Positions 1 to 53,659 of a stretch of DNA of 53,659 nt are shown here, piece after piece. The translations under genes were made by a program, and so were the position numbers. The DNA is from a virus. Its lineage: Duplodnaviria; Caudoviricetes. Numbering within the stretch: the first letter of the stretch is position 1; the number at the start of each line of letters is the position of its first letter. The DNA lies in the IMG/VR virus record IMGVR_UViG_3300005259_000078, positions 1 to 53,659 of that record; one strand, given 5' to 3'. Under the pieces are notes generated by a model. That model was given only the letters and a program-made list of their open reading frames with translations. It had not been told where the DNA came from and did no database searches.

Positions 1-1716
1 TCAGAAGCTCATCCGATAATCAACAATCTGCAACTGAGGCTTCTTGTCAGGATAATAATCATTGATCTGAGGAGTAGCCAGAATATCCAGTACAGCGTTG
101 CGCATTTCAGACGGATCACAGTTAAAGGCAATGAACTCCATCGATTGATTATACTTATCCACCAAGATACCTCGGCAATGCTTCAACCCAATAGCGGAGC
201 ATTTGACAACCCTGACACCACTAAAAAGGTATACGGGCTTGGAATTGCGATGACCAAAGGGATGGAGCATATCCAAATATTTGAAGAAATCGGTATCCAT
301 CTCGCTGAATTCAGCTCGACCATCGTATTCCGTCGTTTCTTTCAAGTCGTCGGCAGTAAGCTCAAGGCGAACACTCTTCTCCAGTTCTTCACTGAAAGTC
401 TTGATATTCTTTTCTTCCAAGCCCAAGCCGACCGCCATCGGATGACCACCAAAGCGCTTCAGCAGACCAGAAGTCCCCGCCAATACTTTGACCAAGTTTA
501 AACTACCGATGCTCCGCCCGGAACCATGGGCTTCGCCATCCATAATCGTCAGGACAATTGCAGGACGGTTATAATCACGCGCTAACCGCGATGCCACAAT
601 CCCAATCACACCTTGGTGCCAGTTATGGCCGGCGACCAAAATCGAATAACGATTGGCGATATCAATATTTTGTTCAATCTGGTTATGCGCTTCCAGATAG
701 ATCTCCTGCTCTTTTTCCTGACGCTGGCAGTTATATTCCTCCAGCATGGCAGAATAACGGTAAGCCTCTACGATATTATCGGCTTCCAACAGACGCAGGG
801 CAGTTGTGGCATCACCCAAGCGACCCGCAGCATTAATCCGGGGCGCCAATTTAAAAGTAATGTCAGAAGGCTTCAATCCGGTCTTGATTTTGGCCGTTTC
901 AATCAGAGCACGGATACCGGGGCGCAACTGTTTCTTCAACAGCTCAATACCATGTTTAACCATGATACGGTTTTCACCAAGAAGCGGCACGATATCGGCA
1001 ATCGTCCCCAAGGCAACATAATCAAGCACATCCTGGAGATTGGTTGTAAAACCGCCCATATTGTGCTCACGACCATACTTGACAAAGGCATGGGAAAGCT
1101 TGAAAGCTGTCCCCGCGCCAGAGAGCAGATGCAAATCTTCCAGATCCGGATAAATCTTTGGATTGATCAACGCCAACGATTCCGGAAGTTCTTCGCCCGG
1201 CTCGTGATGGTCAGTGATAATAACGTCGATACCCTTGGTATTGGCGGATTTGACCGCATCAATACTGGTAATACCACAGTCTACCGTAATAAGTACGCCA
1301 CATTGCCGCGGCAACTCCGCAATAGCCTTGTCCAATGATTCCGGAGTAAAACCGTAACCATCATCAAAGCGATGCGGAATGAACGAGCAAACCTCAGCGC
1401 CATTTTTACGCAGGACATAGGATAACAAAGCAGTAGCAGTGATACCGTCGGTGTCATAATCACCGTGGATCAAAATCAACTCTTTATTACGAATTGCGAC
1501 CCAGAGTCGCTCAGCTGCTTTTTCAATACCCGGAAAACGATAAGGATCCGACAATTTCCCCAAATTAGGCTGGAGGAAATATTCCACATTGTCGGAAGTA
1601 ACGCCTCTCGCGGCCAAATATACTGCTATCGGGCGCGGGAACGAAAACTTTTCAATCAACTCCTTTTCTACATTCGCCGGGGCATTGTTTGACAAAACCC
1701 ATAGTTTTTTTCCCAT
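1..1716 (-). CDS. recJ: single-stranded-DNA-specific exonuclease RecJ
   Basis: GDYDTDG, TVDCG, TDHH, GTIAD, APRINAAGRL, GSGRS and GGH motifs of the DHH family. Confidence 0.97.
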   Translation of the reverse strand: MGKKLWVLSNNAPANVEKELIEKFSFPRPIAVYLAARGVTSDNVEYFLQPNLGKLSDPYRFPGIEKAAERLWVAIRNKELILIHGDYDTDGITATALLSYVLRKNGAEVCSFIPHRFDDGYGFTPESLDKAIAELPRQCGVLITVDCGITSIDAVKSANTKGIDVIITDHHEPGEELPESLALINPKIYPDLEDLHLLSGAGTAFKLSHAFVKYGREHNMGGFTTNLQDVLDYVALGTIADIVPLLGENRIMVKHGIELLKKQLRPGIRALIETAKIKTGLKPSDITFKLAPRINAAGRLGDATTALRLLEADNIVEAYRYSAMLEEYNCQRQEKEQEIYLEAHNQIEQNIDIANRYSILVAGHNWHQGVIGIVASRLARDYNRPAIVLTIMDGEAHGSGRSIGSLNLVKVLAGTSGLLKRFGGHPMAVGLGLEEKNIKTFSEELEKSVRLELTADDLKETTEYDGRAEFSEMDTDFFKYLDMLHPFGHRNSKPVYLFSGVRVVKCSAIGLKHCRGILVDKYNQSMEFIAFNCDPSEMRNAVLDILATPQINDYYPDKKPQLQIVDYRMSF

Positions 1717-1876
1717 CAGATACTCTTTCTTTGATTATTATGGAGTTAATCTAATACATGCCATAGCTTAGTGCCAGTTTTTTTAAACTTTTTGCGTTTT
1801 TTTTTAGAGTTCACTTGTAAAGCGTCAAAACGCCGTTACTTTATAAGCCTTGTAAATCAACTACGATTTACTAAGT

Positions 1877-1962
<86 letters not shown>

Positions 1963-2011
1963 TTTTTCCTTCCTTATTAAGCTCCAATAAACAACCCCAA
2001 GCGTAAGTTTT

Positions 2012-2043
2012 GTATGTATCTATGTATGTAACAAAGTATGTAA
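2012..2043 (+). promoter_or_regulatory. putative integrase arm-type sites (GTATGTA x3, 12-bp period)
   Basis: GTATGTA at 2012, 2024 and 2036; same motif and period inside attR at 37928 and 37940. Confidence 0.7.
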
Positions 2044-2139
2044 TTAGTGTCATATTAATATAAAAACAGGTTAATCTTCTACTGTTATTCACTGATTACA
2101 CTTTGCGAAATATCCTTCCACCTCAAACCTTGCACGCTG

Positions 2140-2210
2140 CCACCTTCACAAAAATATCAAAGTGTAAAAAGTGAAGGCGGGGGGTGAGTGATTTTCCCCT
2201 GTGCTTTCCG
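2140..2210. other. candidate cos/packaging site
   Basis: Inverted repeat CCACCTTCAC...GTGAAGGCGG, AGGCGGGG and (minus strand) GGAAAGCAC resemble parts of P2 cos; position next to att as in HP1. Confidence 0.4.
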
Positions 2211-2220
2211 TTTTGGGGTT

Positions 2221-2389
2221 GATAGGCCTCCTAGGCCGTCTATGATGCAATTTGCGACATGCTTGGCGCTGATCCTGGTGCCCTTGTGGCGTGGGTTTGG
2301 CGTCCTGAGCTGTCTATTATGGAAAATCATTTCCCCCCTGTTTTCTGCCACGTTTTTGATTAATAGATAGGCGTCCTAAGCCGTCAATT
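2221..2389 (+). repeat. three imperfect ~19-bp direct repeats
   Basis: GGCCTCCTAGGCCGTCTAT (2225), GGCGTCCTGAGCTGTCTAT (2299), GGCGTCCTAAGCCGTCAAT (2370). Confidence 0.65.
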
Positions 2390-2403
2390 AAAAGTATTTC
2401 GCC

Positions 2404-2431
2404 TTGAGAAAATTTGCTGATGTGATAGATT
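2404..2431 (+). promoter_or_regulatory. putative sigma70 promoter for the structured RNA
   Basis: TTGAGA-N16-TAGATT with TGn extended -10. Confidence 0.4.
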
Positions 2432-2437
2432 AAGCGC

Positions 2438-2661
2438 GCTGTGCTATCACCACAGCCGACGTTACGACGGGTTCACCAAACCCCTGCGAAACGAACAGTC
2501 TACCCCCTGTATGGGGGGAGGGTGTTTTGTTCTGGTGGACTTGGTCGTAACGATAGCCGGTACCGGGTGGTGCTGGCCGGTGACAAAGGGTGATAGCCTT
2601 TTCGTTACGGCCTTCTTGTAACAATGTGTTGCGAGGAGGTTGGCGGATCTCCTCGCGGCAC
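2438..2661 (+). ncRNA. putative structured non-coding RNA
   Basis: Helices 2443-2451/2589-2597, 2460-2478/2533-2552, 2556-2564/2569-2577, 2604-2622 and 2626-2638/2649-2661; most non-Watson-Crick positions are G-U only on the + strand. Confidence 0.5.
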
Positions 2662-2682
2662 GATCTTATTAATTTGTCTCTT

Positions 2683-3885
2683 CTACTTGATTTTATCAAC
2701 CATTTCAATGCGCATTCCCAGCCATCTCATAACATTGACACATTGACTGTTGCCGCATGTTTTATATCTGGGCCCGTCAGGACAATCTGCGGCTGGTTTG
2801 CCTTTCCATGATATTCTTGTGTGATCGTCAGGGAAGCCCATCAGACGTTCACATTCAACAGGAGTTAACTTTCTGACGGTATGCTTAGCGCTGATTGCTG
2901 GGATTATTGATCCTCCGCTTTCTCCGCCGCTTCTAAGCGTTGGTGCCAGGTTATTGGCCCAATCGTTACCCGCATCGTTTTTGGTGAAACAACAAACTCC
3001 ATGAGTACCGATTGTGTTTAGCGTAAACTGCACATCTTCATTTATTCCGCTTCCGTTGCCGCCATTTTGGGGCAATCGTCCGATTATATTTTCCGCAATG
3101 CCATAACTCTTTTGCAATGCGTTCAGAGGATTTCCATTCCCGTCGATGAAGGTTTGTTGCTGTTCTTTGCCGCTTGCTCCTCCAGTGCTCGCCGTAAGGC
3201 TTCTGGCAATACCCGTCCCCGCTTGACGGACCGGTGCAGTATTCCTTTGCAAGCAGTCTCGGTCAAATAATACTTTTGCGGCACGTTCCCAGCTTCCAAT
3301 ATATCCGATAACGAAGAGACGCCGTCTTCTTTGAGGGATTGCTCTTGGATATCCGGCCACTCGCGTGTACTGAGCGTCAAGCACTCTCCACGCCAAGCCG
3401 AATCCTCCTGGCGCCGGAGTAATGACTCCGGAGTTTTTCCAGCGTCTTGTTCCTTTTTTGTCGACGATCGGCACTTCGATTTCCCAGCCGCAGAGCAAGG
3501 ATAATAACCAGGCAAAATCTTTTCCCTGGTTGCTTGATAATACGCCTGGAACGTTTTCCCACAACAGCCAGCGGACGCCGGTTTCAAAAGCAAGTCTGGC
3601 GAATTCGCACGCAAGATTGCCGCGACGATCGGTGAGTCCGGTTCGTTTGCCGGCAATACTGAAAGATTGGCAGGGAGTCCCGCCAGTGAGTAGGTCAATT
3701 TTTCCACGATAAGTTTTTCCATTGATTTTGGTGAAGTCGCCAAGATTGGGCGTTTGAGGCCAGCGCGCCGCCAGTACTGATGCCGGAAAAGGCTCGATTT
3801 CGCTGTAGAATTCAGCGTCCCATCCGAGCGGTTTCCAGGCCAGCGTGGCAGCGTCGATTCCCGAACAGACGCTGCCGTATTTCAT
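2683..3885 (-). CDS. DNA cytosine-C5 methyltransferase
   Basis: SVCSGIDA (motif I), GGTPCQSFS (IV), WENVPG (VI), QRRRRLF (VIII), RKLTPVECERLMGFP (IX), GNS (X); ATG 3885 overlaps the upstream stop. Confidence 0.93.
   Translation of the reverse strand: MKYGSVCSGIDAATLAWKPLGWDAEFYSEIEPFPASVLAARWPQTPNLGDFTKINGKTYRGKIDLLTGGTPCQSFSIAGKRTGLTDRRGNLACEFARLAFETGVRWLLWENVPGVLSSNQGKDFAWLLSLLCGWEIEVPIVDKKGTRRWKNSGVITPAPGGFGLAWRVLDAQYTRVAGYPRAIPQRRRRLFVIGYIGSWERAAKVLFDRDCLQRNTAPVRQAGTGIARSLTASTGGASGKEQQQTFIDGNGNPLNALQKSYGIAENIIGRLPQNGGNGSGINEDVQFTLNTIGTHGVCCFTKNDAGNDWANNLAPTLRSGGESGGSIIPAISAKHTVRKLTPVECERLMGFPDDHTRISWKGKPAADCPDGPRYKTCGNSQCVNVMRWLGMRIEMVDKIK
3123..3743 (-). CDS. nested out-of-frame ORF, putative beta polypeptide of the C5 methyltransferase
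   Basis: 206-codon open alternative frame ending SLSDILE..VPQKYYLT..ACKGILHRSVKRGRVLP; start uncertain (TTG 3743 or ATG 3722). Confidence 0.5.
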   Translation of the reverse strand: MATSPKSMEKLIVEKLTYSLAGLPANLSVLPANEPDSPIVAAILRANSPDLLLKPASAGCCGKTFQAYYQATREKILPGYYPCSAAGKSKCRSSTKKEQDAGKTPESLLRRQEDSAWRGECLTLSTREWPDIQEQSLKEDGVSSLSDILEAGNVPQKYYLTETACKGILHRSVKRGRVLPEALRRALEEQAAKNSNKPSSTGMEIL

Positions 3886-4673
3886 GGTTGCGGCTCCTGA
3901 TAATTCCAGGTTAGGCATTCAGTCTTGCGCTTACCGGCATTGTGCTTTCCGGAAACGGCGATCGGCTGATCGATGTCGCGCTGACGTATTCCTGGAAGAT
4001 CTCGCAGCGCATCAAGTTCCGGACACGGATAACTTGACATCAGCCAGCGCCCCTGCAGATCCGGCAGCAACTTTAAGAGCAGATAAAAGACATCCTTGCC
4101 CTTATTGTAGTGACCGCAATCGCTGTTTGCATATGGCGGATCCAGATAGTAGAACGTATCCGGCGAATCGTACTTCCGGATCACGTCCAGGGCATCGCGG
4201 CAGAAGATCTGCACGTGTTCAAATCTGGCGCCCAGTTCCCGGGTGAATTCGGCCTTGCGATTGAACGTGCATCTGGCTGGTTGGACCGTCTTGGCGAACG
4301 CAAATCCGCCGCAGATCGAATGACTGAAGCAGAGCTGCGCTTGCGCCCAGAAAGCCCAGGCGCGTTTTAGCTTAGTGTATCCAACCGGATTTTTGATGAT
4401 TTCTTTGGATTCCAGATAAGCGCGTTCGGCATGTAGCGTCCGCTGGATCATGCCCTGCAGCCGATCAAAATCGGACTTCATTACCTGGTAGAAGTTGGTG
4501 ACCATGTCCAGATTATCATTGATAACCTCGACCTCTGACTTTTGTTTCCCGAAGAACACGGCGCCGCCGCCGAAAAATGGTTCGGCGTAGATGCGGTGGT
4601 CTCCAGGGATCAGCGGCAGAATGTGCTTTAACATTCGTGTTTTGCCGCCGTAGTAGATGATTGGTGTCTTCAT
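3882..4673 (-). CDS. Dam-like (D12 class) N6-adenine DNA methyltransferase
   Basis: YYGGK, EPFFGGGAV, EVIND and YLDPPY motifs. Confidence 0.93.
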   Translation of the reverse strand: MKTPIIYYGGKTRMLKHILPLIPGDHRIYAEPFFGGGAVFFGKQKSEVEVINDNLDMVTNFYQVMKSDFDRLQGMIQRTLHAERAYLESKEIIKNPVGYTKLKRAWAFWAQAQLCFSHSICGGFAFAKTVQPARCTFNRKAEFTRELGARFEHVQIFCRDALDVIRKYDSPDTFYYLDPPYANSDCGHYNKGKDVFYLLLKLLPDLQGRWLMSSYPCPELDALRDLPGIRQRDIDQPIAVSGKHNAGKRKTECLTWNYQEPQP

Positions 4674-4696
4674 CTATCCCCTTTGGTTTGTTTTTT

Positions 4697-5533
4697 TTAT
4701 TGCTTACAACAGGGCTTGTCGGCCCCGCAACTTTCATGATGTCCGCAGTTTTGGATGAATTGACATTTGCCGCACGGTTCGCCACCTCCGCCGGCAGTTT
4801 TGACAAAGGCGTCGAGCTTTGTTTTCAACCCCTGAATTACATCTTCCTGAAGCTGCACGTCGCCGCCTTCAACGATCGGTCCTACGTTCGGGTGCGTGTG
4901 CCCGTCCAGGATATTAAATGCCGTGATTACTGCCGCCATGAAATCAGACAGCAGCTTCAGCCCGTTGTCTGCCTGGTTGCCGATCCAGATCTGGCTGGCT
5001 ACATCATCGATCGTGCCCGGCGTCCGTCGCAACCAGTTCCCGGATCCGTCGACTTTCTGGTAACTCTTCAGCGACTGCTGCCAGCGCATATCGTCCCCGC
5101 CGATTTCCGGTACCGCCAGATTGTCGGGAAAAATGGACCTGATAAACGGACGGCTCTGCATTCCCCAGGCGAACGCTAGTTCCACTATTGTGCCTGGCTG
5201 CGGCAGCGCCGCGAATCCGCGTTCCGTTCCCGCCGCCGTCATCGCCACCGGTACGTCTCTGATCAGCGGCATGTCCGGATCGATTTCGCCGGTTGGCAGC
5301 AGCAGCCGCACGTCGACCGCATAGCGCGGCCGTTCCGGCGTGGATATCCGCGCCTGTTCCGTGCAGTCGCTTGGGCATTGATGACAATGCCGCGGCAATC
5401 CCAGGCATCGCTTGAAGCCGACTTCGCCGGGCGGATCCGGAATGCTTTCTACTCTGGCCAGCTGGGGAAGATGTGTTCCGGCCGTCAATTCCGGCCAGAG
5501 CCTGGCCACGATCTTTTTTATCATGCCTTTCAT
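4697..5533 (-). CDS. baseplate spike (gpV-like, HP1-type) with Cys-rich segments
   Basis: PRYAVDV, LPQPGTIVELAF..PFIR OB-fold pattern, HTH (HxH) apex motif, position in tail operon. Confidence 0.7.
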   Translation of the reverse strand: MKGMIKKIVARLWPELTAGTHLPQLARVESIPDPPGEVGFKRCLGLPRHCHQCPSDCTEQARISTPERPRYAVDVRLLLPTGEIDPDMPLIRDVPVAMTAAGTERGFAALPQPGTIVELAFAWGMQSRPFIRSIFPDNLAVPEIGGDDMRWQQSLKSYQKVDGSGNWLRRTPGTIDDVASQIWIGNQADNGLKLLSDFMAAVITAFNILDGHTHPNVGPIVEGGDVQLQEDVIQGLKTKLDAFVKTAGGGGEPCGKCQFIQNCGHHESCGADKPCCKQ

Positions 5534-6231
5534 GATTGTTCCTCGAAATTCAGCCGCATCGATTCCGCGGCCACGCTGATTTTATTGATGGTCACCATGT
5601 CGCCGCTGTTGCCGATCTGCAGCCGCCGTCCCGGGCGGAAGCCGGGCACATAAGGGCACCCGGCGCCGCTGGCTGACAAGTCGGTAAAAAACTGCGCCGC
5701 GATGGCCAGCGGTTTGCTGTAAACTTCCATCTCTGCGCGACTGCCGATGAAGATCGATCCGTCCGGCTGACATTGCCAGGTAAAATCGTCGATCGCCAGT
5801 TCGTGGCCGATCAGATCCAGCGCCTCATAGCCGGTTCCGATGTTGATAAAGTGCGGTATGCTCCTGATTGCCAGCAGCGGATTGCCCAAAACAAACGCCA
5901 CGCCGGTGGCCAGTGAGATTTGCCCCAGAATCACCTGCAGCTGAGTATTGCGGAAAGACATGGTCCAGCGCCCGGCCAGTACGGCGCCCGATTCCCTGAT
6001 CAGCAGCCGCTGCTGCTTGGCGTCGATCTGCCGGCAGTTGTCGACATAGCCGGTCATCACCGTCTCGAAGGCGTTGTTGATCCCGGCGACCAGCACGGCT
6101 TTGCCCGATAACGCCTGTTCGCTTCGTACCACGAATATGCCGCGACCGGGCGTGCCCAGTTCCAGCGTTATATTGTCGCTGACGATCGGGATCTTGCTGC
6201 CGCCAATGGTTAGGACCTTGTCTATTTTCAT
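5530..6231 (-). CDS. baseplate hub-like protein (HP1-type)
   Basis: TPGRG, IPHF..G.GY, WQCQPDGSIFIG pattern; synteny. Confidence 0.65.
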   Translation of the reverse strand: MKIDKVLTIGGSKIPIVSDNITLELGTPGRGIFVVRSEQALSGKAVLVAGINNAFETVMTGYVDNCRQIDAKQQRLLIRESGAVLAGRWTMSFRNTQLQVILGQISLATGVAFVLGNPLLAIRSIPHFINIGTGYEALDLIGHELAIDDFTWQCQPDGSIFIGSRAEMEVYSKPLAIAAQFFTDLSASGAGCPYVPGFRPGRRLQIGNSGDMVTINKISVAAESMRLNFEEQS

Positions 6232-6788
6232 ATGGCTTTAGATACTGCCTGAGTTACGCTGTTGCCGCTGCTGTTGCTGACGGTACCGCCCTGCAGCTTG
6301 GCCGCTTCCACCACTTTGGCGTGGTCGACGCTGCCGACCGCCTGGGCTCCGTCCGTGGTCGTGGACGCGGCTGCGGCCGCTTTCTCCTGGATCCGTTCTT
6401 CGCGCTTGGCCAGCGCCGGATTTTGTTCTTTCAGGTCGAACGATACGTCCCAGCAGAGCAGCCCGGGCGCTTTCTGCGATCGCAGAGATCCGGCGAAGAT
6501 CACCTGGCGGATCTTGGCCAGGGCGCACTGGTCGTCGACAATTGAAAAAATAATCGGATCGCCTTTTTCATCCAGCGCAGCCGCCAGTACGTGGATCTGT
6601 TCCAGCAGCTCTTTTTCATCGAACGGGATCTGCAGCGAAACGCTGACGCTTTTTTTTGTGCTGTCGACGGCGAAACTGGCGGAACTCGTCTGCCCGGATA
6701 GATCCTTGCGTTCAAATTCCGCCGTCACCGCCACCGTCAGATTTTTGCCGGTGATGGACAGCTCGTATCCGTTACCCGACAAAATCAT
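6228..6788 (-). CDS. baseplate complex protein
   Basis: KDLSGQTSS...W.VSF.LKE pattern of HP1-like tail genes; overlaps neighbours. Confidence 0.6.
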   Translation of the reverse strand: MILSGNGYELSITGKNLTVAVTAEFERKDLSGQTSSASFAVDSTKKSVSVSLQIPFDEKELLEQIHVLAAALDEKGDPIIFSIVDDQCALAKIRQVIFAGSLRSQKAPGLLCWDVSFDLKEQNPALAKREERIQEKAAAAASTTTDGAQAVGSVDHAKVVEAAKLQGGTVSNSSGNSVTQAVSKAI

Positions 6789-7317
6789 ATTTGGCCTCGA
6801 AAAGTTTGGTTACAATCGCCTCGATCTCGATCAGCCGCTGCAGCCGTACCGGATTGCATTGCGGCCGTTCGGAATAGTAATAATCGTAGTCGGGCGGCAA
6901 CGGCTTGTCCGCCCAGAATGCTTCGCTGCCGCCCATGGACAGCAGCTCGTTGTACTCTTTGCGCCGGCACGTCCTGACGTTGTTCAGGATGGCGGCGCCG
7001 TCTGCGATCATTACGCCGTGATTGAGATCGAACCAGTGATCTGCTAACAGCTTGTAGGCCAAGCCTTCCGCCACCGATTTAAACGACAGCGGAAACGTGT
7101 ACATCCAGTCGTGATTGTGGCTGACCGGATTGATGTTCATCCCCCAGTTGGTGTCCGGCGTCAGGTGAAACAACCAGCCTTCGGTTTCGCTGCCGACCCC
7201 GTTGGCGATCTCGTCGACCAGATCCGGCCGCTCCATCAGGGCGATCCGGTAATCGTCCGCAACGATCAACTTCAGGCGCAACGTTTCGTCTTTGACTTTG
7301 CCGATTGCCATTTTCAT
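6772..7317 (-). CDS. hypothetical protein with phospholipase A2-like/DUF1353-like HD motif
   Basis: NGVGS...PDT.WG.NINPVSHNHDWMY. Confidence 0.5.
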   Translation of the reverse strand: MKMAIGKVKDETLRLKLIVADDYRIALMERPDLVDEIANGVGSETEGWLFHLTPDTNWGMNINPVSHNHDWMYTFPLSFKSVAEGLAYKLLADHWFDLNHGVMIADGAAILNNVRTCRRKEYNELLSMGGSEAFWADKPLPPDYDYYYSERPQCNPVRLQRLIEIEAIVTKLFEAKYDFVG

Positions 7318-7760
7318 TTGGTTGAATCCAGTATTTTTTGCAGGGTTGCCATGTCCCAGGGCTTTTTCGCTTCGCCTTGATACGGCCTTGCATAGCCCTG
7401 CTTGATCAGTTCCGCACAGATGTCCGTGCCGTCAATGGCCAGTACGGCCAGCAAGCGCCCGTATTTGTCGCGATCGACGTTTCTGATCGTTGCTATGCCG
7501 CCGGCGACAATCCGCGCGGTCAGACGGCTTTTTGCCACCATTCCGGCCGCTTTTTCCAGCTCGTTGGTGGTGTGTATTTCCGGCGTGTCGATTCCGTCCA
7601 GGCGAATCGACTGTTCCACCAATACCACGCCCAGCCCCAGTTCGACGTCGGCCCGGATGGTGTCGCCGTCCAGGATGTAGATATTGCTCAGTTTGTATTC
7701 CGCAGCGGCGCCGATCAGACCGCAGCCCAGCAGTACGATAATCGCCAGCAGCTTTTTCAT
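7314..7760 (-). CDS. secreted thermonuclease (SNase-like)
   Basis: Signal peptide; DGDT, IRLDGIDTPE, DKYGRLLA, LIKQGYA motifs. Confidence 0.9.
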   Translation of the reverse strand: MKKLLAIIVLLGCGLIGAAAEYKLSNIYILDGDTIRADVELGLGVVLVEQSIRLDGIDTPEIHTTNELEKAAGMVAKSRLTARIVAGGIATIRNVDRDKYGRLLAVLAIDGTDICAELIKQGYARPYQGEAKKPWDMATLQKILDSTK

Positions 7761-8242
7761 TGTTTCACCGCCGTGCTGCCGACATTTGCTGTCGCTGCCT
7801 GGGTGGTATTGCCGACATTTGATGTCGCTGTCGTGCTGCCGGTGGCTGATTTTACTTCACTGGTGGCCGGTACCGATCGCAACGCTTTTACTCGCTTTTC
7901 CGTATCGTTTGCCGTTTCGTTCGGCGCTCCGATGTAGCTCATGGTTTCGGCGGTGTCATCGACTCCGAACAGCGATCCCAGGAATGATCTCTTCTTGGCG
8001 TAAGTGAATACCACCTGGGTGGTGGCGTCTTTTGGTAGTGACGGCGCTGACGCATAGGAAAAGCAGTCCTGGGCATACCAGACGTTCGGCATCGGCATCG
8101 AGCCGCTGGACGCGCTGCCGGTGGTTTCCACTTTCAACCCGTCGATCCCGTTGGAACAGGCCACTGCTTTGTCGGCCAAGCATCCGGTCAGCGCCAGACC
8201 GCAGCCCAGCGCCAATAATGCAGCGATAAAAAAGTTTCTCAT
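7757..8242 (-). CDS. putative lipoprotein
   Basis: Signal peptide with LALTG-C lipobox; Ser/Thr-rich tail. Confidence 0.65.
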   Translation of the reverse strand: MRNFFIAALLALGCGLALTGCLADKAVACSNGIDGLKVETTGSASSGSMPMPNVWYAQDCFSYASAPSLPKDATTQVVFTYAKKRSFLGSLFGVDDTAETMSYIGAPNETANDTEKRVKALRSVPATSEVKSATGSTTATSNVGNTTQAATANVGSTAVKQ

Positions 8243-8287
8243 AATGCCCCCTTGGCCCGACCGGATCTTTCCGGCCGGGCGGTTAAA

Positions 8288-8593
8288 TTACTGGTTGGTG
8301 ACGGCGCTGTCGGTCGCGGTCGAGTTCTCGATTTTGGCTGCGGCCTTGGTCTTCAGCTGGTTGTAGATCTGCTTCAGCAGCACGGCTTCGGCGGCGGTCA
8401 TCTTCTCACCGGCCACCTGTTCCTGCAGCCACTGATCGGCTTCGGCTTCCCCTTTCGGCAGCAGCTTTTCTTTGACTGCCGCTTCCGCCTTGGCTTTGAT
8501 CTCCGCTTTCTGTTCGGCGGTCAGCTCGCAGCCTACGGCCATCATCAGCCCTGCAGCGGCCAGCGCCATCAGTCCCGTTTTCATTTTGATCAT
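8288..8593 (-). CDS. putative lipoprotein (helical)
   Basis: MAVG-C lipobox after a hydrophobic signal. Confidence 0.65.
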   Translation of the reverse strand: MIKMKTGLMALAAAGLMMAVGCELTAEQKAEIKAKAEAAVKEKLLPKGEAEADQWLQEQVAGEKMTAAEAVLLKQIYNQLKTKAAAKIENSTATDSAVTNQ

Positions 8594-8611
8594 ATTCCCC
8601 TGTCCTTATTG

Positions 8612-8932
8612 TTATTGCTCCGGATCCGGAGCTTTTACGATCTTGACGTGTCCCGCTCTGCCCGGTTCCAGCGGTCGGGCGATCACCAGCAGCCGGGTCA
8701 CGTCCTGCCGCAGTTCGGCCAGATCCTTCTTGATCTCGCGCAGATCGTCCCGCTGCCCCGCCACGTCCTGCTTGGTCTGCTTCAATTCCTGGATTGCGAC
8801 GGACGCCGTATTCAGCCAGCGCCCCGCGTAGTCCATCGTCGCAAACGTGCCGTACAGGGCCGAAGCCGCCGCCGCTGCGATCGAAACGTATTTTCCCGCC
8901 AGGCTCAGTCTTCTTTTCCGTTCGTCCGTCAT
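8612..8932 (-). CDS. small membrane/coiled-coil protein (holin- or spanin-like)
   Basis: Basic N-terminus, one hydrophobic segment, heptad coiled coil; GGGG RBS. Confidence 0.5.
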   Translation of the reverse strand: MTDERKRRLSLAGKYVSIAAAAASALYGTFATMDYAGRWLNTASVAIQELKQTKQDVAGQRDDLREIKKDLAELRQDVTRLLVIARPLEPGRAGHVKIVKAPDPEQ

Positions 8933-8950
8933 TCCCCCGTCCCCTTATGT

Positions 8951-9523
8951 TTAGCTGTTGAGATATGCCAGCAGTTCGTCGTTCGTCATCGCGGCCACCT
9001 GGTCTTTTTTTGCCCATCCGGCTTCAATGCAGCTGCGGATGTATTGCACTCCGGCCAGATAGAACGCCAGATAGTCGGCGGCGCTGGCAATGTCATAATA
9101 TCCGGTCAGGCTTTTGACCCGGTGCGGATAGGTCAGGTTGTCGCGCAGCTCGCATTCGGTCTTGTAATTGACCTGGTTTTCAAGCGACAACTTGAATTTC
9201 ATGCCCTGGCACTCGAAGCCGGTCAGGATGGCGGCGTCGGTGTCCGCGTCGATTTTGTCGATCGCCGCGGCTACCGCCTCCGCCTTGCCCTGGGCGTCGA
9301 GCTCCCATTTCTGGGCGGCGTTGTTCCAGGTCGTGGCATATGCCGGTTTGACCGGCAGATTGATGGGATTGCCGTGCGCGTCCGGGAAGATGGCTTTCCC
9401 CTTGGATTGTTCGTTCAGCAGCTCCTGGTGGCGTGCCGCGGAGATCTCCACCGCGCCGTCCGGTACTTCTTTACAGATTGTAGTATCGTAAAATGCGTTT
9501 GTCGTAGCCGAGTACATAAGCAT
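8951..9523 (-). CDS. tail fibre assembly protein
   Basis: YSATTNAFYD...VPDGAVEIS..HQELL..Q..GK.I; directly after the fibre gene. Confidence 0.75.
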   Translation of the reverse strand: MLMYSATTNAFYDTTICKEVPDGAVEISAARHQELLNEQSKGKAIFPDAHGNPINLPVKPAYATTWNNAAQKWELDAQGKAEAVAAAIDKIDADTDAAILTGFECQGMKFKLSLENQVNYKTECELRDNLTYPHRVKSLTGYYDIASAADYLAFYLAGVQYIRSCIEAGWAKKDQVAAMTNDELLAYLNS

Positions 9524-9538
9524 GATATGCCTCCTTTT

Positions 9539-10819
9539 TTAATAGCCGATCGCAAACCAGTAAATAGCGTTGCTGGAGCCGAAGTTGACTTTTACTTTCA
9601 TGGCGCTGACGCTGACCAGTGAGGTGTTGACATATCCCGTCATCGCGGCTCCGACGTTATAGGCCGCCGTGGCGCTGCAATTCAGTGGGGCGGTCGGAAA
9701 CGCGATCGGGAAAGTTATTGCAAAGTCAGTACCGGGAGTGACCACTATTGATCCCCACTGCAGAATGATGCCGTTGGCCAGTTTGGTGTAGCCGTTTATC
9801 ACCTTGCTGGCCACGAAATCTTCCACGATCCGTGCGTATTGGGCGTGCGGATTGCTTTTGGCCTCATGCGCCGCCACTAAGCCGACCGGTTCATACGGAT
9901 GCTCGTGGTCAAAGGCGTATTGTGGATGAGGGTCAGTTGCCGCCAGGTGTTTGGCCATCTGATCCGTGTTGCGGATCATGCCGCCGGTACCGTCGCCGCG
10001 GCAGTCGGTCACTGATCCGTCCGCGTTGATGATCGCGATCCGTTCCAGCCAGTGTTTCTGCCCCGCCGCATCGGTGTAATGCGTCAGCGTCGCGGTTGAT
10101 ACCTGCGCCGTCCAGGTCGCTTCCTTACCGGACCAGTCGCCCAGCAGCGCGGCGTCCAGATAGACGTTTGCCGGTTTGGTGGCCACCGCGCCGATCGCCA
10201 GCGTCACGTCCTGATAGCAGCGGATCCCGTCGATGTACCCGATCCCCGGCGCCGCCTGATAGGTGCCGCCGTTCAGGCTGACCAGGAATGCGCTGTCGAA
10301 AAAATATTTCGTCCCGTACGTGTCATAGTTGGATCGGCGTTCGCGCTCATCGATGCCGCCCAGCCGCGCGGTCAGGTCAACCTGCCAGGTTTCGGCCGGA
10401 ATGGTCACGCCGGTCAGGCTGACCGCGTTCTGATATTGCATGGCGAAATTCTTGGTCAGCGTGTTGCCGACCGACAATTCGACCGTTTTGCGCTTCAGCT
10501 GCCGCGGTACGTAGGCCACCGCCACCAGCGTACTGTTGGCGGTCGAATAGAGCCCGACCCAGTTGAAATAGAAATCGCCCACCGTGCTGCCCATCAGACA
10601 GGAGTAAACGACCGTGTCGATTCCGTTGCAGCCGGCGCGCGTCACCGCCTGTTCGTGGACGATGTTGGCTGCGGCCGGTACCGTTTCCGTTCCGGGCGGC
10701 GTGGCGGTCACGTCCAGCCCGGCCATGTCGGCAAAAATAAATTTATCGATCGTCAGCTGCTGCCCGTTGGCTTGCAGCGTGGCGATCAGCGCCAGTCCCG
10801 CGTTGGTTATCTTTCCCAT
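9539..10819 (-). CDS. tail fibre / tail-collar fibre protein
   Basis: ITNAG, VGDFYFNWVGL, ETWQVD, two H....PH.QY repeats, C-terminal GYTKLANGIILQWG. Confidence 0.88.
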   Translation of the reverse strand: MGKITNAGLALIATLQANGQQLTIDKFIFADMAGLDVTATPPGTETVPAAANIVHEQAVTRAGCNGIDTVVYSCLMGSTVGDFYFNWVGLYSTANSTLVAVAYVPRQLKRKTVELSVGNTLTKNFAMQYQNAVSLTGVTIPAETWQVDLTARLGGIDERERRSNYDTYGTKYFFDSAFLVSLNGGTYQAAPGIGYIDGIRCYQDVTLAIGAVATKPANVYLDAALLGDWSGKEATWTAQVSTATLTHYTDAAGQKHWLERIAIINADGSVTDCRGDGTGGMIRNTDQMAKHLAATDPHPQYAFDHEHPYEPVGLVAAHEAKSNPHAQYARIVEDFVASKVINGYTKLANGIILQWGSIVVTPGTDFAITFPIAFPTAPLNCSATAAYNVGAAMTGYVNTSLVSVSAMKVKVNFGSSNAIYWFAIGY

Positions 10820-10831
10820 GTAAATCCTCCG

Positions 10832-11449
10832 TTATGCTATCGCGGTTAAATACTCGTTATCGTGGTCGAAATGCGCCGCCCGGGTGGTGGCCGTCGCGGT
10901 GGCGTCGTCGTCCCGGATCGCCGCCGATTGGATCACCATGTGCTCGAATACGATCGGCCGGATGGTGGCCGGTACCGGCGTGATTGTTACAAACGTATAG
11001 CGCCGGCATGTCCGGCCGTACTGCCTGATGATTTCGGTCAGCAGATCCGGCTGCTGTGAGATCAGGTTCTCGGTCATCTCCAGCTCGATCACGTCCCAGT
11101 TTTCGGCGTCGACCCGTTCGCTCTGCCCCAGATAGCCCAGGTTGAGCCGTCCCCAGATCCGCAGAAAACCCGCCATGCAACCGGCGTCCTTGGCATTGGC
11201 CAGCGCGTATTTTACCCGTAGCCGGAACAGCGTTTCCGGTTCGTTGTTCAGCCTCGTTACGTCGCGTTCCCAGGCCAGCAGATTGACCAGCTCCAGCGGC
11301 GCCGTCTCCGGATCGATCTGGCGGTTGATCCAGCCCAGCCGGGTTTCGATCTTGTCCCACCAGCTCTCAAATACGGCCGCGACGCCGGTCAGCGTCGGAC
11401 CGGCATCCATCCAGAAGCGGAGACTGATTTTATCGCGTAACGTGCTCAT
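10832..11449 (-). CDS. baseplate/tail protein (P2 gpI-like)
   Basis: LLAWERDVTR...EPETLFRLRVKYA..NAKDAG, YGRTCRRY. Confidence 0.85.
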   Translation of the reverse strand: MSTLRDKISLRFWMDAGPTLTGVAAVFESWWDKIETRLGWINRQIDPETAPLELVNLLAWERDVTRLNNEPETLFRLRVKYALANAKDAGCMAGFLRIWGRLNLGYLGQSERVDAENWDVIELEMTENLISQQPDLLTEIIRQYGRTCRRYTFVTITPVPATIRPIVFEHMVIQSAAIRDDDATATATTRAAHFDHDNEYLTAIA

Positions 11450-12477
11450 GCTTTGGCTCCGGAGTCGGCGGTTTCGGTCGAGAAGTCGAACACCAGCTGC
11501 AGCTTTTTCGGCAGCTGGTCATTCAATGCCATGAAATTTTGTGCCATGCCGCGGACTTCCGTTTCGATGTAGACCTGTTTGACCTTGATCGGATCGCCCA
11601 GGCTGGACGTCCCCTGCGGTACCACGCCCATCAGCAGCGGCGGCACGCGATGCGCTTCCCTGACGTCGTTGGCGCTTACGTTCTTGATGTTGGCGAATTC
11701 GTCCTTCTGCGATATGTCGCCGATTGGCACGATTTGGAACGCTTTTTCGCCGCCGTTGGGAATATGCACATGTAAGCTCTTGAAATTGCCCACGCCTTTG
11801 CCCTGCTTGACCTTGTCCTGGAGTTCCTTGACCAGCGCCGGATCCATCTTCGGATCCGACGTATAAAGGATGTACCCGAGGTGCGCGCCGTTGACGAAAT
11901 ATTTACGCCGGAACAGCGTCGCGTCCTGGTTCAACAGTGCCGACTGCAAGCCGCCGATCCAGTCCGGAATGCCGTAGATCTGCTGTTGCGTGTCGTATTC
12001 CTGGAGATGGATAATGTCTTGTTCGTCGAAGTCGACATTCTGGCCGTTCGGATAGAGTTTCCGGAAGCCGCCGTCCGTCTTGACTCGCATATTCAACCCC
12101 GGCACGTGCCGCAGCCCGGTCGGATTGCCGAACGCGTTGCGCAGGATCTGCAGATAGGCGTTGCCGAACGTCAGTAGATCCGTGGCCGCGTTGCGGAAAT
12201 CGCTGATCGTCAGCGCTCCGCTCTTGTAGGCGTTCGTCAGCATGTTGCGGCGAAACAGCACGCATGATCCGTGATGCCCGTTTGCCCGGCGCATCATCGA
12301 CAGCCCGGACAGCTGGATCGGCGGCAGGTAATATTCGCCGCAGACGTCCGGGAAAACGCCCAGATAGTCCAGCAGCCGCGAATTCTGCACCTCTTCCGGC
12401 TCGCCGAAACTGAACGCCTCGGTCAGCGGTGTTACGGTTGCCGGTTCGGCATAACGGTTTGATTTCTTCTTGCCCAT
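11446..12477 (-). CDS. portal protein (P2 gpQ/PBSX family)
   Basis: AFSFGEPE, FGNAY, QQIYGIPD, LNQDATLFRRKYFVNGAHLGYI, KGVGNFK, HRVPP.LMG. Confidence 0.93.
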   Translation of the reverse strand: MGKKKSNRYAEPATVTPLTEAFSFGEPEEVQNSRLLDYLGVFPDVCGEYYLPPIQLSGLSMMRRANGHHGSCVLFRRNMLTNAYKSGALTISDFRNAATDLLTFGNAYLQILRNAFGNPTGLRHVPGLNMRVKTDGGFRKLYPNGQNVDFDEQDIIHLQEYDTQQQIYGIPDWIGGLQSALLNQDATLFRRKYFVNGAHLGYILYTSDPKMDPALVKELQDKVKQGKGVGNFKSLHVHIPNGGEKAFQIVPIGDISQKDEFANIKNVSANDVREAHRVPPLLMGVVPQGTSSLGDPIKVKQVYIETEVRGMAQNFMALNDQLPKKLQLVFDFSTETADSGAKA

Positions 12478-12478
12478 T

Positions 12479-13681
12479 TTACGCCCCTTCCGTAATGGTC
12501 AGCGTGCCCAGGCGCGGCACGTCCAGATTGCTGATGATATCCGCCTGGCCCCAGGTCACCGCGGCCAGTTCGGCAAAATTCTTGTGCAGCTCATAGTCGA
12601 GCAGCGAAAAACTGAAGCGGCTGTATGGCCAGGTTTGAGTGACTTTGGCGGCATAATTGCTGTTTTGCCGGAACGCGCAGCGGATGAACTGTTCGATTTC
12701 CGCCAGGCGCGCCGTTTTTACCGCACTGGTCGTGTTGGCAAGGAAGTAGACCGTAGCGGTTACGTTATGCGTGCTGGTCGGCAACGCTTTGACCAGCATG
12801 TCGTCGCCGTGTCCATGGTTGCCCTGGGTGGAGATGTAATTGTTGACCAGCGCCAGATAGGCGTCCGGCGTGGTGGCGGCGTCGAACAGGATATAGGCGT
12901 CAGCCGATCCCGGGCCCCGCGGAATATTGTGATCGAAAAATATGCGGTCGATCTCGAAGCCCGACAAGGCTGCGATCATCGCCTTGTACTTGGCGTCGGT
13001 ATGCCATTCCGCGACGGCGGTAAATTGGTTTCTGATCCGCAGCCGCAGTTCGTCGTCGGTTTCTTCATCCGCGCCCGGCAGCGTCAGCCAGGCGCTGTCG
13101 TTGGTCACGGATCCGACTCCCGGCAGATCTGAGTCAATGATCGAATAATACCCGGCGCCCAGATTGTAGGCGGCGCCGATCGCTTCGGCTTCCACCGTTG
13201 TTCTTACACTGTTCGTTCCGGCCGGGATGGTTACTTCCGCCAGGGTTTTGACCCGGTAAACCGTGCCGTTTATGGCCACGGTCCGGATGCTGCAGCCGGC
13301 GGCGATCGCAATCGCTCCGGACGTCGCGTTGCGGGTGAAGATCAGTTCGCCCCGTGCCTTGACTCCAGTCTTGCGGGTCAGGTCATACGCCCAGGCGATA
13401 ATCTCCAGCATGGCTCCGGTTGCCGTCTTGGCATAGAGATTCGGCATTACCTTGCGGACCAGGAACGCCGCCAGGAATTTCACCGGCGCGGTGGCCGCGG
13501 CGCCGCAGAATACCCAGAACGGCGAATACTTGCTGGAATTCGCGATCGGCAGATTGACCGCATCGGCCAGCGCTTGCCAGTCGGCTTTGATGGCCGTGTC
13601 GGTCAGCGACATTCCCGCGTTTGTCAGGACGTCCGCGAATTGCTGTTCCGTGGTTGATAGGTTGGTTAAGTCCAGGCTCAT
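12479..13681 (-). CDS. baseplate J/gp47-family protein
   Basis: N.S.YSPFW, PGADEETDDELRLR, PRGPGSADAY, NHGHGDD. Confidence 0.9.
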   Translation of the reverse strand: MSLDLTNLSTTEQQFADVLTNAGMSLTDTAIKADWQALADAVNLPIANSSKYSPFWVFCGAAATAPVKFLAAFLVRKVMPNLYAKTATGAMLEIIAWAYDLTRKTGVKARGELIFTRNATSGAIAIAAGCSIRTVAINGTVYRVKTLAEVTIPAGTNSVRTTVEAEAIGAAYNLGAGYYSIIDSDLPGVGSVTNDSAWLTLPGADEETDDELRLRIRNQFTAVAEWHTDAKYKAMIAALSGFEIDRIFFDHNIPRGPGSADAYILFDAATTPDAYLALVNNYISTQGNHGHGDDMLVKALPTSTHNVTATVYFLANTTSAVKTARLAEIEQFIRCAFRQNSNYAAKVTQTWPYSRFSFSLLDYELHKNFAELAAVTWGQADIISNLDVPRLGTLTITEGA

Positions 13682-14025
13682 GCGGTTGCCCCCGTGCTGA
13701 GTTTTAAGTTGCCGAAATCATAGGTATCCGCTAACAGATCCCAGGTCCATTCGCCGGTTTCGGTCGGTGCGTTGCCTGTCATCGTGACCGTTCCCGGGAT
13801 GATCCTGGCGTCGTCTTCCACCAGCAGAATGATCTTCTGGATCAGCAGTTGCCGACGCTCCGCGTTGCGTTCCGCGACCAGTTGCGGCAGATAGCCCGAT
13901 TCCCGGATCGCGTGAATCAGGTCTTGCGCGATCACGTCGCGATCGGTTATGATCACCGCCTGGCCGTTGGCATCCAGCGCCAGATCGTCAGAGGACGGCA
14001 CGGAAATATCGGAATAGACAGTCAT
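13678..14025 (-). CDS. baseplate wedge protein (DUF2590-like)
   Basis: IAQDLIHAIRESG...LVEDDARIIPGT. Confidence 0.8.
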   Translation of the reverse strand: MTVYSDISVPSSDDLALDANGQAVIITDRDVIAQDLIHAIRESGYLPQLVAERNAERRQLLIQKIILLVEDDARIIPGTVTMTGNAPTETGEWTWDLLADTYDFGNLKLSTGATA

Positions 14026-14027
14026 GA

Positions 14028-16109
14028 TCAGCCCCCCTGTAATGCCCACATATCTTCTAATTCGCCCGGTCCGATCGCGGCGCTGGTATTGATGGTGACG
14101 CCGCCGTAATTGGTGGTGTTATTGCTGACGTTCGGCCGAATGCCGCCGGCGTTGATGTCGGTCTTTCTGGCTTCGGTTCCCGCTCCGACAGTCGGCTGCG
14201 CCGCCACTGCGGTTTTGCCCGCATCCGGATTGAGATCGCCGAAGCCCGGGATCTTGGCCAGCGTGCGCAACACGCCGCCGATGACGCCGTCGATGCTGGC
14301 AAAACTATTTTTGATTGTGCCCCAGACCGTGTCGCCCAGATCGCCCAGATAGCTGAATGCCTCGCTTGCCATGTTAATGCCGGGCATTAGCGTCGCCTTG
14401 ATCCCGTCTGCGACATTGCCGATCTGAGCCCCGATCCATGACAGCGCGGCGCCGGCGGCGCTTTTTATTTCATCCCAGTGATTGATGACGTCGCGGAGCG
14501 CGAAGACCAGCGGAGCCAGCGGACCGAACAGCAGCGGCCAGAATTTGGCAATCAGCCCGGCCAGATTCGGGAAGGTGTTTTTAAACCAGTCCCAGGCTGC
14601 GGTAAACGCGCCGGTGACCTTGTCCCAGTATTTGATCAGCAGCACCACCGCCGCGACCGCTGCCAGAATTCCGATCACGATCCAGGTGATTGGATTCGCC
14701 CATAAGGCCGCGGAAAACAACCAGGTGGCGGCAGATGCCAGCGTCACTGATTTTGTCCACAAAAAGTTTGCCACCGCGGCGGCTTTCTGGATCAAGGTCA
14801 TCCGGCCGGTGATAATCCCGGCTTTCCACAAACCGGCTTGAAAAACATGTAATTTCATAATCAACCCTTCCCATATGGCCATGCTGCCGGTGACAACCGT
14901 CATTGTGCCCCATATGACGGTTAGCGCTGCAGCCGCCAGCATAACTCCGACAATCGCCCACTTGAGCGGGGGAAAAACATCCAGCAGCCAGACAAATTTC
15001 TGTAATACATACGACATCGCCGCCGCCGCCGTGTTCAACATGGGCAGCAGGGCAAAGGCGATCGACGTTTTAATCACGCCGACCGTCGCCCCGAATTTAT
15101 CCATTTCGTCCGCGTTCGCGGCGGCGCGTTTCTGCAGTTCGTCCAGCCCTGACGCCTTGCCGACCGCGTCCAAATTGTCTTTTAGCTTGTCGCTGTTTTT
15201 CATCAGGGTAAACATCATTTTGGCCGCGGGGCCCTTGCCGAATAATTTTTCCAAGCCGGACATCATGTCGACGTCGGTCATGCCTTTCTTCTTGGCTACC
15301 GCTTTAAAGTCGTCGACGATTGCGCTGATGTTGCGCATTTTTCCATTTTCGCCGTAAATATCAAATCCCAAATCCACTTTGATCTGCGATGCCTTCATCA
15401 TCATCTGATCCATGCCGCCGCCGGCTTCGGTCGCGTCCATACCTCCGGCCTGCAGCGTGGCCATCGTGGCCAACTGATCCGAACTCGACATGCCCAGATT
15501 ATAGCCTACGTTGCCGAGCGCTTTCATTGATTCGGCCAGCTTGCCGATCGGCACGTTGGCCTTGCGGCTGGCGGCAGCAACCTTCGAGGCGAACATGTCC
15601 GCCCAGGGCGCGTCGCCCATGGCCTTCATTTCGTCGCCGGCGCTGTTGGCCGCGCTTTTGTACAGTTCATTCATTACTTCGATCGACTCATTCCCCGCCT
15701 TGGCCATTAATGCGGAATTTTTTGCGAACACGGTAATGGCGCCATCGGAAATCCCGGCGATGTTGTTTTTCATGAATTCGCCGGATTGGACGACTTCCTG
15801 GGCGTTGGCGGCATAATCCATCGCCAGACTGGCCGAAGCTTTTTTCAACGAGTCCAGCGCCTCTTCTCCGACTCCGGCCCCGGCCATGCGCTCCAGCACA
15901 TTACCCATTTCGTTGGCCGATTCGGAAAATTTCACCAGGCCGAGCGCCGCACCGGCAATCGCGCCACCGCCCAGAGCCATCTTGGCGCCGCCGCCGACCA
16001 TAGTTTTGTGCACTCGCTGCAACACCGTGTCGATGCCTTTGGCCGGACCGCTCACTTTATCGATCAGCCCGATTGAGTACATTAATTTTTCCAGCGCTTC
16101 ACCAGCCAT
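14028..16109 (-). CDS. tail tape measure protein
   Basis: Ala/Gly-rich helical 693 aa; LIDKVSGP, ANPITWIV..YWD motifs. Confidence 0.92.
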   Translation of the reverse strand: MAGEALEKLMYSIGLIDKVSGPAKGIDTVLQRVHKTMVGGGAKMALGGGAIAGAALGLVKFSESANEMGNVLERMAGAGVGEEALDSLKKASASLAMDYAANAQEVVQSGEFMKNNIAGISDGAITVFAKNSALMAKAGNESIEVMNELYKSAANSAGDEMKAMGDAPWADMFASKVAAASRKANVPIGKLAESMKALGNVGYNLGMSSSDQLATMATLQAGGMDATEAGGGMDQMMMKASQIKVDLGFDIYGENGKMRNISAIVDDFKAVAKKKGMTDVDMMSGLEKLFGKGPAAKMMFTLMKNSDKLKDNLDAVGKASGLDELQKRAAANADEMDKFGATVGVIKTSIAFALLPMLNTAAAAMSYVLQKFVWLLDVFPPLKWAIVGVMLAAAALTVIWGTMTVVTGSMAIWEGLIMKLHVFQAGLWKAGIITGRMTLIQKAAAVANFLWTKSVTLASAATWLFSAALWANPITWIVIGILAAVAAVVLLIKYWDKVTGAFTAAWDWFKNTFPNLAGLIAKFWPLLFGPLAPLVFALRDVINHWDEIKSAAGAALSWIGAQIGNVADGIKATLMPGINMASEAFSYLGDLGDTVWGTIKNSFASIDGVIGGVLRTLAKIPGFGDLNPDAGKTAVAAQPTVGAGTEARKTDINAGGIRPNVSNNTTNYGGVTINTSAAIGPGELEDMWALQGG

Positions 16110-16119
16110 CTTGCCCCTC

Positions 16120-16147
16120 TTGACATTGCGTATTTCCGCTGTAGACT
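16120..16147 (+). promoter_or_regulatory. putative promoter of the antisense moron
   Basis: TTGACA-N16-TAGACT, then GGAGG at 16157-16161. Confidence 0.55.
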
Positions 16148-16168
16148 AATAGCTACGGAGGCTATAAC

Positions 16169-16324
16169 ATGTTTACGTTAATGGTTCTGCTCTTTACAGC
16201 CATATTTATGATTTTCGCGGTAAGCTTGGCTTATGCCGCTTTCTGCGTTTTTTGTCTGCCGATCCGCCATCCGCGCCGCGTTGCAATTATCGCGGCCAAT
16301 CGTCGTTACTTCAGGACCCATTGA
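16169..16324 (+). CDS. 51-aa single-TM moron protein (not in ORF track)
   Basis: MFTLMVLLFTAIFMIFAVSLAYAAFCVFCLPIRHPRRVAIIAANRRYFRTH; GGAGG 7 nt upstream; own promoter. Confidence 0.65.
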   Translation: MFTLMVLLFTAIFMIFAVSLAYAAFCVFCLPIRHPRRVAIIAANRRYFRTH

Positions 16325-16490
16325 TCGTTTTGCGCATCTTTTCCCAATAGTCCCATTCCAGGAACTGCGCTTCCGCCATTGCGTCGACATCGCTCGCCCG
16401 GCCCGGGAACCATTTGCGGACAAACACGGCCAGAAGATCCAGCGTTCCCTCGTCGCGCTGGAGCCTCTGCAACCGGGCCTTTATTTTTTT
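16311..16490 (-). CDS. -1 frameshift extension of the tail assembly chaperone (gpE+E'-like)
   Basis: Slippery A AAA AAA at 16490-16484; -1 frame reads IKARLQRLQRDEGTLDLLAVFVRKWFPGRASDVDAMAEAQFLEWDYWEKMRKTINGS*. Confidence 0.75.
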   Translation of the reverse strand, partial: KKIKARLQRLQRDEGTLDLLAVFVRKWFPGRASDVDAMAEAQFLEWDYWEKMRKTINGS

Positions 16491-16744
16491 ACTTCGATCT
16501 CAATGTCGCCCTGGAATTCCTGGAGCAGTTCGCCGACCATCTGAATGCCCAGACCGCGATCGATCAGCCCATCAAGATCTTCGCGTTGCGCCTGGTCGAC
16601 CAGCGTCCGGCGCAGGAAACGTTTTGCCGGCAGGACCTTGTCGTCCGGCTTGATTTCATTGATGTAACGGTTGAACTCATCGGTGGTAACATTGAACGCA
16701 AAATCGTTGCCGTTGACTCCCAGTACAATCTTTTTTTCCGCCAT
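16481..16744 (-). CDS. tail assembly chaperone
   Basis: FNRYINE....KVLPA..FL..., ends EIEVKK; between tube and tape measure. Confidence 0.8.
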   Translation of the reverse strand: MAEKKIVLGVNGNDFAFNVTTDEFNRYINEIKPDDKVLPAKRFLRRTLVDQAQREDLDGLIDRGLGIQMVGELLQEFQGDIEIEVKK

Positions 16745-16768
16745 GATCGTTATCCTTTGCGGTTATGG

Positions 16769-17269
16769 TTATTTACTCGACGAGCTGCTGGAACTCGCGC
16801 TGGACGTAGATGCCGCTTCAACATAGGGCACGCCATTGATCTTCACAAAATCCGAACTGGTTACATCGAACGGCAGTTCGTGCGTGGTTTCTTCCGCGTT
16901 GCTCTTGTCGATATCCAGAATCTTATTGATGCGGATCTTGCAGCCGAACGCCTCGACCTTGACTTCATCCTCGCCGACTTTGGCGTAGCTGTTGATGTCG
17001 AACGGGGCAAGTTTTTGCCAGCTGCCGGCGCTCTTGGCGGCTTCGGACAGTGTCTTTAGCCCGTCAGCCCCGACCGTGATCGTGCCGCTGGCTTCGACGT
17101 CGCCCAGCAGATAGCCATCCGGACGGCCGTTGCGTTTGGCCACTTTGCCATTGTCGGTAATGTCCAGGCCGAATTTCAATACTTTTAGGCTGTAGCTGCC
17201 GCAGTCGATATCGAACGACAGCCCATTGATGCGCTGTTTGGATCCGGTTGAACTCGTGTTCGATCCCAT
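16769..17269 (-). CDS. tail tube protein (DUF2597-like)
   Basis: RINGLSFD, G.PDGY..GDV.ASG, FDVTSSDFVKINGVPY. Confidence 0.88.
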   Translation of the reverse strand: MGSNTSSTGSKQRINGLSFDIDCGSYSLKVLKFGLDITDNGKVAKRNGRPDGYLLGDVEASGTITVGADGLKTLSEAAKSAGSWQKLAPFDINSYAKVGEDEVKVEAFGCKIRINKILDIDKSNAEETTHELPFDVTSSDFVKINGVPYVEAASTSSASSSSSSSK

Positions 17270-17298
17270 GATTTTTTATCTCCTGACTCTATGGTTGA

Positions 17299-18426
17299 TT
17301 ACTCGCCGGACAAATCCAGGCCGAGGAAAACAGTGATCTTCTTGGGGCAGTTGTACGGCTTGGCGGTGATCGCGATCGCCACTTCGGTCATGCTGGTCCA
17401 GGTGATCGTGATCGCGTCATCGGTCGGCGGTTCGATCATCCCGGGTTGCTCGATGCCGCCGATGGTGATCGAGTGGCTGGCCTCCCGCAACGGCCGCATC
17501 AGATAGGTCTTATTAGCCGCGATCGAAGAGTCGGACGAATTCAGCCGGCGGTCCGCGACACGGAAGATCGCCAGGATCCGCACGCGTCGCGACAGATAGT
17601 CGATTACCCGTTGGTACTCGTAGACCTCATAATCGCCGCCTTCCGCGTCCAGGGTGGCGTGATCCGCCCAGTACATGCCATCATAACCGGTGTACCACTG
17701 CGGCACGCTGAATCGCATCGTGGCCAGCGTCTTGATGGTGGCAGTGTTCAGCGCGGCGCCGTCCTTGTCGACCGGAGCTTCCCCCAGCCCGACCAGCGCC
17801 CCGGTGGCGACGCGCATCGGCGTATCCGCCAGCGTTACCGCCGGATCGCAGAGCCGCCCGGCCACCACGCCCAGGTTGTTGCCGTGCAACAGCGGAACCA
17901 GGCAGACCCGCGGCGCCGCCACATTGTCGACCAGCGCCCCGACCCGGGCGAAATAATCCGACCAGGTTTCGGTGGCGGCATCGATGCCGGCCACGGCGGC
18001 GTGGACCGTGATAAACTTTGCATACGCAGCCAGGCAGTCGATCGCCAGCGTGTGACAGGCTTCGACTTCCGCTTTGGTCTTTACCGGAGTGCACAATATC
18101 ACCGCTTCGATGTTCAGATCGGTCGGATGATCCAGCAACGCTTTGACGATTGCTTTCCAGTCGTTGGTGGCCGGGTCGATGCCGTAGGCGTAGCAGACCC
18201 AGTTGTCGCTGCGGGCATTGCTCCGGGCGGCGCTGATCTGCGTTTTTAACTCTGACGCTGCAGTCCCCAGCAGATCATCCAGTTTCGATGCGCTGTCAAT
18301 CGGGATCAACTTGCCGCGCTTGGCGGCGTCGCCGATTGTGCCGACAAACAAAAACATCCGTTCGACCTCGGTGAACACCCCCTGATTGTTGTTCACCTGA
18401 ACAATGGTTACAGAACCCACTCCCAT
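17299..18426 (-). CDS. tail sheath protein (DUF2586-like)
   Basis: EVER.FLFVG, ADTPMRVATG, FSVPQWY..YDG.YWAD, PYNCPK.I. Confidence 0.9.
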   Translation of the reverse strand: MGVGSVTIVQVNNNQGVFTEVERMFLFVGTIGDAAKRGKLIPIDSASKLDDLLGTAASELKTQISAARSNARSDNWVCYAYGIDPATNDWKAIVKALLDHPTDLNIEAVILCTPVKTKAEVEACHTLAIDCLAAYAKFITVHAAVAGIDAATETWSDYFARVGALVDNVAAPRVCLVPLLHGNNLGVVAGRLCDPAVTLADTPMRVATGALVGLGEAPVDKDGAALNTATIKTLATMRFSVPQWYTGYDGMYWADHATLDAEGGDYEVYEYQRVIDYLSRRVRILAIFRVADRRLNSSDSSIAANKTYLMRPLREASHSITIGGIEQPGMIEPPTDDAITITWTSMTEVAIAITAKPYNCPKKITVFLGLDLSGE

Positions 18427-18440
18427 AATAAACCTCCTGA

Positions 18441-19160
18441 TTAAATTTTATGGCCTCTGCCGCAAATCCGTTCGTAAATGTGATCCATGATCTCGTCTCT
18501 GAATTCCGCCACCTGGCGCCGGTTTGCGCCCAGGAATGGACGGGCCGGATCCCGGACGGTGATCTGGCGTGTGCCTCTGCCGCATTTTTCCAGCAACGCC
18601 TGGATAATCGCGTTGGCTGATTTTCTGGGCACCAGCGTCATGATCTCCTGGTAACCCGGGGTGGCGCCGCGGTGGGTCATGCCCAGACGGTATAGCATTG
18701 CCGCCTGGTTGACCGTACAGCCGGGCTGACCGAATATGGTTTGCCGCGGCTTGAGCTTATGCAGCGTGCTCATGTCCAGATCTTTTTTATAATTGACGAT
18801 CTTGACGTTGAGGCGCTCTGTCAGTCCTTTTTGATGGCGGTTGGCGATGGCGCCGGTCATTTGATTGAAATAGGTGATCGTCGCTTCATCATCCCCCATC
18901 CATACGCCCAAAAATTTCCGCTTGGCCAGGCTCTTCAGCAGCGGCGGATTGCCCTTTTTCTTTCGCTTGCGCGGCACAAACGGTTGACCGTCGACCGTCT
19001 GTTGCCGGCGGATATTGTCCGCTGACTGGCGAATGATCCGCCGTGCCATGCGCCCCAGATAACGCCGTTGCAGATCCGGGCCCAGCAGCAACAGCCGTTC
19101 CATTGACGCCTGGACCTCTTTCCAGCCTTCCGTTTGGGCAAACATGTTAGACTTGGGCAT
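18441..19160 (-). CDS. virion morphogenesis/tail completion protein (gpS-like)
   Basis: NIRRQQTVDGQPF.PRK and PARPFLG. Confidence 0.8.
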   Translation of the reverse strand: MPKSNMFAQTEGWKEVQASMERLLLLGPDLQRRYLGRMARRIIRQSADNIRRQQTVDGQPFVPRKRKKKGNPPLLKSLAKRKFLGVWMGDDEATITYFNQMTGAIANRHQKGLTERLNVKIVNYKKDLDMSTLHKLKPRQTIFGQPGCTVNQAAMLYRLGMTHRGATPGYQEIMTLVPRKSANAIIQALLEKCGRGTRQITVRDPARPFLGANRRQVAEFRDEIMDHIYERICGRGHKI

Positions 19161-19623
19161 CGTTCACCGTCCCCGCTTCGGCCACATTGACCGCGTATTC
19201 CGCCACGGTCCACGCCTTGCCGTTCCAGTTGACATTGCCTTTGCCGTCTGCCGCCGGCGCCAGATAAACCGGATCGAGAAATTCGACCGTTACCACCACA
19301 TCCAGGGTTTTATCATCCAGGGCGACCGCCTGAATCTGCGGATCCGCCAGCTTGAAGTCGTAGCGGACATCGTCGTTTTCGTCCAGCCATGCTTTAACCA
19401 GCACCGCCAGAACCGGCAGCGACGCCAGGCTCAGCCGCTCAACGTAAAGGACGCCCCGGTACCGGAAGTTGGCGAACCAGTAGCCTTTGACGGTCTGCTG
19501 GTGCCCCCCGTCGCCGACCGTGAAATCTTCGATTTCCGTGTCGATCTGCTCGGGACGGATCTTTAGCGTTGACGCTTGAGTCTGGAGGTATGCGCAAAGT
19601 TCGTTGAAACGACTGCGTATCAT
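19147..19623 (-). CDS. tail completion protein (gpR-like)
   Basis: Synteny after L; LV.AWL.END..R pattern. Confidence 0.7.
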   Translation of the reverse strand: MIRSRFNELCAYLQTQASTLKIRPEQIDTEIEDFTVGDGGHQQTVKGYWFANFRYRGVLYVERLSLASLPVLAVLVKAWLDENDDVRYDFKLADPQIQAVALDDKTLDVVVTVEFLDPVYLAPAADGKGNVNWNGKAWTVAEYAVNVAEAGTVNDAQV

Positions 19624-19683
19624 AGTGACCTCTGTTTTCCGTCCCCGCCGTTTTCCGGTACCGGGGCAAATTGATTAAAGTTT

Positions 19684-20151
19684 TTATAACAGTTCGATGC
19701 TGATCCGCTTCATGCCGGTGATACTGCGGAGCGCGGCCGCCGCCCACTCGCGATATTTCGCCTCGGTTTCCGGACTGGTCTTGGCCGCGTTTTCCGCCTT
19801 GTCCTTGCGTTCGACCGTCTCGGTCTCCTTCAGCAGCTCGGCTTTGGCTTCGCAATAAACCGCCCGTTCCCACAACAGCGTCAATTTACCGACGCCGTCG
19901 ATCGTATCCTGCGGCACTGTCGCCAACGTGGCATATCCCGACGCCGTTTGCGCCATTTTCCATTCGGCCAGCGCCTCGATGACGCGCACGATCGCCTGGC
20001 GCAGATAATCCGTGACCGTCGATTCCGGCAACTCCGCCGGGATCCGATAGACTTCGTAAAATTTCGCGGTCGGAATCACCGGCCAGAAACTGCCGCAATT
20101 GATATCGTGGTTCTCCGGCGTGGTTGCGCTGCTGCCCCATTCGTTGGCCAT
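19684..20151 (-). CDS. head completion/stabilisation protein (gpL-like)
   Basis: FWP.I...F...YRIP, RAVYC.AKA.L. Confidence 0.82.
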   Translation of the reverse strand: MANEWGSSATTPENHDINCGSFWPVIPTAKFYEVYRIPAELPESTVTDYLRQAIVRVIEALAEWKMAQTASGYATLATVPQDTIDGVGKLTLLWERAVYCEAKAELLKETETVERKDKAENAAKTSPETEAKYREWAAAALRSITGMKRISIELL

Positions 20152-20246
20152 TAATTCACCTGGTTAAAGGCGGTTGGAGGTGGCGCGGCAATTGCCCGGT
20201 TCGTGTCAGACCGAACTACCGGCGCCCCCTCCGCCCGCGGGTGGAG

Positions 20247-20972
20247 TTATTCCGTTGCGCTGCCCGGCGCGTGCCGGGCGGCATCCATTCTGATCGCGAT
20301 CTCTTTTTCCAGTTCCGCCTTGACCGTTTTTACCTGGGCTTTCTGCGGACTGTAACGCTCCGCTTCCTTGTACAGCGCCAGCGCCCGTTCCGGATCCCCT
20401 GCTTTTCTGGTTTCACCGGCCGCGATCTTGCAATACTTCATTTTGATCTCATCATGCACCGGCCAGACGATCACCGCTTCGAACATCCGGTCGAAATACG
20501 GCTGGATCGGATCATTGACGGCACGTTGCGTTTTTACCCAGTCCAGGACCGCGTCCGCGACGAAAGTGACAACGTCACGTCCAAAGCGTTCCGGCATCGG
20601 CTGTTTCTGTTCGATCGCAACCGCGGCCAGCTTCAGCGCGGTTTCGATGTCGCCCACGTCGAAACACCAGACCATGATCCGGATCAGCACTTCATTCTGG
20701 TAGACCTGATCGCCGGCCAGATATGCCTCGACCACTTTCATCCAGCCCGGCAGCAGGTCACGCTTCAACGCGGTTCTGGCTTCGCCCTGGGGCAAGGCCG
20801 AAAGGCGGTTGCAGTCGTTTTCCAGCGCCACCAGCAACAGTTCGTGGCGGGCCTTATCGGCCGCCAGCTGCTTGATGGTATCCGTTTCCTGATTTTTCAG
20901 GGCGGCTTCAGTTTTGACTACAGCTTGCTGCTGCAGGACGCGTTCGCGATGTTGCCAGGCCGGACTAGTCAT
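20247..20972 (-). CDS. terminase small subunit (gpM-like)
   Basis: MTSPA..HR, MVWCFDVGD...AL, MPERFGRD. Confidence 0.88.
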   Translation of the reverse strand: MTSPAWQHRERVLQQQAVVKTEAALKNQETDTIKQLAADKARHELLLVALENDCNRLSALPQGEARTALKRDLLPGWMKVVEAYLAGDQVYQNEVLIRIMVWCFDVGDIETALKLAAVAIEQKQPMPERFGRDVVTFVADAVLDWVKTQRAVNDPIQPYFDRMFEAVIVWPVHDEIKMKYCKIAAGETRKAGDPERALALYKEAERYSPQKAQVKTVKAELEKEIAIRMDAARHAPGSATE

Positions 20973-20982
20973 GGTCTATCTC

Positions 20983-21990
20983 CTAAACAAACTGTACGTT
21001 GGCGGCTTCGATAGCAGCGGCGGCATCCAGGTCGCCAACCACATAAGCCTCGTTCTGGCTGATGAAGTCGACAATCCGATTGTAATCCGGCTGATCCTTC
21101 GACTGACGGCGCAAGCTGGAAGTCTGCCAATAGATTTGCAGATTTTTCGGGTCGGTCACCAGCACACCGTTAGCCGGAAAGCCGGGAACAGTCGCGGACT
21201 TATAACCGCCGAACGACTTGGAAAGAATATCGAAATGCGCGATTTCGGACGGTTTTTCCCCTTGAGCAGCCAGAATCTTGTTCATGTCATGACTGACCAG
21301 GCCGCGGCCGATGATCGCGATTTCGTTGCCGGTCCGGTGTTCGTCCGGGATCAGGCTGCCCACGTCATAGACCAGCTGGTTAACATTCTGATAGTCGCCG
21401 GTGGCGCCGATCTTGATTTTGCCGGAGCCTGCCGCACCTTCCAACATATAATTAGCGGCCCGGTTGGTCTTCAAATCGCAGAGCCAGCCTTTGTTGACGT
21501 CCTGCAGCTGACTATTGACAGCCCGGTCAGTAGCGGTCGCTGCCGAAGTACCCATCCAGCCGATCAGGATCCGGTCCAGCGCGATGCGCTGATAAATCGC
21601 ATTCATGTAGCGGGTCTGAAAATCAGAATAACGCGCCCAGGCGTCAAGCAACGCATAGGTAATACCCACGTCGAATTCGGTAATCTGGCAGAGATACTGG
21701 CGTCCGTCCGGATCTCCCGCCATGGTCGGCTTGCGCGGATTGTTGTCGCTGACGTTAGTCCGCTTGGCCACGGTGGACGGGATGGTCATGGTGACGACTT
21801 CGCCCATGATGTCTTCCACCGGAATGACCGAGATCAGCTGCAGGAACGCGCTGGACGCCTGAACCTTGTCGTTCAAGGTTTGTGCCATCGGCGTGGTGGC
21901 CGAAAACTGGCGGTTGATATCGGAGCAGTCATACGCCTTGGCCATTTTGGCCAGCATGGCATTATATTTGACCTGAGTCTCACGTCTCAT
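20983..21990 (-). CDS. major capsid protein (P2 gpN family)
   Basis: SS.FL..I, LDAWA, IALDRI.IGW.G, LQDVNKGWL, NL.IY.Q..S.RR, NEAYVV. Confidence 0.95.
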   Translation of the reverse strand: MRRETQVKYNAMLAKMAKAYDCSDINRQFSATTPMAQTLNDKVQASSAFLQLISVIPVEDIMGEVVTMTIPSTVAKRTNVSDNNPRKPTMAGDPDGRQYLCQITEFDVGITYALLDAWARYSDFQTRYMNAIYQRIALDRILIGWMGTSAATATDRAVNSQLQDVNKGWLCDLKTNRAANYMLEGAAGSGKIKIGATGDYQNVNQLVYDVGSLIPDEHRTGNEIAIIGRGLVSHDMNKILAAQGEKPSEIAHFDILSKSFGGYKSATVPGFPANGVLVTDPKNLQIYWQTSSLRRQSKDQPDYNRIVDFISQNEAYVVGDLDAAAAIEAANVQFV

Positions 21991-22017
21991 AATGAAAATT
22001 TCCTTTCTTCTTTACGC

Positions 22018-22881
22018 TTAAACAAACTGTTCAGCGTCATCGGCGGCGCCGGTGTCTTTGCCGAAATTCTGGCCGTTCTTGCCGTTCAGCGCTTCATCAA
22101 GCTTGTCGGCCACTCCCTTGAGCTGGGTGCCGAACTGGGTCAGCTGTTCGCCGAACTGCTTGGCAAAATCAGCGGATTCGGCCGATTTTTCCTTGGTCTT
22201 TTCTGTCTCTGCCGGCTTTTCTTCTGCGCTTTTGCCGTTGCCGGCGGCCAGCTTTTCGATGGCCGGGAGCAATTTGCCGAACGCGTCCTGAATCGCCTGA
22301 TTGCCGGTCTGCAGCACCTTGAACTGTTCTTCCGTCATATCCGTATCCCCTTTATGGTTGTTGTTTTTGCCGAAAATTTTGAGCAAGGCGGCTTCCACTG
22401 TCTGCAGCATGTTTTTTTCCGGCAGCGGCGCCGGAGTCAGAGCGGCCGCTTCCAGCGGCTGGCTGTAGATCTGCTTCTTGTCATCTTTGGCGCTGAACCG
22501 GGCGCAGGTAGTGCCCAGGCTGGCGGGGTTGTCGGTCGCGGCCAGGCCGGTCAGGTAAGTTTTGCCGGTACCGGCAAAGTTCGGTTGCAGCTCCATGCTG
22601 AAAAACAGCTTCATGTCCGAGTAATTGTACGAAAGGTAGTAATTGTTCGGGCGGATCTGCGCCTGCAGGCAGGTGCGGCCGCGTTCGTCCTTGGCCGTCC
22701 GCAACGCTTCTACTGTGCCCAGGTTGCCGTAAGCGTGATCGACATTGACCACGGCGCAGTAATTCTTCGGATCATATGACGCCGCAACGTCGATCAGATC
22801 CTGTTCGGAAATTTCCCGGCCGTCAATGGTTGGACCGGACGTTCCGATCGTCAGCCAGTCAGTCAGCAATTGTCCCGGCAT
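22018..22881 (-). CDS. capsid scaffolding protein/protease (gpO)
   Basis: G.TIDGREI, YL.GLAATD.PASLGT. Confidence 0.93.
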   Translation of the reverse strand: MPGQLLTDWLTIGTSGPTIDGREISEQDLIDVAASYDPKNYCAVVNVDHAYGNLGTVEALRTAKDERGRTCLQAQIRPNNYYLSYNYSDMKLFFSMELQPNFAGTGKTYLTGLAATDNPASLGTTCARFSAKDDKKQIYSQPLEAAALTPAPLPEKNMLQTVEAALLKIFGKNNNHKGDTDMTEEQFKVLQTGNQAIQDAFGKLLPAIEKLAAGNGKSAEEKPAETEKTKEKSAESADFAKQFGEQLTQFGTQLKGVADKLDEALNGKNGQNFGKDTGAADDAEQFV

Positions 22882-22983
22882 TTTATTCCCCCCGGTTAAA
22901 AATGATTTTTGATTGCATTTATCATCATGGCAATGATTTTACTGGATTTTTAATGCAGTCGCAAGTGTCTTATTTTGTTGCCA

Positions 22984-23008
22984 TTTGTGATTTTTTAAAT
23001 ATCACAAA
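22984..23008. promoter_or_regulatory. inverted repeat between divergent late genes (candidate Ogr activator site)
   Basis: TTTGTGAT-N9-ATCACAAA in the O/P intergenic region. Confidence 0.45.
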
Positions 23009-23076
23009 GCAGCACAATTTAGTCACTGAAAAAATTAAAAAAAACAGCTTATAATGGAGGAAAAACAGGGGGCAAC

Positions 23077-24834
23077 GTGAAATATACGGACGAGCAGCGC
23101 GATCAGGCCAAAGCGCTCTATCTTGACGGCAATTCCGTGCCGGAGATCGAGGCGCAATTGAACATCGAACGCCGGACCATCTATAACTGGATCAAAGCCG
23201 ACAACTGGAACGCCGGACTATTCCGCGACGATCCGCTGTCCACTATCCGGCGCCGGATCCGCGTCCTGGTCGAACGTGAAAGCAAGACCGCCCTGGAACT
23301 CGACGAATTAGACCGCCTGATCCGGCATTTGCCCAGCCTCGAAAAACTCCAGGCCAAGACCGTGGCGCCGTCTGATGGCGCTGACCCGGGCGACCCGGGC
23401 GAAAAAACTGATCGCAAGCGCGAAAAGAAAACCAGGAAGAACGATTTCCGGGCAATCGACGACGACGAGCTGCTGGCTAAATTTATGAACGGCTTGTTCG
23501 CGTACCAGGTTGACTGCTGGGAACACCGCGACGAGAAGATCCGCAACATTTTAAAGTCGCGCCAGATCGGCATGACCTTTTACTTTGCCCGGGAGGCGTT
23601 CACCGATGCGCTGTTGACCGGCGACAACCAGATCTTCATCAGTGCCAGCCGCGCCCAGGCGGACGTTTTCCGGCAGTACATCAAAGGCTTTGCCCGGGAA
23701 TGGTACGGCGTTGAACTCAAAGGCAAAGACACGATCGAGCTGGTGACCAAACACGGAGTGGCGACACTTTATTTCCTGAGTACCAACTCATCGACGGCGC
23801 AGTCGTATCACGGCCATCTTTATATCGACGAATATTTCTGGATCCCGAAATTCGACGTTTTGAAGAAAGTTGCCACCGGGATGGCCAGCCAGAAGAAATG
23901 GCGCATGACGTTCTTTTCCACGCCGTCCAGCAAATCGCACCGTGGTTATACCTATTGGTCGGGTGACGATTTCAACGAACGGATGAAGAACGCCAGCAAG
24001 CCGCTGGTGATTTTCCCGGACCGCGACGCCCTCCGCAAAGACGGAATCCGCTGCGCCGATCTGCAATGGCGCCGCATCATCACCATTCAGGACGCCGAAG
24101 CGGGAGGCTGTAATCTGTTCGACCTGGCCGATCTGCAGATCATCTACAATGAAGATGAGTTCCGCCAGTTGTTTGAATGCTATTTCATCGACGACACGGC
24201 CAGCGTGTTCAAATTTACCGAGCTGGAAAAGTGTCTCGCCGATCGCGAAGAGTTCGGCGGCTTCGATTACAATGCCGCGCTGCGCTATCTGCCGCCGGTC
24301 TGGATCGGCTACGATCCCAGCCGCAATCGTGACGGCGCGTGTATCGTGGTGATCGCGGCGCCGTTGACTCACAAAGGCAAGTTCCTGGTCCTGGAACGGA
24401 TCACCCTGCACAATGCCGCCTGGCAATATCAGGCCAATACGATCAAAGAATTGAAGGATCATTACAACGTCGAACACATTGCTGTCGATGTCACCGGTCC
24501 GGGCTCCGGAGTGCTGGAAATGGTGCAACGGTTTTATCCCGCGGCGGAAGCTATTTTCTACACGGCTGAAGTTAAAACAAAACTAGTGCTGAAAGCGCAA
24601 CAGGTAATCGGCGACAATCGGATCCAGTGGGATGCGTCCTGGTCGGACATCGCCGCCGGCTTCATGCAGATCCACCGCGGGGTCACTCAGGACAGCAAGA
24701 TCTGTTATTATGCCGACCGGTCGGAGAAGACCGGCCATGCCGACTCCGCCTGGGCGATCATGAACGCGCTGTCGCATGAAGACCTGATCCTGCCGGATGA
24801 CAAGGATAAATGTTCCTGGGCGTTTGCCAGTTAA
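23077..24834 (+). CDS. terminase large (ATPase) subunit (gpP)
   Basis: ILKSRQIG.T, QIF.SAS..QA, YIDEYFW, FSTPS, GYDPS, GHAD.AWA. Confidence 0.96.
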   Translation: MKYTDEQRDQAKALYLDGNSVPEIEAQLNIERRTIYNWIKADNWNAGLFRDDPLSTIRRRIRVLVERESKTALELDELDRLIRHLPSLEKLQAKTVAPSDGADPGDPGEKTDRKREKKTRKNDFRAIDDDELLAKFMNGLFAYQVDCWEHRDEKIRNILKSRQIGMTFYFAREAFTDALLTGDNQIFISASRAQADVFRQYIKGFAREWYGVELKGKDTIELVTKHGVATLYFLSTNSSTAQSYHGHLYIDEYFWIPKFDVLKKVATGMASQKKWRMTFFSTPSSKSHRGYTYWSGDDFNERMKNASKPLVIFPDRDALRKDGIRCADLQWRRIITIQDAEAGGCNLFDLADLQIIYNEDEFRQLFECYFIDDTASVFKFTELEKCLADREEFGGFDYNAALRYLPPVWIGYDPSRNRDGACIVVIAAPLTHKGKFLVLERITLHNAAWQYQANTIKELKDHYNVEHIAVDVTGPGSGVLEMVQRFYPAAEAIFYTAEVKTKLVLKAQQVIGDNRIQWDASWSDIAAGFMQIHRGVTQDSKICYYADRSEKTGHADSAWAIMNALSHEDLILPDDKDKCSWAFAS

Positions 24835-24890
24835 AACTATTGCGTTAAACCCATTTGGCTAATATATTATTAGATCAAGGAGGGTATGGG

Positions 24891-25163
24891 ATGCGGTTAA
24901 GATGTCCATATTGTCACCGCCGGATGGTGGTTAGCCACAGTCACGAGATCAGCGCGAGGCAGACTGACGTTTACGCCAACTGCACTAATCCGGAATGCCA
25001 CGCCCGGAGCGTGTTCCGGATCAGCCATGTCCACGATCTGACGCCGCCGGCATCGACGTTGCTTGATGCCCTGCATGAGATCCTGGCCAATCTGCCGGAC
25101 CAGGAACGCCGCGCCTTAGTGCAGCAATACGCCCCCGTTCCGGCCCAGCCAAAATTATTTTAA
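24891..25163 (+). CDS. Ogr/Delta-like zinc-finger late activator
   Basis: CPYC...CTNPEC, LTPP; GGAGG RBS before ATG 24891. Confidence 0.85.
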   Translation: MRLRCPYCHRRMVVSHSHEISARQTDVYANCTNPECHARSVFRISHVHDLTPPASTLLDALHEILANLPDQERRALVQQYAPVPAQPKLF

Positions 25164-25205
25164 CCGTCAAATCTCATCGGTGCTCCAGCTCCACGTCAGA
25201 CCGAA

Positions 25206-25553
25206 TCACAACTCCAATTGTTCGACGCTAATGCCCCAGGAATTGGCGATTTTTCGCGCCGTAAGCGGCTGCAGTTTTTCCGTTTTCTCCATCTGGCTCA
25301 AAGCGGCCTGAGTAATGCCGATCTTTGCCGCAGCATCCTTCTGGCTCATGCGCAAGTAGACGCGCCAGGCTTTGACCGCAGAATAATGTTTTTCAACCAT
25401 CATGGCCACCACTTCATGGGGGACTTCATCTGGCTGTAGTGCGCCGCCTTCCAACTGACTGCAGATTTTTTTGTACTGAGGATACGGGATCACGGCAAAC
25501 ATGGGAGCACCATTTTCCATAATCAACTGGACATTTTCAGTAAGTGCGTTCAT
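25206..25553 (-). CDS. XRE-HTH antitoxin
   Basis: P.FAVIPY..Y N-terminus; VKAWR....SQ..AA..IGITQAALSQME. Confidence 0.85.
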   Translation of the reverse strand: MNALTENVQLIMENGAPMFAVIPYPQYKKICSQLEGGALQPDEVPHEVVAMMVEKHYSAVKAWRVYLRMSQKDAAAKIGITQAALSQMEKTEKLQPLTARKIANSWGISVEQLEL

Positions 25554-25794
25554 CTCTCTTTTTTACCTCCTCAATTTGTACAACCCTGATTTCCTTCTCG
25601 CAATTGAACAAAATCCGGTAGTTGCCGACCCGGAGCCGATAATCATACTGGTAATTGACCAGTGCTTTGACATTATGCCATTTTTCACTATCGCCCAGAT
25701 CACATACTGCCGTGGTAATCCTGCGCCGATCCGGCGCGACGATCTTCAACAACTGCTTCACCGCTTTGACTTTCCAGTTCACTTTATATTGCAT
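25537..25794 (-). CDS. RelE/ParE-family toxin
   Basis: KAVKQL.KI, YRLRVGNYRILF, EVKKRDERTY. Confidence 0.9.
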   Translation of the reverse strand: MQYKVNWKVKAVKQLLKIVAPDRRRITTAVCDLGDSEKWHNVKALVNYQYDYRLRVGNYRILFNCEKEIRVVQIEEVKKRDERTY

Positions 25795-25818
25795 AGTTGT
25801 ATTGCCTCCGATAAAACT

Positions 25819-25847
25819 ATTATAAGGCCAAATATAACAAATATCAA
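25819..25847 (-). promoter_or_regulatory. promoter of the toxin-antitoxin operon
   Basis: TTGATA-N17-TATAAT; GGAGG RBS at 25805-25809. Confidence 0.7.
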
Positions 25848-25898
25848 TACTATTTACTTATTTTTTTATAAGTTTTTATCATAATGCAATCAGCAAAT

Positions 25899-25941
25899 AA
25901 AAAAGCCGATCGCGACTGAACTGTCGAAATGCGATCGGCTT
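25899..25941 (-). terminator. intrinsic terminator ending the early operon
   Basis: AAGCCGATCGC/GCGATCGGCTT stem followed by a U-run on the minus strand. Confidence 0.65.
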
Positions 25942-25966
25942 CGGACTGATAATTTACTACAGTGGA

Positions 25967-26176
25967 TTATTTCATAGCTTCCTCCTGACGGTTATCGGTG
26001 AACCATGCGTCAAAATCAGGGTTGACGACTGCCGGCAACGGTCGGTCGCGACGCCGATCGTAGAGATAGCCGCAGCACTGACATTTGACGATCAGGCCAG
26101 CTTGGTCAACAAACGCCGTTTCCGCCGGCGTTTCCCCGCCGCACCGGCTGCAGGTGATCATGATTCCGCAGCTCAT
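25967..26176 (-). CDS. small zinc-ribbon protein
   Basis: CSRC...CQCC; ATGA overlap with the upstream ORF. Confidence 0.6.
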   Translation of the reverse strand: MSCGIMITCSRCGGETPAETAFVDQAGLIVKCQCCGYLYDRRRDRPLPAVVNPDFDAWFTDNRQEEAMK

Positions 26177-26325
26177 GCCGTCTGTTCCTTGCTTTGTTTC
26201 GGCGGGACGCTATAGCATACCCGCTGCGTGAACTCTTCCTGCTTGCCTTTGTTCCAATTACAGATTGGCCGAAAATAACCACAGACCCGACTATAAACTT
26301 CAGTTTTCTTGCCGCATTTTGCCAT
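26173..26325 (-). CDS. stand-alone NrdD C-terminal glycyl-radical domain (50 aa; not in ORF track)
   Basis: MAKCGKKTEVYSRVCGYFRPICNWNKGKQEEFTQRVCYSVPPKQSKEQTA; AAGGA RBS. Confidence 0.85.
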   Translation of the reverse strand: MAKCGKKTEVYSRVCGYFRPICNWNKGKQEEFTQRVCYSVPPKQSKEQTA

Positions 26326-26346
26326 GATACTATTCCTTGGCTGAGG

Positions 26347-26595
26347 TTAAAACTTTTTGCCGTTATGTTCGATTTCCAGCAATTCAACTTCCTCCCGTTT
26401 CAAACCGGCGTAAATCCGGCATGTCACGCCATTGGCATCTTTCAACGGGATCGGGATGATGTTCTTGTCCAAATAGTCCATAATCAGTTTTTTATACTCC
26501 GGCAGATCTCCTTCCTGATATTCGCCATATTCAGCAACAAGGCGATCATCAATGTCAATAACGATCCGGACTTTGATGGCGGCTTTTATTTTCAT
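26347..26595 (-). CDS. hypothetical protein
   Basis: Operon packing, RBS. Confidence 0.55.
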   Translation of the reverse strand: MKIKAAIKVRIVIDIDDRLVAEYGEYQEGDLPEYKKLIMDYLDKNIIPIPLKDANGVTCRIYAGLKREEVELLEIEHNGKKF

Positions 26596-26598
26596 GAG

Positions 26599-26814
26599 TT
26601 ATTTTCCCTCCGCCTTATTTCCATTGGTTATCATTCCCCTGATCTCTGCCGCTGACTCTCGAGCCTCAATTCTGGCACCGGAAATCAGGTGAATAATTGT
26701 ATATGGTTCGCGGTAATCCCCCTCCCTGATCCACTCAATTTGATTGATCAATATGAAATATTCCCCGCCGTTAGGCGACGTTATTCTGATCATCGGGAAT
26801 TCGGGTTTTTTCAT
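26599..26814 (-). CDS. hypothetical protein
   Basis: Operon packing, AAGGA RBS. Confidence 0.55.
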   Translation of the reverse strand: MKKPEFPMIRITSPNGGEYFILINQIEWIREGDYREPYTIIHLISGARIEARESAAEIRGMITNGNKAEGK

Positions 26815-26826
26815 GGCTATCCTTAT

Positions 26827-27006
26827 CTATATTTTTGAGTTCTGACCGGTCAATTTCTGGATCCTTTGTTTTCGACGGCGCCAGAAGATCAGATCCATCA
26901 CTGGCGCCAGAGTTACCAGGATTACCAGCCAGACCGGCAGCAGCGCGGCGCTGATCACGCATTCGCCAACCGTATCCAGTGCCATAAGGGTTTTGTTAAA
27001 TTTCAT
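26827..27006 (-). CDS. 59-aa membrane protein (not in ORF track)
   Basis: MKFNKTLMALDTVGECVISAALLPVWLVILVTLAPVMDLIFWRRRKQR...; GAGG RBS in the repeat. Confidence 0.55.
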   Translation of the reverse strand: MKFNKTLMALDTVGECVISAALLPVWLVILVTLAPVMDLIFWRRRKQRIQKLTGQNSKI

Positions 27007-27014
27007 TTATAAGA

Positions 27015-27059
27015 CCTCTTGTTTATGGATGTCTTGTGGTGTTAGAACCGCAGTTTTTT
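27015..27059. repeat. 45-bp direct repeat, copy 1
   Basis: Identical to 27538-27582. Confidence 0.9.
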
Positions 27060-27266
27060 TTTAACTTCAATCTCATATGCGTCATTTCCAGCCGTAAGCG
27101 TCATTAACCCGTTGTATTCACGTATAATATGTTCGGCGACGACATGAATAGCAGGGTTAGTAACGTCACTTTTTTCTCCGCTCCAGTGATTTGCGCCGAG
27201 GCAGGCTCGCCCGATATAAATTCGGTTTGTCAGGGGAGATAAATCAATTTGCAAAACAGTTTTCAT
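27042..27266 (-). CDS. hypothetical phage protein
   Basis: LSPLTNRIYIGR...KSDVT; GGAGG RBS. Confidence 0.6.
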   Translation of the reverse strand: MKTVLQIDLSPLTNRIYIGRACLGANHWSGEKSDVTNPAIHVVAEHIIREYNGLMTLTAGNDAYEIEVKKKLRF

Positions 27267-27268
27267 TT

Positions 27269-27529
27269 TTATAGAACCTCCAGCTTTTTCAAAATCAGGT
27301 GAATTTTGCATTTTTCGCATACTTTGTAATTACACATAGCGCAATATTGACAGGCTCCATGCAGCGCCTCCAGCATTTCCGGAGCCGCGGCGATAAGGCG
27401 GGAATTATTTACCGCCCGCATTGTTCCTGCCGGTTCACATGTGGCGATCAGACTTAATTTTTCATCAGTTTCAGTTACCAGTCCTAGACGATCATTATAG
27501 CGCCACGGCCCCGGAGTAAAATTAATCAT
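27269..27529 (-). CDS. conserved phage early protein
   Basis: FTPGPW...RLIAAAPEMLEAL motif. Confidence 0.7.
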   Translation of the reverse strand: MINFTPGPWRYNDRLGLVTETDEKLSLIATCEPAGTMRAVNNSRLIAAAPEMLEALHGACQYCAMCNYKVCEKCKIHLILKKLEVL

Positions 27530-27537
27530 TTTTAAGG

Positions 27538-27582
27538 CCTCTTGTTTATGGATGTCTTGTGGTGTTAGAACCGCAGTTTTTT
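27538..27582. repeat. 45-bp direct repeat, copy 2
   Basis: Identical to 27015-27059. Confidence 0.9.
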
Positions 27583-27813
27583 AAATTCTGCGCAAAAACA
27601 GTTTTCCGTCGTTCCATCAATTAATGCCGGCATAACTTGGAAAATAAGGTCGGCTCCTTTTTCATTGGCAATTTCGTTGCAAGCTTCGATAAACGAATCA
27701 GTGGAAAATGGCGACTTGGCGGACTCCGGAAGTGCGTCTGCTTTTTGTTTAAGGCGTTCCACTACCATTTCAGCGGTGACATATTTGACTTTGGACGTGA
27801 TTGAAAATTTCAT
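27565..27813 (-). CDS. hypothetical protein
   Basis: AAGGA RBS; ends KKLRF inside the repeat. Confidence 0.55.
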   Translation of the reverse strand: MKFSITSKVKYVTAEMVVERLKQKADALPESAKSPFSTDSFIEACNEIANEKGADLIFQVMPALIDGTTENCFCAEFKKLRF

Positions 27814-27865
27814 TTTTATCCTTTGGGTTCGGCCGGACCGCATTCGGATCCGGCCGGGTTGATGA

Positions 27866-28084
27866 TTACATACAATCTCGATGCCACAATTCGGCGTTCA
27901 TATTGATCCGGCCGGGGCCGCACCTGATTACGCCGATATCCCGTACTTTGGCATAGCCGATCGCATATTGTCTCGGGCTGTTAAGTGCGCGGAGAATTTT
28001 TACCGCGCAACGCCGGTACAGATACATCTTGCTTATCTGGTTCCTTGATTTGATTCCATAAACAAAGTAGAATTCATTTTTCAT
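27866..28084 (-). CDS. hypothetical protein
   Basis: Operon packing only. Confidence 0.4.
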   Translation of the reverse strand: MKNEFYFVYGIKSRNQISKMYLYRRCAVKILRALNSPRQYAIGYAKVRDIGVIRCGPGRINMNAELWHRDCM

Positions 28085-28091
28085 ACTTTCG

Positions 28092-28331
28092 TCACCGGTA
28101 TTCCACTACGCCACATTTGCGGCAACTCATTCGCGTTTGGCCCGAATGTGGGTTAGTCACGCCATCCGGCCGTAACTCATGTCCGCCGGTCTTCTGGCAC
28201 CAGACGATCTCCAGCGCTTGAATATCAGCTTCCAGGCGATGAAGCAGGTTTGATACTTTCAGCCAGCGCAATTGCCGACTGGCCAGCGCAGATTGAATTT
28301 CCGTGGGGGTGGCGTCCTGATCAATTTTCAT
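28092..28331 (-). CDS. hypothetical protein (coiled coil + Cys/His)
   Basis: ATGA overlap with the ParB-like gene. Confidence 0.55.
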   Translation of the reverse strand: MKIDQDATPTEIQSALASRQLRWLKVSNLLHRLEADIQALEIVWCQKTGGHELRPDGVTNPHSGQTRMSCRKCGVVEYR

Positions 28332-29851
28332 GCTTTTTTATTCTCCAGATCTTTAGGCACGGGAAGTTCCGCGATTGCTTCAGTCATGAACTTTTTCCAG
28401 TCCAGACCGCACAGATCGCAAATTTCCTGCCCCTGTTTCTGATTGATATCTTCGCTGTACCACCTATTCGTTCTCAATCCTGCTTCACTGGAAAAGCTTT
28501 CCAGAATGGACCGCCAGCACCAATCAAGCGCCCGATCAAGATCGATTTTATTCCGATCAGCCAGGCTTTCTTCGCAATCATCGTTTTCCTGAACACCGAA
28601 AAGCATTGACAACTTTATAATCATGTCGGGCGACGGGCGCTGCGGCAGCGGCGGACGCGGAGCGGAAGGTTTGTTTTCGGCCTCTTCATCCTCATCCGGT
28701 TCATCAAGCATGGAGTCAAGATATTTTTGCAGCTTATCATAGGCCAGCTTCATCCGATCCGTCTGGAGCTGTGCCAGTCTCTCCTTAGCGGTCAAAGGTG
28801 GAGCCGGTTTGCTGGTCGGCTTATCGTTGACCCGAATATGTACATACGTTCCGGATCCTTCACCATAGGCGATATAGGCGTTAGGTTTGGCGTTTTTATC
28901 ATCGATGATTTCATACGCATCCCGGGTAAGTGCGCTGACACCCTTGGGCAATATTTTCGGCGGCACATAGTATTCGCTAGAAATTATTTTTATTTCGTCT
29001 TCCGGCTTGGTTTTGCCGCCTTTACCAGTGCCTTTTATGATCGCGTCCAGATCTGTCTTGATCTTTTCCGTTTTTTTCTTGTCCCAGCATTCCGGATCCA
29101 GGCAACAGTCGTTCTGCTTGCTCTGCAGTTCTTCAAACAGCCAAGGCGCTTCCTGGCTGCGCTTCGGGCATTTAGCGCAGTCCGGATTGCCGGTCAGAGG
29201 GAACGGCGCACTGGATAGTTGGTGGCAGAATTTTTTATTCAAATCAGCCGCGAAGTTTTCCACGCTGCCGATATTGCCGCCCCGCAGACTCCAATCATCC
29301 TCCAATTGTTTCTGAATATGGGCCGGATAGCGGCTGATGATTTCATAGTGCCCGATCTTCATTCGAGAATAGCCGCCTTCGGCCAGCGCTTTTTTAAAGT
29401 GGTCATTCAGTTGGGCAAGGTTCATCCGAAGCCGAACATATTTTTCATTTCTGCCGATCATTCTGGCTATATCGGCGTAATCATGGCATTTGGCCAGACC
29501 GGCCAGATGTTCTACTTCCTCCATGATAGTCAACTGACGGCGTTCGTAGTTCTCAACAAAGGCGACCAGGTCGGGTTCGTTCGTGTCAATGATCCGATAA
29601 TCGTCCGATTCCAGTTCGTAGCGCTTCAGCAGTTGCAGGGCAAAGTAGCGACAGCGACCCGCAATGACCTCATGGTGCTTGCCGTCGACCGGAGGATCCA
29701 GGCGGCGCAAAGTAATCGGATTGATCAGACAGGTATTGCCGATTGATACGGCCATGTTCTTGATGTCGTCGTCGGTGAGTTCCCGGTTTTTTACGCATCT
29801 GATTTCGTTCAGGTTCAGGATCGACGACTGTGGTGCTGTGTCTTTCTTCAT
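28328..29851 (-). CDS. ParB/RepB/Spo0J-family protein
   Basis: LINPITLR, VIAGRCRY.A, ENYERRQL, HTH, C..C...C....C cluster. Confidence 0.85.
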   Translation of the reverse strand: MKKDTAPQSSILNLNEIRCVKNRELTDDDIKNMAVSIGNTCLINPITLRRLDPPVDGKHHEVIAGRCRYFALQLLKRYELESDDYRIIDTNEPDLVAFVENYERRQLTIMEEVEHLAGLAKCHDYADIARMIGRNEKYVRLRMNLAQLNDHFKKALAEGGYSRMKIGHYEIISRYPAHIQKQLEDDWSLRGGNIGSVENFAADLNKKFCHQLSSAPFPLTGNPDCAKCPKRSQEAPWLFEELQSKQNDCCLDPECWDKKKTEKIKTDLDAIIKGTGKGGKTKPEDEIKIISSEYYVPPKILPKGVSALTRDAYEIIDDKNAKPNAYIAYGEGSGTYVHIRVNDKPTSKPAPPLTAKERLAQLQTDRMKLAYDKLQKYLDSMLDEPDEDEEAENKPSAPRPPLPQRPSPDMIIKLSMLFGVQENDDCEESLADRNKIDLDRALDWCWRSILESFSSEAGLRTNRWYSEDINQKQGQEICDLCGLDWKKFMTEAIAELPVPKDLENKKA

Positions 29852-29862
29852 TTTTCTCCACC

Positions 29863-30195
29863 TTATTGTTCTATGGGTTTATCTTCAGCCAGCGGCTGAA
29901 GCAGTTCGGCTAATTCGATGCCTTTGGGCGTCAGGGACAGATCGCGCTTGCGCCGGTCAGCCATGCGCCGGTCGACGGTGATCAGCTGCCGCTTGCTGGC
30001 CTTGGGACGATTCTTGCCGCGGCCGTTGGCCATCAGCGCAATCTTCACCTGGACCAGCTTGCGGTCCAGCATCAGGATGTCCGCCAGTTCCCGGATCGAG
30101 AAGCCCGGGTGTTCGTCAACCGCCAGCAGGATCCGGATCGACACCAGGTCGAGATTCGGATAAATTCCGGCAAGATGGTCGATCAGGCTGATCAT
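29863..30195 (-). CDS. MarR-like winged-helix protein
   Basis: SIRELADIL...DRRKRDLSLTPKG. Confidence 0.75.
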   Translation of the reverse strand: MISLIDHLAGIYPNLDLVSIRILLAVDEHPGFSIRELADILMLDRKLVQVKIALMANGRGKNRPKASKRQLITVDRRMADRRKRDLSLTPKGIELAELLQPLAEDKPIEQ

Positions 30196-30225
30196 CGTGC
30201 CGCCATCCGTCCGGCGCGACCGGAC

Positions 30226-30546
30226 TTAACATAATTAACATTCCCCGGTAGACGGGCGGTAAACGCCTGAAAACCAGCATGATAGTAAGCAAAAGACTGA
30301 GTTAACAATGGCTTAACATCGGTTAACACGGGTTTACAAGATTTTTTCATTTTATATTGCAAGTCCTTAATTTTTAACAGATAATAACTTTTAATGATTT
30401 TGCGGTGAATGTTAAGTAAGTTAAAAAACCATTGACTTAACATGTTAATGGATTGTTAATTGATTGTTATGTCTGGAAAACCTTGGCTAATCCCATGCTT
30501 TTTAAGGATTTGAATATTGTTTTATAAATAATGTTAATAATGTTAA
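30226..30546. other. putative replication origin (iteron array)
   Basis: AT-rich; TTAACA at 30226, 30235, 30302, 30313, 30323, 30374, 30437; TGTTAA at 30410, 30443, 30454, 30532, 30541. Confidence 0.7.
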
Positions 30547-30608
30547 TAAGTTCCGGTATGCCCTTGAGTTTTGGAGATATCCAAAAATTTCGAGCTGAAA
30601 AGATATTT

Positions 30609-33299
30609 TTACTCATGTTTGGCCGTCTCCGTATTTTGCCTGAATACCCAGCAGCCCATTGGCTTATCATAGATGATTGATCTGACCACCTTGTACCCGA
30701 TGCAAACCCGCTGCTGACTGCTCTTAAATAAGGAAGGCAGTTCGGAAAGCGCCGGCAGGTTCTGACGGTGGTTTGCCGCCACTTCCTGGAAGTGGGGCAG
30801 ATTGATCGCAATCAAGCCGGGATCCCTGGAATGATTAAGGATGTTCTGCATGACCCCTTTATCGGCAGGCATTTCCCGGAGAAATTCGTAGATTTCCCAG
30901 AACTGTTCCAGCAACGGATGGTCGCTGCCCAGCCGTCCCTGACGACACTTGGCCCGATCCCAGATATGATTGATCACCGCATCTATCTGTTCCGGCTGCA
31001 GCTGACTCTTGAACAGCGTTGGCAATTGTAGTGCCCAGGCGGCGATCTGCGCATGGCAATGGCGGATCCGGTATTCCTTAACTTCGCCGTGCTGGTTTCT
31101 GGTGTTGAAGTCGGCCAGCACTTTATCATAGGCTCGGTAATAGCCATCGAGTAGCGGCCGTTCGTTCCGCAGCGCCACATGCAGGAAGCCGCCCAGATCC
31201 TGAGATGACATTTGCTTCAGCCGGTCGGCCATGGCCGCATTGGTGGCATTGAAGTGATCCTGGGTGACATGACAATGGACGATACGGGAAAGCACGGCCG
31301 GAGCCGCCTTTACTTCAGCATTCTGGGATATAAGCAAACCGCCGCGAAAGATCAGCTGGCTGGTCTCCCCGCCGGTGGTCTTGACGCCGGTGGTTCGGAT
31401 CGAGGCGTGGTAGTTGAACATGTCCTTAATTTCATTGAAGTCGAATGCCTTGGAATTAAGTCGCCGTGAATCTTCCTGACGGTCGCCCTCCAGCAGCACC
31501 ACCGGCAGATTTGAGATCTGCGACATCTGCCTGGCTCGACCGGCCGGAGTGGTTTTGTTGGGGTCGAAGCCTTCGTAGTCATCGATCCCCAGGCAACGCC
31601 ACATGAATTTAAGCTGGGTGCTTTTCCCGGCGCCAGGCGCGCCGGTGTATTCCAGGAATGGCCAGCTATCCTGGCGCTTGCGGATCTGTTCGGCGAAGAG
31701 CGTGCCCAGCCACCAAGACAGCAGAACCATGCCGTTAAGGCTGAACGCTTCATAGAAGTCGTTAATCCAGGCTCCGGTGAACTCGTCAGGTGATTTCCTC
31801 ACCGTTAAACCGATCAGATTGCATTTGACAGATGTGCGGCCAAAGGAAAAGAATTTGTATTCATTGACCTTCTGGTATTGGCCATTCAGATAAGCGAAGT
31901 CGGGATAGACGTAGATTTTGCTGTCTGCCTCATAGCCCAGGAATGGAATACCTTTTACGAACTTAACGCTCTTCCTGAACCAGCGCTTATGCAGACACGC
32001 CAGATCCGTGACGGTACCGGTAAACGGCGCGAAGCCGGTTGGCTTTAATAGCCCGGTAGAAAAGTTGTCCGGGCTCTTGTAGATCGTACCGTCCGCGGTC
32101 AGCAGCATGGCCGGGGTTCCGTTGGCGAATTCGACGTGGAAGCAGTTCATTCGTTCCTTGGTCAGAATGTCTTCTTCCATATATAGGAATTGCGGACGGC
32201 AGGGGCAGATCTCGCGCATTTCCGTAAAGGCGTTGAACTTGGCGAAACAATCGTCGATGTATCCTTGTTCCTTGTTCCATTCGCCGGAATGCGGATAAAC
32301 AAACTGGTTGTCTTCGGCTCCTGCTTCTTTTTCGTTGACTTTATAACGCCAGAGGGTAGCGCCAAAATCGAACACCCAGTGGTTGGTTTTGAACCGACAA
32401 TAGTGGAAGAACGCCCGGCGCTGCGGGGTTTCGGCCATAGCATAAAAACCGCGCCAGTAACTGTCGCGGATATATTCCGGCGTCAGACGGCCGTCGCGGA
32501 ACACGTCGTCCCAGTCTTCGCCGTTCTCAGGAATGGCAATCCGATAGAGTTCTCCCATTTCCTTCAGTTCGTTACGGAACTTCCGGGCGGCGTCATGACC
32601 GGCCTGATCGGCGTCCTCGGCGATTACCCAGGTGATCTTTTTTCCTTTGTTGGCCTGGATGATCAGCCGCGGAAAATTGGATGCAGACAGTCCGGAGATG
32701 GCTTTGACGCCGATGTGCAGCAGAGCCATGCTTTTAAAGATGCCCTCGGTGATCCAGATCTCGTCGCCCTTGTCAAACTTCATGCCTGGCGGAACCCAGC
32801 CGTAGCCTTGAAATTCACCGAAGATCTTGGTTTTCGCGCCGTTCTTCCGGACATCGTCGGCATCAATGATCCGTTTCCAGCTGCATTCTCGGGAGATCGC
32901 GACTTCGACCGCCGGATAATATTCGTTCTTGGTCTTGTGCTTGATGGCGCCCTGGCGGTACATGCCGCGAATCTTGGACAGATCGAAGCCGCGGATCTGT
33001 TCCATGTAGGCGTCGGCGGTGGCGTTGGGGTTGGTTTCGGTCGCCGGGTGTCTACGGGAAATGTTTTCGAAGATCTCCGGATAAAGTTCCCGGGTCGTGG
33101 CGGTCCACTTGCAGTTCTTCAGCCGTCCGCAGGTGACGCGGAACGGCTGTTTTAGACTGACAAAGCATTCTTTTTCGCCGCAGTTCGGGCAGATCCCTGA
33201 CCGCAGACTGTCACCTGATCGTTTGAACTGAAACTGCTGGTCATTCTCCAGCGACCGGATGATCTCCTGCAATACTTCGTCAGGATAGTTGATGTTCAT
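30609..33299 (-). CDS. primase-helicase (Zn finger + Toprim + P-loop)
   Basis: CPNC...C....C, ITEG, DAD.AG, DW.D, GAPGAGKST. Confidence 0.9.
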   Translation of the reverse strand: MNINYPDEVLQEIIRSLENDQQFQFKRSGDSLRSGICPNCGEKECFVSLKQPFRVTCGRLKNCKWTATTRELYPEIFENISRRHPATETNPNATADAYMEQIRGFDLSKIRGMYRQGAIKHKTKNEYYPAVEVAISRECSWKRIIDADDVRKNGAKTKIFGEFQGYGWVPPGMKFDKGDEIWITEGIFKSMALLHIGVKAISGLSASNFPRLIIQANKGKKITWVIAEDADQAGHDAARKFRNELKEMGELYRIAIPENGEDWDDVFRDGRLTPEYIRDSYWRGFYAMAETPQRRAFFHYCRFKTNHWVFDFGATLWRYKVNEKEAGAEDNQFVYPHSGEWNKEQGYIDDCFAKFNAFTEMREICPCRPQFLYMEEDILTKERMNCFHVEFANGTPAMLLTADGTIYKSPDNFSTGLLKPTGFAPFTGTVTDLACLHKRWFRKSVKFVKGIPFLGYEADSKIYVYPDFAYLNGQYQKVNEYKFFSFGRTSVKCNLIGLTVRKSPDEFTGAWINDFYEAFSLNGMVLLSWWLGTLFAEQIRKRQDSWPFLEYTGAPGAGKSTQLKFMWRCLGIDDYEGFDPNKTTPAGRARQMSQISNLPVVLLEGDRQEDSRRLNSKAFDFNEIKDMFNYHASIRTTGVKTTGGETSQLIFRGGLLISQNAEVKAAPAVLSRIVHCHVTQDHFNATNAAMADRLKQMSSQDLGGFLHVALRNERPLLDGYYRAYDKVLADFNTRNQHGEVKEYRIRHCHAQIAAWALQLPTLFKSQLQPEQIDAVINHIWDRAKCRQGRLGSDHPLLEQFWEIYEFLREMPADKGVMQNILNHSRDPGLIAINLPHFQEVAANHRQNLPALSELPSLFKSSQQRVCIGYKVVRSIIYDKPMGCWVFRQNTETAKHE

Positions 33300-33553
33300 G
33301 CCTGGCCTCCGGCTGTAACGGTTGACGCGGCATCAATGAAGCAACGGCATTGATTTATCGTTGTCTGGGCTGTGCGCTCGGGATAATCGCCTTCAAACGT
33401 CTGTAGCCGGATGCCCATTGGCGTCAGCGGCTTGAATTCAGTGTCGGTTTTGATTTTTAAGTGCGGCACTTTGATGGTTACGGACAATAGACGATTGTTA
33501 AGGACCGCCTTGCAGGGGATGTCCTGGATAACAAAGTCGCGTTTCTTATACAT
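33296..33553 (-). CDS. hypothetical protein
   Basis: Coupled to the primase gene (ATGA). Confidence 0.55.
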   Translation of the reverse strand: MYKKRDFVIQDIPCKAVLNNRLLSVTIKVPHLKIKTDTEFKPLTPMGIRLQTFEGDYPERTAQTTINQCRCFIDAASTVTAGGQA

Positions 33554-33554
33554 A

Positions 33555-33797
33555 TTATATTAACCCCTTGAATAGATTACAGATTTCGAGAAAACCGGTT
33601 TTATAGTCGCCTGGCGGAGTAATTTGATTGGTGCCGTAAATAAGATCTTCCGGCAAACTCCCGGCAAGCAATTCCTCCGCGGCAGCAAGATGTCCCCATA
33701 CTTTCAGATCATCAGTACCGTCGTTGAGTAATGCGAGGATCCTGGCGTTGCTTTCGTCGCGCAGATCCTGCAATTTTTGTTTGATCTTGCGGTTCAT
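33555..33797 (-). CDS. hypothetical protein
   Basis: ATGA overlap with the CII-like gene. Confidence 0.55.
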   Translation of the reverse strand: MNRKIKQKLQDLRDESNARILALLNDGTDDLKVWGHLAAAEELLAGSLPEDLIYGTNQITPPGDYKTGFLEICNLFKGLI

Positions 33798-34267
33798 TTT
33801 TTCTGGTCGTAAACACCGGATTCGCACGCCAGGACAAATTCTTCAGTCAGGCGCTTCATGACTTCCCATCGAGCGCGGATCTTGGCCCCTTCATCTTTGG
33901 AGATGGAGAGGTCGGATTCTGCCTTGCTGATCTCGTCGATGACCGCAGCGAAATCACGGAGGATTTCCGCAACCTGCTTTATGATCGGTTCCTGCCCGGC
34001 TCGAATCGCTGGATTTTTGACCAGGATGCAGCCGAATTCCTCGGCCATGTATTCCAGCAGCGTTAGTTTTCCGGTCTGGCTTTCGACCGCTTCCATGAAA
34101 GACATGACTCGGTCAAGAAAATTCGGTGTTTTGCCTTTGGGCTGATATGGAAGTTCTCCGGCAACTTGATTGTTCAGACTGCCGATTGCCATTTGCATTG
34201 CGTTAGCAACTGCCGGGCGGTGACATCCTTTCAGTGCATTCTTTACAGCCTGTTGAGTTGTTTTCAT
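33794..34267 (-). CDS. phage regulatory protein CII/YmfL-like
   Basis: HTH N-terminus, LEYMAEEFG, D..IS..E..KI; start 34267 with GGAG RBS. Confidence 0.65.
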   Translation of the reverse strand: MKTTQQAVKNALKGCHRPAVANAMQMAIGSLNNQVAGELPYQPKGKTPNFLDRVMSFMEAVESQTGKLTLLEYMAEEFGCILVKNPAIRAGQEPIIKQVAEILRDFAAVIDEISKAESDLSISKDEGAKIRARWEVMKRLTEEFVLACESGVYDQKK

Positions 34268-34773
34268 TGAATGGTCTCCTGGGGGAATAGATATGGCTGG
34301 TTGTCGTTGGCCTTGGCAATTTTGCAGGAACGAAAGTGCGGCATGACCGGAATCAGTCTGCGCAGTCCGGTTTTTTCGCTGATCTCGCCGTAATTCGCTT
34401 CCTGAATGATGCGCCGGACGAAATCGATCTTGTCTTCGTCGGAACGTTGGGAAAGATAAAAGCCGTGTTGACGGATTGACGGCAACACTTCCGACGTGAC
34501 CCATTTGCGGAATTTTTTCGCTTCCGGTTTCCGGGATTGGAAGATCAGATGATAAAGCCCGGATTCGTTGACAAACCACATGGATCGGCGTTGACCTGAC
34601 CGGAATACTGTTCCGGTCAGCTTTTCGTCGTCATCAAGTGATTGGACTGCTTTTCTGGCATCAGTCAATCCCAGAATATCGCAGACGTCTTTGGCTGCAA
34701 AAAGTGCTTGATGAGTGTCGTCAAGTCGTGTTTGTAAATCCCGTCCGTCATAATTGAAGATCTTGTCAAGCAT
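34264..34773 (-). CDS. Bro-N antirepressor
   Basis: FAAKDVCDILG, VNESGLYHLIFQSRKPEAKKFRKWVTSEVLPSIR. Confidence 0.92.
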   Translation of the reverse strand: MLDKIFNYDGRDLQTRLDDTHQALFAAKDVCDILGLTDARKAVQSLDDDEKLTGTVFRSGQRRSMWFVNESGLYHLIFQSRKPEAKKFRKWVTSEVLPSIRQHGFYLSQRSDEDKIDFVRRIIQEANYGEISEKTGLRRLIPVMPHFRSCKIAKANDNQPYLFPQETIQ

Positions 34774-34863
34774 TTTCACTCCCCTCTTGATTCGAACATG
34801 ATGATTTTTTAGTATTTATTTCATTAACTTGGTTCATTGCGCAATAATCTCCTTGTTTAAGTT

Positions 34864-34921
34864 GCCGGTTCTCCGGGTTGCGATCCCGGAGAATCGGCGT
34901 GGTACTGGGTGGTGCTGGTAC
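34864..34921. promoter_or_regulatory. hairpins in the antirepressor leader
   Basis: GCCGGTTCTCCGGG/CCCGGAGAATCGGC stem, then GGTACTGGGTGGTGCTGG matching 2559-2576. Confidence 0.55.
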
Positions 34922-35006
34922 TTGGGGATGATTCTAAGGTGAAGCTTTCAGCTTGTGTTTTTGTTGTCGTGCAGTCACTGTTAAGTCATATGAAAAAAAT
35001 GACTAA

Positions 35007-35165
35007 TTAACAACTTGACTTGGATGATATTTTACAATGTTCTTTATTTATGATAATTGATAGCTGTTGAGCCGGGGTTCGTTTCTGGATACGTGCAATA
35101 ACTCTAAGCTTTTCTCGGTCAATCTTGTTTGACGGTAGTGTGCAATACTCTTCATTCTTAGACAT
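35007..35165 (-). CDS. 52-aa Cro/Cox-position regulator, ribbon-helix-helix-like (not in ORF track)
   Basis: MSKNEEYCTLPSNKIDREKLRVIARIQKRTPAQQLSIIINKEH...; AAGGAG RBS; divergent from cI. Confidence 0.65.
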   Translation of the reverse strand: MSKNEEYCTLPSNKIDREKLRVIARIQKRTPAQQLSIIINKEHCKISSKSSC

Positions 35166-35193
35166 ATAAAAACTCCTTAAATGGGTGGTGTAT

Positions 35194-35281
35194 TAAGACT
35201 ATAATTAGTCTTATGACCAAATCAAGACCAGTTTTATAAAAAACTATAGAATTTTATAAAATTATGGGTGATTTTATGACT
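35194..35281. promoter_or_regulatory. genetic-switch operators
   Basis: Palindrome TAAGACT-N6-AGTCTTA (35194-35213) plus TATGACC, CAAGACC and TATGACT half-sites; related AGTCAT/ATGACT pair at 34984-35004. Confidence 0.55.
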
Positions 35282-35298
35282 AAACATAGGGAAAGCTT

Positions 35299-36132
35299 AT
35301 GCCGACGATAGCTCTAAAAATTATTTACGATGCCATAAAAATGGCAGTTGAGGAATGTGGCTCTGAAAGTGAATTGGCTAGACGTTGTAACCTTGAGCCC
35401 AAAGTTATTAACCGTTATATGAATAATAAGGTAAAACGAATTACTGAGGAAAAATGGTTAAAGCTTGAGCCTCATGTTAAGAGGTTTTTGCCTGCAAATT
35501 TGGATTGCGAGTGCATTGGCTTTGCTGTTAAACGTGAACCACAGCCTCAAATACTATCGTCTAAAATGATAAGCCGCGTTATGTTGGATGTCTTTGATCA
35601 ACTTGACTCCGATGCACAGCATGAGATTATAAAGCAAGCGGAGCAGTATTTGACGAAGCAGCAGATTGACCGCAACGAAACATTGATGCAGGAAGAAGAT
35701 GAGAAGTTGGTCGGTTTTGGTATTACTTGCCGTTACAATACTGAATATCGGTTTACAACGCAGGGGCTATGCTGGCTGTACAATGGGATTGAATATAATA
35801 AAAAGCATGGAGAACTCCTGACGGTGGCTTTGCTGAAAAAGCTGTTGCAGTCCGAGCCTCCGGTTAGTCACCGGCGAAAACTGTGTATTCGGGCGCTTGC
35901 GGTTGAGGTTGACCGCGACGAAATATATTATCAATATGCTTTCTATCTTAATGGTACGCCGCCCAAGCTTTATACGGCGGGATTTGATAAGACCTATCGT
36001 CTGACGGATCATTTCGAATTTTATCCGACACTTAAAGCTCCGTTCGGAGTTGACGATGAATCTTATGTGGAAGTTTTCTTTACGTCTGAAGAAATCGCTG
36101 AGTTAAAAGCCGGAAAAACTCTGAAAATTTAA
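35299..36132 (+). CDS. CI-like repressor (N-terminal HTH, unrecognised C-terminal domain)
   Basis: GSESELARRCNLEPKVINRY HTH; position divergent from early genes. Confidence 0.7.
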   Translation: MPTIALKIIYDAIKMAVEECGSESELARRCNLEPKVINRYMNNKVKRITEEKWLKLEPHVKRFLPANLDCECIGFAVKREPQPQILSSKMISRVMLDVFDQLDSDAQHEIIKQAEQYLTKQQIDRNETLMQEEDEKLVGFGITCRYNTEYRFTTQGLCWLYNGIEYNKKHGELLTVALLKKLLQSEPPVSHRRKLCIRALAVEVDRDEIYYQYAFYLNGTPPKLYTAGFDKTYRLTDHFEFYPTLKAPFGVDDESYVEVFFTSEEIAELKAGKTLKI

Positions 36133-36152
36133 CCTTTTACGACTTTTTCATT

Positions 36153-36866
36153 ATGAATAACAACATTGTTTCAAAAATACGTAATATACCTGTAGAAAAT
36201 TTATCCCTGGAAGACAAACGGAATATTGGTTGCTTGGTAGCAATTTTTTCTTTTATCCCAGGTCTTGGACATGTTATTCAGCGCCGGTACATTGCTGGAT
36301 TCTTGTGGTTTGTTGCAGTCTCAATTGGTTATTGTTTTGTAATTCCGGGCCTAGTTTTGCATTTTTTATGTTTAGGACACGCTATAGTTAAGTTCAAATT
36401 GACCAAAGAGGAAGAGCAAACATTGAGGACACATCGTCAAGCTCTCATTTTCCAACCCAAGCCCAAATCTGCAGCGAATCAGAAAAGACAAGATGAAATA
36501 ATTGAACGAATAAAAGTGGCTGATGCCAACCGCGAAAAAATTGCATTAGAATATTATGAAAGACATAATATTGCCACTCGCAAAATCCCCAAAGGAATAG
36601 ACGTTTTATGGCTCGAAAAACCTGTAATCATCAGTTTTAGATATACATCAATGGAAACTGAGGATAAATTGCGAACGATTGGAGCATATTTGATCTACTC
36701 CGATGGATATAATAAATTTATTCAAGGCTATTGCTTTTGGCGTAATGACGAACGGACGTTTAAGCTGGAACGAATTGATGGCCATATTCGTGATTTAAAA
36801 GACAATAAAACGTATTCTCCTGACTGGTGGGTCAGCCAAATGGTATGTTCAGCAACGGAGGATTGA
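36153..36866 (+). CDS. membrane protein with C-terminal WYL-like domain
   Basis: Hydrophobic FIPGLGH N-terminus; FRY...R.I...GYCFWRNDERTFKLERI. Confidence 0.7.
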   Translation: MNNNIVSKIRNIPVENLSLEDKRNIGCLVAIFSFIPGLGHVIQRRYIAGFLWFVAVSIGYCFVIPGLVLHFLCLGHAIVKFKLTKEEEQTLRTHRQALIFQPKPKSAANQKRQDEIIERIKVADANREKIALEYYERHNIATRKIPKGIDVLWLEKPVIISFRYTSMETEDKLRTIGAYLIYSDGYNKFIQGYCFWRNDERTFKLERIDGHIRDLKDNKTYSPDWWVSQMVCSATED

Positions 36867-36868
36867 CA

Positions 36869-37924
36869 ATGGCTTTGCGATTAATCGGCGAAATATGGCA
36901 TGCGTACTATAGAAATGAACACGGCAAATTAGTGACGCGGTCGACCGGGAACACGGTCAAAACGGAAGCGGCAAAGATTGAACGCATTCTAATGCGTGAA
37001 ACCAGAGTAAAACGGGCCAGAGTCCGCTTGGGGTTGGCACCAGCCTTGCTGGAATCAGATAAAAAGAACAGTCATAAGCATAGTCGGCGCTTAAAGCTGG
37101 CCGACGCACTGGAGGCAGCGGCAAAATACAAGCCGATCGGAGAAACCGCCATAAAGCACTGGCGGCGATTTGTTAAAAACATGCCCTATCGCTATATGGA
37201 TGAAATCACGCCTCAGATTGCCTATAACTATCTGGACCAGCAATATGGCGGCGATGATCACGGAAAGACTTTTAATAACAACCGTTGCAGTCTAAATCGC
37301 ATTTTTCAATTGCTACGCCTTGATTCAGGCATCGACAACTCACCGTTTGACAAAGTTCCCATGCGACAATTTTCGCCAATCGGATTTAGACCATTTTCAG
37401 AGCAAGAGTTCATACTAATCTTCAAATCATCAACATTGCTATGGAAAACAGCAGAATTGATTGCGTGGCATACCGGACTGCGCGAATGCGACTGTCACGC
37501 AATAGGCGAATCCAATATCAAGGATGGCGGGATTTCCTGGTTGCCAGGCAAAACCGCACGATTTAAACGCAAAGTATGGGTTCCTGTTAAAGATCAACTC
37601 CGGCGATGGCTGGATAAATTACCGCCATCGCTTGATGGCCGTTTCTGCGGTTTTGAGCCGGATTCAAGAGATAGTAATGAATTTGAAACCTATTTCACCA
37701 GACTGCTTGAACAACTCGGGATCAAAGACAACGAGGATGGACAGGTCGGGTTTCCCAGTATTAGAAAATCTTTCGTTACCAGGTTAGATGAAGCACATAT
37801 TGCGCGGCACGCCATTCGCGGCATGGTCGGTCATGTCAGTGACGATCAAACTGACGATTATTCCTTTGACCGCCAATCAGCCAAGAAAATCCTGGAGCTG
37901 CCAGATCCGGAACTAGGCCTCTAA
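36869..37924 (+). CDS. int: prophage tyrosine integrase
   Basis: TGLR, SIRK, VGH, Y; adjacent to attR; GGAGG RBS. Confidence 0.88.
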   Translation: MALRLIGEIWHAYYRNEHGKLVTRSTGNTVKTEAAKIERILMRETRVKRARVRLGLAPALLESDKKNSHKHSRRLKLADALEAAAKYKPIGETAIKHWRRFVKNMPYRYMDEITPQIAYNYLDQQYGGDDHGKTFNNNRCSLNRIFQLLRLDSGIDNSPFDKVPMRQFSPIGFRPFSEQEFILIFKSSTLLWKTAELIAWHTGLRECDCHAIGESNIKDGGISWLPGKTARFKRKVWVPVKDQLRRWLDKLPPSLDGRFCGFEPDSRDSNEFETYFTRLLEQLGIKDNEDGQVGFPSIRKSFVTRLDEAHIARHAIRGMVGHVSDDQTDDYSFDRQSAKKILELPDPELGL

Positions 37925-37927
37925 AAA

Positions 37928-37947
37928 GTATGTAAAAAAGTATGTAA
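37928..37947 (+). promoter_or_regulatory. putative integrase arm-type sites (GTATGTAA x2)
   Basis: Same motif and 12-bp period as 2012-2043. Confidence 0.7.
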
Positions 37948-37969
37948 CAATGATTAATTGTGCTTGAAA

Positions 37970-38003
37970 TGTGGGTTCGAATCCCACCTTCGGCACCATT
38001 TTT
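37970..38003 (+). repeat. attR core
   Basis: Exact copy of 1934-1967. Confidence 0.95.
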
Positions 38004-38061
38004 TTCTCCCCTCAAATCTACCCTCAAGAATGGTTCATTTTAGTGCCGAAGAACGGTCGTG

Positions 38062-38084
38062 TGTGACCTTTTTGTGACCTTTTT
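38062..38084 (+). promoter_or_regulatory. putative arm sites of the second integrase
   Basis: TGTGACCTTTT tandem (38062, 38073) between the att core and the integrase start. Confidence 0.6.
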
Positions 38085-38099
38085 TCGGAGAATGTCCCA

Positions 38100-40052
38100 A
38101 TGCCGGGAAAAAGCTATCTTTGCCGCCGGGGTCAATGGTATCATTTTCGTCTGCATGTACCGAAACACTTAATCGGACAATGGAACGATACCAGTCTTCG
38201 TGTTTCATTACAGACTCAGTCCTTGCAGACCGCCTTATATGTTGCTAAATTACTCTATCCATACGCCTGTAACCTAATCCGTCACGTCAAGGGGGTAAAA
38301 GTGGACCGCGCGTATATCATGGAGTTAATCAAAACCAGAATACAGGAAATTCTTGCTGTCCACGATGAAGGCGTGGTTGAAAACGCTCGTACTTCCCCGC
38401 GCAGCAATCCCGGCGAACTGCTGTGGACATACGACCAGACGATAACGCACTTGCAACAATGCCTCGCCGTCAACGATACCAAGACCCTTGCTACATATTT
38501 TGCTCCGCAGATGGAGATTGTCAGCGAAGATGAGAATGATGCTCCCCAAATCAAAGGCATTGACGTACCGCCGACCGACGATAATTATCTTTGGGCGATA
38601 CGAACCTATGCAAAGGGCATGATAGAAGCCTTTAAAATCAGCAAACAGAGACTTCAGGGCAACTATGATAACGGCTATGATTCACCGATTCTGCCCCGCA
38701 TGACGGAGGGCTTTAACGCTCAGGGTATGGCCGAGGCCGTAGTGCAGAAAATCTCAATCGACGATACAGTCGATTCCATGGTACAGCCGAAGACCGTCTT
38801 TAAAGAGGCCCACGCTGAAGCGTTTGTTCCCGGCATGAATATTGAAACCCTGAGAACGGTGATTGTCGAAATGGTAGCACCGTTACTGCCGCCCAAGCCT
38901 GAGCCTCTTCCCCCCGCGCCGCTGAAACCGCTTATCGACAAGCTTTGCGATGAACAGTTGAATGCTCATCGTTGGACCGAACACTATATTCAGGAAGCCC
39001 AAGCGTACCTTGGTGTAATGGTGGAGTATTTCGGACCGGATACCGATGTCAGAACGATTACTCGAGACCAGATGCTGGAACTTCGGGATAAAGTATTGAA
39101 ATGCCTTCCCAAAAACCGCAATATACGGCCTGACCTGAAAAATTTGACGTTGAGACAACAACTTGAAGTCCCCGGCACGGAAAAAATCGGTATCGTTTTA
39201 GTCAATAAATATCTGGACCTATTCGGACGATTTTTCCGCTGGTGCCTGGATAACAAAACCATTACCGATGCCCCGTCACGCAATCTGATGCTCAAGAACC
39301 CGGAGGCCGCCCAAGACCAACGCAAGCCGTTTACGAAAGCCGAGCTTATCAAAATCATCACGCGCTTGAACCCGAACCGTTATCCCCCGGATACGTACTT
39401 TGGAACTCTTGAGCGTGAACGATTTTGGATTATTTTGCTGGCGATATTCCAAGGAATGCGGGAAAACGAGATTTGTCAGTTGTTCATAAAAGATATTGTC
39501 CAAGTTGACGGAGTCCCTTGTATCAATATCACCGCCGATAACACAACGGCTCAACGTACCAAGAATGCGCCGTCTCGTCGTGTAATTCCGATTCATCCGG
39601 CATTGTTGAAATTAGGTTTGCTGGAGTTTGCGAATCGAAATCGGTGTTTTTGTAATGAAGACCAACCGAGTGATAACCGCAATCAGCTATTCAGGACCAT
39701 GGTTTATACCCCCAGACGTGGATATGTCAGAACGCTTCAGGTCTTCTTTTCCAAGTTCAAACGTGAACATATCACCGACGACCGGAAGAAAACGTTCCAC
39801 AGCTTTCGTCATAATTTTGATACCGCCATGATGAATTTAGGAGTAACGCAGTTTATTGTCGAATGCCTTGACGGACACAAGCGTCAGGGAGAAACTGCCG
39901 GACGTTATGCCAAGCCGCAAGTAGGAGCCATGTTGAACGCCCTTTCTAAATTGGACCATGGGTTCAATATTTTTGAAATCTTGGGAGCCACTCCGCTTTC
40001 GGATGAGGAAATCAACCGGCAGAAAGAACAGTTGCCGGTCTTCGAAAACTAG
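38100..40052 (+). CDS. large tyrosine integrase (DUF6538-like N-terminus)
   Basis: YL.RR..WYHFRL.VP, GMRENEICQL, KN..S.R.IPIH, FHSFRH, GH, RY. Confidence 0.92.
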   Translation: MPGKSYLCRRGQWYHFRLHVPKHLIGQWNDTSLRVSLQTQSLQTALYVAKLLYPYACNLIRHVKGVKVDRAYIMELIKTRIQEILAVHDEGVVENARTSPRSNPGELLWTYDQTITHLQQCLAVNDTKTLATYFAPQMEIVSEDENDAPQIKGIDVPPTDDNYLWAIRTYAKGMIEAFKISKQRLQGNYDNGYDSPILPRMTEGFNAQGMAEAVVQKISIDDTVDSMVQPKTVFKEAHAEAFVPGMNIETLRTVIVEMVAPLLPPKPEPLPPAPLKPLIDKLCDEQLNAHRWTEHYIQEAQAYLGVMVEYFGPDTDVRTITRDQMLELRDKVLKCLPKNRNIRPDLKNLTLRQQLEVPGTEKIGIVLVNKYLDLFGRFFRWCLDNKTITDAPSRNLMLKNPEAAQDQRKPFTKAELIKIITRLNPNRYPPDTYFGTLERERFWIILLAIFQGMRENEICQLFIKDIVQVDGVPCINITADNTTAQRTKNAPSRRVIPIHPALLKLGLLEFANRNRCFCNEDQPSDNRNQLFRTMVYTPRRGYVRTLQVFFSKFKREHITDDRKKTFHSFRHNFDTAMMNLGVTQFIVECLDGHKRQGETAGRYAKPQVGAMLNALSKLDHGFNIFEILGATPLSDEEINRQKEQLPVFEN

Positions 40053-40079
40053 CCCTTCTAAAACTGAACCTTTTTCAGG

Positions 40080-40113
40080 CCCCGTCAGGGTAAATCTGCC
40101 GGGGTATTTTTTT
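40080..40113 (+). terminator. putative intrinsic terminator
   Basis: CCCCG..CAG/CTG..CGGGG stem plus T7. Confidence 0.55.
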
Positions 40114-40227
40114 GCCTTTCTTTCTGCTCAAAACAGAGATTTTCATTATTTTTTGCCATAATTCTCAGAATTTTACCCCGGTCTTGGGATACTATATTTC
40201 AACACCTTAATTTTGGAGGTTGAAGAA

Positions 40228-40428
40228 ATGTCACAAGAGATGATGACGTTGAAAGAAGTTGCGGTGATGTTGAGAGTGAAACCCACGACCGTCAAGAACT
40301 GGATTAACTCCGGCATTATCCGCTGTCCGTATTACCGCGTCAACGACGGTAACAACTATCGTTTTAAAAGAGAGGATGTTGAGAAACTTCTCGTAAAAGC
40401 AGGAGGTGTCGAGACAATCTGTAAATAG
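40228..40428 (+). CDS. excisionase-like HTH_17 protein
   Basis: TLKEVAVML.V...TV.NWI..G.I...YRFKREDV; GGAGG RBS. Confidence 0.85.
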   Translation: MSQEMMTLKEVAVMLRVKPTTVKNWINSGIIRCPYYRVNDGNNYRFKREDVEKLLVKAGGVETICK

Positions 40429-40586
40429 CCCCCCCAAAAAAATGACCACAGTAATAACACTGATGGAGAAACGTATGAAAAAGGTAACGAGATTGAAAAA
40501 CAAACCCTGTAAAAAAAGGCCCGAGCGTGTTAAGCCATCCGATCAACTTACGTTGCTCGGATGTCCGCTCGGGAAAGGTGAACAAA

Positions 40587-41609
40587 ATGAACGAAGCCCA
40601 GAAAATCATCAAGCCGTATTACGACCTTAGCATCACCACTAACGACATCCGATTTCAGAAGATTTGTGATTCTTTGAACTCTGAGTTGTCAGAGGAAAAA
40701 CTCACCCGCCTGATTCAATATCTTCAGTCTGATAAAATAGACCCCAAGGCTGACGAATTGCGGACAAAGTTGGAGGCCTTACGAGAAGAAATCGAAAAGT
40801 GTCATCCGGTGGAAGTGACGCAAGTAGAAGCGGTGCCGGTCCCGGCTATCCCCGCGAAAAAAATCGAACCGTCCAATGTATCAAGCGAAAGCGGCAAGCT
40901 GATTACTTACCACGCCGGAACCCCGTTGGAAATTCATCCCGCCGCCGATTTATTTCCGATGCAAACCGCAACCGGGTTCGAATCCCTTTGTGAGAATATC
41001 AAAACCCAAGGACAGCGCGACCCAATAATAATTTGTCGGGGGAAAATCATTGATGGGCGAAATCGTTATAAGGCTTGTTTGGCTCTGAACATCGAAATAA
41101 AGGCGGTGGAAGAGGATATACCGGATGAGCAGATTATGGGCCGAGTTTATGCCTTGAACATTTTACGCAAACAACTAAGCTCCGGGCAGAGAGCCGTTAT
41201 CGCTTTGTCGGAACGGGAGCAACTGCAAGCGGAAGCAAGTGAAAGAATGCTCTCCGGCAAACCCTGTGGAAAAAATTCTACAGGGTCTAAGACTGATGAA
41301 ATTCTGGCCCGGAAATATATGACGAATGCCAAATATATTGCCATGGCCGCAGAGATTGCGAGTAATCCTGAACTATTAAAAAAAGTCTTTGACGGTGATA
41401 TGGATATTCGGGCTGCCTATCACAAGTTAAAACCCAGACCGAAGAAAAAAGAGATTCCTCAATCCACTCTGCCGCGTTATGTTCTGGAAAAGCTGGTTGA
41501 ATTTTTTTCCCCGGCGAAAAATTCCGAATTGCAGGAGTTGATTGCTCATACCTCCGGCGAACTCAAGAAGATGCTGAGCAAAAAGCTTGCGGAACTGGAG
41601 TCTCGATAA
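40587..41609 (+). CDS. ParB-like domain protein
   Basis: HPAADLFP, I...GQRDPI, IIDGRNRYKAC, NILRKQLSSGQRA. Confidence 0.8.
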   Translation: MNEAQKIIKPYYDLSITTNDIRFQKICDSLNSELSEEKLTRLIQYLQSDKIDPKADELRTKLEALREEIEKCHPVEVTQVEAVPVPAIPAKKIEPSNVSSESGKLITYHAGTPLEIHPAADLFPMQTATGFESLCENIKTQGQRDPIIICRGKIIDGRNRYKACLALNIEIKAVEEDIPDEQIMGRVYALNILRKQLSSGQRAVIALSEREQLQAEASERMLSGKPCGKNSTGSKTDEILARKYMTNAKYIAMAAEIASNPELLKKVFDGDMDIRAAYHKLKPRPKKKEIPQSTLPRYVLEKLVEFFSPAKNSELQELIAHTSGELKKMLSKKLAELESR

Positions 41610-43144
41610 TGATAACGATATTTCACCCCGACCAGTATGCCTATAGGCTGGAAGATTCCTTGCGTTTCGACAAGTTGCTGCCAACTCACTATCACGACAT
41701 CGAAGCCATCTGCGATGAGCTGTGGCCTTCTTTTACGGATATCAGGAAAGACCGGGCTAAGAAGAAAGAAGTTTTGGGCTATTTTCTGGCAAATTTGAAA
41801 GAGGGTCTGTTGCAGTTGAAGACCGTTGCTATTTCCCGCAATAAAAACGATTACGGAAAAGGCACCAGATATGCCCGACTTCATCTTTCCTACGCCAATG
41901 TCATCGGGATGTTGGACAGGATGATTGCCAAGGGGTTGGTTCATCAAGCAATCGGGTATTTTGACCGCAAGACGGGGAAAGCAAAATATTCCCGAATTTG
42001 GGCTTCAAAAGAGCTTCAGAACATTTTGCTCAAAGATATCCGGGGGAGGCACACTTTGTCCCGGCGCAAGATTAAGTCTCTTGTGGTATTGCGCAATCGA
42101 AAGAAGCAAACGCTGCTCTACCCCTCGACGGAATTCACTGCTGCTCTTTCCCAGAAACTGGCACAGTACAATCAGTTCATGGAGAAGTTCAAAATCTCTT
42201 ACGCTATTTCTTACCTACATCCAACGATTCAAAAGACCATTAGTCTTGTACGTCCTTATTTACCGGAAGAACTATCTCGTATACCACGTAATGAAGAAGA
42301 TTATGAAAGGTATGTGTATGAAGTAAGAGACTATCTTACTAAAGATAAAGATAAAAACGTAATACCATTAACAGTAACCAATACCAGTCAACAATATGAC
42401 ACCACCATATGTACACTAGCGGGGCACTTACTAAGGCGCATAGGATTATATGAACCAATATCGCCGGTAATGAAGGCCGTGTTTAATAGAGGCAGTTTCT
42501 TGCGGGGCGGTCGTCTTTACTCCGGCAGAAACGGGTGGCAACACTTAAATTCCCTTGACCGCATGAGCATTACTTTTGACGGGCAACCCACGGTGGAAGG
42601 AGATTTCAGTGCCTATCATATTACTATGCTGTATGGGATGGAAGGATTGGAATTACCGTTTAAGCCCTATGATGCGGTTGCCTTGGACTTTGGTAATATC
42701 ACGCTGAAACCGCTGGTAAAGAAAATGATGCTTGCCGCCATCAATACCCGGAGCGATGTACAGACTGTTGAGGTCATGAAAAAAGGACGGGCTAAACTGA
42801 AAAAGAAAAAAGAGATTAATGGTTGGCGTGATAAGTCGGACGACGACCTTTATGAACAATTAAACCAATCAGAAGAATTCTGGTGGGACATGCTTTACCG
42901 GATAAAAACGATTCACGCTCCCATCAGCAAATATCTTTGCTCCGATAAGGGTGGCTCTTTGATGAATCTGGACTCGAAAATTATGATGGATATATTGCTT
43001 CAGCACATTGATGCCGGGATTCCATGCCTTCCGGTTCATGACAGCCTTATTTTTCCAGCACAGACAAAAGACTGGTCCCAGTCCGTAATGGAAGCTACTT
43101 ATACCAAGCGAATGGGCAACAAATGCCAAATTTCATATGATTGA
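41609..43144 (+). CDS. compact family-A/T7-RNAP-like polymerase of unknown function
   Basis: RGGRLY, WQ, VEGDFSAYH (motif A), VKK (motif B-like), LPVHDS (motif C); TAATG overlap with upstream gene. Confidence 0.7.
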   Translation: MITIFHPDQYAYRLEDSLRFDKLLPTHYHDIEAICDELWPSFTDIRKDRAKKKEVLGYFLANLKEGLLQLKTVAISRNKNDYGKGTRYARLHLSYANVIGMLDRMIAKGLVHQAIGYFDRKTGKAKYSRIWASKELQNILLKDIRGRHTLSRRKIKSLVVLRNRKKQTLLYPSTEFTAALSQKLAQYNQFMEKFKISYAISYLHPTIQKTISLVRPYLPEELSRIPRNEEDYERYVYEVRDYLTKDKDKNVIPLTVTNTSQQYDTTICTLAGHLLRRIGLYEPISPVMKAVFNRGSFLRGGRLYSGRNGWQHLNSLDRMSITFDGQPTVEGDFSAYHITMLYGMEGLELPFKPYDAVALDFGNITLKPLVKKMMLAAINTRSDVQTVEVMKKGRAKLKKKKEINGWRDKSDDDLYEQLNQSEEFWWDMLYRIKTIHAPISKYLCSDKGGSLMNLDSKIMMDILLQHIDAGIPCLPVHDSLIFPAQTKDWSQSVMEATYTKRMGNKCQISYD

Positions 43145-43480
43145 ACCAAAGTGTGTGACTGGACCCGGTTTATCCGGTTTGCTCTCCGCTCAACTTCACA
43201 GACTTATTTTTAAAACAATCGTTCAGTTGTGAATAATGATTCAGGAATCATTCCTAAAAATTGCCATATATGAACAGCTGCGTTGATAAACGTTGACGAC
43301 GACGATAGAGCCATGACCGTCATGAGCAATAACGATAATCCTCATGTTCCCTTTGCCCGGAGAAGGCAAAAGAAAAAAGGTTATCTCAAAATTTCTACGA
43401 TACCCCGGCAATAAAGGTGATTACGTTCTTCTTCCCCCGGCCAAATACCGTGAATATCGCAGATATAAGTTTTTAAAGTT

Positions 43481-43544
43481 TTGAGCGGGGCAGTAAATGA
43501 GGAGAGACCAGTCTTGAGCGGGGAGAGTATCGCAGGAGAGACCA
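43481..43544 (+). repeat. tandem bipartite repeat
   Basis: TTGAGCGGGG-N9/10-AGGAGAGACCA at 43481 and 43514. Confidence 0.75.
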
Positions 43545-43564
43545 AACTTTCTTCCGACCGGGAT

Positions 43565-43593
43565 TTGCTTTTATCGCGAAAATGTTTTATACT
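43565..43593 (+). promoter_or_regulatory. sigma70-like promoter
   Basis: TTGCTT-N17-TATACT. Confidence 0.55.
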
Positions 43594-43684
43594 TTAGAAG
43601 CGAACAAATAAAGGGTTCATATATCGAATAAACCGACATTACAATCGTAAGTCATTTTTATAGTGGCTTTCTGCATTACCGTTT

Positions 43685-43832
43685 CTAGTCTAAAATCGCC
43701 AAATTTTCAGTCAGAAGAAACAGGGTGCCGAAAGTTACGTTCGTCTATGGGGGCTGTTGCTGTGGACGGGCGTATTTCTTTTGGGCGCATTCTTCATATC
43801 TTCTGACGGGCGTTTGGCGATGCCCAGACTAG
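43685..43832 (+). ncRNA. 148-nt rod-like hairpin (leader RNA or ssDNA structure)
   Basis: Six stacked helices, inner ones rich in G-U pairs on the + strand. Confidence 0.55.
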
Positions 43833-43922
43833 GTGTGATTGAGTGCGCCCTCTTTTTTTCGGCCTTCAATCCCGGTTTTGCTTTCAGCATAAATCAACCA
43901 AACAAAACGGGGAAGAAGAAGG

Positions 43923-44597
43923 ATGAAAAGGAAACGGAATTTTACGCTCATCGAGCTCCTGGTCGTGATAGCTATCATTGCGATTTTGGCAGGGATGCTG
44001 TTACCGGCGCTCAACAAAGCCCGAGCACAGGCTTACAAGATTTCCTGCCTGAGCAACATGAAACAAATCGGCTCGGGATTCGCGCAATATGTTGACGCGC
44101 ACAACGAATACTTTCCGGCGAAGAATACCACCGACGAAGACCCGAGCAACTGGCCTTACAAAATCGAGATGTCCGGGAACATTCTGCTGTGCGAAGCGAA
44201 CAAACCCTATCTGAAAAAACTGTTCGGCGTGGAATACATCTCGGCTACTACCGATTTAAAGACCCGCTATAATCTTACCACGGCGCAAGCGGTTAAATAT
44301 GGCACCGCCTATGCCGTCAACTTCTGGCTGGTGGAACATCCCAAGTACAATACTTTAAACGTCTTCTCCAGACTTCCATCGGTTAAAAAGATTCATTCAC
44401 AAGTACCGGTAATGGTCGATGGGTTAGACACCTGGACGGGGACGGACGGAGTTGGTTTGCCTCTGCCGGGCCACATTTCGGACTGCCATCCGAATAAGCG
44501 TAACAACGTACTTTACTTGGACAGTCACGCTGACGATATGGATAAACGTCAAGCCGAGCAACTGGCGCTTTTCGGCAATCCGTTCATAAAGAGCTAA
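43923..44597 (+). CDS. prepilin-type N-terminal cleavage/methylation protein with H-X9-DG-like motif
   Basis: [37 protein letters not shown]...NVLYLDSH. Confidence 0.9.
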
Positions 44598-44619
44598 TCA
44601 TAAAAAAGGAGTTTATAAA

Positions 44620-44991
44620 ATGCGATTGATTCAATTGATGACGGTAGTTTTTCTGGCGATGCTTCTCAGCGGTTGTGGTGGTCCGAGCAACAGTCAGATT
44701 AAAGAAGCCGTTGCCGACTATACCGTTTTTTCCGGGGAATTCGTACACTATATCAAAACTCTCGAAGACAATTACCGAAATGTGAAAGTAGACCACTACA
44801 ATGTCGAGGATAAAATAACTGACGGGAAATATGTATTCATCAAATGCAAAATCGTTTGCAAGGTTATTTGTTCCGACGGAAGAGTTGACTATACCTATTG
44901 GCCCAAAACCTTCAGGTTTTTCAGGAGTGACGAGGGGAAGTGGTATTTGCAGGAAAGAGAGCTGCAAGGTCTATCTTCCCAGAGTATGTAA
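44620..44991 (+). CDS. putative lipoprotein
   Basis: LLSG-C lipobox; AAGGAG RBS. Confidence 0.75.
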   Translation: MRLIQLMTVVFLAMLLSGCGGPSNSQIKEAVADYTVFSGEFVHYIKTLEDNYRNVKVDHYNVEDKITDGKYVFIKCKIVCKVICSDGRVDYTYWPKTFRFFRSDEGKWYLQERELQGLSSQSM

Positions 44992-45111
44992 ACAATGACA
45001 TAAAATAATGTCCGACTAACTTACGAAAGGACTGTTCCCCCCGGCTGTCGGAGTCTACCTTCCCCCGGACTCCGGCAGCCACTTTTTTTGCCCTCATGCG
45101 TAAATTTGAAT

Positions 45112-45188
45112 AAGGGTTCAACTTTTTCTCCGATAGGTCCCCCATATTTTTTATCCTGCCTCTTCCGGTGAAAAGGGTTCAACTTTTT
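45112..45188 (+). repeat. 16-bp direct repeat AAGGGTTCAACTTTTT
   Basis: Copies at 45112 and 45173, downstream of hairpin GGCTGTCGGAGTC/GACTCCGGCAGCC. Confidence 0.7.
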
Positions 45189-45324
45189 TCAAAGTCGGCC
45201 TCAATATAGCGCCGACCACCTACCACCCTTTTATTTTGAGCGTGATGCGCCAAGGATAGAAGCCGCCCCCCTCATTTCACTTTGCTCCTTTTTGCATGGT
45301 AACCAACAATTTAAGGAGCTTACC

Positions 45325-46059
45325 ATGAATCAGACAGAGCAGATTTTAATCGGAATGTTACAGGAAAACACGGGTACGCATATGTTGGACAGCGGCGGGG
45401 ATTTGAATCGGCACTGGCAACGCAATCAAGTTCGAACTTTCATCAACGAACCGGCTTCACTTCTCAAGTTTTCATTACGTCGTAACGGACCGGAAATTGA
45501 GTATACGCGGAATGTGTTTCACTACTTGCGGGACCGGCTGGAATTCAACCCGGAACTCGATAAAGAATTCCAGCAGTTTTATAAAGACAACGATTATTAT
45601 CCGCTTGAAGCGATGGAAGAATTTTGCGGTCAAAACGAATACGACCATCAGACCGTTAACACTTATAACGGGGAATGCAACTTAAGCCAGACTTTGCAGT
45701 TTACGACCTTCGGTCATGGGTCCGATTTGTATGAACATGATTATGTCTTGCTTCAGATTCACAACGGTTGCGACGTTCGGGGCGGTTATACCATGCCTAA
45801 AGTCTTCACACGTAAAACCGAATGCGCTTTATATGACGTTGCCGACGGGGAAATATCATGCCCCCATTGCCGGACCTATTGGAGTACCGACGATAGCTAT
45901 CATTGGTATAGGGAAGGCTCTTGCGGTTGCGGGGCCGGTACTCAATTGGAAAACTATGACGCAATCGAAGGTGAAGCCGGGGTAATCGGCCAGCTCGTGA
46001 TTAACGATAAAAATCAAGCCTTCTGCCCGGTCTGCGGTCAGGGCATATTGGGGGAATAA
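45325..46059 (+). CDS. phage-like hypothetical protein with Cys pairs
   Basis: ENTG.HMLDSGG..R.WQRN, LQIHNG.DVRGGYT; CPHC and CPVC; AAGGAG RBS. Confidence 0.7.
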   Translation: MNQTEQILIGMLQENTGTHMLDSGGDLNRHWQRNQVRTFINEPASLLKFSLRRNGPEIEYTRNVFHYLRDRLEFNPELDKEFQQFYKDNDYYPLEAMEEFCGQNEYDHQTVNTYNGECNLSQTLQFTTFGHGSDLYEHDYVLLQIHNGCDVRGGYTMPKVFTRKTECALYDVADGEISCPHCRTYWSTDDSYHWYREGSCGCGAGTQLENYDAIEGEAGVIGQLVINDKNQAFCPVCGQGILGE

Positions 46060-46060
46060 A

Positions 46061-46297
46061 ATGATATATCAAGGGAAACGCCTTAAGGGGATAAGACTTT
46101 TCAAAGAAAAAGAATGCGGGGATTATCTGTTAATCCTCAATCATACCGATTGCATCGGGACGGCCATTGCCGGGAATATCTCAAGTCTTTGTTTATCAAC
46201 TTATCAGCATGGCTATTTAAACGGCAGTTGTTACCCGGTCACGTGGAAAAAACTGCCCTCAAACTGGCAAAATGCTTTTCGTAAATATCTTGCTTAA
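46061..46297 (+). CDS. hypothetical protein
   Basis: Directly follows the previous stop. Confidence 0.55.
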   Translation: MIYQGKRLKGIRLFKEKECGDYLLILNHTDCIGTAIAGNISSLCLSTYQHGYLNGSCYPVTWKKLPSNWQNAFRKYLA

Positions 46298-46339
46298 ACC
46301 ATTGCCCCCTGCGGGGGGCTTTACTTCCGAGGTGAAACT

Positions 46340-46495
46340 ATGACTATCCGCATGAACGATAACGAGCGCAAACTATGGGTTATGAACGACGAGGGGCTTT
46401 ATCACTGGTGGAGAAGTTCCCATAAGAGCATAACCGCTTTTGTCCGGGAAAACCGCGAAGAATTGGACCGCATCATTTTAGCAAAACTGAACTAA
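46340..46495 (+). CDS. 51-aa hypothetical protein (not in ORF track)
   Basis: MTIRMNDNERKLWVMNDEGLYHWWRSSHKSITAFVRENREELDRIILAKLN; GAGGTG RBS. Confidence 0.7.
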   Translation: MTIRMNDNERKLWVMNDEGLYHWWRSSHKSITAFVRENREELDRIILAKLN

Positions 46496-46506
46496 CGAGG
46501 CCTATC

Positions 46507-47091
46507 ATGCGTATCAAGAACATTCGTGTCTATAATTTTGAAGAACTCAATCCCGAAGCCCGGAGCCGGGTTTTAAAGGACTATGCCGATATCAATACCG
46601 ACTTCAATTGGTATGAGGCCGAACTCGAATACTGGAAAGAAAAATTATCCGAGTACGGTTTTCGTTACCCCGAGATTTATTTTTCCGGCTTCTGGTCCCA
46701 GGGGGACGGGGCATGTTTTGAATTCTCGGGGCTGGATATCGATAAAATCTGGCCCCATTATGTCCAGTCCGGCCAGATAAAACACGAGGAGTCTGTAAAA
46801 ACCTATTTGCGGGAATATCACCACTTCAAAACCCGGACTTTAAATTCCCGTTACAGTCACGAGCGAACCCGTGAACTCGATTACGAATCCTATACCCGCC
46901 ATGATTACCCGCATTTAAATCGGGAATTCAAACGCTTTGAAGACTGGCTGGAAGGTTTTCGGATTGACCTTTGCCATGAAATTTACCGAAGTCTTGAGTC
47001 TGAATATGAAGCATTGACGGAAGACGAAGCCATTATCGAGACAATCAAAGCCAACGAATACGAATTCACCGAAGACGGTTTAATCGCATGA
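46507..47091 (+). CDS. acidic protein typical of phage/plasmid early regions
   Basis: VY.F.EL...AR, IYFSGFWSQGDGACF, EYE.LT.DEAI...I.ANEYEFTEDG. Confidence 0.75.
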   Translation: MRIKNIRVYNFEELNPEARSRVLKDYADINTDFNWYEAELEYWKEKLSEYGFRYPEIYFSGFWSQGDGACFEFSGLDIDKIWPHYVQSGQIKHEESVKTYLREYHHFKTRTLNSRYSHERTRELDYESYTRHDYPHLNREFKRFEDWLEGFRIDLCHEIYRSLESEYEALTEDEAIIETIKANEYEFTEDGLIA

Positions 47092-47242
47092 AGCAGTTTG
47101 CATCGTGCCCCCGGCACGATCAAACTGCGTTTGATTCGTGTCCGGGCCAGCCGTTCAGAAAAACGACCGTAAAACTGAACGGGTAAAAAACGGCTTTTTC
47201 ACGCTCACGAAAAATCACCCCTTTTTCTAAACGGAGATTCCT

Positions 47243-47830
47243 ATGCGTTGTCTTATCTATTCCCGCGTTTCGACGGCGGACCAGCATTTTGAAAATCAGG
47301 TCTGCCAATTAAAGGAGTATGCCGAAAAACAGGGCTGGAAACTTGTCGGGGTCAAAACCGATATTTCTTCCGGGTCTAAATCTGCCGACGAACGAACCGG
47401 CTTGAAAGAAGTCTTCACCATGGCCCATAAGAAGCAGTTCGACGTTTTGCTCTTCTGGTCCTTGGACCGTTTTTCCCGCGAAGGGTCCCGAAAAACGTTG
47501 GAGTATCTGACCAAGTTGGATTCATACGCTATCAGGTGGCATTCATATACCGAAGAGTATATTTCCAGCCTCGGAATTTTTGCCGACGCCATTATCTCTT
47601 TATTATCGTGTCTCGCCAAACAGGAAAGAATCCGAATCTCCGAACGAACGAAAGCGGGGCTGACCAGAGTCAAAGCGAACGGCATAAAGTTAGGCCGTCC
47701 CAAGGTCGATATCGCAGTTATTACCCAAGCCCGAGAACTTCACACAAAGGGTCTGTCTTACGCTCAAATCGGGCAGACCATGAATCTGTCCAAGGCCAGA
47801 GCCTATCAACTTTGCAACCAACCTGAATAA
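47243..47830 (+). CDS. small serine recombinase (resolvase)
   Basis: YSRVST..Q, LDRFSR, ER..ISERTKAGL, GRP, C-terminal HTH. Confidence 0.93.
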   Translation: MRCLIYSRVSTADQHFENQVCQLKEYAEKQGWKLVGVKTDISSGSKSADERTGLKEVFTMAHKKQFDVLLFWSLDRFSREGSRKTLEYLTKLDSYAIRWHSYTEEYISSLGIFADAIISLLSCLAKQERIRISERTKAGLTRVKANGIKLGRPKVDIAVITQARELHTKGLSYAQIGQTMNLSKARAYQLCNQPE

Positions 47831-47850
47831 AGGATGAACACGCTATGAAT
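47824..47850 (+). repeat. 27-bp direct repeat, copy 1
   Basis: TGAATAAAGGATGAACACGCTATGAAT, also at 48981-49007. Confidence 0.9.
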
Positions 47851-47957
47851 GCAAAACTTGTTTTCGGCTTCGATTTTTTAACGTTTGACCAACGTCTTCA
47901 TCTTGCCGTATCCGCGTCATGGGCCTAAAAAAATACACTATTTCGAATTCAAAATTA

Positions 47958-48929
47958 TCACTTGGAAACCCCAGTTGGGCTTGATATTTCTCTGCCTGTT
48001 TTGGCTCCGTATTTTTTTAGTAAATCTTTTATTTGATTTGATTTTGCAACGTCAAGGGCAGCACGTTTACCATTGTCCAAAATATTAGGATTGGCTCCAT
48101 TCTCTAGTAATAGCGTAATTACATCTACCTCCGGCTTGTCTTCAACTGCGGAAAATAAAGCTGTTCGTTGCCATAAGTTAACTGCGTTGATATCAACACC
48201 CTTGTTGATTAGGTACTTTACAATCGCCGATTTGTTCCGGGGGGCATAAAGAACCAGATGCAACACAGACTCTCTATCACTCGCTGTTTTTTTATTTATA
48301 TCAGCGCCATTATCAAGAAAGAACCTCACTAAATCTATATTACCTTTCAGTGCAGCCAATAGAAGGGGCGGCGGGTAACGTACACCCATAGGTTCTTCAT
48401 TGACAATCAGAGAACAATTAATGTTATTTCCCGAGACATATTTCTTTACCTTATCGAGGTCGTTATTAATAATAGCCAAACATAGTTTTTCATCAACAAT
48501 TTGTTGATGCCAGTTTATTACAACAGGCAACCATATACATACAGCAATCCCTATAACCATGATAGAACCCAACAATATGAAGTCCAAATTTCTTCGGGCC
48601 CAACCGCGATATCTCTTTACTATAGTTGACGTTTGACTGCGTTTCCTCCTACGCCTGTACAGAGCAACTCCAATTATGGTCCCAATAATAACAATCGGAA
48701 TTATTTCGAAGTATATGAGCCTGGTAGTTTCAAATCCATAATTAGTGGTGAATTTGAATGGACCAAGAAAAACCCAAGACCATTCTGTATGGATAGATAC
48801 GACTCCATACAATCCGCCTGGTCCCTTAATACACCATTCGTCAGGGGGACCATAAAGCATTCCCATAGTGGCAGACATAAAGGAGAAAAATAAAAACATC
48901 GTAATGACTTTTTTCAAGATAGCCTTCAT
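47958..48929 (-). CDS. membrane-anchored ankyrin-repeat protein
   Basis: Three hydrophobic segments, then PLLLAALKGN..LVRFFLDNGADIN-type repeats. Confidence 0.88.
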   Translation of the reverse strand: MKAILKKVITMFLFFSFMSATMGMLYGPPDEWCIKGPGGLYGVVSIHTEWSWVFLGPFKFTTNYGFETTRLIYFEIIPIVIIGTIIGVALYRRRRKRSQTSTIVKRYRGWARRNLDFILLGSIMVIGIAVCIWLPVVINWHQQIVDEKLCLAIINNDLDKVKKYVSGNNINCSLIVNEEPMGVRYPPPLLLAALKGNIDLVRFFLDNGADINKKTASDRESVLHLVLYAPRNKSAIVKYLINKGVDINAVNLWQRTALFSAVEDKPEVDVITLLLENGANPNILDNGKRAALDVAKSNQIKDLLKKYGAKTGREISSPTGVSK

Positions 48930-48980
48930 ATGCTCCTCCGTAAAAAACAATATCGCTACAACAGTCCATAATCAACCCCA

Positions 48981-49007
48981 TGAATAAAGGATGAACACGC
49001 TATGAAT
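48981..49007 (+). repeat. 27-bp direct repeat, copy 2
   Basis: Contains the RBS and start codon of the ATPase gene. Confidence 0.9.
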
Positions 49008-50240
49008 ACCAATCTCGCCTATAACTTCCCGCTTGAATCCGAACTGACTGAGCAGGAACGAATCGAAGCAGAATCCTTCGGCAGGAGTGAAAACCTTTTC
49101 GACCGGATACGCGACGATTATACGAAACTCGGTCTGGTGGGGGAATCCCATAATAAGATTCTCGCTTATCTGGCCTCGGTCTCACGAAAAATGAACGACC
49201 CGTTAAATCTGTTAATCTTGAGTTCGTCGGGGGCGGGCAAATCCACGTTGCAAGATAAAACTTTGCTATTAACACCCGAGGAGGACGTGGTAAGAGTCTC
49301 CACGCTGTCCGATAAGGCTCTGTTCTATATGGACCGTTATGCCCTTAAAAACAGGGTTTTAGCCATAGAAGAAGCGGCGGGAATAAAAGATATGTACTCC
49401 ATACGGACTTTAATAACCGAAGGCCATTTGACTATCGAAACCGTCGCCGGGGGCAAGCTCAGAAAAAACACGGTCGAAGGCAAGGCGGCAGTCTTTCAGA
49501 CGACCACGAACCCGGATATTAACCCGGAAACGAAATCTCGCTTTTTCGTTATCGGGGTCGATGAATCCCGAGAACAAACCCGGTCGATTTTAGAGTTGCA
49601 GCGCCGTGCTCAAACTTTGGAGGGTATCATTGAGCGCAATCAGCGGGAAAATATCATCCGCAAACATCACAATTTCCAACGTCTGTTGAAGAATTATGCT
49701 GTGGTCAACCCCTATGCCGAATCGCTCTTTTACGGGGACGACCGGCTTCAAGCCAGACGTGACCAACCCAAGTTTTTAACCCTGTGTACTGCTATCGCTT
49801 TTCTGCGGCAAATGACCAAGGAAGTGAAATTCTATAAAGGCGAGATTGAGCTGGAATACATCGAAGTTGACCCGTTCGACATCAAGCTGGCAACCGAACT
49901 GGCCAGCGAAGTCATGGGCACCTCGTTGGACGATATTTCCATTCCCGCCCGAGAGCTCTTATTGGAACTCGATAGAATGCTTCCCCGTGGCCGGGAACGT
50001 TATCAGCGAACCTTCACCCGGCAAGACATTATCTCGTTTACTGGCTGGACTCGGACCCGACTTCACATCCACCTGCAAGAACTCATCGAGATGGAACTGG
50101 TCCTGAAAGTTTCCGGCGGGACCAATTCTTTGCAGAATTACCAGCTCCTCTTCCAAGGCGAAACCGAGCGTAAGTTTCTGCTCGGCCTGACCACTCCGGC
50201 CAGTACCGAATCACCAGTCCAAGAAAAACCTAAAATTTAG
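49002..50240 (+). CDS. P-loop ATPase/helicase-like protein (primase-associated C-terminal module)
   Basis: SSSGAGKST, LAIEE, SRF...DESREQT..I..QR, ARRD..KFL; C-terminal wHTH-like segment. Confidence 0.75.
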   Translation: MNTNLAYNFPLESELTEQERIEAESFGRSENLFDRIRDDYTKLGLVGESHNKILAYLASVSRKMNDPLNLLILSSSGAGKSTLQDKTLLLTPEEDVVRVSTLSDKALFYMDRYALKNRVLAIEEAAGIKDMYSIRTLITEGHLTIETVAGGKLRKNTVEGKAAVFQTTTNPDINPETKSRFFVIGVDESREQTRSILELQRRAQTLEGIIERNQRENIIRKHHNFQRLLKNYAVVNPYAESLFYGDDRLQARRDQPKFLTLCTAIAFLRQMTKEVKFYKGEIELEYIEVDPFDIKLATELASEVMGTSLDDISIPARELLLELDRMLPRGRERYQRTFTRQDIISFTGWTRTRLHIHLQELIEMELVLKVSGGTNSLQNYQLLFQGETERKFLLGLTTPASTESPVQEKPKI

Positions 50241-50248
50241 GTTTCTAT

Positions 50249-50290
50249 CACCCCGTATTCATGGTCTGGACACCCCGTGTTCATGGGGTG
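50249..50290. repeat. short repeat/hairpin after the ATPase
   Basis: CACCCCGTRTTCATGG at 50249 and 50271; the second folds as CACCCC/GGGGTG. Confidence 0.55.
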
Positions 50291-50399
50291 CCAATGCAGG
50301 ATAACTTCTGCCCATAATTATGTCTCACTCTGAATTGCTATCACTTGTATTGAGCTTAATCTGGCAATAACGCATGCTTGAAGTATTTGCATCAGCGCA

Positions 50400-51785
50400 T
50401 CAAAATAATTTTTTCATTGCATCGCTGGCGTTATTTTTATTGCTTCTATGGTCAGACGGTGTTCTTGCTAAAACAATAGGATATCTTTCGTCTCCTGCCA
50501 ATAGAACTTTAATGTGTTTTCCTGAATCAGAAATATTGAACCCCAGTTTTTTTAATGCGGCAATATTGCTTGCATTACCCTCCCATCGTTCCAATATTTC
50601 TTTTAGTTCTAACTTTAATTTTTCTCGATTCCCAATAATAACGTTAGCGTTTGAAAGGGATTTACAAATATCATTTCGTCTAGTCCCTATTTGTGCACTC
50701 TGCAATTCATTATTAATCAGTTCAAGAATGAAATCCTGAATTTCACCTTTAAACAGGTCACAGTCATTTCCGATTTTTAACAGACTTCCATTTTCAGCAA
50801 TTGCCTGCTTCAACCGGCCAACTTCGCTTTGTAAATAAAAATTTTCTTTATTTATATCGCTTAATTGACTTTTTAAGTTCGTATTTTCCAAATCAAACGC
50901 CTCAACATATTGAGATATAGTCGCTTCTTTATCTTTCTTTAAGTCATCAATTCTTCTTTCCGAAATACGTTGCTCTAAATATCCCCAACTGTATTTATCA
51001 ATCAATCTTGTGAAACTTAAAACTCTAATTATTTTATAAACAATTTCATTAATAAATTCATCATGGTCGCCATTACGATTCATAAAATCGGGGCCTGCAC
51101 TTGATGGCCAATATATTCCGATAGTCCCACATATAGGGTTAATATTTTTGACATTCAATCCTAAACGACATGCAAATTGGTAATTAGGCTCAACAACGAC
51201 ATGAGCAATTCCAAACAATTTTTTTGCAATTATACTGGGGTTTATAACATAATTATTTCTTATGGTACTGGAAACATAAACAATAGGAATCTTATTGGAT
51301 GTATTTCCTCTAATTAACTTTGTTGCCAAATCAATTTCGCAGTTATCTAAATTGTATGGAACATTGGAAACCGTTAACGGTCCATCAGAATCTCCTAACG
51401 ACGCACACATACGCATAAAATATGGAATATGAACTTGGGGAATGCGTTTTTCAATAGCATCGTTTTCGCAGTTGATTTCAACGGAGATACAAGTATCTTC
51501 TGGAATATTGTAATATACTATTCTAGTTGTCCATTCTTGGGACTTATCACGCACAAGGTATTTCACTCCAATTATTTTCTCCGCACTGACATGTGTTTTT
51601 ATCTCTAAAGATTCAAACTTATTATCCGATGTAATAAACAAATTTTGAACTGGTATTTTTATTTCTGCAAGTCTTGATTGCAAAGTAGTATGAGGGCTTT
51701 TTTTTATCCACTCAAACACAATATGGAAAAAAACTTCAATGGTCAAGTTATTTTTAACTGGAAATGCAGTTCTAAATACAATCAT
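50400..51785 (-). CDS. hypothetical protein, coiled coil + C-terminal HicA-like motif
   Basis: Low GC; GKH.KV...TPSDHR..KN; GAGGAG RBS before ATG 51785. Confidence 0.65.
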   Translation of the reverse strand: MIVFRTAFPVKNNLTIEVFFHIVFEWIKKSPHTTLQSRLAEIKIPVQNLFITSDNKFESLEIKTHVSAEKIIGVKYLVRDKSQEWTTRIVYYNIPEDTCISVEINCENDAIEKRIPQVHIPYFMRMCASLGDSDGPLTVSNVPYNLDNCEIDLATKLIRGNTSNKIPIVYVSSTIRNNYVINPSIIAKKLFGIAHVVVEPNYQFACRLGLNVKNINPICGTIGIYWPSSAGPDFMNRNGDHDEFINEIVYKIIRVLSFTRLIDKYSWGYLEQRISERRIDDLKKDKEATISQYVEAFDLENTNLKSQLSDINKENFYLQSEVGRLKQAIAENGSLLKIGNDCDLFKGEIQDFILELINNELQSAQIGTRRNDICKSLSNANVIIGNREKLKLELKEILERWEGNASNIAALKKLGFNISDSGKHIKVLLAGDERYPIVLARTPSDHRSNKNNASDAMKKLF

Positions 51786-51969
51786 TTTTATGGTGCTCCT
51801 CACGTAATTAGACATTGGCTTAACGTTTAATACATATTGCAACACAACTTTAGATTATGAAATTCAACTCTATAATCTGGCTTATAAACAACTTCTGAAT
51901 TCATTTCATAGTATGCTTGTACTAACCATCCTTGCTACAATTCCGATATTCACCCATGAACGGTTTGAC

Positions 51970-52125
51970 TATTGGCTCTTGCCATTTCCTGAAACTGGCT
52001 TTGAATCCGCTCAAAGATACGCTTCACCCAACTGTCCGAATGAAAGACCCGATGTTTGCCCATGACCGCCCCGAGCTTGATTTTAATTCTTCACGAAGTC
52101 ATTCTGCACTGACGCTGGTTCCGTC
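51970..52125 (-). pseudogene. possible transposase C-terminal remnant
   Basis: GC-richer patch; broken frames read LREEL/KIKLGAVMGKH..KRIFERI, weakly like IS1380-type C-termini. Confidence 0.25.
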
Positions 52126-52150
52126 TTCGGTCTTTCATGTTAATATTGCA

Positions 52151-53604
52151 TCAATGTTTAACTGGATAAAGCAGTTTTTCCTCATCTGTAAGATGACGAA
52201 ATATATATTCATTCCAGTGCTCAGGGAGTGAATCTTCCCCAGCCGTCAAAATTACTTGATAGTCGCTATAACCTTTTGTTATTTTATCAAATTGAGTTAA
52301 ACATTTTATAAGATAATCTTTATCAATTCCAGAGGTTTGTGGTGTATCAATTAATAAAAACTTGGGAAATTTAACGTCTTTTTCTTTTAATGACATTTCG
52401 AATAACGTGAAATAATACATGAGCCGCTGTGGTACACCCGCGCTATGCTGAATATACTCGCCATTATTTATGACAGGCATATAGGTCTCATCATCGATTT
52501 TTGCATCTCTACAATTCGGCGATGTGTTTATCATTAGCTTGTTGTAGATGACATTGAAATCATCTATTTTCTTTTTAATGTCTTGCTCTGCTTGCGCGCG
52601 TAATTGTCCATCCAAGATTTCATAGTCTTTGTAGGTCTTTGCCTTAGTGTTAAAATCTCGCTGCAATGCATCTAATTCTTCTTCAATAATTATTTTCTTC
52701 TTCAATAAATCCAGAGCTTGTTTTGTCGCTAAAATCTTATTTTCAATCTCATTGAATCTATCGACGTCAACTCTTTTATCCGACTGCTTAATTATTTGTA
52801 ATAGTCTATCTTTTTTGATTTTAGTCACAGGACGAATTTTTTCTATTGCACTATTAATAACTTTAATCTCGTCATCACATGACGCTATTGCATCGTCAAT
52901 CGTCTGCACCGATTTTTGCTTTTCTTTAATAATGCTATCATAGTCACCGGTACTATAGAAAAAACGTTCATAATTATTTTCATCTACTTCTGAACCACAA
53001 ACACAATGCCCTTCTTGTCGTTTTACCTTATTTAAGCAGTATGGACACGTATCGGGAGCAAATAATTGAAGTTTCTCATGTGTAAATACTATTTTCTTTA
53101 TTTTAATTGCTTCTCCAACTACTCGTTGTTTTAATATCTGGAATTTAATCAGATTATTCTGTATATTTTTTAGTTTTAATTCGTACTCAGTGATAATTGT
53201 TTCATTCTTTATAATCTCCTGTTTTATGCCCTCTAGCTCTGATAATGATTCAAACCCCTGCGGCGGATTTCGTTGGAGTTCCTCTCGAGCTGCATTTAAT
53301 CGGTTTAACTGTTCTATAGTTTCCTTTTCTTTTTCTTTTAAATAGGTAATGTTCAGAGCTTCTTCTTGGGCATTTAAGCTATCAGCAATTACAGTTTGCT
53401 TATCAAGAACAGCCTTGGCTAAGTTTTTCTCGACTTCCGCTTTTTTTAGTTTTGCATAATTTTCGTAATATTGACTGAATGCTTCACCTATGATAAGTTG
53501 GAATATCATGTTTCTCAGAAATATGGAATCAGAAACATATCCGTCGTTATCAGGCTCTTTAAAAATATGTTTAGGGTCTTGCTGATTATAATAAATTACC
53601 CTAG
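52151..53604 (-). CDS. SMC/Rad50-like ABC ATPase, C-terminal part (N-terminus missing or interrupted)
   Basis: Coiled coils around CPYC...CVCG, SAG signature-like motif, FLLIDTP Walker B; no Walker A in the window. Confidence 0.75.
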
Positions 53605-53659
53605 CAGCCTGTCGGGCTTTGTCGGAAGCAGCGGCGGCATAAATTTCGAGACGTGATAT
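53605..53659. mobile_element. probable IS terminus (IS5/IS1182-like)
   Basis: Abrupt GC rise at CTAG|CAGCCTGTCGGGCTT. Confidence 0.45.

Follow-up and report, generated by a model that had tools for sequence, protein, structure and literature searches.

A predicted small-RNA gene at the attL end of a Lentisphaeria prophage, its undescribed RNA family, and a possible pairing site in an antirepressor leader

A structured RNA gene almost certainly lies at the attL end of the prophage studied here and, judged by covariance-model comparison, belongs to an undescribed RNA family of Lentisphaeria phages that has 26 members. The window, namely the whole stretch of 53,659 nucleotides analysed, contains a prophage of ~36 kb in a tRNA-Leu gene of a Lentisphaeria host. 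The attachment sites attL (1934-1967) and attR (37970-38003) are an exact 34 bp repeat, and attL overlaps the 3' end of tRNA-Leu(CAG) (1877-1962, + strand). The predicted small-RNA gene of the prophage occupies 2436-2676 on the + strand, with its own promoter and terminator, and faces two convergent DNA methyltransferase genes (2683-4673, - strand), one for a C5-cytosine enzyme (2683-3918) and one for a Dam-like enzyme (3882-4673).

An earlier note on this DNA had described a plausible promoter followed by a fold whose G-U pairs favour the + strand, and a structured + strand RNA gene with its own promoter is supported on both counts. The promoter (2404-2431, + strand) has a TTGAGA -35 hexamer, a 16-nt spacer and a TAGATT -10 hexamer preceded by TG. 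When both strands of 2404-2661 were folded, the + strand gave -118.8 kcal/mol with a z-score of -6.35 (none of 200 shuffles equalled it), compared with -86.7 kcal/mol and a z-score of -3.81 for the - strand. The covariance-model match extends over 2436-2623 and is followed by an intrinsic terminator (2625-2676, + strand), made of a 17-pair hairpin (2625-2662) plus a U-rich tail and pointing towards the end of the C5 methyltransferase gene, whose stop codon is at 2683. The gene has the general features of a trans-acting small RNA, its own predicted promoter and an intrinsic terminator. The promoter hexamers and the terminator are kept in the first two homologues found, and the spacers diverge. 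The terminator loop differs in these two homologues, so the likeness of neighbouring hairpin loops reported earlier (GTTGGCGGAT versus GTTGCGAT) is present but carries no weight.

No Rfam 15 family recognises this RNA. At the gathering score, tRNAs were the only matches for the whole window and for the homologue loci; the c4 model (RF01695) did not match 1960-2760 at E values up to 10, and c4 was also absent from nine homologue loci searched with Rfam at E values up to 1. Table 1 of PMC2864571 lists a single motif from Lentisphaerae, Acido-Lenti-1, whose Rfam model (RF01687) does not match this RNA. The portions of the literature returned by a search on Lentisphaerae prophage structured RNAs and on c4/antirepressor RNAs did not contain it either. 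Sequence searches were similarly unproductive: blastn of 1968-2700 found no match in a phage GenBank collection, 80 C5 methyltransferase-neighbour loci from IMG/VR had no blastn match to the RNA or the early region at E below 0.008, and two exact-pattern scans of viral contigs returned, respectively, two chance matches in the coding DNA of unrelated phages and none. A metagenome scan with the top of hairpin P3 (2559-2576, described below) found no stretch with both flanking family segments among the 80 listed of 99. Against 401 genomes of the host phylum, blastn of the RNA found only two true homologues together with chance matches in coding DNA; covariance models were needed for the remaining homologues. 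Two models, R1 and R2, were built from the first homologues and found 11 and 26 members, respectively. The window segment 2436-2623, whose sequence was among those used in building both models, scored 144.7 bits with R1 and 108.1 bits with R2, and independent members scored 30.9-108 bits and 40-63 bits.

Covariation in related prophages, a check proposed in the earlier note, strongly supports the RNA fold. In the alignment of 11 sequences (A4), 90.8% of the cells were paired under the refined structure, against 78.2% in shuffled alignments and 30-50% with the partners slid, and double changes occurred at 29 of 51 pairs against 13.0 in shuffles; helix S, P0 and the refined P3 are absent from the model behind this alignment. 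In the alignment of all 26 sequences (A5), 91.6% of the cells were paired against 66.4% in shuffles, double changes were found at 36 of 38 pairs, and helix S covaried at 14 of 14 pairs. The stem sequences vary freely across the family in A5.

The predicted fold begins with a 5' hairpin, P0 (2438-2456, with the stem 2438-2442/2452-2456 and the loop 2443-2451, GCUAUCACC), followed by a short helix P2 carrying the P2a hairpin GGGU[UCACCAA]ACCC (2469-2483), whose loop at 2473-2479 contains ACCA. Helix S, of 10-14 bp in the family, pairs 2543-2553 with 2602-2612 (UCGUUACGGCC) and has a duplex energy of -18.8 kcal/mol in the window; it closes a three-way junction bearing hairpins P3 and P4. P3 (2556-2581, GCCGG-UA-CCGG[GUGGUG]CUGG-CCGGU) is laid out, according to the covariation, as an outer stem (2556-2560/2577-2581), a UA bulge (2561-2562), an inner stem (2563-2566/2573-2576) and a GUGGUG loop (2567-2572), and is stable at -15.9 kcal/mol. 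The 18-mer 2559-2576, presented earlier as a hairpin in itself, does top the real P3 hairpin, but covariation shows that the shape then drawn was wrong. P4 (2585-2602) has its loop at 2589-2597 (GGUGAUAGC). All these elements lie on the + strand. Two other readings were dropped as more sequences were added: an RNAalifold version of P3 with 9 bp and a GGGU loop, which the refined P3 replaced with a better fit, and a nested helix P1, which fitted less well than kissing between P0 and P4. An alternative helix between segments seg1 and seg2 is strong in 5 of 11 members and weak in six, with 76% paired on an alignment fitted to it, and is retained only as a possible switch.

Two long-range loop contacts give the family an unusual architecture, in which K1 is hypervariable and K2 is almost invariant. 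K1 joins the P0 loop with the P4 loop over 6-9 bp, and its sequence is unique to each member. In A4, K1 shows double changes at 9 of 9 pairs and is 99% paired. Across the 26 members, the mean energy of the P0-loop/P4-loop duplex is -11.4 kcal/mol for cognate loops against -3.6 kcal/mol for non-cognate ones, and the cognate P4 loop ranks first in 20; this holds for the window RNA, whose GCUAUCACC and GGUGAUAGC form a duplex of -14.6 kcal/mol. Second copies of each phage's P0-loop sequence were only scattered 8-9-mers at the chance rate. The loops of K2, ACCA in P2a and GUGGUG in P3, are both invariant in A4, and among the 26 members GUGGUG is kept in 24 and ACCA in 25. The sole member without ACCA (L436) has changes in both loops, GUGGCG and GUGCCG, which are still able to pair. 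With this one co-change as support, we infer that the ACCA loop kisses the P3 GUGGUG loop in a compact fold, so that GUGGUG would probably be engaged within the RNA itself.

The members take two forms, an mRNA leader and a stand-alone gene, and the family thereby offers a natural system for the transition from a cis-acting leader to a trans-acting RNA. Fifteen of the 26 members are 5' leaders of phage mRNAs, with a promoter of the TTGACA-17-TATATT type 5-8 nt before the RNA (judged by eye) and, in all 15, a Shine-Dalgarno sequence and an ATG 15-35 nt past the model end. The ORFs behind these leaders are not one family by blastp and mostly have no Pfam or PHROG matches. The remaining 11 members, this phage's included, come from syntenic prophages, end in a terminator and have no ORF behind them; all 11 sit between attL and convergent methyltransferase genes, and a TTGA-type -35 and a TAnnnT -10 stand at the same place in every one (also by eye). 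This orphan form presumably acts as a free small RNA. In the leader form, duplexes between the P4 loop and the ribosome-binding-site region averaged -8.1 kcal/mol for cognate pairs and -6.4 kcal/mol for non-cognate pairs (one-sided Mann-Whitney p = 0.017), and the complementarity is strong in only 4-7 of the 15 leaders, where the P4 loop complements the stretch from Shine-Dalgarno to AUG, a stretch that repeats the P0 loop. Pairing of the P4 loop with the leader ribosome-binding site is suggestive and not general.

The earlier note had further claimed that the RNA matches a site 32 kb away in the leader of an antirepressor-like gene. The window scan confirms the match: GGTACCGGGTGGTGCTGG (2559-2576) and GGTACTGGGTGGTGCTGG (34901-34918), both read on the + strand, are identical at 17 of 18 positions. 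At up to three mismatches, the 18-mer occurs at these two window loci only (0.04 expected). In a comparison of all 18-mers of the RNA gene with both strands of the window, the sole locus at one mismatch or fewer was the one that we call site B (34901-34922, + strand; 18-mer copy 34901-34918), and 100 mononucleotide shuffles of the RNA gave a mean of 0.04 matches in the whole window. Because we estimate that ~2 pairs at 17 of 18 arise by chance somewhere in the 53.6 kb window, where similar repeats do occur, the match is notable for its position and not per se. As stated earlier, the + strand RNA is complementary over this 18-nt stretch to the - strand early transcript upstream of the Bro-N gene. 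This antirepressor-like gene (34264-34779, - strand, likely ATG at 34773; Pfam Bro-N 1.2e-24, PHROG anti-repressor Ant 8.8e-44) is preceded by a candidate upstream ORF of 23 codons (34766-34837, - strand) with a Shine-Dalgarno sequence AAGGAGA (34848-34854); the stop of this ORF overlaps the Bro-N start. The first small gene of the early operon (35007-35165, - strand) encodes 52 aa without a family match and has a promoter-like site upstream (35225-35198). The divergent operon (35299-37924, + strand) encodes a 277-aa protein (35299-36132), a WYL protein (36153-36866) and an integrase (36827-37924); the 277-aa protein, which matches YdaS-type proteins weakly at its N terminus, is a possible repressor. 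The 401 host-phylum genomes, searched by blastn with the early region (34740-35300), gave only chance-level short matches, and the related genome G001, whose contig ends before the early region, had no match to 34000-36500.

That site B is functionally linked to the RNA in some way seems to us somewhat better than an even bet, and that the link is specifically antisense pairing with the - strand leader is a tentative reading that we rate below that, although it is the likeliest of those considered for the duplicate. In this phage alone, the P3 top is repeated within the 227-nt leader that separates the first early gene from the upstream ORF and Bro-N gene. By the pairing mechanism, the GUGGUG loop of the RNA would meet a CACCAC loop exposed on the - strand early mRNA, and the contact would extend to the duplex of 17 of 18 positions, altering the leader fold and lowering expression of the antirepressor gene and of those that follow. 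The energetics are favourable: the duplex of the P3 top with site B reaches -37.0 kcal/mol against -17.1 kcal/mol when the two are folded apart, a gain of ~20 kcal/mol. The - strand of site B forms only 4 bp (-1.0 kcal/mol) with a 12-nt open loop containing CACCAC, and being nearly unstructured it should be accessible. In addition, the match is sharply bounded, loop-centred and located in a non-coding regulatory leader. Against the pairing stand the probable ACCA partner of the P3 loop, together with the stability of P3, and the position of site B, which lies ~50 nt upstream of the nearest Shine-Dalgarno sequence (34848-34854), covers no ribosome-binding site and has no - strand terminator after it (terminator scan of the - strand, 34700-35320).

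The + strand of site B raises a different reading. Here, an 8-bp hairpin GGUACUGG[GUGGUG]CUGGUACU of -8.5 kcal/mol forms, its stem completed by the flanks via three G-U pairs that are mismatches on the - strand; the adjoining 13-bp hairpin (34864-34896, + strand) likewise includes a G-U pair that turns into an A.C mismatch on the - strand. A better + strand hairpin is the pattern expected from selection on a + strand RNA and argues against - strand pairing. Site B might then work within a transcript across 34823-34970 that carries a P3-like GUGGUG hairpin and shares the partner of P3, which could be a loop-reading protein or, in trans, the RNA's own ACCA loop. The transcript could be a short antisense RNA from a weak promoter-like TTGATT-17-TAGTAT at 34787-34815 or a CII-like-driven establishment transcript running into the operon at 35299; a CP76/CII-type activator gene does lie downstream, and in phage 186, CII activates a promoter directed back across the early genes. 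Chance would seldom give an 8-bp stem around GTGGTG (estimated at ~0.375^8 per occurrence), GTGGTG hairpins of at least four pairs in ~250 kb of related prophage DNA are the P3s only, and the natural partner of the GUGGUG loop in the family appears to be the ACCA loop. We nevertheless consider this + strand function unlikely. The promoter at 34787-34815 is weak (8 of 12) and went unreported by the promoter scan, and the hairpin AAGCUUUCAGCUU with its U tract failed the terminator scan. The loop alone would suffice for such a role, yet 17 of 18 positions are identical, including the stem and the bulge, although the family's stems vary freely; furthermore, the UA that is bulged in P3 is paired at site B, which gives a different shape, and no relative has such a site.

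The distribution of site B bears on how far antisense pairing could extend beyond this phage. Nine other members of the orphan group were checked (complete G381, G404, G466, G261 and provirus G607; partial or whole-genome G001, G469, G471 and G237); all nine lack a Bro-N gene, and in no phage or non-coding context does any of them carry its own P3 top a second time. The single match at 16 of 18 (G469) falls within a host coding gene, and 11-mers of each phage's P3 top had second copies at the chance rate only. Among 80 Bro-N loci kept of 136 IMG/VR relatives, a GUGGUG hairpin is never found opposite the gene, and a single locus has one, of 4 bp, on the gene's own strand. The pair formed by the P3 top and site B is known from a single genome. 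Because this target is absent from the other members, the conserved function of the family cannot be to pair with the Bro-N leader. Of the trans-acting immunity RNA proposed earlier, the complementarity and energetics stand and the conserved family function does not; the pairing would be an add-on immunity link peculiar to one phage and not the ancestral job of the family. Since the family is kept in relatives without site B, the RNA has another job.

Site B may have nothing to do with the RNA, as a chance match or a short patch copied from P3, with the orphan RNA titrating a host or phage factor that acts on the leader members, or acting on host targets. This reading, to which we give a limited but real weight, gains from the uniqueness of the site to one of ten phages in the prophage group, from the shuffle control (0.04 matches per RNA, small yet not negligible) and from the other repeats at 17 of 18 that the window is expected to hold and does hold. 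It is harder to reconcile with a match that joins the RNA's most conserved hairpin to a non-coding regulatory stretch, of which the phage has few, with a copy that is embedded in a hairpin at site B too, and with similarity that drops to zero past the 18 nt, unlike the decayed remnant of a longer duplication.

There are both similarities and differences between this RNA and known phage RNAs. The c4 RNA has ~77 nt, and the c4 RNAs of P1 and P7 show matched changes in loop and target. These matched changes resemble the hypervariable matched K1 loops of the family, and the c4 order of decoy copy, antisense loop and real target is paralleled by P0, P4 and the ribosome-binding-site stretch in the same 4-7 of 15 leaders. 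Like the family, P1/P7 c4 with its a1/b1 and a2/b2 sites (RF01695; the c4-a1b1 motif as listed in Table 1 of PMC2864571) is a phage regulatory RNA that uses exposed hairpin loops. It is also tied to antirepressor expression, as proposed here: according to PMC8201110, the C4 antisense RNA regulates expression of Ant in P1. RNA control of antirepressor expression is an established theme. The family RNA differs in its size of ~190-240 nt, larger than c4, its three-way junction and its lack of a match to the c4 Rfam model. Moreover, c4 lies upstream in the transcript of the antirepressor operon and its loops pair with a site covering the ribosome-binding site, whereas here the RNA (2436-2676, + strand) and the Bro-N operon (34264-35165, - strand) are 32 kb apart and site B does not cover such a site.

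The CI RNA of phage P4 is a leader-derived immunity RNA complementary to repeated early-leader sites (seqA, seqB and seqC); in RNAs of this type, pairing causes termination at an intrinsic terminator within the leader. The family shows a comparable arrangement in five members, where seg1 and seg3 are alike and both complementary to seg2, but the seg1:seg2 pairing is weak in the other 6 of 11; unlike P4 CI, the RNA is not derived from the operon that it would control, and no intrinsic terminator follows site B. In P22, the sar RNA is a cis-antisense RNA against the ant leader. The proposed target is likewise the leader of an antirepressor gene, and a + strand RNA over site B would be the direct analogue of sar, but the gene at 2436-2676 lies in trans to that leader, with which its RNA has only 18 nt in common. 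If the remote pairing is real, an immunity RNA of a phage can be encoded outside the operon that it controls. The widest reading, which we regard as speculative and improbable, is a new riboregulator class with two loop contacts, in which K1 would serve as the specificity address, the P4 loop of the leader form would pair with either the P0 loop or the ribosome-binding site, and the orphans would be free-standing immunity RNAs, here with a remote target 32 kb away reached via the copy of the P3 top in the antirepressor leader. The family, which comes from a little-studied lineage of bacteria and from their phages, adds a structured RNA undetected by any Rfam 15 model, and the covariance models are usable for annotating these elements.

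The attL side of the RNA gene carries further conserved elements. An 18-nt element GAAGGCGGGGGGTGAGTG (2173-2190, + strand) shares GAGGCGGGG with the cosL end of P2 and is for this reason a candidate cos site; it lies upstream of the RNA in 10 of 11 orphan-group members by reading (nine by regular expression), and in the remaining one (L002) the contig ends before the element. The packaging RNA of phi29 is of similar size, lies near a genome end and has two mutually complementary hairpin loops. Our RNA is alike in its size, its complementary loops and, if the cos reading is right, its genome-end position, and one leader-type member (L424) lies between the large terminase and portal genes; it differs in that no Rfam match was found, that the phages here have ordinary large terminases and that most members lie elsewhere, as mRNA leaders. 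The conserved features might also act as DNA, with the region beside the cos-like element serving for packaging or recombination and the repeated GGTGGTGCTG motif binding a protein. The distance from the RNA gene to the element with the P2 cosL GAGGCGGGG is ~250 nt, GGTGGTGCTG occurs in P2 too, immediately inside cosL, and two dyads stand between the cos-like element and the RNA gene. We regard a DNA role as very improbable, for 36 of 38 helix positions covary, with G-U pairs on one strand only; a promoter plus a terminator or a ribosome-binding site flank all 26 members; 15 members have other surroundings altogether, with no cos-like element near; and the 10-mer shared with P2 has an estimated chance probability of ~0.05. 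Of the two dyads, which form hairpins on the + strand, GATAGGCCTCCTAGGCCGTCTAT (2221-2243) overlaps a promoter-like site (2219-2246) and GATAGGCGTCCTAAGCCGTCAAT (2366-2388) has its centre ~60 nt before the RNA begins. In every related phage the dyad is present twice in nearly identical form; the copies are confined to the RNA locus and vary in sequence between phages.

The window, an IMG/VR provirus record, opens in host DNA with recJ (1–1716, − strand) and a tRNA-Leu(CAG) gene (1877–1962, + strand); its RecJ shares 80% protein identity with that of a Lentisphaerae/Victivallales metagenome-assembled genome. The prophage spans ~36 kb and is bounded by an exact 34-bp repeat (1934–1967 and 37970–38003). 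Repeats of GTATGTAA(C) adjoin attL (2012–2046) and attR (37928–37950) and are likely arm-type integrase binding sites; similar repeats adjoin attL in relatives. Three + strand genes occupy the right end; they encode an integrase, a WYL protein and a 277-aa protein whose N terminus gives a weak YdaS-type match. Divergent from these, the − strand early operon begins with a 52-aa gene (35165–35007); a non-coding leader of 227 nt separates it from a Bro-N antirepressor-like gene (34779–34264), behind which come genes for a CP76/CII-like activator and a primase. The RNA gene is located at the left end, with attL on one side and two convergent DNA methyltransferase genes on the other. The prophage also contains a 57-nt direct repeat (27003–27059 and 27526–27582), whose copies are 96% identical and 523 nt apart.

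The promoter that the earlier note placed ahead of the RNA was recovered as a promoter-like TTGAGA-16-(TG)TAGATT at 2404–2431, which frames the RNA stretch together with a terminator-like hairpin of 17 pairs (2625–2662). Folding favoured the + strand, as had been claimed, with −118.8 kcal/mol (z −6.35) versus −86.7 kcal/mol (z −3.81) for the − strand. The 18-mer at 2559–2576 indeed recurs on the same strand at 34901–34918 (site B) with one mismatch and, with as many as three mismatches allowed, matches nothing else in the window. None of the other 18-mers of the RNA gene has a match anywhere in the window at up to one mismatch, and shuffled RNAs gave a mean of 0.04 such matches. By simple arithmetic, a window of such size should hold ~2 pairs of 17/18, so the weight of the match comes from its position rather than its existence. 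That site B and the RNA have no functional link seems to us somewhat doubtful.

Using blastn, we found one homologue of the RNA in the closest genome (G001) and one in G381, both in syntenic prophages between a tRNA-borne attL and methyltransferase genes. The three sequences share their promoter hexamers and terminator as well as several internal blocks; a conserved reading frame was ruled out by a 38-nt insertion in the window. A covariance model built from these three sequences (R1) found eight further members, with matches in 2/5 genomes of the G001 family, 5/151 of its order, 6/144 of the G381 family and one IMG/VR provirus. A second model (R2), based on 11 sequences and the structure as refined, found 15 more, with matches in 4/60 genomes of the G126 family and 11/151 of the class; in the phylum, 7/151 genomes matched without new members. 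These genome sets are samples, and the shortened calibration of both models makes their E-values rough. In four genomes the RNA occurs twice, in differing contexts: G440 (L424/L428), G447 (L425/L427), G042 (L434/L438) and G204 (L435/L437). Against Rfam 15, the window region gave no family match with an E limit of 10, nor was the RNA matched in the whole window at the gathering score or in any of nine homologue loci with an E limit of 1.

On three sequences, RNAalifold predicted a long-range helix whose strands are wholly different among the phages yet complementary. The fold obtained from 11 and then 26 sequences starts at the 5′ end with hairpin P0, followed by a short helix, P2, around hairpin P2a, and by a helix S of 10–14 bp closing a three-way junction from which hairpins P3 and P4 branch; it is the P0 and P4 loops that form the long-range helix (contact K1). 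Both alignments were generated by covariance models. In the 11-sequence alignment, made with a model that omitted P0, S and the refined P3, the 51 pairs were 90.8% paired, compared with 78.2% in shuffles and 30–50% with slid partners. Double changes occurred in 29 pairs versus 13.0 in shuffles (K1 9/9, P2a 4/4, S 7/14, P3 3/8). The 26-sequence alignment, which was fitted to R2 and hence is biased towards structure, had 91.6% of cells paired versus 66.4% shuffled, with double changes in 36/38 pairs. Cognate P0/P4 loop duplexes averaged −11.4 kcal/mol against −3.6 for non-cognate ones; the cognate partner ranked first in 20 of the 26 members, second in four, and sixth and eighth in the remaining two. 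A role of the conserved features at the DNA level is highly improbable. The loop motifs ACCA (P2a, 25/26 members) and GUGGUG (P3, 24/26) are complementary over 4–5 nt, a putative second contact (K2) without covariation in the 11-sequence alignment because both loops are invariant there. The one member lacking ACCA, L436, has GUGGCG in P2a, and its P3 loop is GUGCCG, so that pairing is still possible; with this single co-change, K2 is plausible.

The 11 first-found members belong to one prophage lineage with the order attL, RNA, convergent methyltransferase(s) and baseplate genes, and each ends in a hairpin and a U tract. The 15 found with R2 lie in other contexts, such as between the large terminase and portal genes (L424), ahead of a Rha-type antirepressor-like gene (L434), behind a KilAC antirepressor gene (L435) and behind DnaB-type helicase genes (L431, L432). 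By eye, all 15 have a TTGACA-17-TATATT-type promoter just ahead of the RNA and a Shine-Dalgarno with ATG ~15–35 nt past the model's end; judged from sequence, the RNA is a 5′ leader in these members. The genes behind the 15 leaders are not a single family by blastp. Leaders L429, L430 and L433 lie directly behind defence-type genes (RloB + AAA_21; a TIR-domain protein; a circularly permuted YpsA SLOG protein + nuclease). In some leaders, the P0 loop sequence recurs in the stretch from Shine-Dalgarno to AUG, and the complementarity of this stretch to the P4 loop amounts to 8 bp in L431, L435 and L438; in L430 the duplex has −12.3 kcal/mol. Such duplexes averaged −8.1 kcal/mol for cognate and −6.4 for non-cognate pairs (p 0.017), hinting at a selection by the P4 loop of either the P0 loop or the ribosome-binding site, though not a general one. 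Among orphan members, the terminator's 5′ strand (mostly GAGAAGAU) resembles, by eye, the ribosome-binding region of leaders.

The 18-mer corresponds to the top of P3: two outer-stem bases and the UA bulge, then both strands of the inner stem with the GUGGUG loop between them. Neither a second GUGGUG hairpin nor, in non-coding or phage context, a second copy of the own P3 top was found in the whole prophages of G381, G404, G466 and G261 or the complete-rated provirus G607, and neither occurs in the partial G001 and G469 or in whole-genome pattern searches of G471 and G237; a single 16/18 match (G469) falls within a host gene for a prepilin-type protein. The Bro-N gene is absent from all relatives checked for site B, and the early region of the window has no DNA relatives in 401 genomes. 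No GUGGUG hairpin lies opposite the Bro-N gene in the 80 Bro-N loci kept from IMG/VR. Of 99 matches to the P3 top in a metagenome scan, 80 were listed, and none of these 80 is flanked by both neighbouring segments typical of the family. As far as these sequences indicate, site B is not a family trait. Since the relatives lack both site B and Bro-N, pairing with the antirepressor leader, the immunity function put forward in the earlier note, cannot be the conserved role of the RNA.

In this phage itself, the leading though tentative reading is an antisense link, in which the GUGGUG-centred P3 top would pair with the − strand early leader at site B. The match has sharp limits and an exposed loop at its centre, and it falls in a regulatory leader; the − strand of site B is nearly unfolded (−1.0 kcal/mol), and the duplex of the two hairpin regions reaches −37.0 versus −17.1 kcal/mol apart. 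RNA control of antirepressors is well known, as passages of PMC8201110 indicate. However, the flanks of site B complete an 8-bp + strand hairpin via three G-U pairs, the neighbouring hairpin is likewise better on the + strand, P3 is stable and its loop probably already engaged, the nearest Shine-Dalgarno is ~50 nt away, and a terminator scan of the early leader found none behind site B. Alternatively, the + strand site B hairpin and P3 may have a common partner, which we consider unlikely. A + strand transcript through site B is conceivable from a weak TTGATT-17-TAGTAT (34787–34815), but this was seen by eye and falls under the promoter scan threshold; another conceivable source is a CII-activated promoter similar to that of phage 186. 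Across the family, P3 stem sequences differ freely, the loop-adjacent pair being G-C, A-U, C-G or U-A, so the 17/18 identity at site B is not needed for a mere look-alike hairpin.

The same early region contains a possible 23-codon upstream ORF (34766–34837, − strand) with a strong Shine-Dalgarno; the overlap of its stop with the start of Bro-N suggests translational coupling. At the start of this ORF, and overlapping it, is a perfect palindrome of 10 bp, ATTGCGCAAT (34834–34843), a candidate site for protein binding. An inverted repeat, AAGACTATAATTAGTCTT (35190–35215), separates the divergent early promoters and is a likely operator.

Between attL and the RNA gene, an element AAGGAGGCGGGGG(T/C)GAGTG (2173–2190) is conserved at the same place in nine relatives (e.g. 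~228–246 in L174) and has GAGGCGGGG in common with the cosL of phage P2, a 19-nt sequence (GGCGAGGCGGGGAAAGCAC). This element may be a cos site, in which case the RNA gene would occupy the extreme end of the virion DNA; its GTG as a start codon was ruled out by GCG in three relatives. Two near-identical hairpins or dyads (2221–2243 and 2366–2388), each followed by a T-rich run, precede the RNA promoter. Such dyad pairs are present in every relative, as in TACGGCTTGAGCCGTA then TATTTTAGG in G404, G469, G471, G237 and L002, and are confined to the RNA-gene locus in each phage; their sequence varies among phages with pairing kept, and they may serve as operators, as tandem terminators or in terminase binding. 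P2 DNA (L423) has GACGGTGGTGCTGA at 30–43 and TGCGGTGGTGAGCG at 122–135, just inside cosL; the former and the P3 hairpin have the 10-mer GGTGGTGCTG in common, with a random chance of ~0.05 by our own arithmetic.

Follow-up and report, generated by a model that had tools for sequence, protein, structure and literature searches.

The window, the whole 53,659-nt stretch of DNA analysed here, contains a gene whose 511-aa product we interpret as a minimal family-A polymerase of the TV-Pol/divPolA2 type, carrying an N-terminal winged helix and priming the replication of an island inserted at a tRNA-Leu gene; we put the probability of this explanation as a whole at roughly 0.6. The polymerase probably starts the DNA copying of this mobile, tRNA-inserted island. 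The features that bear on this interpretation are listed in Table 1.

Table 1. Features of the island, its left border and its polymerase gene.
Feature	Coordinates	Strand	Basis or remark
34-nt copy of tRNA-Leu(CAG) 3' end	37970..38003		prophage right attachment site and island left border
Island tyrosine integrase, 650 aa (DUF6538 + Phage_integrase)	38100..40052	+	Pfam, PHROG
Excisionase-like HTH_17 protein, 71 aa	40213..40428	+	Pfam, TIGR01764
ParB/Srx-like protein, 360 aa	40527..41609	+	PHROG, TIGR00180; translationally coupled to polymerase gene
TV-Pol/divPolA2-type minimal family-A polymerase (predicted), 511 aa	41609..43144	+	fold model, invariant residues, PHROG match
AT-rich stretch within polymerase gene	42240..42460	+	encodes lineage-specific insertion, residues 211-284
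Two adjoining direct repeats, ~34 nt each	43477..43549		two copies only (families D1, D3)
Serine resolvase, 195 aa	47243..47830	+	Pfam Resolvase, E 2.1e-27
MCM-like AAA+ helicase (predicted), 412 aa, C-terminal winged helix (PF27228 family)	49002..50240	+	model, VIA

Genomic context of the polymerase gene

The island lies directly behind a P2-like prophage, and the two share one tRNA-Leu site. The tRNA gene is at positions 1877-1962, and the segment that forms the boundary between prophage and island is a perfect direct repeat of positions 1934-1967. The 26-nt att core is present exactly twice in the window (0 expected from 100 shuffles), and an Rfam search of the window reported nothing but the tRNA. 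This att repeat at tRNA-Leu and the integrase gene adjacent to it support the proposal, made in an earlier reading from the sequence only, that the polymerase is encoded by an integrative island. A third att copy, representing the right end of the island, is absent from the window, and the island probably extends beyond position 53659. The neighbouring element is a myovirus prophage, also as proposed earlier, with 24 of its 26 tested ORFs matching PHROGs, including those for sheath, portal, major head, scaffold, terminase and tape measure proteins.

All four members of the co-oriented module described in the sequence-only reading (integrase, Xis-like helix-turn-helix protein, ParB-like protein and polymerase) are present, together with the TAATG coupling, in which the TAA of the ParB-like gene overlaps the ATG of the polymerase gene. 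One point requires qualification in that there are two integrases, of which the 650-aa protein belongs to the island module and a 365-aa protein (36827-37924) to the prophage. The island integrase matches Pfam Phage_integrase (E 2.1e-10) and DUF6538 (E 1.5e-7) as well as phrog_1 (E 4e-25), and the small protein downstream of it matches Pfam HTH_17 (E 1.8e-12) and the TIGR01764 excisionase family (E 6.5e-10). The 360-aa protein matches a ParB-like PHROG (E 4e-10) and TIGR00180 (E 2.8e-10, but below the cut-off of that model), has no Pfam match at E≤0.1, and contains a conserved DGRNR box. The island also carries defence cargo in the form of a Lamassu LmuB-like gene (E 3e-28). A terminator scan showed little excess over shuffled sequence (10 versus 7.2 expected).

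Sequence conservation and predicted structure of the 511-aa protein

The motifs pointed out in the sequence-only reading are present as claimed by ORF and residue mapping, with RGGRLY at residues 299-304, EGDFSAYH at 330-337 and PVHDS at 475-479. Conservation was counted among 147 family members with pairwise identities below 50%, and R302, R318, E330, D332, K371, D478 and S479 are invariant in all of them; H337 is shared by 145 of the members, N379 by 144 and D455 by 146. Because seven residues are invariant in such diverged proteins, the motifs exceed what is expected by chance. The relatives range in length from 401 to 659 aa (median 505, n=147), and the N-terminal region is covered in all but one of them (146/147).

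The polymerase matches phrog_4756 (E 5e-47), and its family comprises 13,118 representative clusters at 50% identity, yet neither Pfam (E≤0.1) nor NCBIfam has a model that matches it, and the precomputed Pfam fields of its homologues are empty. The family is thus very large and without a Pfam or NCBIfam model, though already in print. The source names for eight family clusters are all simply ‘hypothetical protein’, and the ESM Atlas labels a neighbouring cluster ‘DNA-directed RNA polymerase family protein’. Rheinheimera phage Barba31A is at rank 4 in BFVD (E 9e-20), and a scan of viral contigs yielded 11 distant loci.

An AlphaFold model of the protein (pLDDT 89.1, pTM 0.86) has an N-terminal winged-helix region at approximately residues 26-150, followed by predicted thumb, palm and fingers of Klenow type (~150-511) in which motifs A, B and C can be assigned. 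Foldseek reported 110 PDB matches at E≤1e-3, with Bst and Taq Pol I the best; the leading matches include Pol I large fragments (Bst Pol I, E 1.3e-5), the apicoplast polymerase and yeast mitochondrial RNA polymerase (RNAP), with low global TM-scores of 0.25-0.31. A comparison by VIA, which is independent of Foldseek and covers 48,161 solved chains, placed only family-A DNA polymerases and T7, N4 or mitochondrial RNAPs among its best 20 (Z 7.2-14.6), for example apPol (Z 14.6, 285 residues aligned), Pol nu (Z 13.2, rmsd 3.9 over 234 residues), Klenow (Z 13.2), T7 RNAP (Z 12.2) and N4 RNAPII (Z 8.1). The N-terminal winged helix was matched at a modest Z of 5.5-6.6, and VIA matched no exonuclease fold in the model. 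The putative hairpin Arg, R302, sits in a strand (302-305) that follows the strand at 288-292, and the two catalytic Asp residues, D332 and D478, are on strands 326-333 and 474-476/479-483. The earlier description of a compact family-A/T7-like polymerase that has no exonuclease domain is therefore in agreement with the predicted structure and the invariant catalytic residues, and the comparison with PolA and T7 RNAP that it proposed gave a palm-type fold.

Comparisons at the level of sequence gave no significant match of this kind. A phmmer search of PDB with the polymerase returned nothing significant, a 147-sequence profile returned no polymerase and only a winged-helix regulator at E 0.33, and alignment of the family against the single T7 RNAP sequence with hhalign gave a probability of 0.14. 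The affinity of the protein to family A rests on its predicted structure.

Related loci

Related loci (designated by L and a number) were searched for with an alignment of the 10 closest sequences, and an analysis of their neighbourhoods shows that the relatives are often recombinase-linked. A recombinase is encoded within 3.6 kb of the polymerase in 15 of 34 loci examined with Pfam (tyrosine type 12, serine type 5), and the other 19 have none within that distance by crude ORF calling. Of 16 loci scanned, 10 have a tRNA or tmRNA gene beside the recombinase or within ~800 nt of it, and in eight of these the gene is no more than ~200 nt away.

Homologues of the 650-aa integrase adjoin the polymerase in L008, L010, L011 and L018, those of the 71-aa HTH_17 protein are in L005, L006 and L008, and those of the ParB-like protein are directly upstream of the polymerase in L004-L008, with a fragment in L009. 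Resolvase homologues that are 63-68% identical are present on the islands L007, L010 and L011. The core of integrase, excisionase, ParB-like protein and polymerase is kept across Lentisphaerota islands that are only 30-45% identical.

Relationship to previously described polymerases

The enzyme type is already predicted in print, as TV-Pol in 2008, where it would correspond to the subset bearing an N-terminal domain, and as divPolA2 in 2024, a name given to the phage branch of the family. The sequence-only reading had suggested a primer-synthesising replicase or an RNA polymerase, and these same predictions are made in the two papers (Iyer et al. 2008, PMC2579912; Yutin et al. 2024, PMC11348598). 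TV-Pol (Transposon-Virus polymerase) was predicted to be a primase-polymerase by Iyer, Abhiman and Aravind (2008, Biol Direct 3:39, PMC2579912), who describe proteins of 400-600 aa with an invariant hairpin Arg, two palm Asp residues, a finger Asp and an RxxxK motif. A subset with an N-terminal globular domain is described as encoded beside a lambda-type integrase, gamma-delta resolvase or transposase, with a Bro-N/KilA-C neighbour (PMC2579912). The window protein resembles these in its length, the lack of a nuclease, its predicted thumb, the hairpin Arg R302, the palm residues D332 and D478 and its N-terminal domain, and the window encodes an integrase as well as a resolvase, as described for that subset. 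A Bro-N plus KilA-C/ANT neighbour is seen in two related loci, L027 and L029. The occurrence is similar too, in PVC bacteria, Methylobacterium, Paracoccus and Vibrio-related hosts, with Methylobacterium and Paracoccus, where we found relatives, being genera on the list of Iyer et al.

There are departures at two finger positions. In the RxxxK motif K371 is the invariant Lys, and position 367 is Arg in 139 of the 147 relatives but Lys in the window protein. Position 352, which we would equate with the finger Asp described in the paper, is Asp in 133 of 147 and Lys here. Two further differences from the published description are that D5-like helicases are named there and an MCM-like helicase is predicted here (see below), and that the N-terminal domain is described as all-helical whereas our model has a winged helix. 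A profile search of Microcystis phage Ma-LMM01, which is named in the TV-Pol paper, gave no candidate, so we infer identity with TV-Pol as originally delimited from its description.

The divPolA2 proteins were reported by Yutin et al. (2024, Virol J 21:200, PMC11348598) in lytic phages of 80-140 kb, where they occur as an extra polymerase beside the regular one. Our family profile matches Vibrio phage 1.063.O (MG592441) at 25466-26701 on the minus strand (E 6.5e-37, positions 37-442 of 485), and the CDS annotated there is AUR84708.1, the type protein of divPolA2; by this match the window polymerase and divPolA2 are of the same sequence family. Shared features include the N-terminal globular domain, the lack of an exonuclease, and structural neighbours among Pol I, mitochondrial RNAP (6ymv) and N4 RNAP. 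The difference is one of context and not of the protein: the window gene belongs to the core module of a bacterial integrative island that has an integrase and a helicase of its own, and it lies outside the prophage delimited by att.

The only relative with measured de novo priming is CCPol-MP, an A-family primase-polymerase of SCC elements that has been demonstrated biochemically (Bebel et al. 2020, eLife, PMC7581432; Rice 2023, PMC10061031). It too is an A-family polymerase without an exonuclease, encoded on an integrative island next to genes for a recombinase and a replicative helicase. The sequence of CCPol can be recognised as that of a PolA; the protein is described as retaining the Glu and Phe by which Pol I excludes ribonucleotides and as having no N-terminal domain, and it needs the small OB-fold partner MP (PMC7581432, PMC10061031). 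In contrast, the window protein has His337 and Leu375 at the Glu and Phe positions (motif-based assignments), plus the predicted winged helix, and a gene resembling that for MP was not recognised. A literature search for assays of TV-Pols with an N-terminal domain found none, and a search on gp100 of phage ICP1 returned nothing relevant.

A predicted helicase and candidate origins

The 412-aa MCM-like protein is probably the initiator helicase of the island. Its model (pLDDT 85.7) has only MCM proteins as its top 11 chains in VIA (Z 17.4-21.6), and the C-terminus matches MarR-type winged helices (Z 8.8). It also has a likeness to SCCmec Cch (5dgk, Z 11.6) and SaPIbov1 Rep (8tch, Z 9.6), but it is much closer in predicted fold to archaeal and eukaryotic MCM (Z ~21). 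Its homologues carry PF27228 and are often fused to Toprim primase domains. Toprim is absent here, which fits a replacement of the primase by the polymerase, as in the argument of Iyer et al. MCM-like helicases are also encoded on the related islands L007, L010, L011 and L016 (59-61% identical in L007 and L011); polymerase and helicase co-occur in only 4 of 43 loci, and they are 5.9 kb apart in the window.

The AT-rich stretch inside the polymerase gene is present as the sequence-only reading had noted (GC 0.28-0.39 in 100-nt windows over 42250-42449, versus ~0.45 around it), and the suggestion that it is an internal origin is rejected as unsupported. It codes for a lineage-specific insertion that is gapped in most distant relatives and includes the only internal low-confidence loop of the model (residues 250-262, pLDDT <50), and its repeats consist of only two marginal tandem repeats (TRF scores 32 and 38). 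The two direct repeats 3’ of the polymerase gene, which lie in a 778-nt non-coding stretch, are a tentative candidate for a binding site or origin. No iteron origin was found adjoining the helicase gene, and no replication origin of the island was identified in the window.

Proposed replication of the island and alternative explanations

We envisage the following course for this genomic island, whose host is a Victivallales-type (Lentisphaerota) bacterium. Excision as a circle would be the work of the 650-aa integrase together with the excisionase-like protein, and the MCM-like helicase, with its own winged helix, would open an origin. The polymerase would be positioned by its winged helix, and perhaps also by the coupled ParB-like protein, make the first primer de novo, and possibly extend it in the manner of CCPol-MP of SCC elements, after which host enzymes would complete replication. 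A bolder form of this proposal is that a winged-helix TV-Pol acts as a self-sufficient, site-specific initiator that docks on an island sequence and starts a chain de novo without an accessory subunit. We regard this as quite unlikely. If it were true and the product were RNA, the enzyme would be the smallest promoter- or origin-specific single-subunit RNAP known (~400-510 aa), and such initiators would occur across thousands of mobile elements as well as in lytic phages that have been studied as thoroughly as ICP1.

An unlikely alternative to a priming DNA polymerase, and one that several observations favour, is that of a DNA-dependent RNA polymerase, which would serve the island as a private transcriptase aimed at promoters by its winged helix or would make an RNA primer, like the T7 and mitochondrial enzymes at their origins. 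De novo initiation is a hallmark of T7-type single-subunit RNAPs, and the window protein shares with them the predicted core fold, the HDS of motif C, and the spacing in motif B, where K371 is followed at +8 by N379 (Asn in 144/147) as K631 is by Y639 in T7. The RNAPs align over model residues 29-509 (for yeast mitochondrial RNAP, 391 residues at Z 13.9); the alignments to DNA polymerases, by contrast, begin near residue 150. Ten of 11 weak PDB profile matches are to mitochondrial RNAP, ungapped over LDS...VHD(S/C) and including motif C, but their E-values of ~0.6 (25-sequence profile) are not significant. The ESM Atlas name for the neighbouring cluster agrees with an RNAP, and Yutin et al. 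raise this possibility for divPolA2, but they also describe its N-terminal domain as unrelated to those of PolA-type RNAPs (PMC11348598). The window protein is ~370 residues shorter than T7 RNAP (883 aa), has Asn at the Tyr639 equivalent and a different N-terminal domain, and does not match Pfam RNA_pol. Its family has a bulky His (145/147) at the steric-gate Glu position of Pol I in an ungapped motif-A alignment, a position at which T7 has Gly. A scan of 37900-44000 that covered sigma-70-type promoters gave 14 sites versus 9.3 expected from shuffles and revealed no cognate promoter set. Finally, the sole assayed relative, CCPol, prefers dNTPs (PMC7581432).

Also to be considered, and in our view very unlikely, is a protein without any role in the replication of the island, which would act in repair or translesion synthesis as a primer-dependent DNA polymerase or would belong to the cargo or defence genes. 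Repair is considered for divPolA2 by Yutin et al. on the grounds that its phages encode a regular DNA polymerase as well (PMC11348598), the family is without a proofreading domain, and the island does hold the Lamassu LmuB-like cargo. However, there is no PADLOC match, and the polymerase belongs to the core module conserved across the diverged islands rather than to their variable cargo. Cluster members frequently come from contigs of 2-6 kb, which may be small replicons.

It is highly improbable that the island is a satellite with the adjacent P2-like phage as its helper, as the sequence-only reading had suggested, and that the polymerase replicates it for packaging in helper capsids. The island does abut the prophage at the common att repeat, but the two integrases are unrelated by BLASTP, and the genes recognised on the island include none for a capsid, scaffold, terminase or known hijacking protein. 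In related islands, moreover, cellular genes come before those for the tRNA and the integrase, encoding YidC in L011 and an AraC-type regulator in L010. Apart from att, prophage and island have no common repeat of ≥20 nt, and the portion of the island inside the window accordingly shows no cos-like site in common with the prophage. The other point in favour of a satellite is the gene order, with an integrase, a small HTH_17 protein, genes for replication and defence cargo, which we take to resemble that of P4-like satellites.

Implications

With the polymerase read as a putative primer of island replication, this locus represents a clean natural context for an enzyme of this type, with an att-delimited island start, a conserved core module, and an MCM-like helicase that is without the usual Toprim domain. 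Knowing whether the polymerase primes, and which of NTPs and dNTPs it incorporates, would settle an 18-year-old prediction. The same knowledge would annotate a very large family, which includes ORF100 of the cholera phage ICP1.

The polymerase gene and its upstream module

The 511-residue product of an ORF within the island (the polymerase) is of an enzyme kind that has already been published, and is a further member of a known family. A sequence-only reading had described a compact family-A/T7-like polymerase gene carrying three motifs and lying in a co-oriented module of integrase, HTH and ParB-like genes; all of these are present as claimed, including the TAATG coupling, with the three upstream genes in the same orientation as the polymerase gene (Table). 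The ParB assignment is sub-threshold at the sequence level: there is a PHROG ParB-like match (E 4e-10), the match to TIGR00180 (E 2.8e-10) falls under the model cut-off, and there are no Pfam matches at E≤0.1. A DGR.R box is invariant among the five closest homologues of this protein, and in five loci encoding polymerase relatives (L004–L008) the ParB-like gene is immediately 5′ of the polymerase gene, in many cases with its stop codon overlapping the polymerase start codon.

Table. Island genes with their positions in the window and principal features
Product	Coordinates	Strand	Matches and features
Tyrosine integrase, 650 aa	38100–40052	+	Pfam Phage_integrase E 2.1e-10, DUF6538 E 1.5e-7
HTH_17/excisionase-type protein, 71 aa	40213–40428	+	
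ParB-like protein, 360 aa	40527–41609	+	Stop overlaps polymerase start as TAATG
Polymerase, 511 aa	41609–43144	+	Motifs RGGRLY 299–304, EGDFSAYH 330–337, PVHDS 475–479
P-loop protein, 412 aa	49002–50240	+	PF27228
481-aa neighbour of LmuB-like gene	50400–51845	-	Weak HEC-07 and HicA-like matches only
LmuB-like SMC protein	52151–53509	-	PADLOC E 3.4e-28; reading frame exits window end

A predicted family-A fold with conserved catalytic residues

A confident AlphaFold2 model built on a 25-sequence alignment (mean pLDDT 89.1, pTM 0.86; below 50 only at residues 1–9 and 250–262) agrees with the earlier suggestion of a PolA/T7-RNAP palm fold lacking an exonuclease domain, and predicts resemblance to family-A enzymes in two separate searches. 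A Foldseek search of the PDB yielded 110 hits with E≤1e-3 (best E 1.3e-5). Large fragments of Bst and Taq Pol I head the list, together with the apicoplast polymerase, Pol1 of M. smegmatis and the mitochondrial RNAP of yeast; global TM-scores are low (0.25–0.31). In a search of 48,161 chains independent of Foldseek, every one of the top 20 is a family-A enzyme; scores include apPol (Z 14.6, 285 aligned residues), yeast mtRNAP (Z 13.9, 391 aligned residues, model 29–509), Aquifex Pol1 (Z 13.6), Pol nu (Z 13.2, rmsd 3.9), Klenow (Z 13.2), T7 RNAP (Z 12.2), T7 DNAP (Z 12.1) and N4 RNAPII (Z 8.1), and no exonuclease fold is among the matches. The alignment to DNA polymerases spans about residues 150–511 of the model, and residues 26–150 resemble the winged-helix proteins eS19, MarR and PadR at modest Z (5.5–6.6).

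Conservation was scored over the window protein and its 146 best representatives, mutually less than 50% identical (n=147), and the N-terminal region is found in 146 of these. R302, R318, E330, D332, K371, D478 and S479 are invariant, so that both catalytic Asp residues proposed earlier are conserved throughout; D455 (146/147), H337 (145/147), N379 (144/147) and H477 (136/147) are nearly so. By position and spacing in the sequence, the conserved set corresponds to the template-contacting Arg of the hairpin and to motifs A (D332), B (K367...K371...N379) and C (H477-D478-S479). The counterparts in T7 RNAP, taken from its genome record, are D537, R627...K631...Y639 and H811-D812-S813, and the Lys+8 spacing is identical. 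The window protein has Lys at 352, where 133 of 147 have Asp, and Lys at 367, where 139 have Arg; these changes are conservative or peripheral and the catalytic set is intact. CCPol keeps the Pol I steric-gate Glu and ribonucleotide-excluding Phe, whereas the window protein has His337 and Leu375, and the O-helix Tyr is replaced by Asn379, all of these being motif-based assignments.

Family membership and distribution

No family is assigned to the polymerase in Pfam or NCBIfam, and the one match in the libraries is to phrog_4756, a family without assigned function (E 5e-47, residues 286–510). A word-indexed search found 26 proteins including the polymerase itself, none with a Pfam domain. Scoring a profile of 25 of these against 1.84 billion representatives gave 13,118 proteins with E≤1e-3, of which 6,384 reach E≤1e-30; most of the matches run the full length. 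Eight family clusters that we looked up bear 'hypothetical protein' as their sole name, with many members on contigs of 2–6 kb. Victivallales and Lentisphaeria genomes encode the closest relatives of the polymerase, at 45% and 38% identity.

Iyer, Abhiman and Aravind (2008, PMC2579912) describe TV-Pols as proteins of 400–600 residues without a nuclease domain, whose core has a thumb, a hairpin bearing a fully conserved Arg, a palm with two Asp residues and fingers with Asp and RxxxK. A subset has an extra N-terminal globular domain and is found alongside lambda-type integrases, gamma-delta resolvases or transposases; the authors predict a primase-polymerase of replicative mobile elements, name planctomycetes, verrucomicrobia, Methylobacterium, Paracoccus and Vibrio among the organisms, and mention an element of Brucella in which a Bro-N/KilA-C gene occurs. 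Nine Methylobacterium records are among our related loci, two of which (L027 and L029) have a Bro-N and ANT/KilA-C neighbour. The family profile gave no candidate in Microcystis phage Ma-LMM01, which the TV-Pol paper names, and TV-Pol membership is therefore by fit to the published description.

A second published family can be linked directly. Yutin et al. (2024, PMC11348598) report divPolA2 from barbaviruses and further phages as a protein that has a globular domain at its N-terminus but no exonuclease. They suggest that it is either a DNA polymerase acting in repair or an RNA polymerase, and they give structural neighbours that are the same as those of the window polymerase. The profile has exactly one match in MG592441 (E 6.5e-37, positions 37–442), and the CDS beneath it is AUR84708, the type protein of divPolA2; a barbavirus protein is also fourth among the viral structure matches. 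The original observation is sound, and its interpretation is right at its core.

The C-terminal half of the polymerase is matched by tblastn in 99 phage records compared with only three plasmid records. Judged by the opening word of each organism name, 85 of the phage records are Vibrio (ICP1 among them), 10 Aeromonas, two Klebsiella and one each Pseudaeromonas and Shewanella. Where tblastn is confined to that half, the profile carries the match into the N-terminal half, as in Aeromonas phage 4L372D gp150 (E 1.9e-66, positions 20–441). ICP1 ORF100 (NC_015157 53113–54780; 555 aa, annotated hypothetical) matches in its C-terminal half (E 1.2e-40) and weakly in its N-terminal half (profile E 1.5e-3), and it belongs to the family; our literature search on ICP1 gp100 found nothing relevant.

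Neighbourhoods of related loci

Homologues are often linked to recombinases. We examined 34 of 43 loci, leaving out short or partial ones (L009, L014, L021, L041, L042, L045) and near-duplicates (L028, L030, L044). By crude ORF calling and Pfam, a recombinase lies within 3.6 kb in 15 (tyrosine 12, serine 5) and none in 19, and in L024, L025 and L032 tblastn additionally matched integrase- or resolvase-like sequences no more than 8 kb away. Among 16 scanned loci, a tRNA or tmRNA gene is about 200 nt or less from the recombinase gene in eight and about 800 nt or less in ten.

Integration site and neighbouring prophage

A perfect 34-nt direct repeat joins the 3′ end of tRNA-Leu(CAG) (1934–1967) to 37970–38003; its 26-nt core is present in two copies, where chance would give none. 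The copies enclose a prophage of myovirus type that has P2-type genes for head and tail, a gene set we take to be P2-like; PHROGs are matched by 24 of 26 ORFs. The 365-aa integrase in this interval terminates 45 nt ahead of the right-hand repeat. The island starts directly past this repeat with its own, unrelated integrase, and its GC content is 0.39–0.49 compared with 0.52–0.62 over most of the prophage. One tRNA gene hosts two unrelated elements in tandem, with only the 34-nt att copy between them. There is no third att copy within the window, and therefore the island probably extends beyond 53659.

The tRNA-proximal prophage end (2683–4673) has adjacent genes for two DNA methyltransferases, one a C5-cytosine methylase (Pfam E 1.6e-38) and the other matching phrog_56 (E 2e-50). 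Between the regulatory region and the integrase (35299–36866) are two genes, one for an HTH protein of 277 aa and the other for a membrane-anchored protein of 237 aa with a WYL domain (Pfam WYL E 2.2e-7, PADLOC WYL E 5e-7); GC falls to 0.39 there, and the pair may represent a moron with a role in defence or regulation.

MCM-like helicase and other island genes

The predicted structure of the 412-aa P-loop protein (pLDDT 85.7) has MCM helicases as its top 11 matches (Z 17.4–21.6), also matches Cch of SCCmec (Z 11.6) and Rep of SaPIbov1 (Z 9.6), and ends in a putative winged helix matching MarR-type proteins (Z 8.8). Related islands carry homologues, 59–61% identical on L007 and L011, with weaker ones on L010 and L016. 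The protein belongs to PF27228, and its relatives are often fused to Toprim/DnaG primase domains, which it lacks. The pairing of a possible primase-replacing polymerase with a primase-less, initiator-type helicase would therefore follow the logic of SCC and SaPI replication modules.

Between the resolvase and helicase genes is an ankyrin-repeat membrane protein gene (47958–48950, minus strand; Pfam Ank_2 E 2.7e-18), bracketed by 35-nt direct repeats (47824–47858 and 48981–49015, 91% identical). It looks like a recent cassette insertion because the helicase gene directly follows the resolvase in L007 and L011. Two conserved island proteins of unknown function (45292–47091) match phrog_11344 (E 1.2e-34, zinc-ribbon motifs) and phrog_5162 (E 4.8e-34), and have no homologue across the 43 related loci. 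The right end (50400–53659) has Lamassu-like defence cargo. The cargo also includes a pilin-like DUF1559 gene, consistent with a host from the PVC group.

A model for island replication

In the best-supported model, each enzymatic step of which we infer, the island would be excised by the 650-aa integrase and excisionase-like protein, its origin would be opened by the MCM-like helicase, and the winged-helix polymerase would prime de novo, with a product that may be DNA or RNA. There is a precedent in the CCPol of SCC elements, a TV-Pol that Bebel et al. (2020, PMC7581432) showed to be a dNTP-using primase-polymerase when bound to the small protein MP. As to the origin, two adjoining ~34-nt repeats (43477–43549) in the 778-nt spacer 3′ of the polymerase gene are a weak candidate binding site. 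The AT-rich segment at 42240–42460, suggested in the sequence-only reading as a possible internal origin, is not supported as one: it encodes residues 211–284, a lineage-specific insertion gapped in distant relatives; it has only marginal repeats and holds the sole internal low-confidence loop of the model. The idea that the island is a satellite of the P2-like phage finds no support: att excepted, the two have no repeat of 20 nt or more in common, no packaging or capsid-modifying genes were recognised in the island, and related islands adjoin tRNA genes and cellular genes.

The window locus gives informative context for a known polymerase family, and ICP1 ORF100 would offer a tractable system for probing the function of that family.
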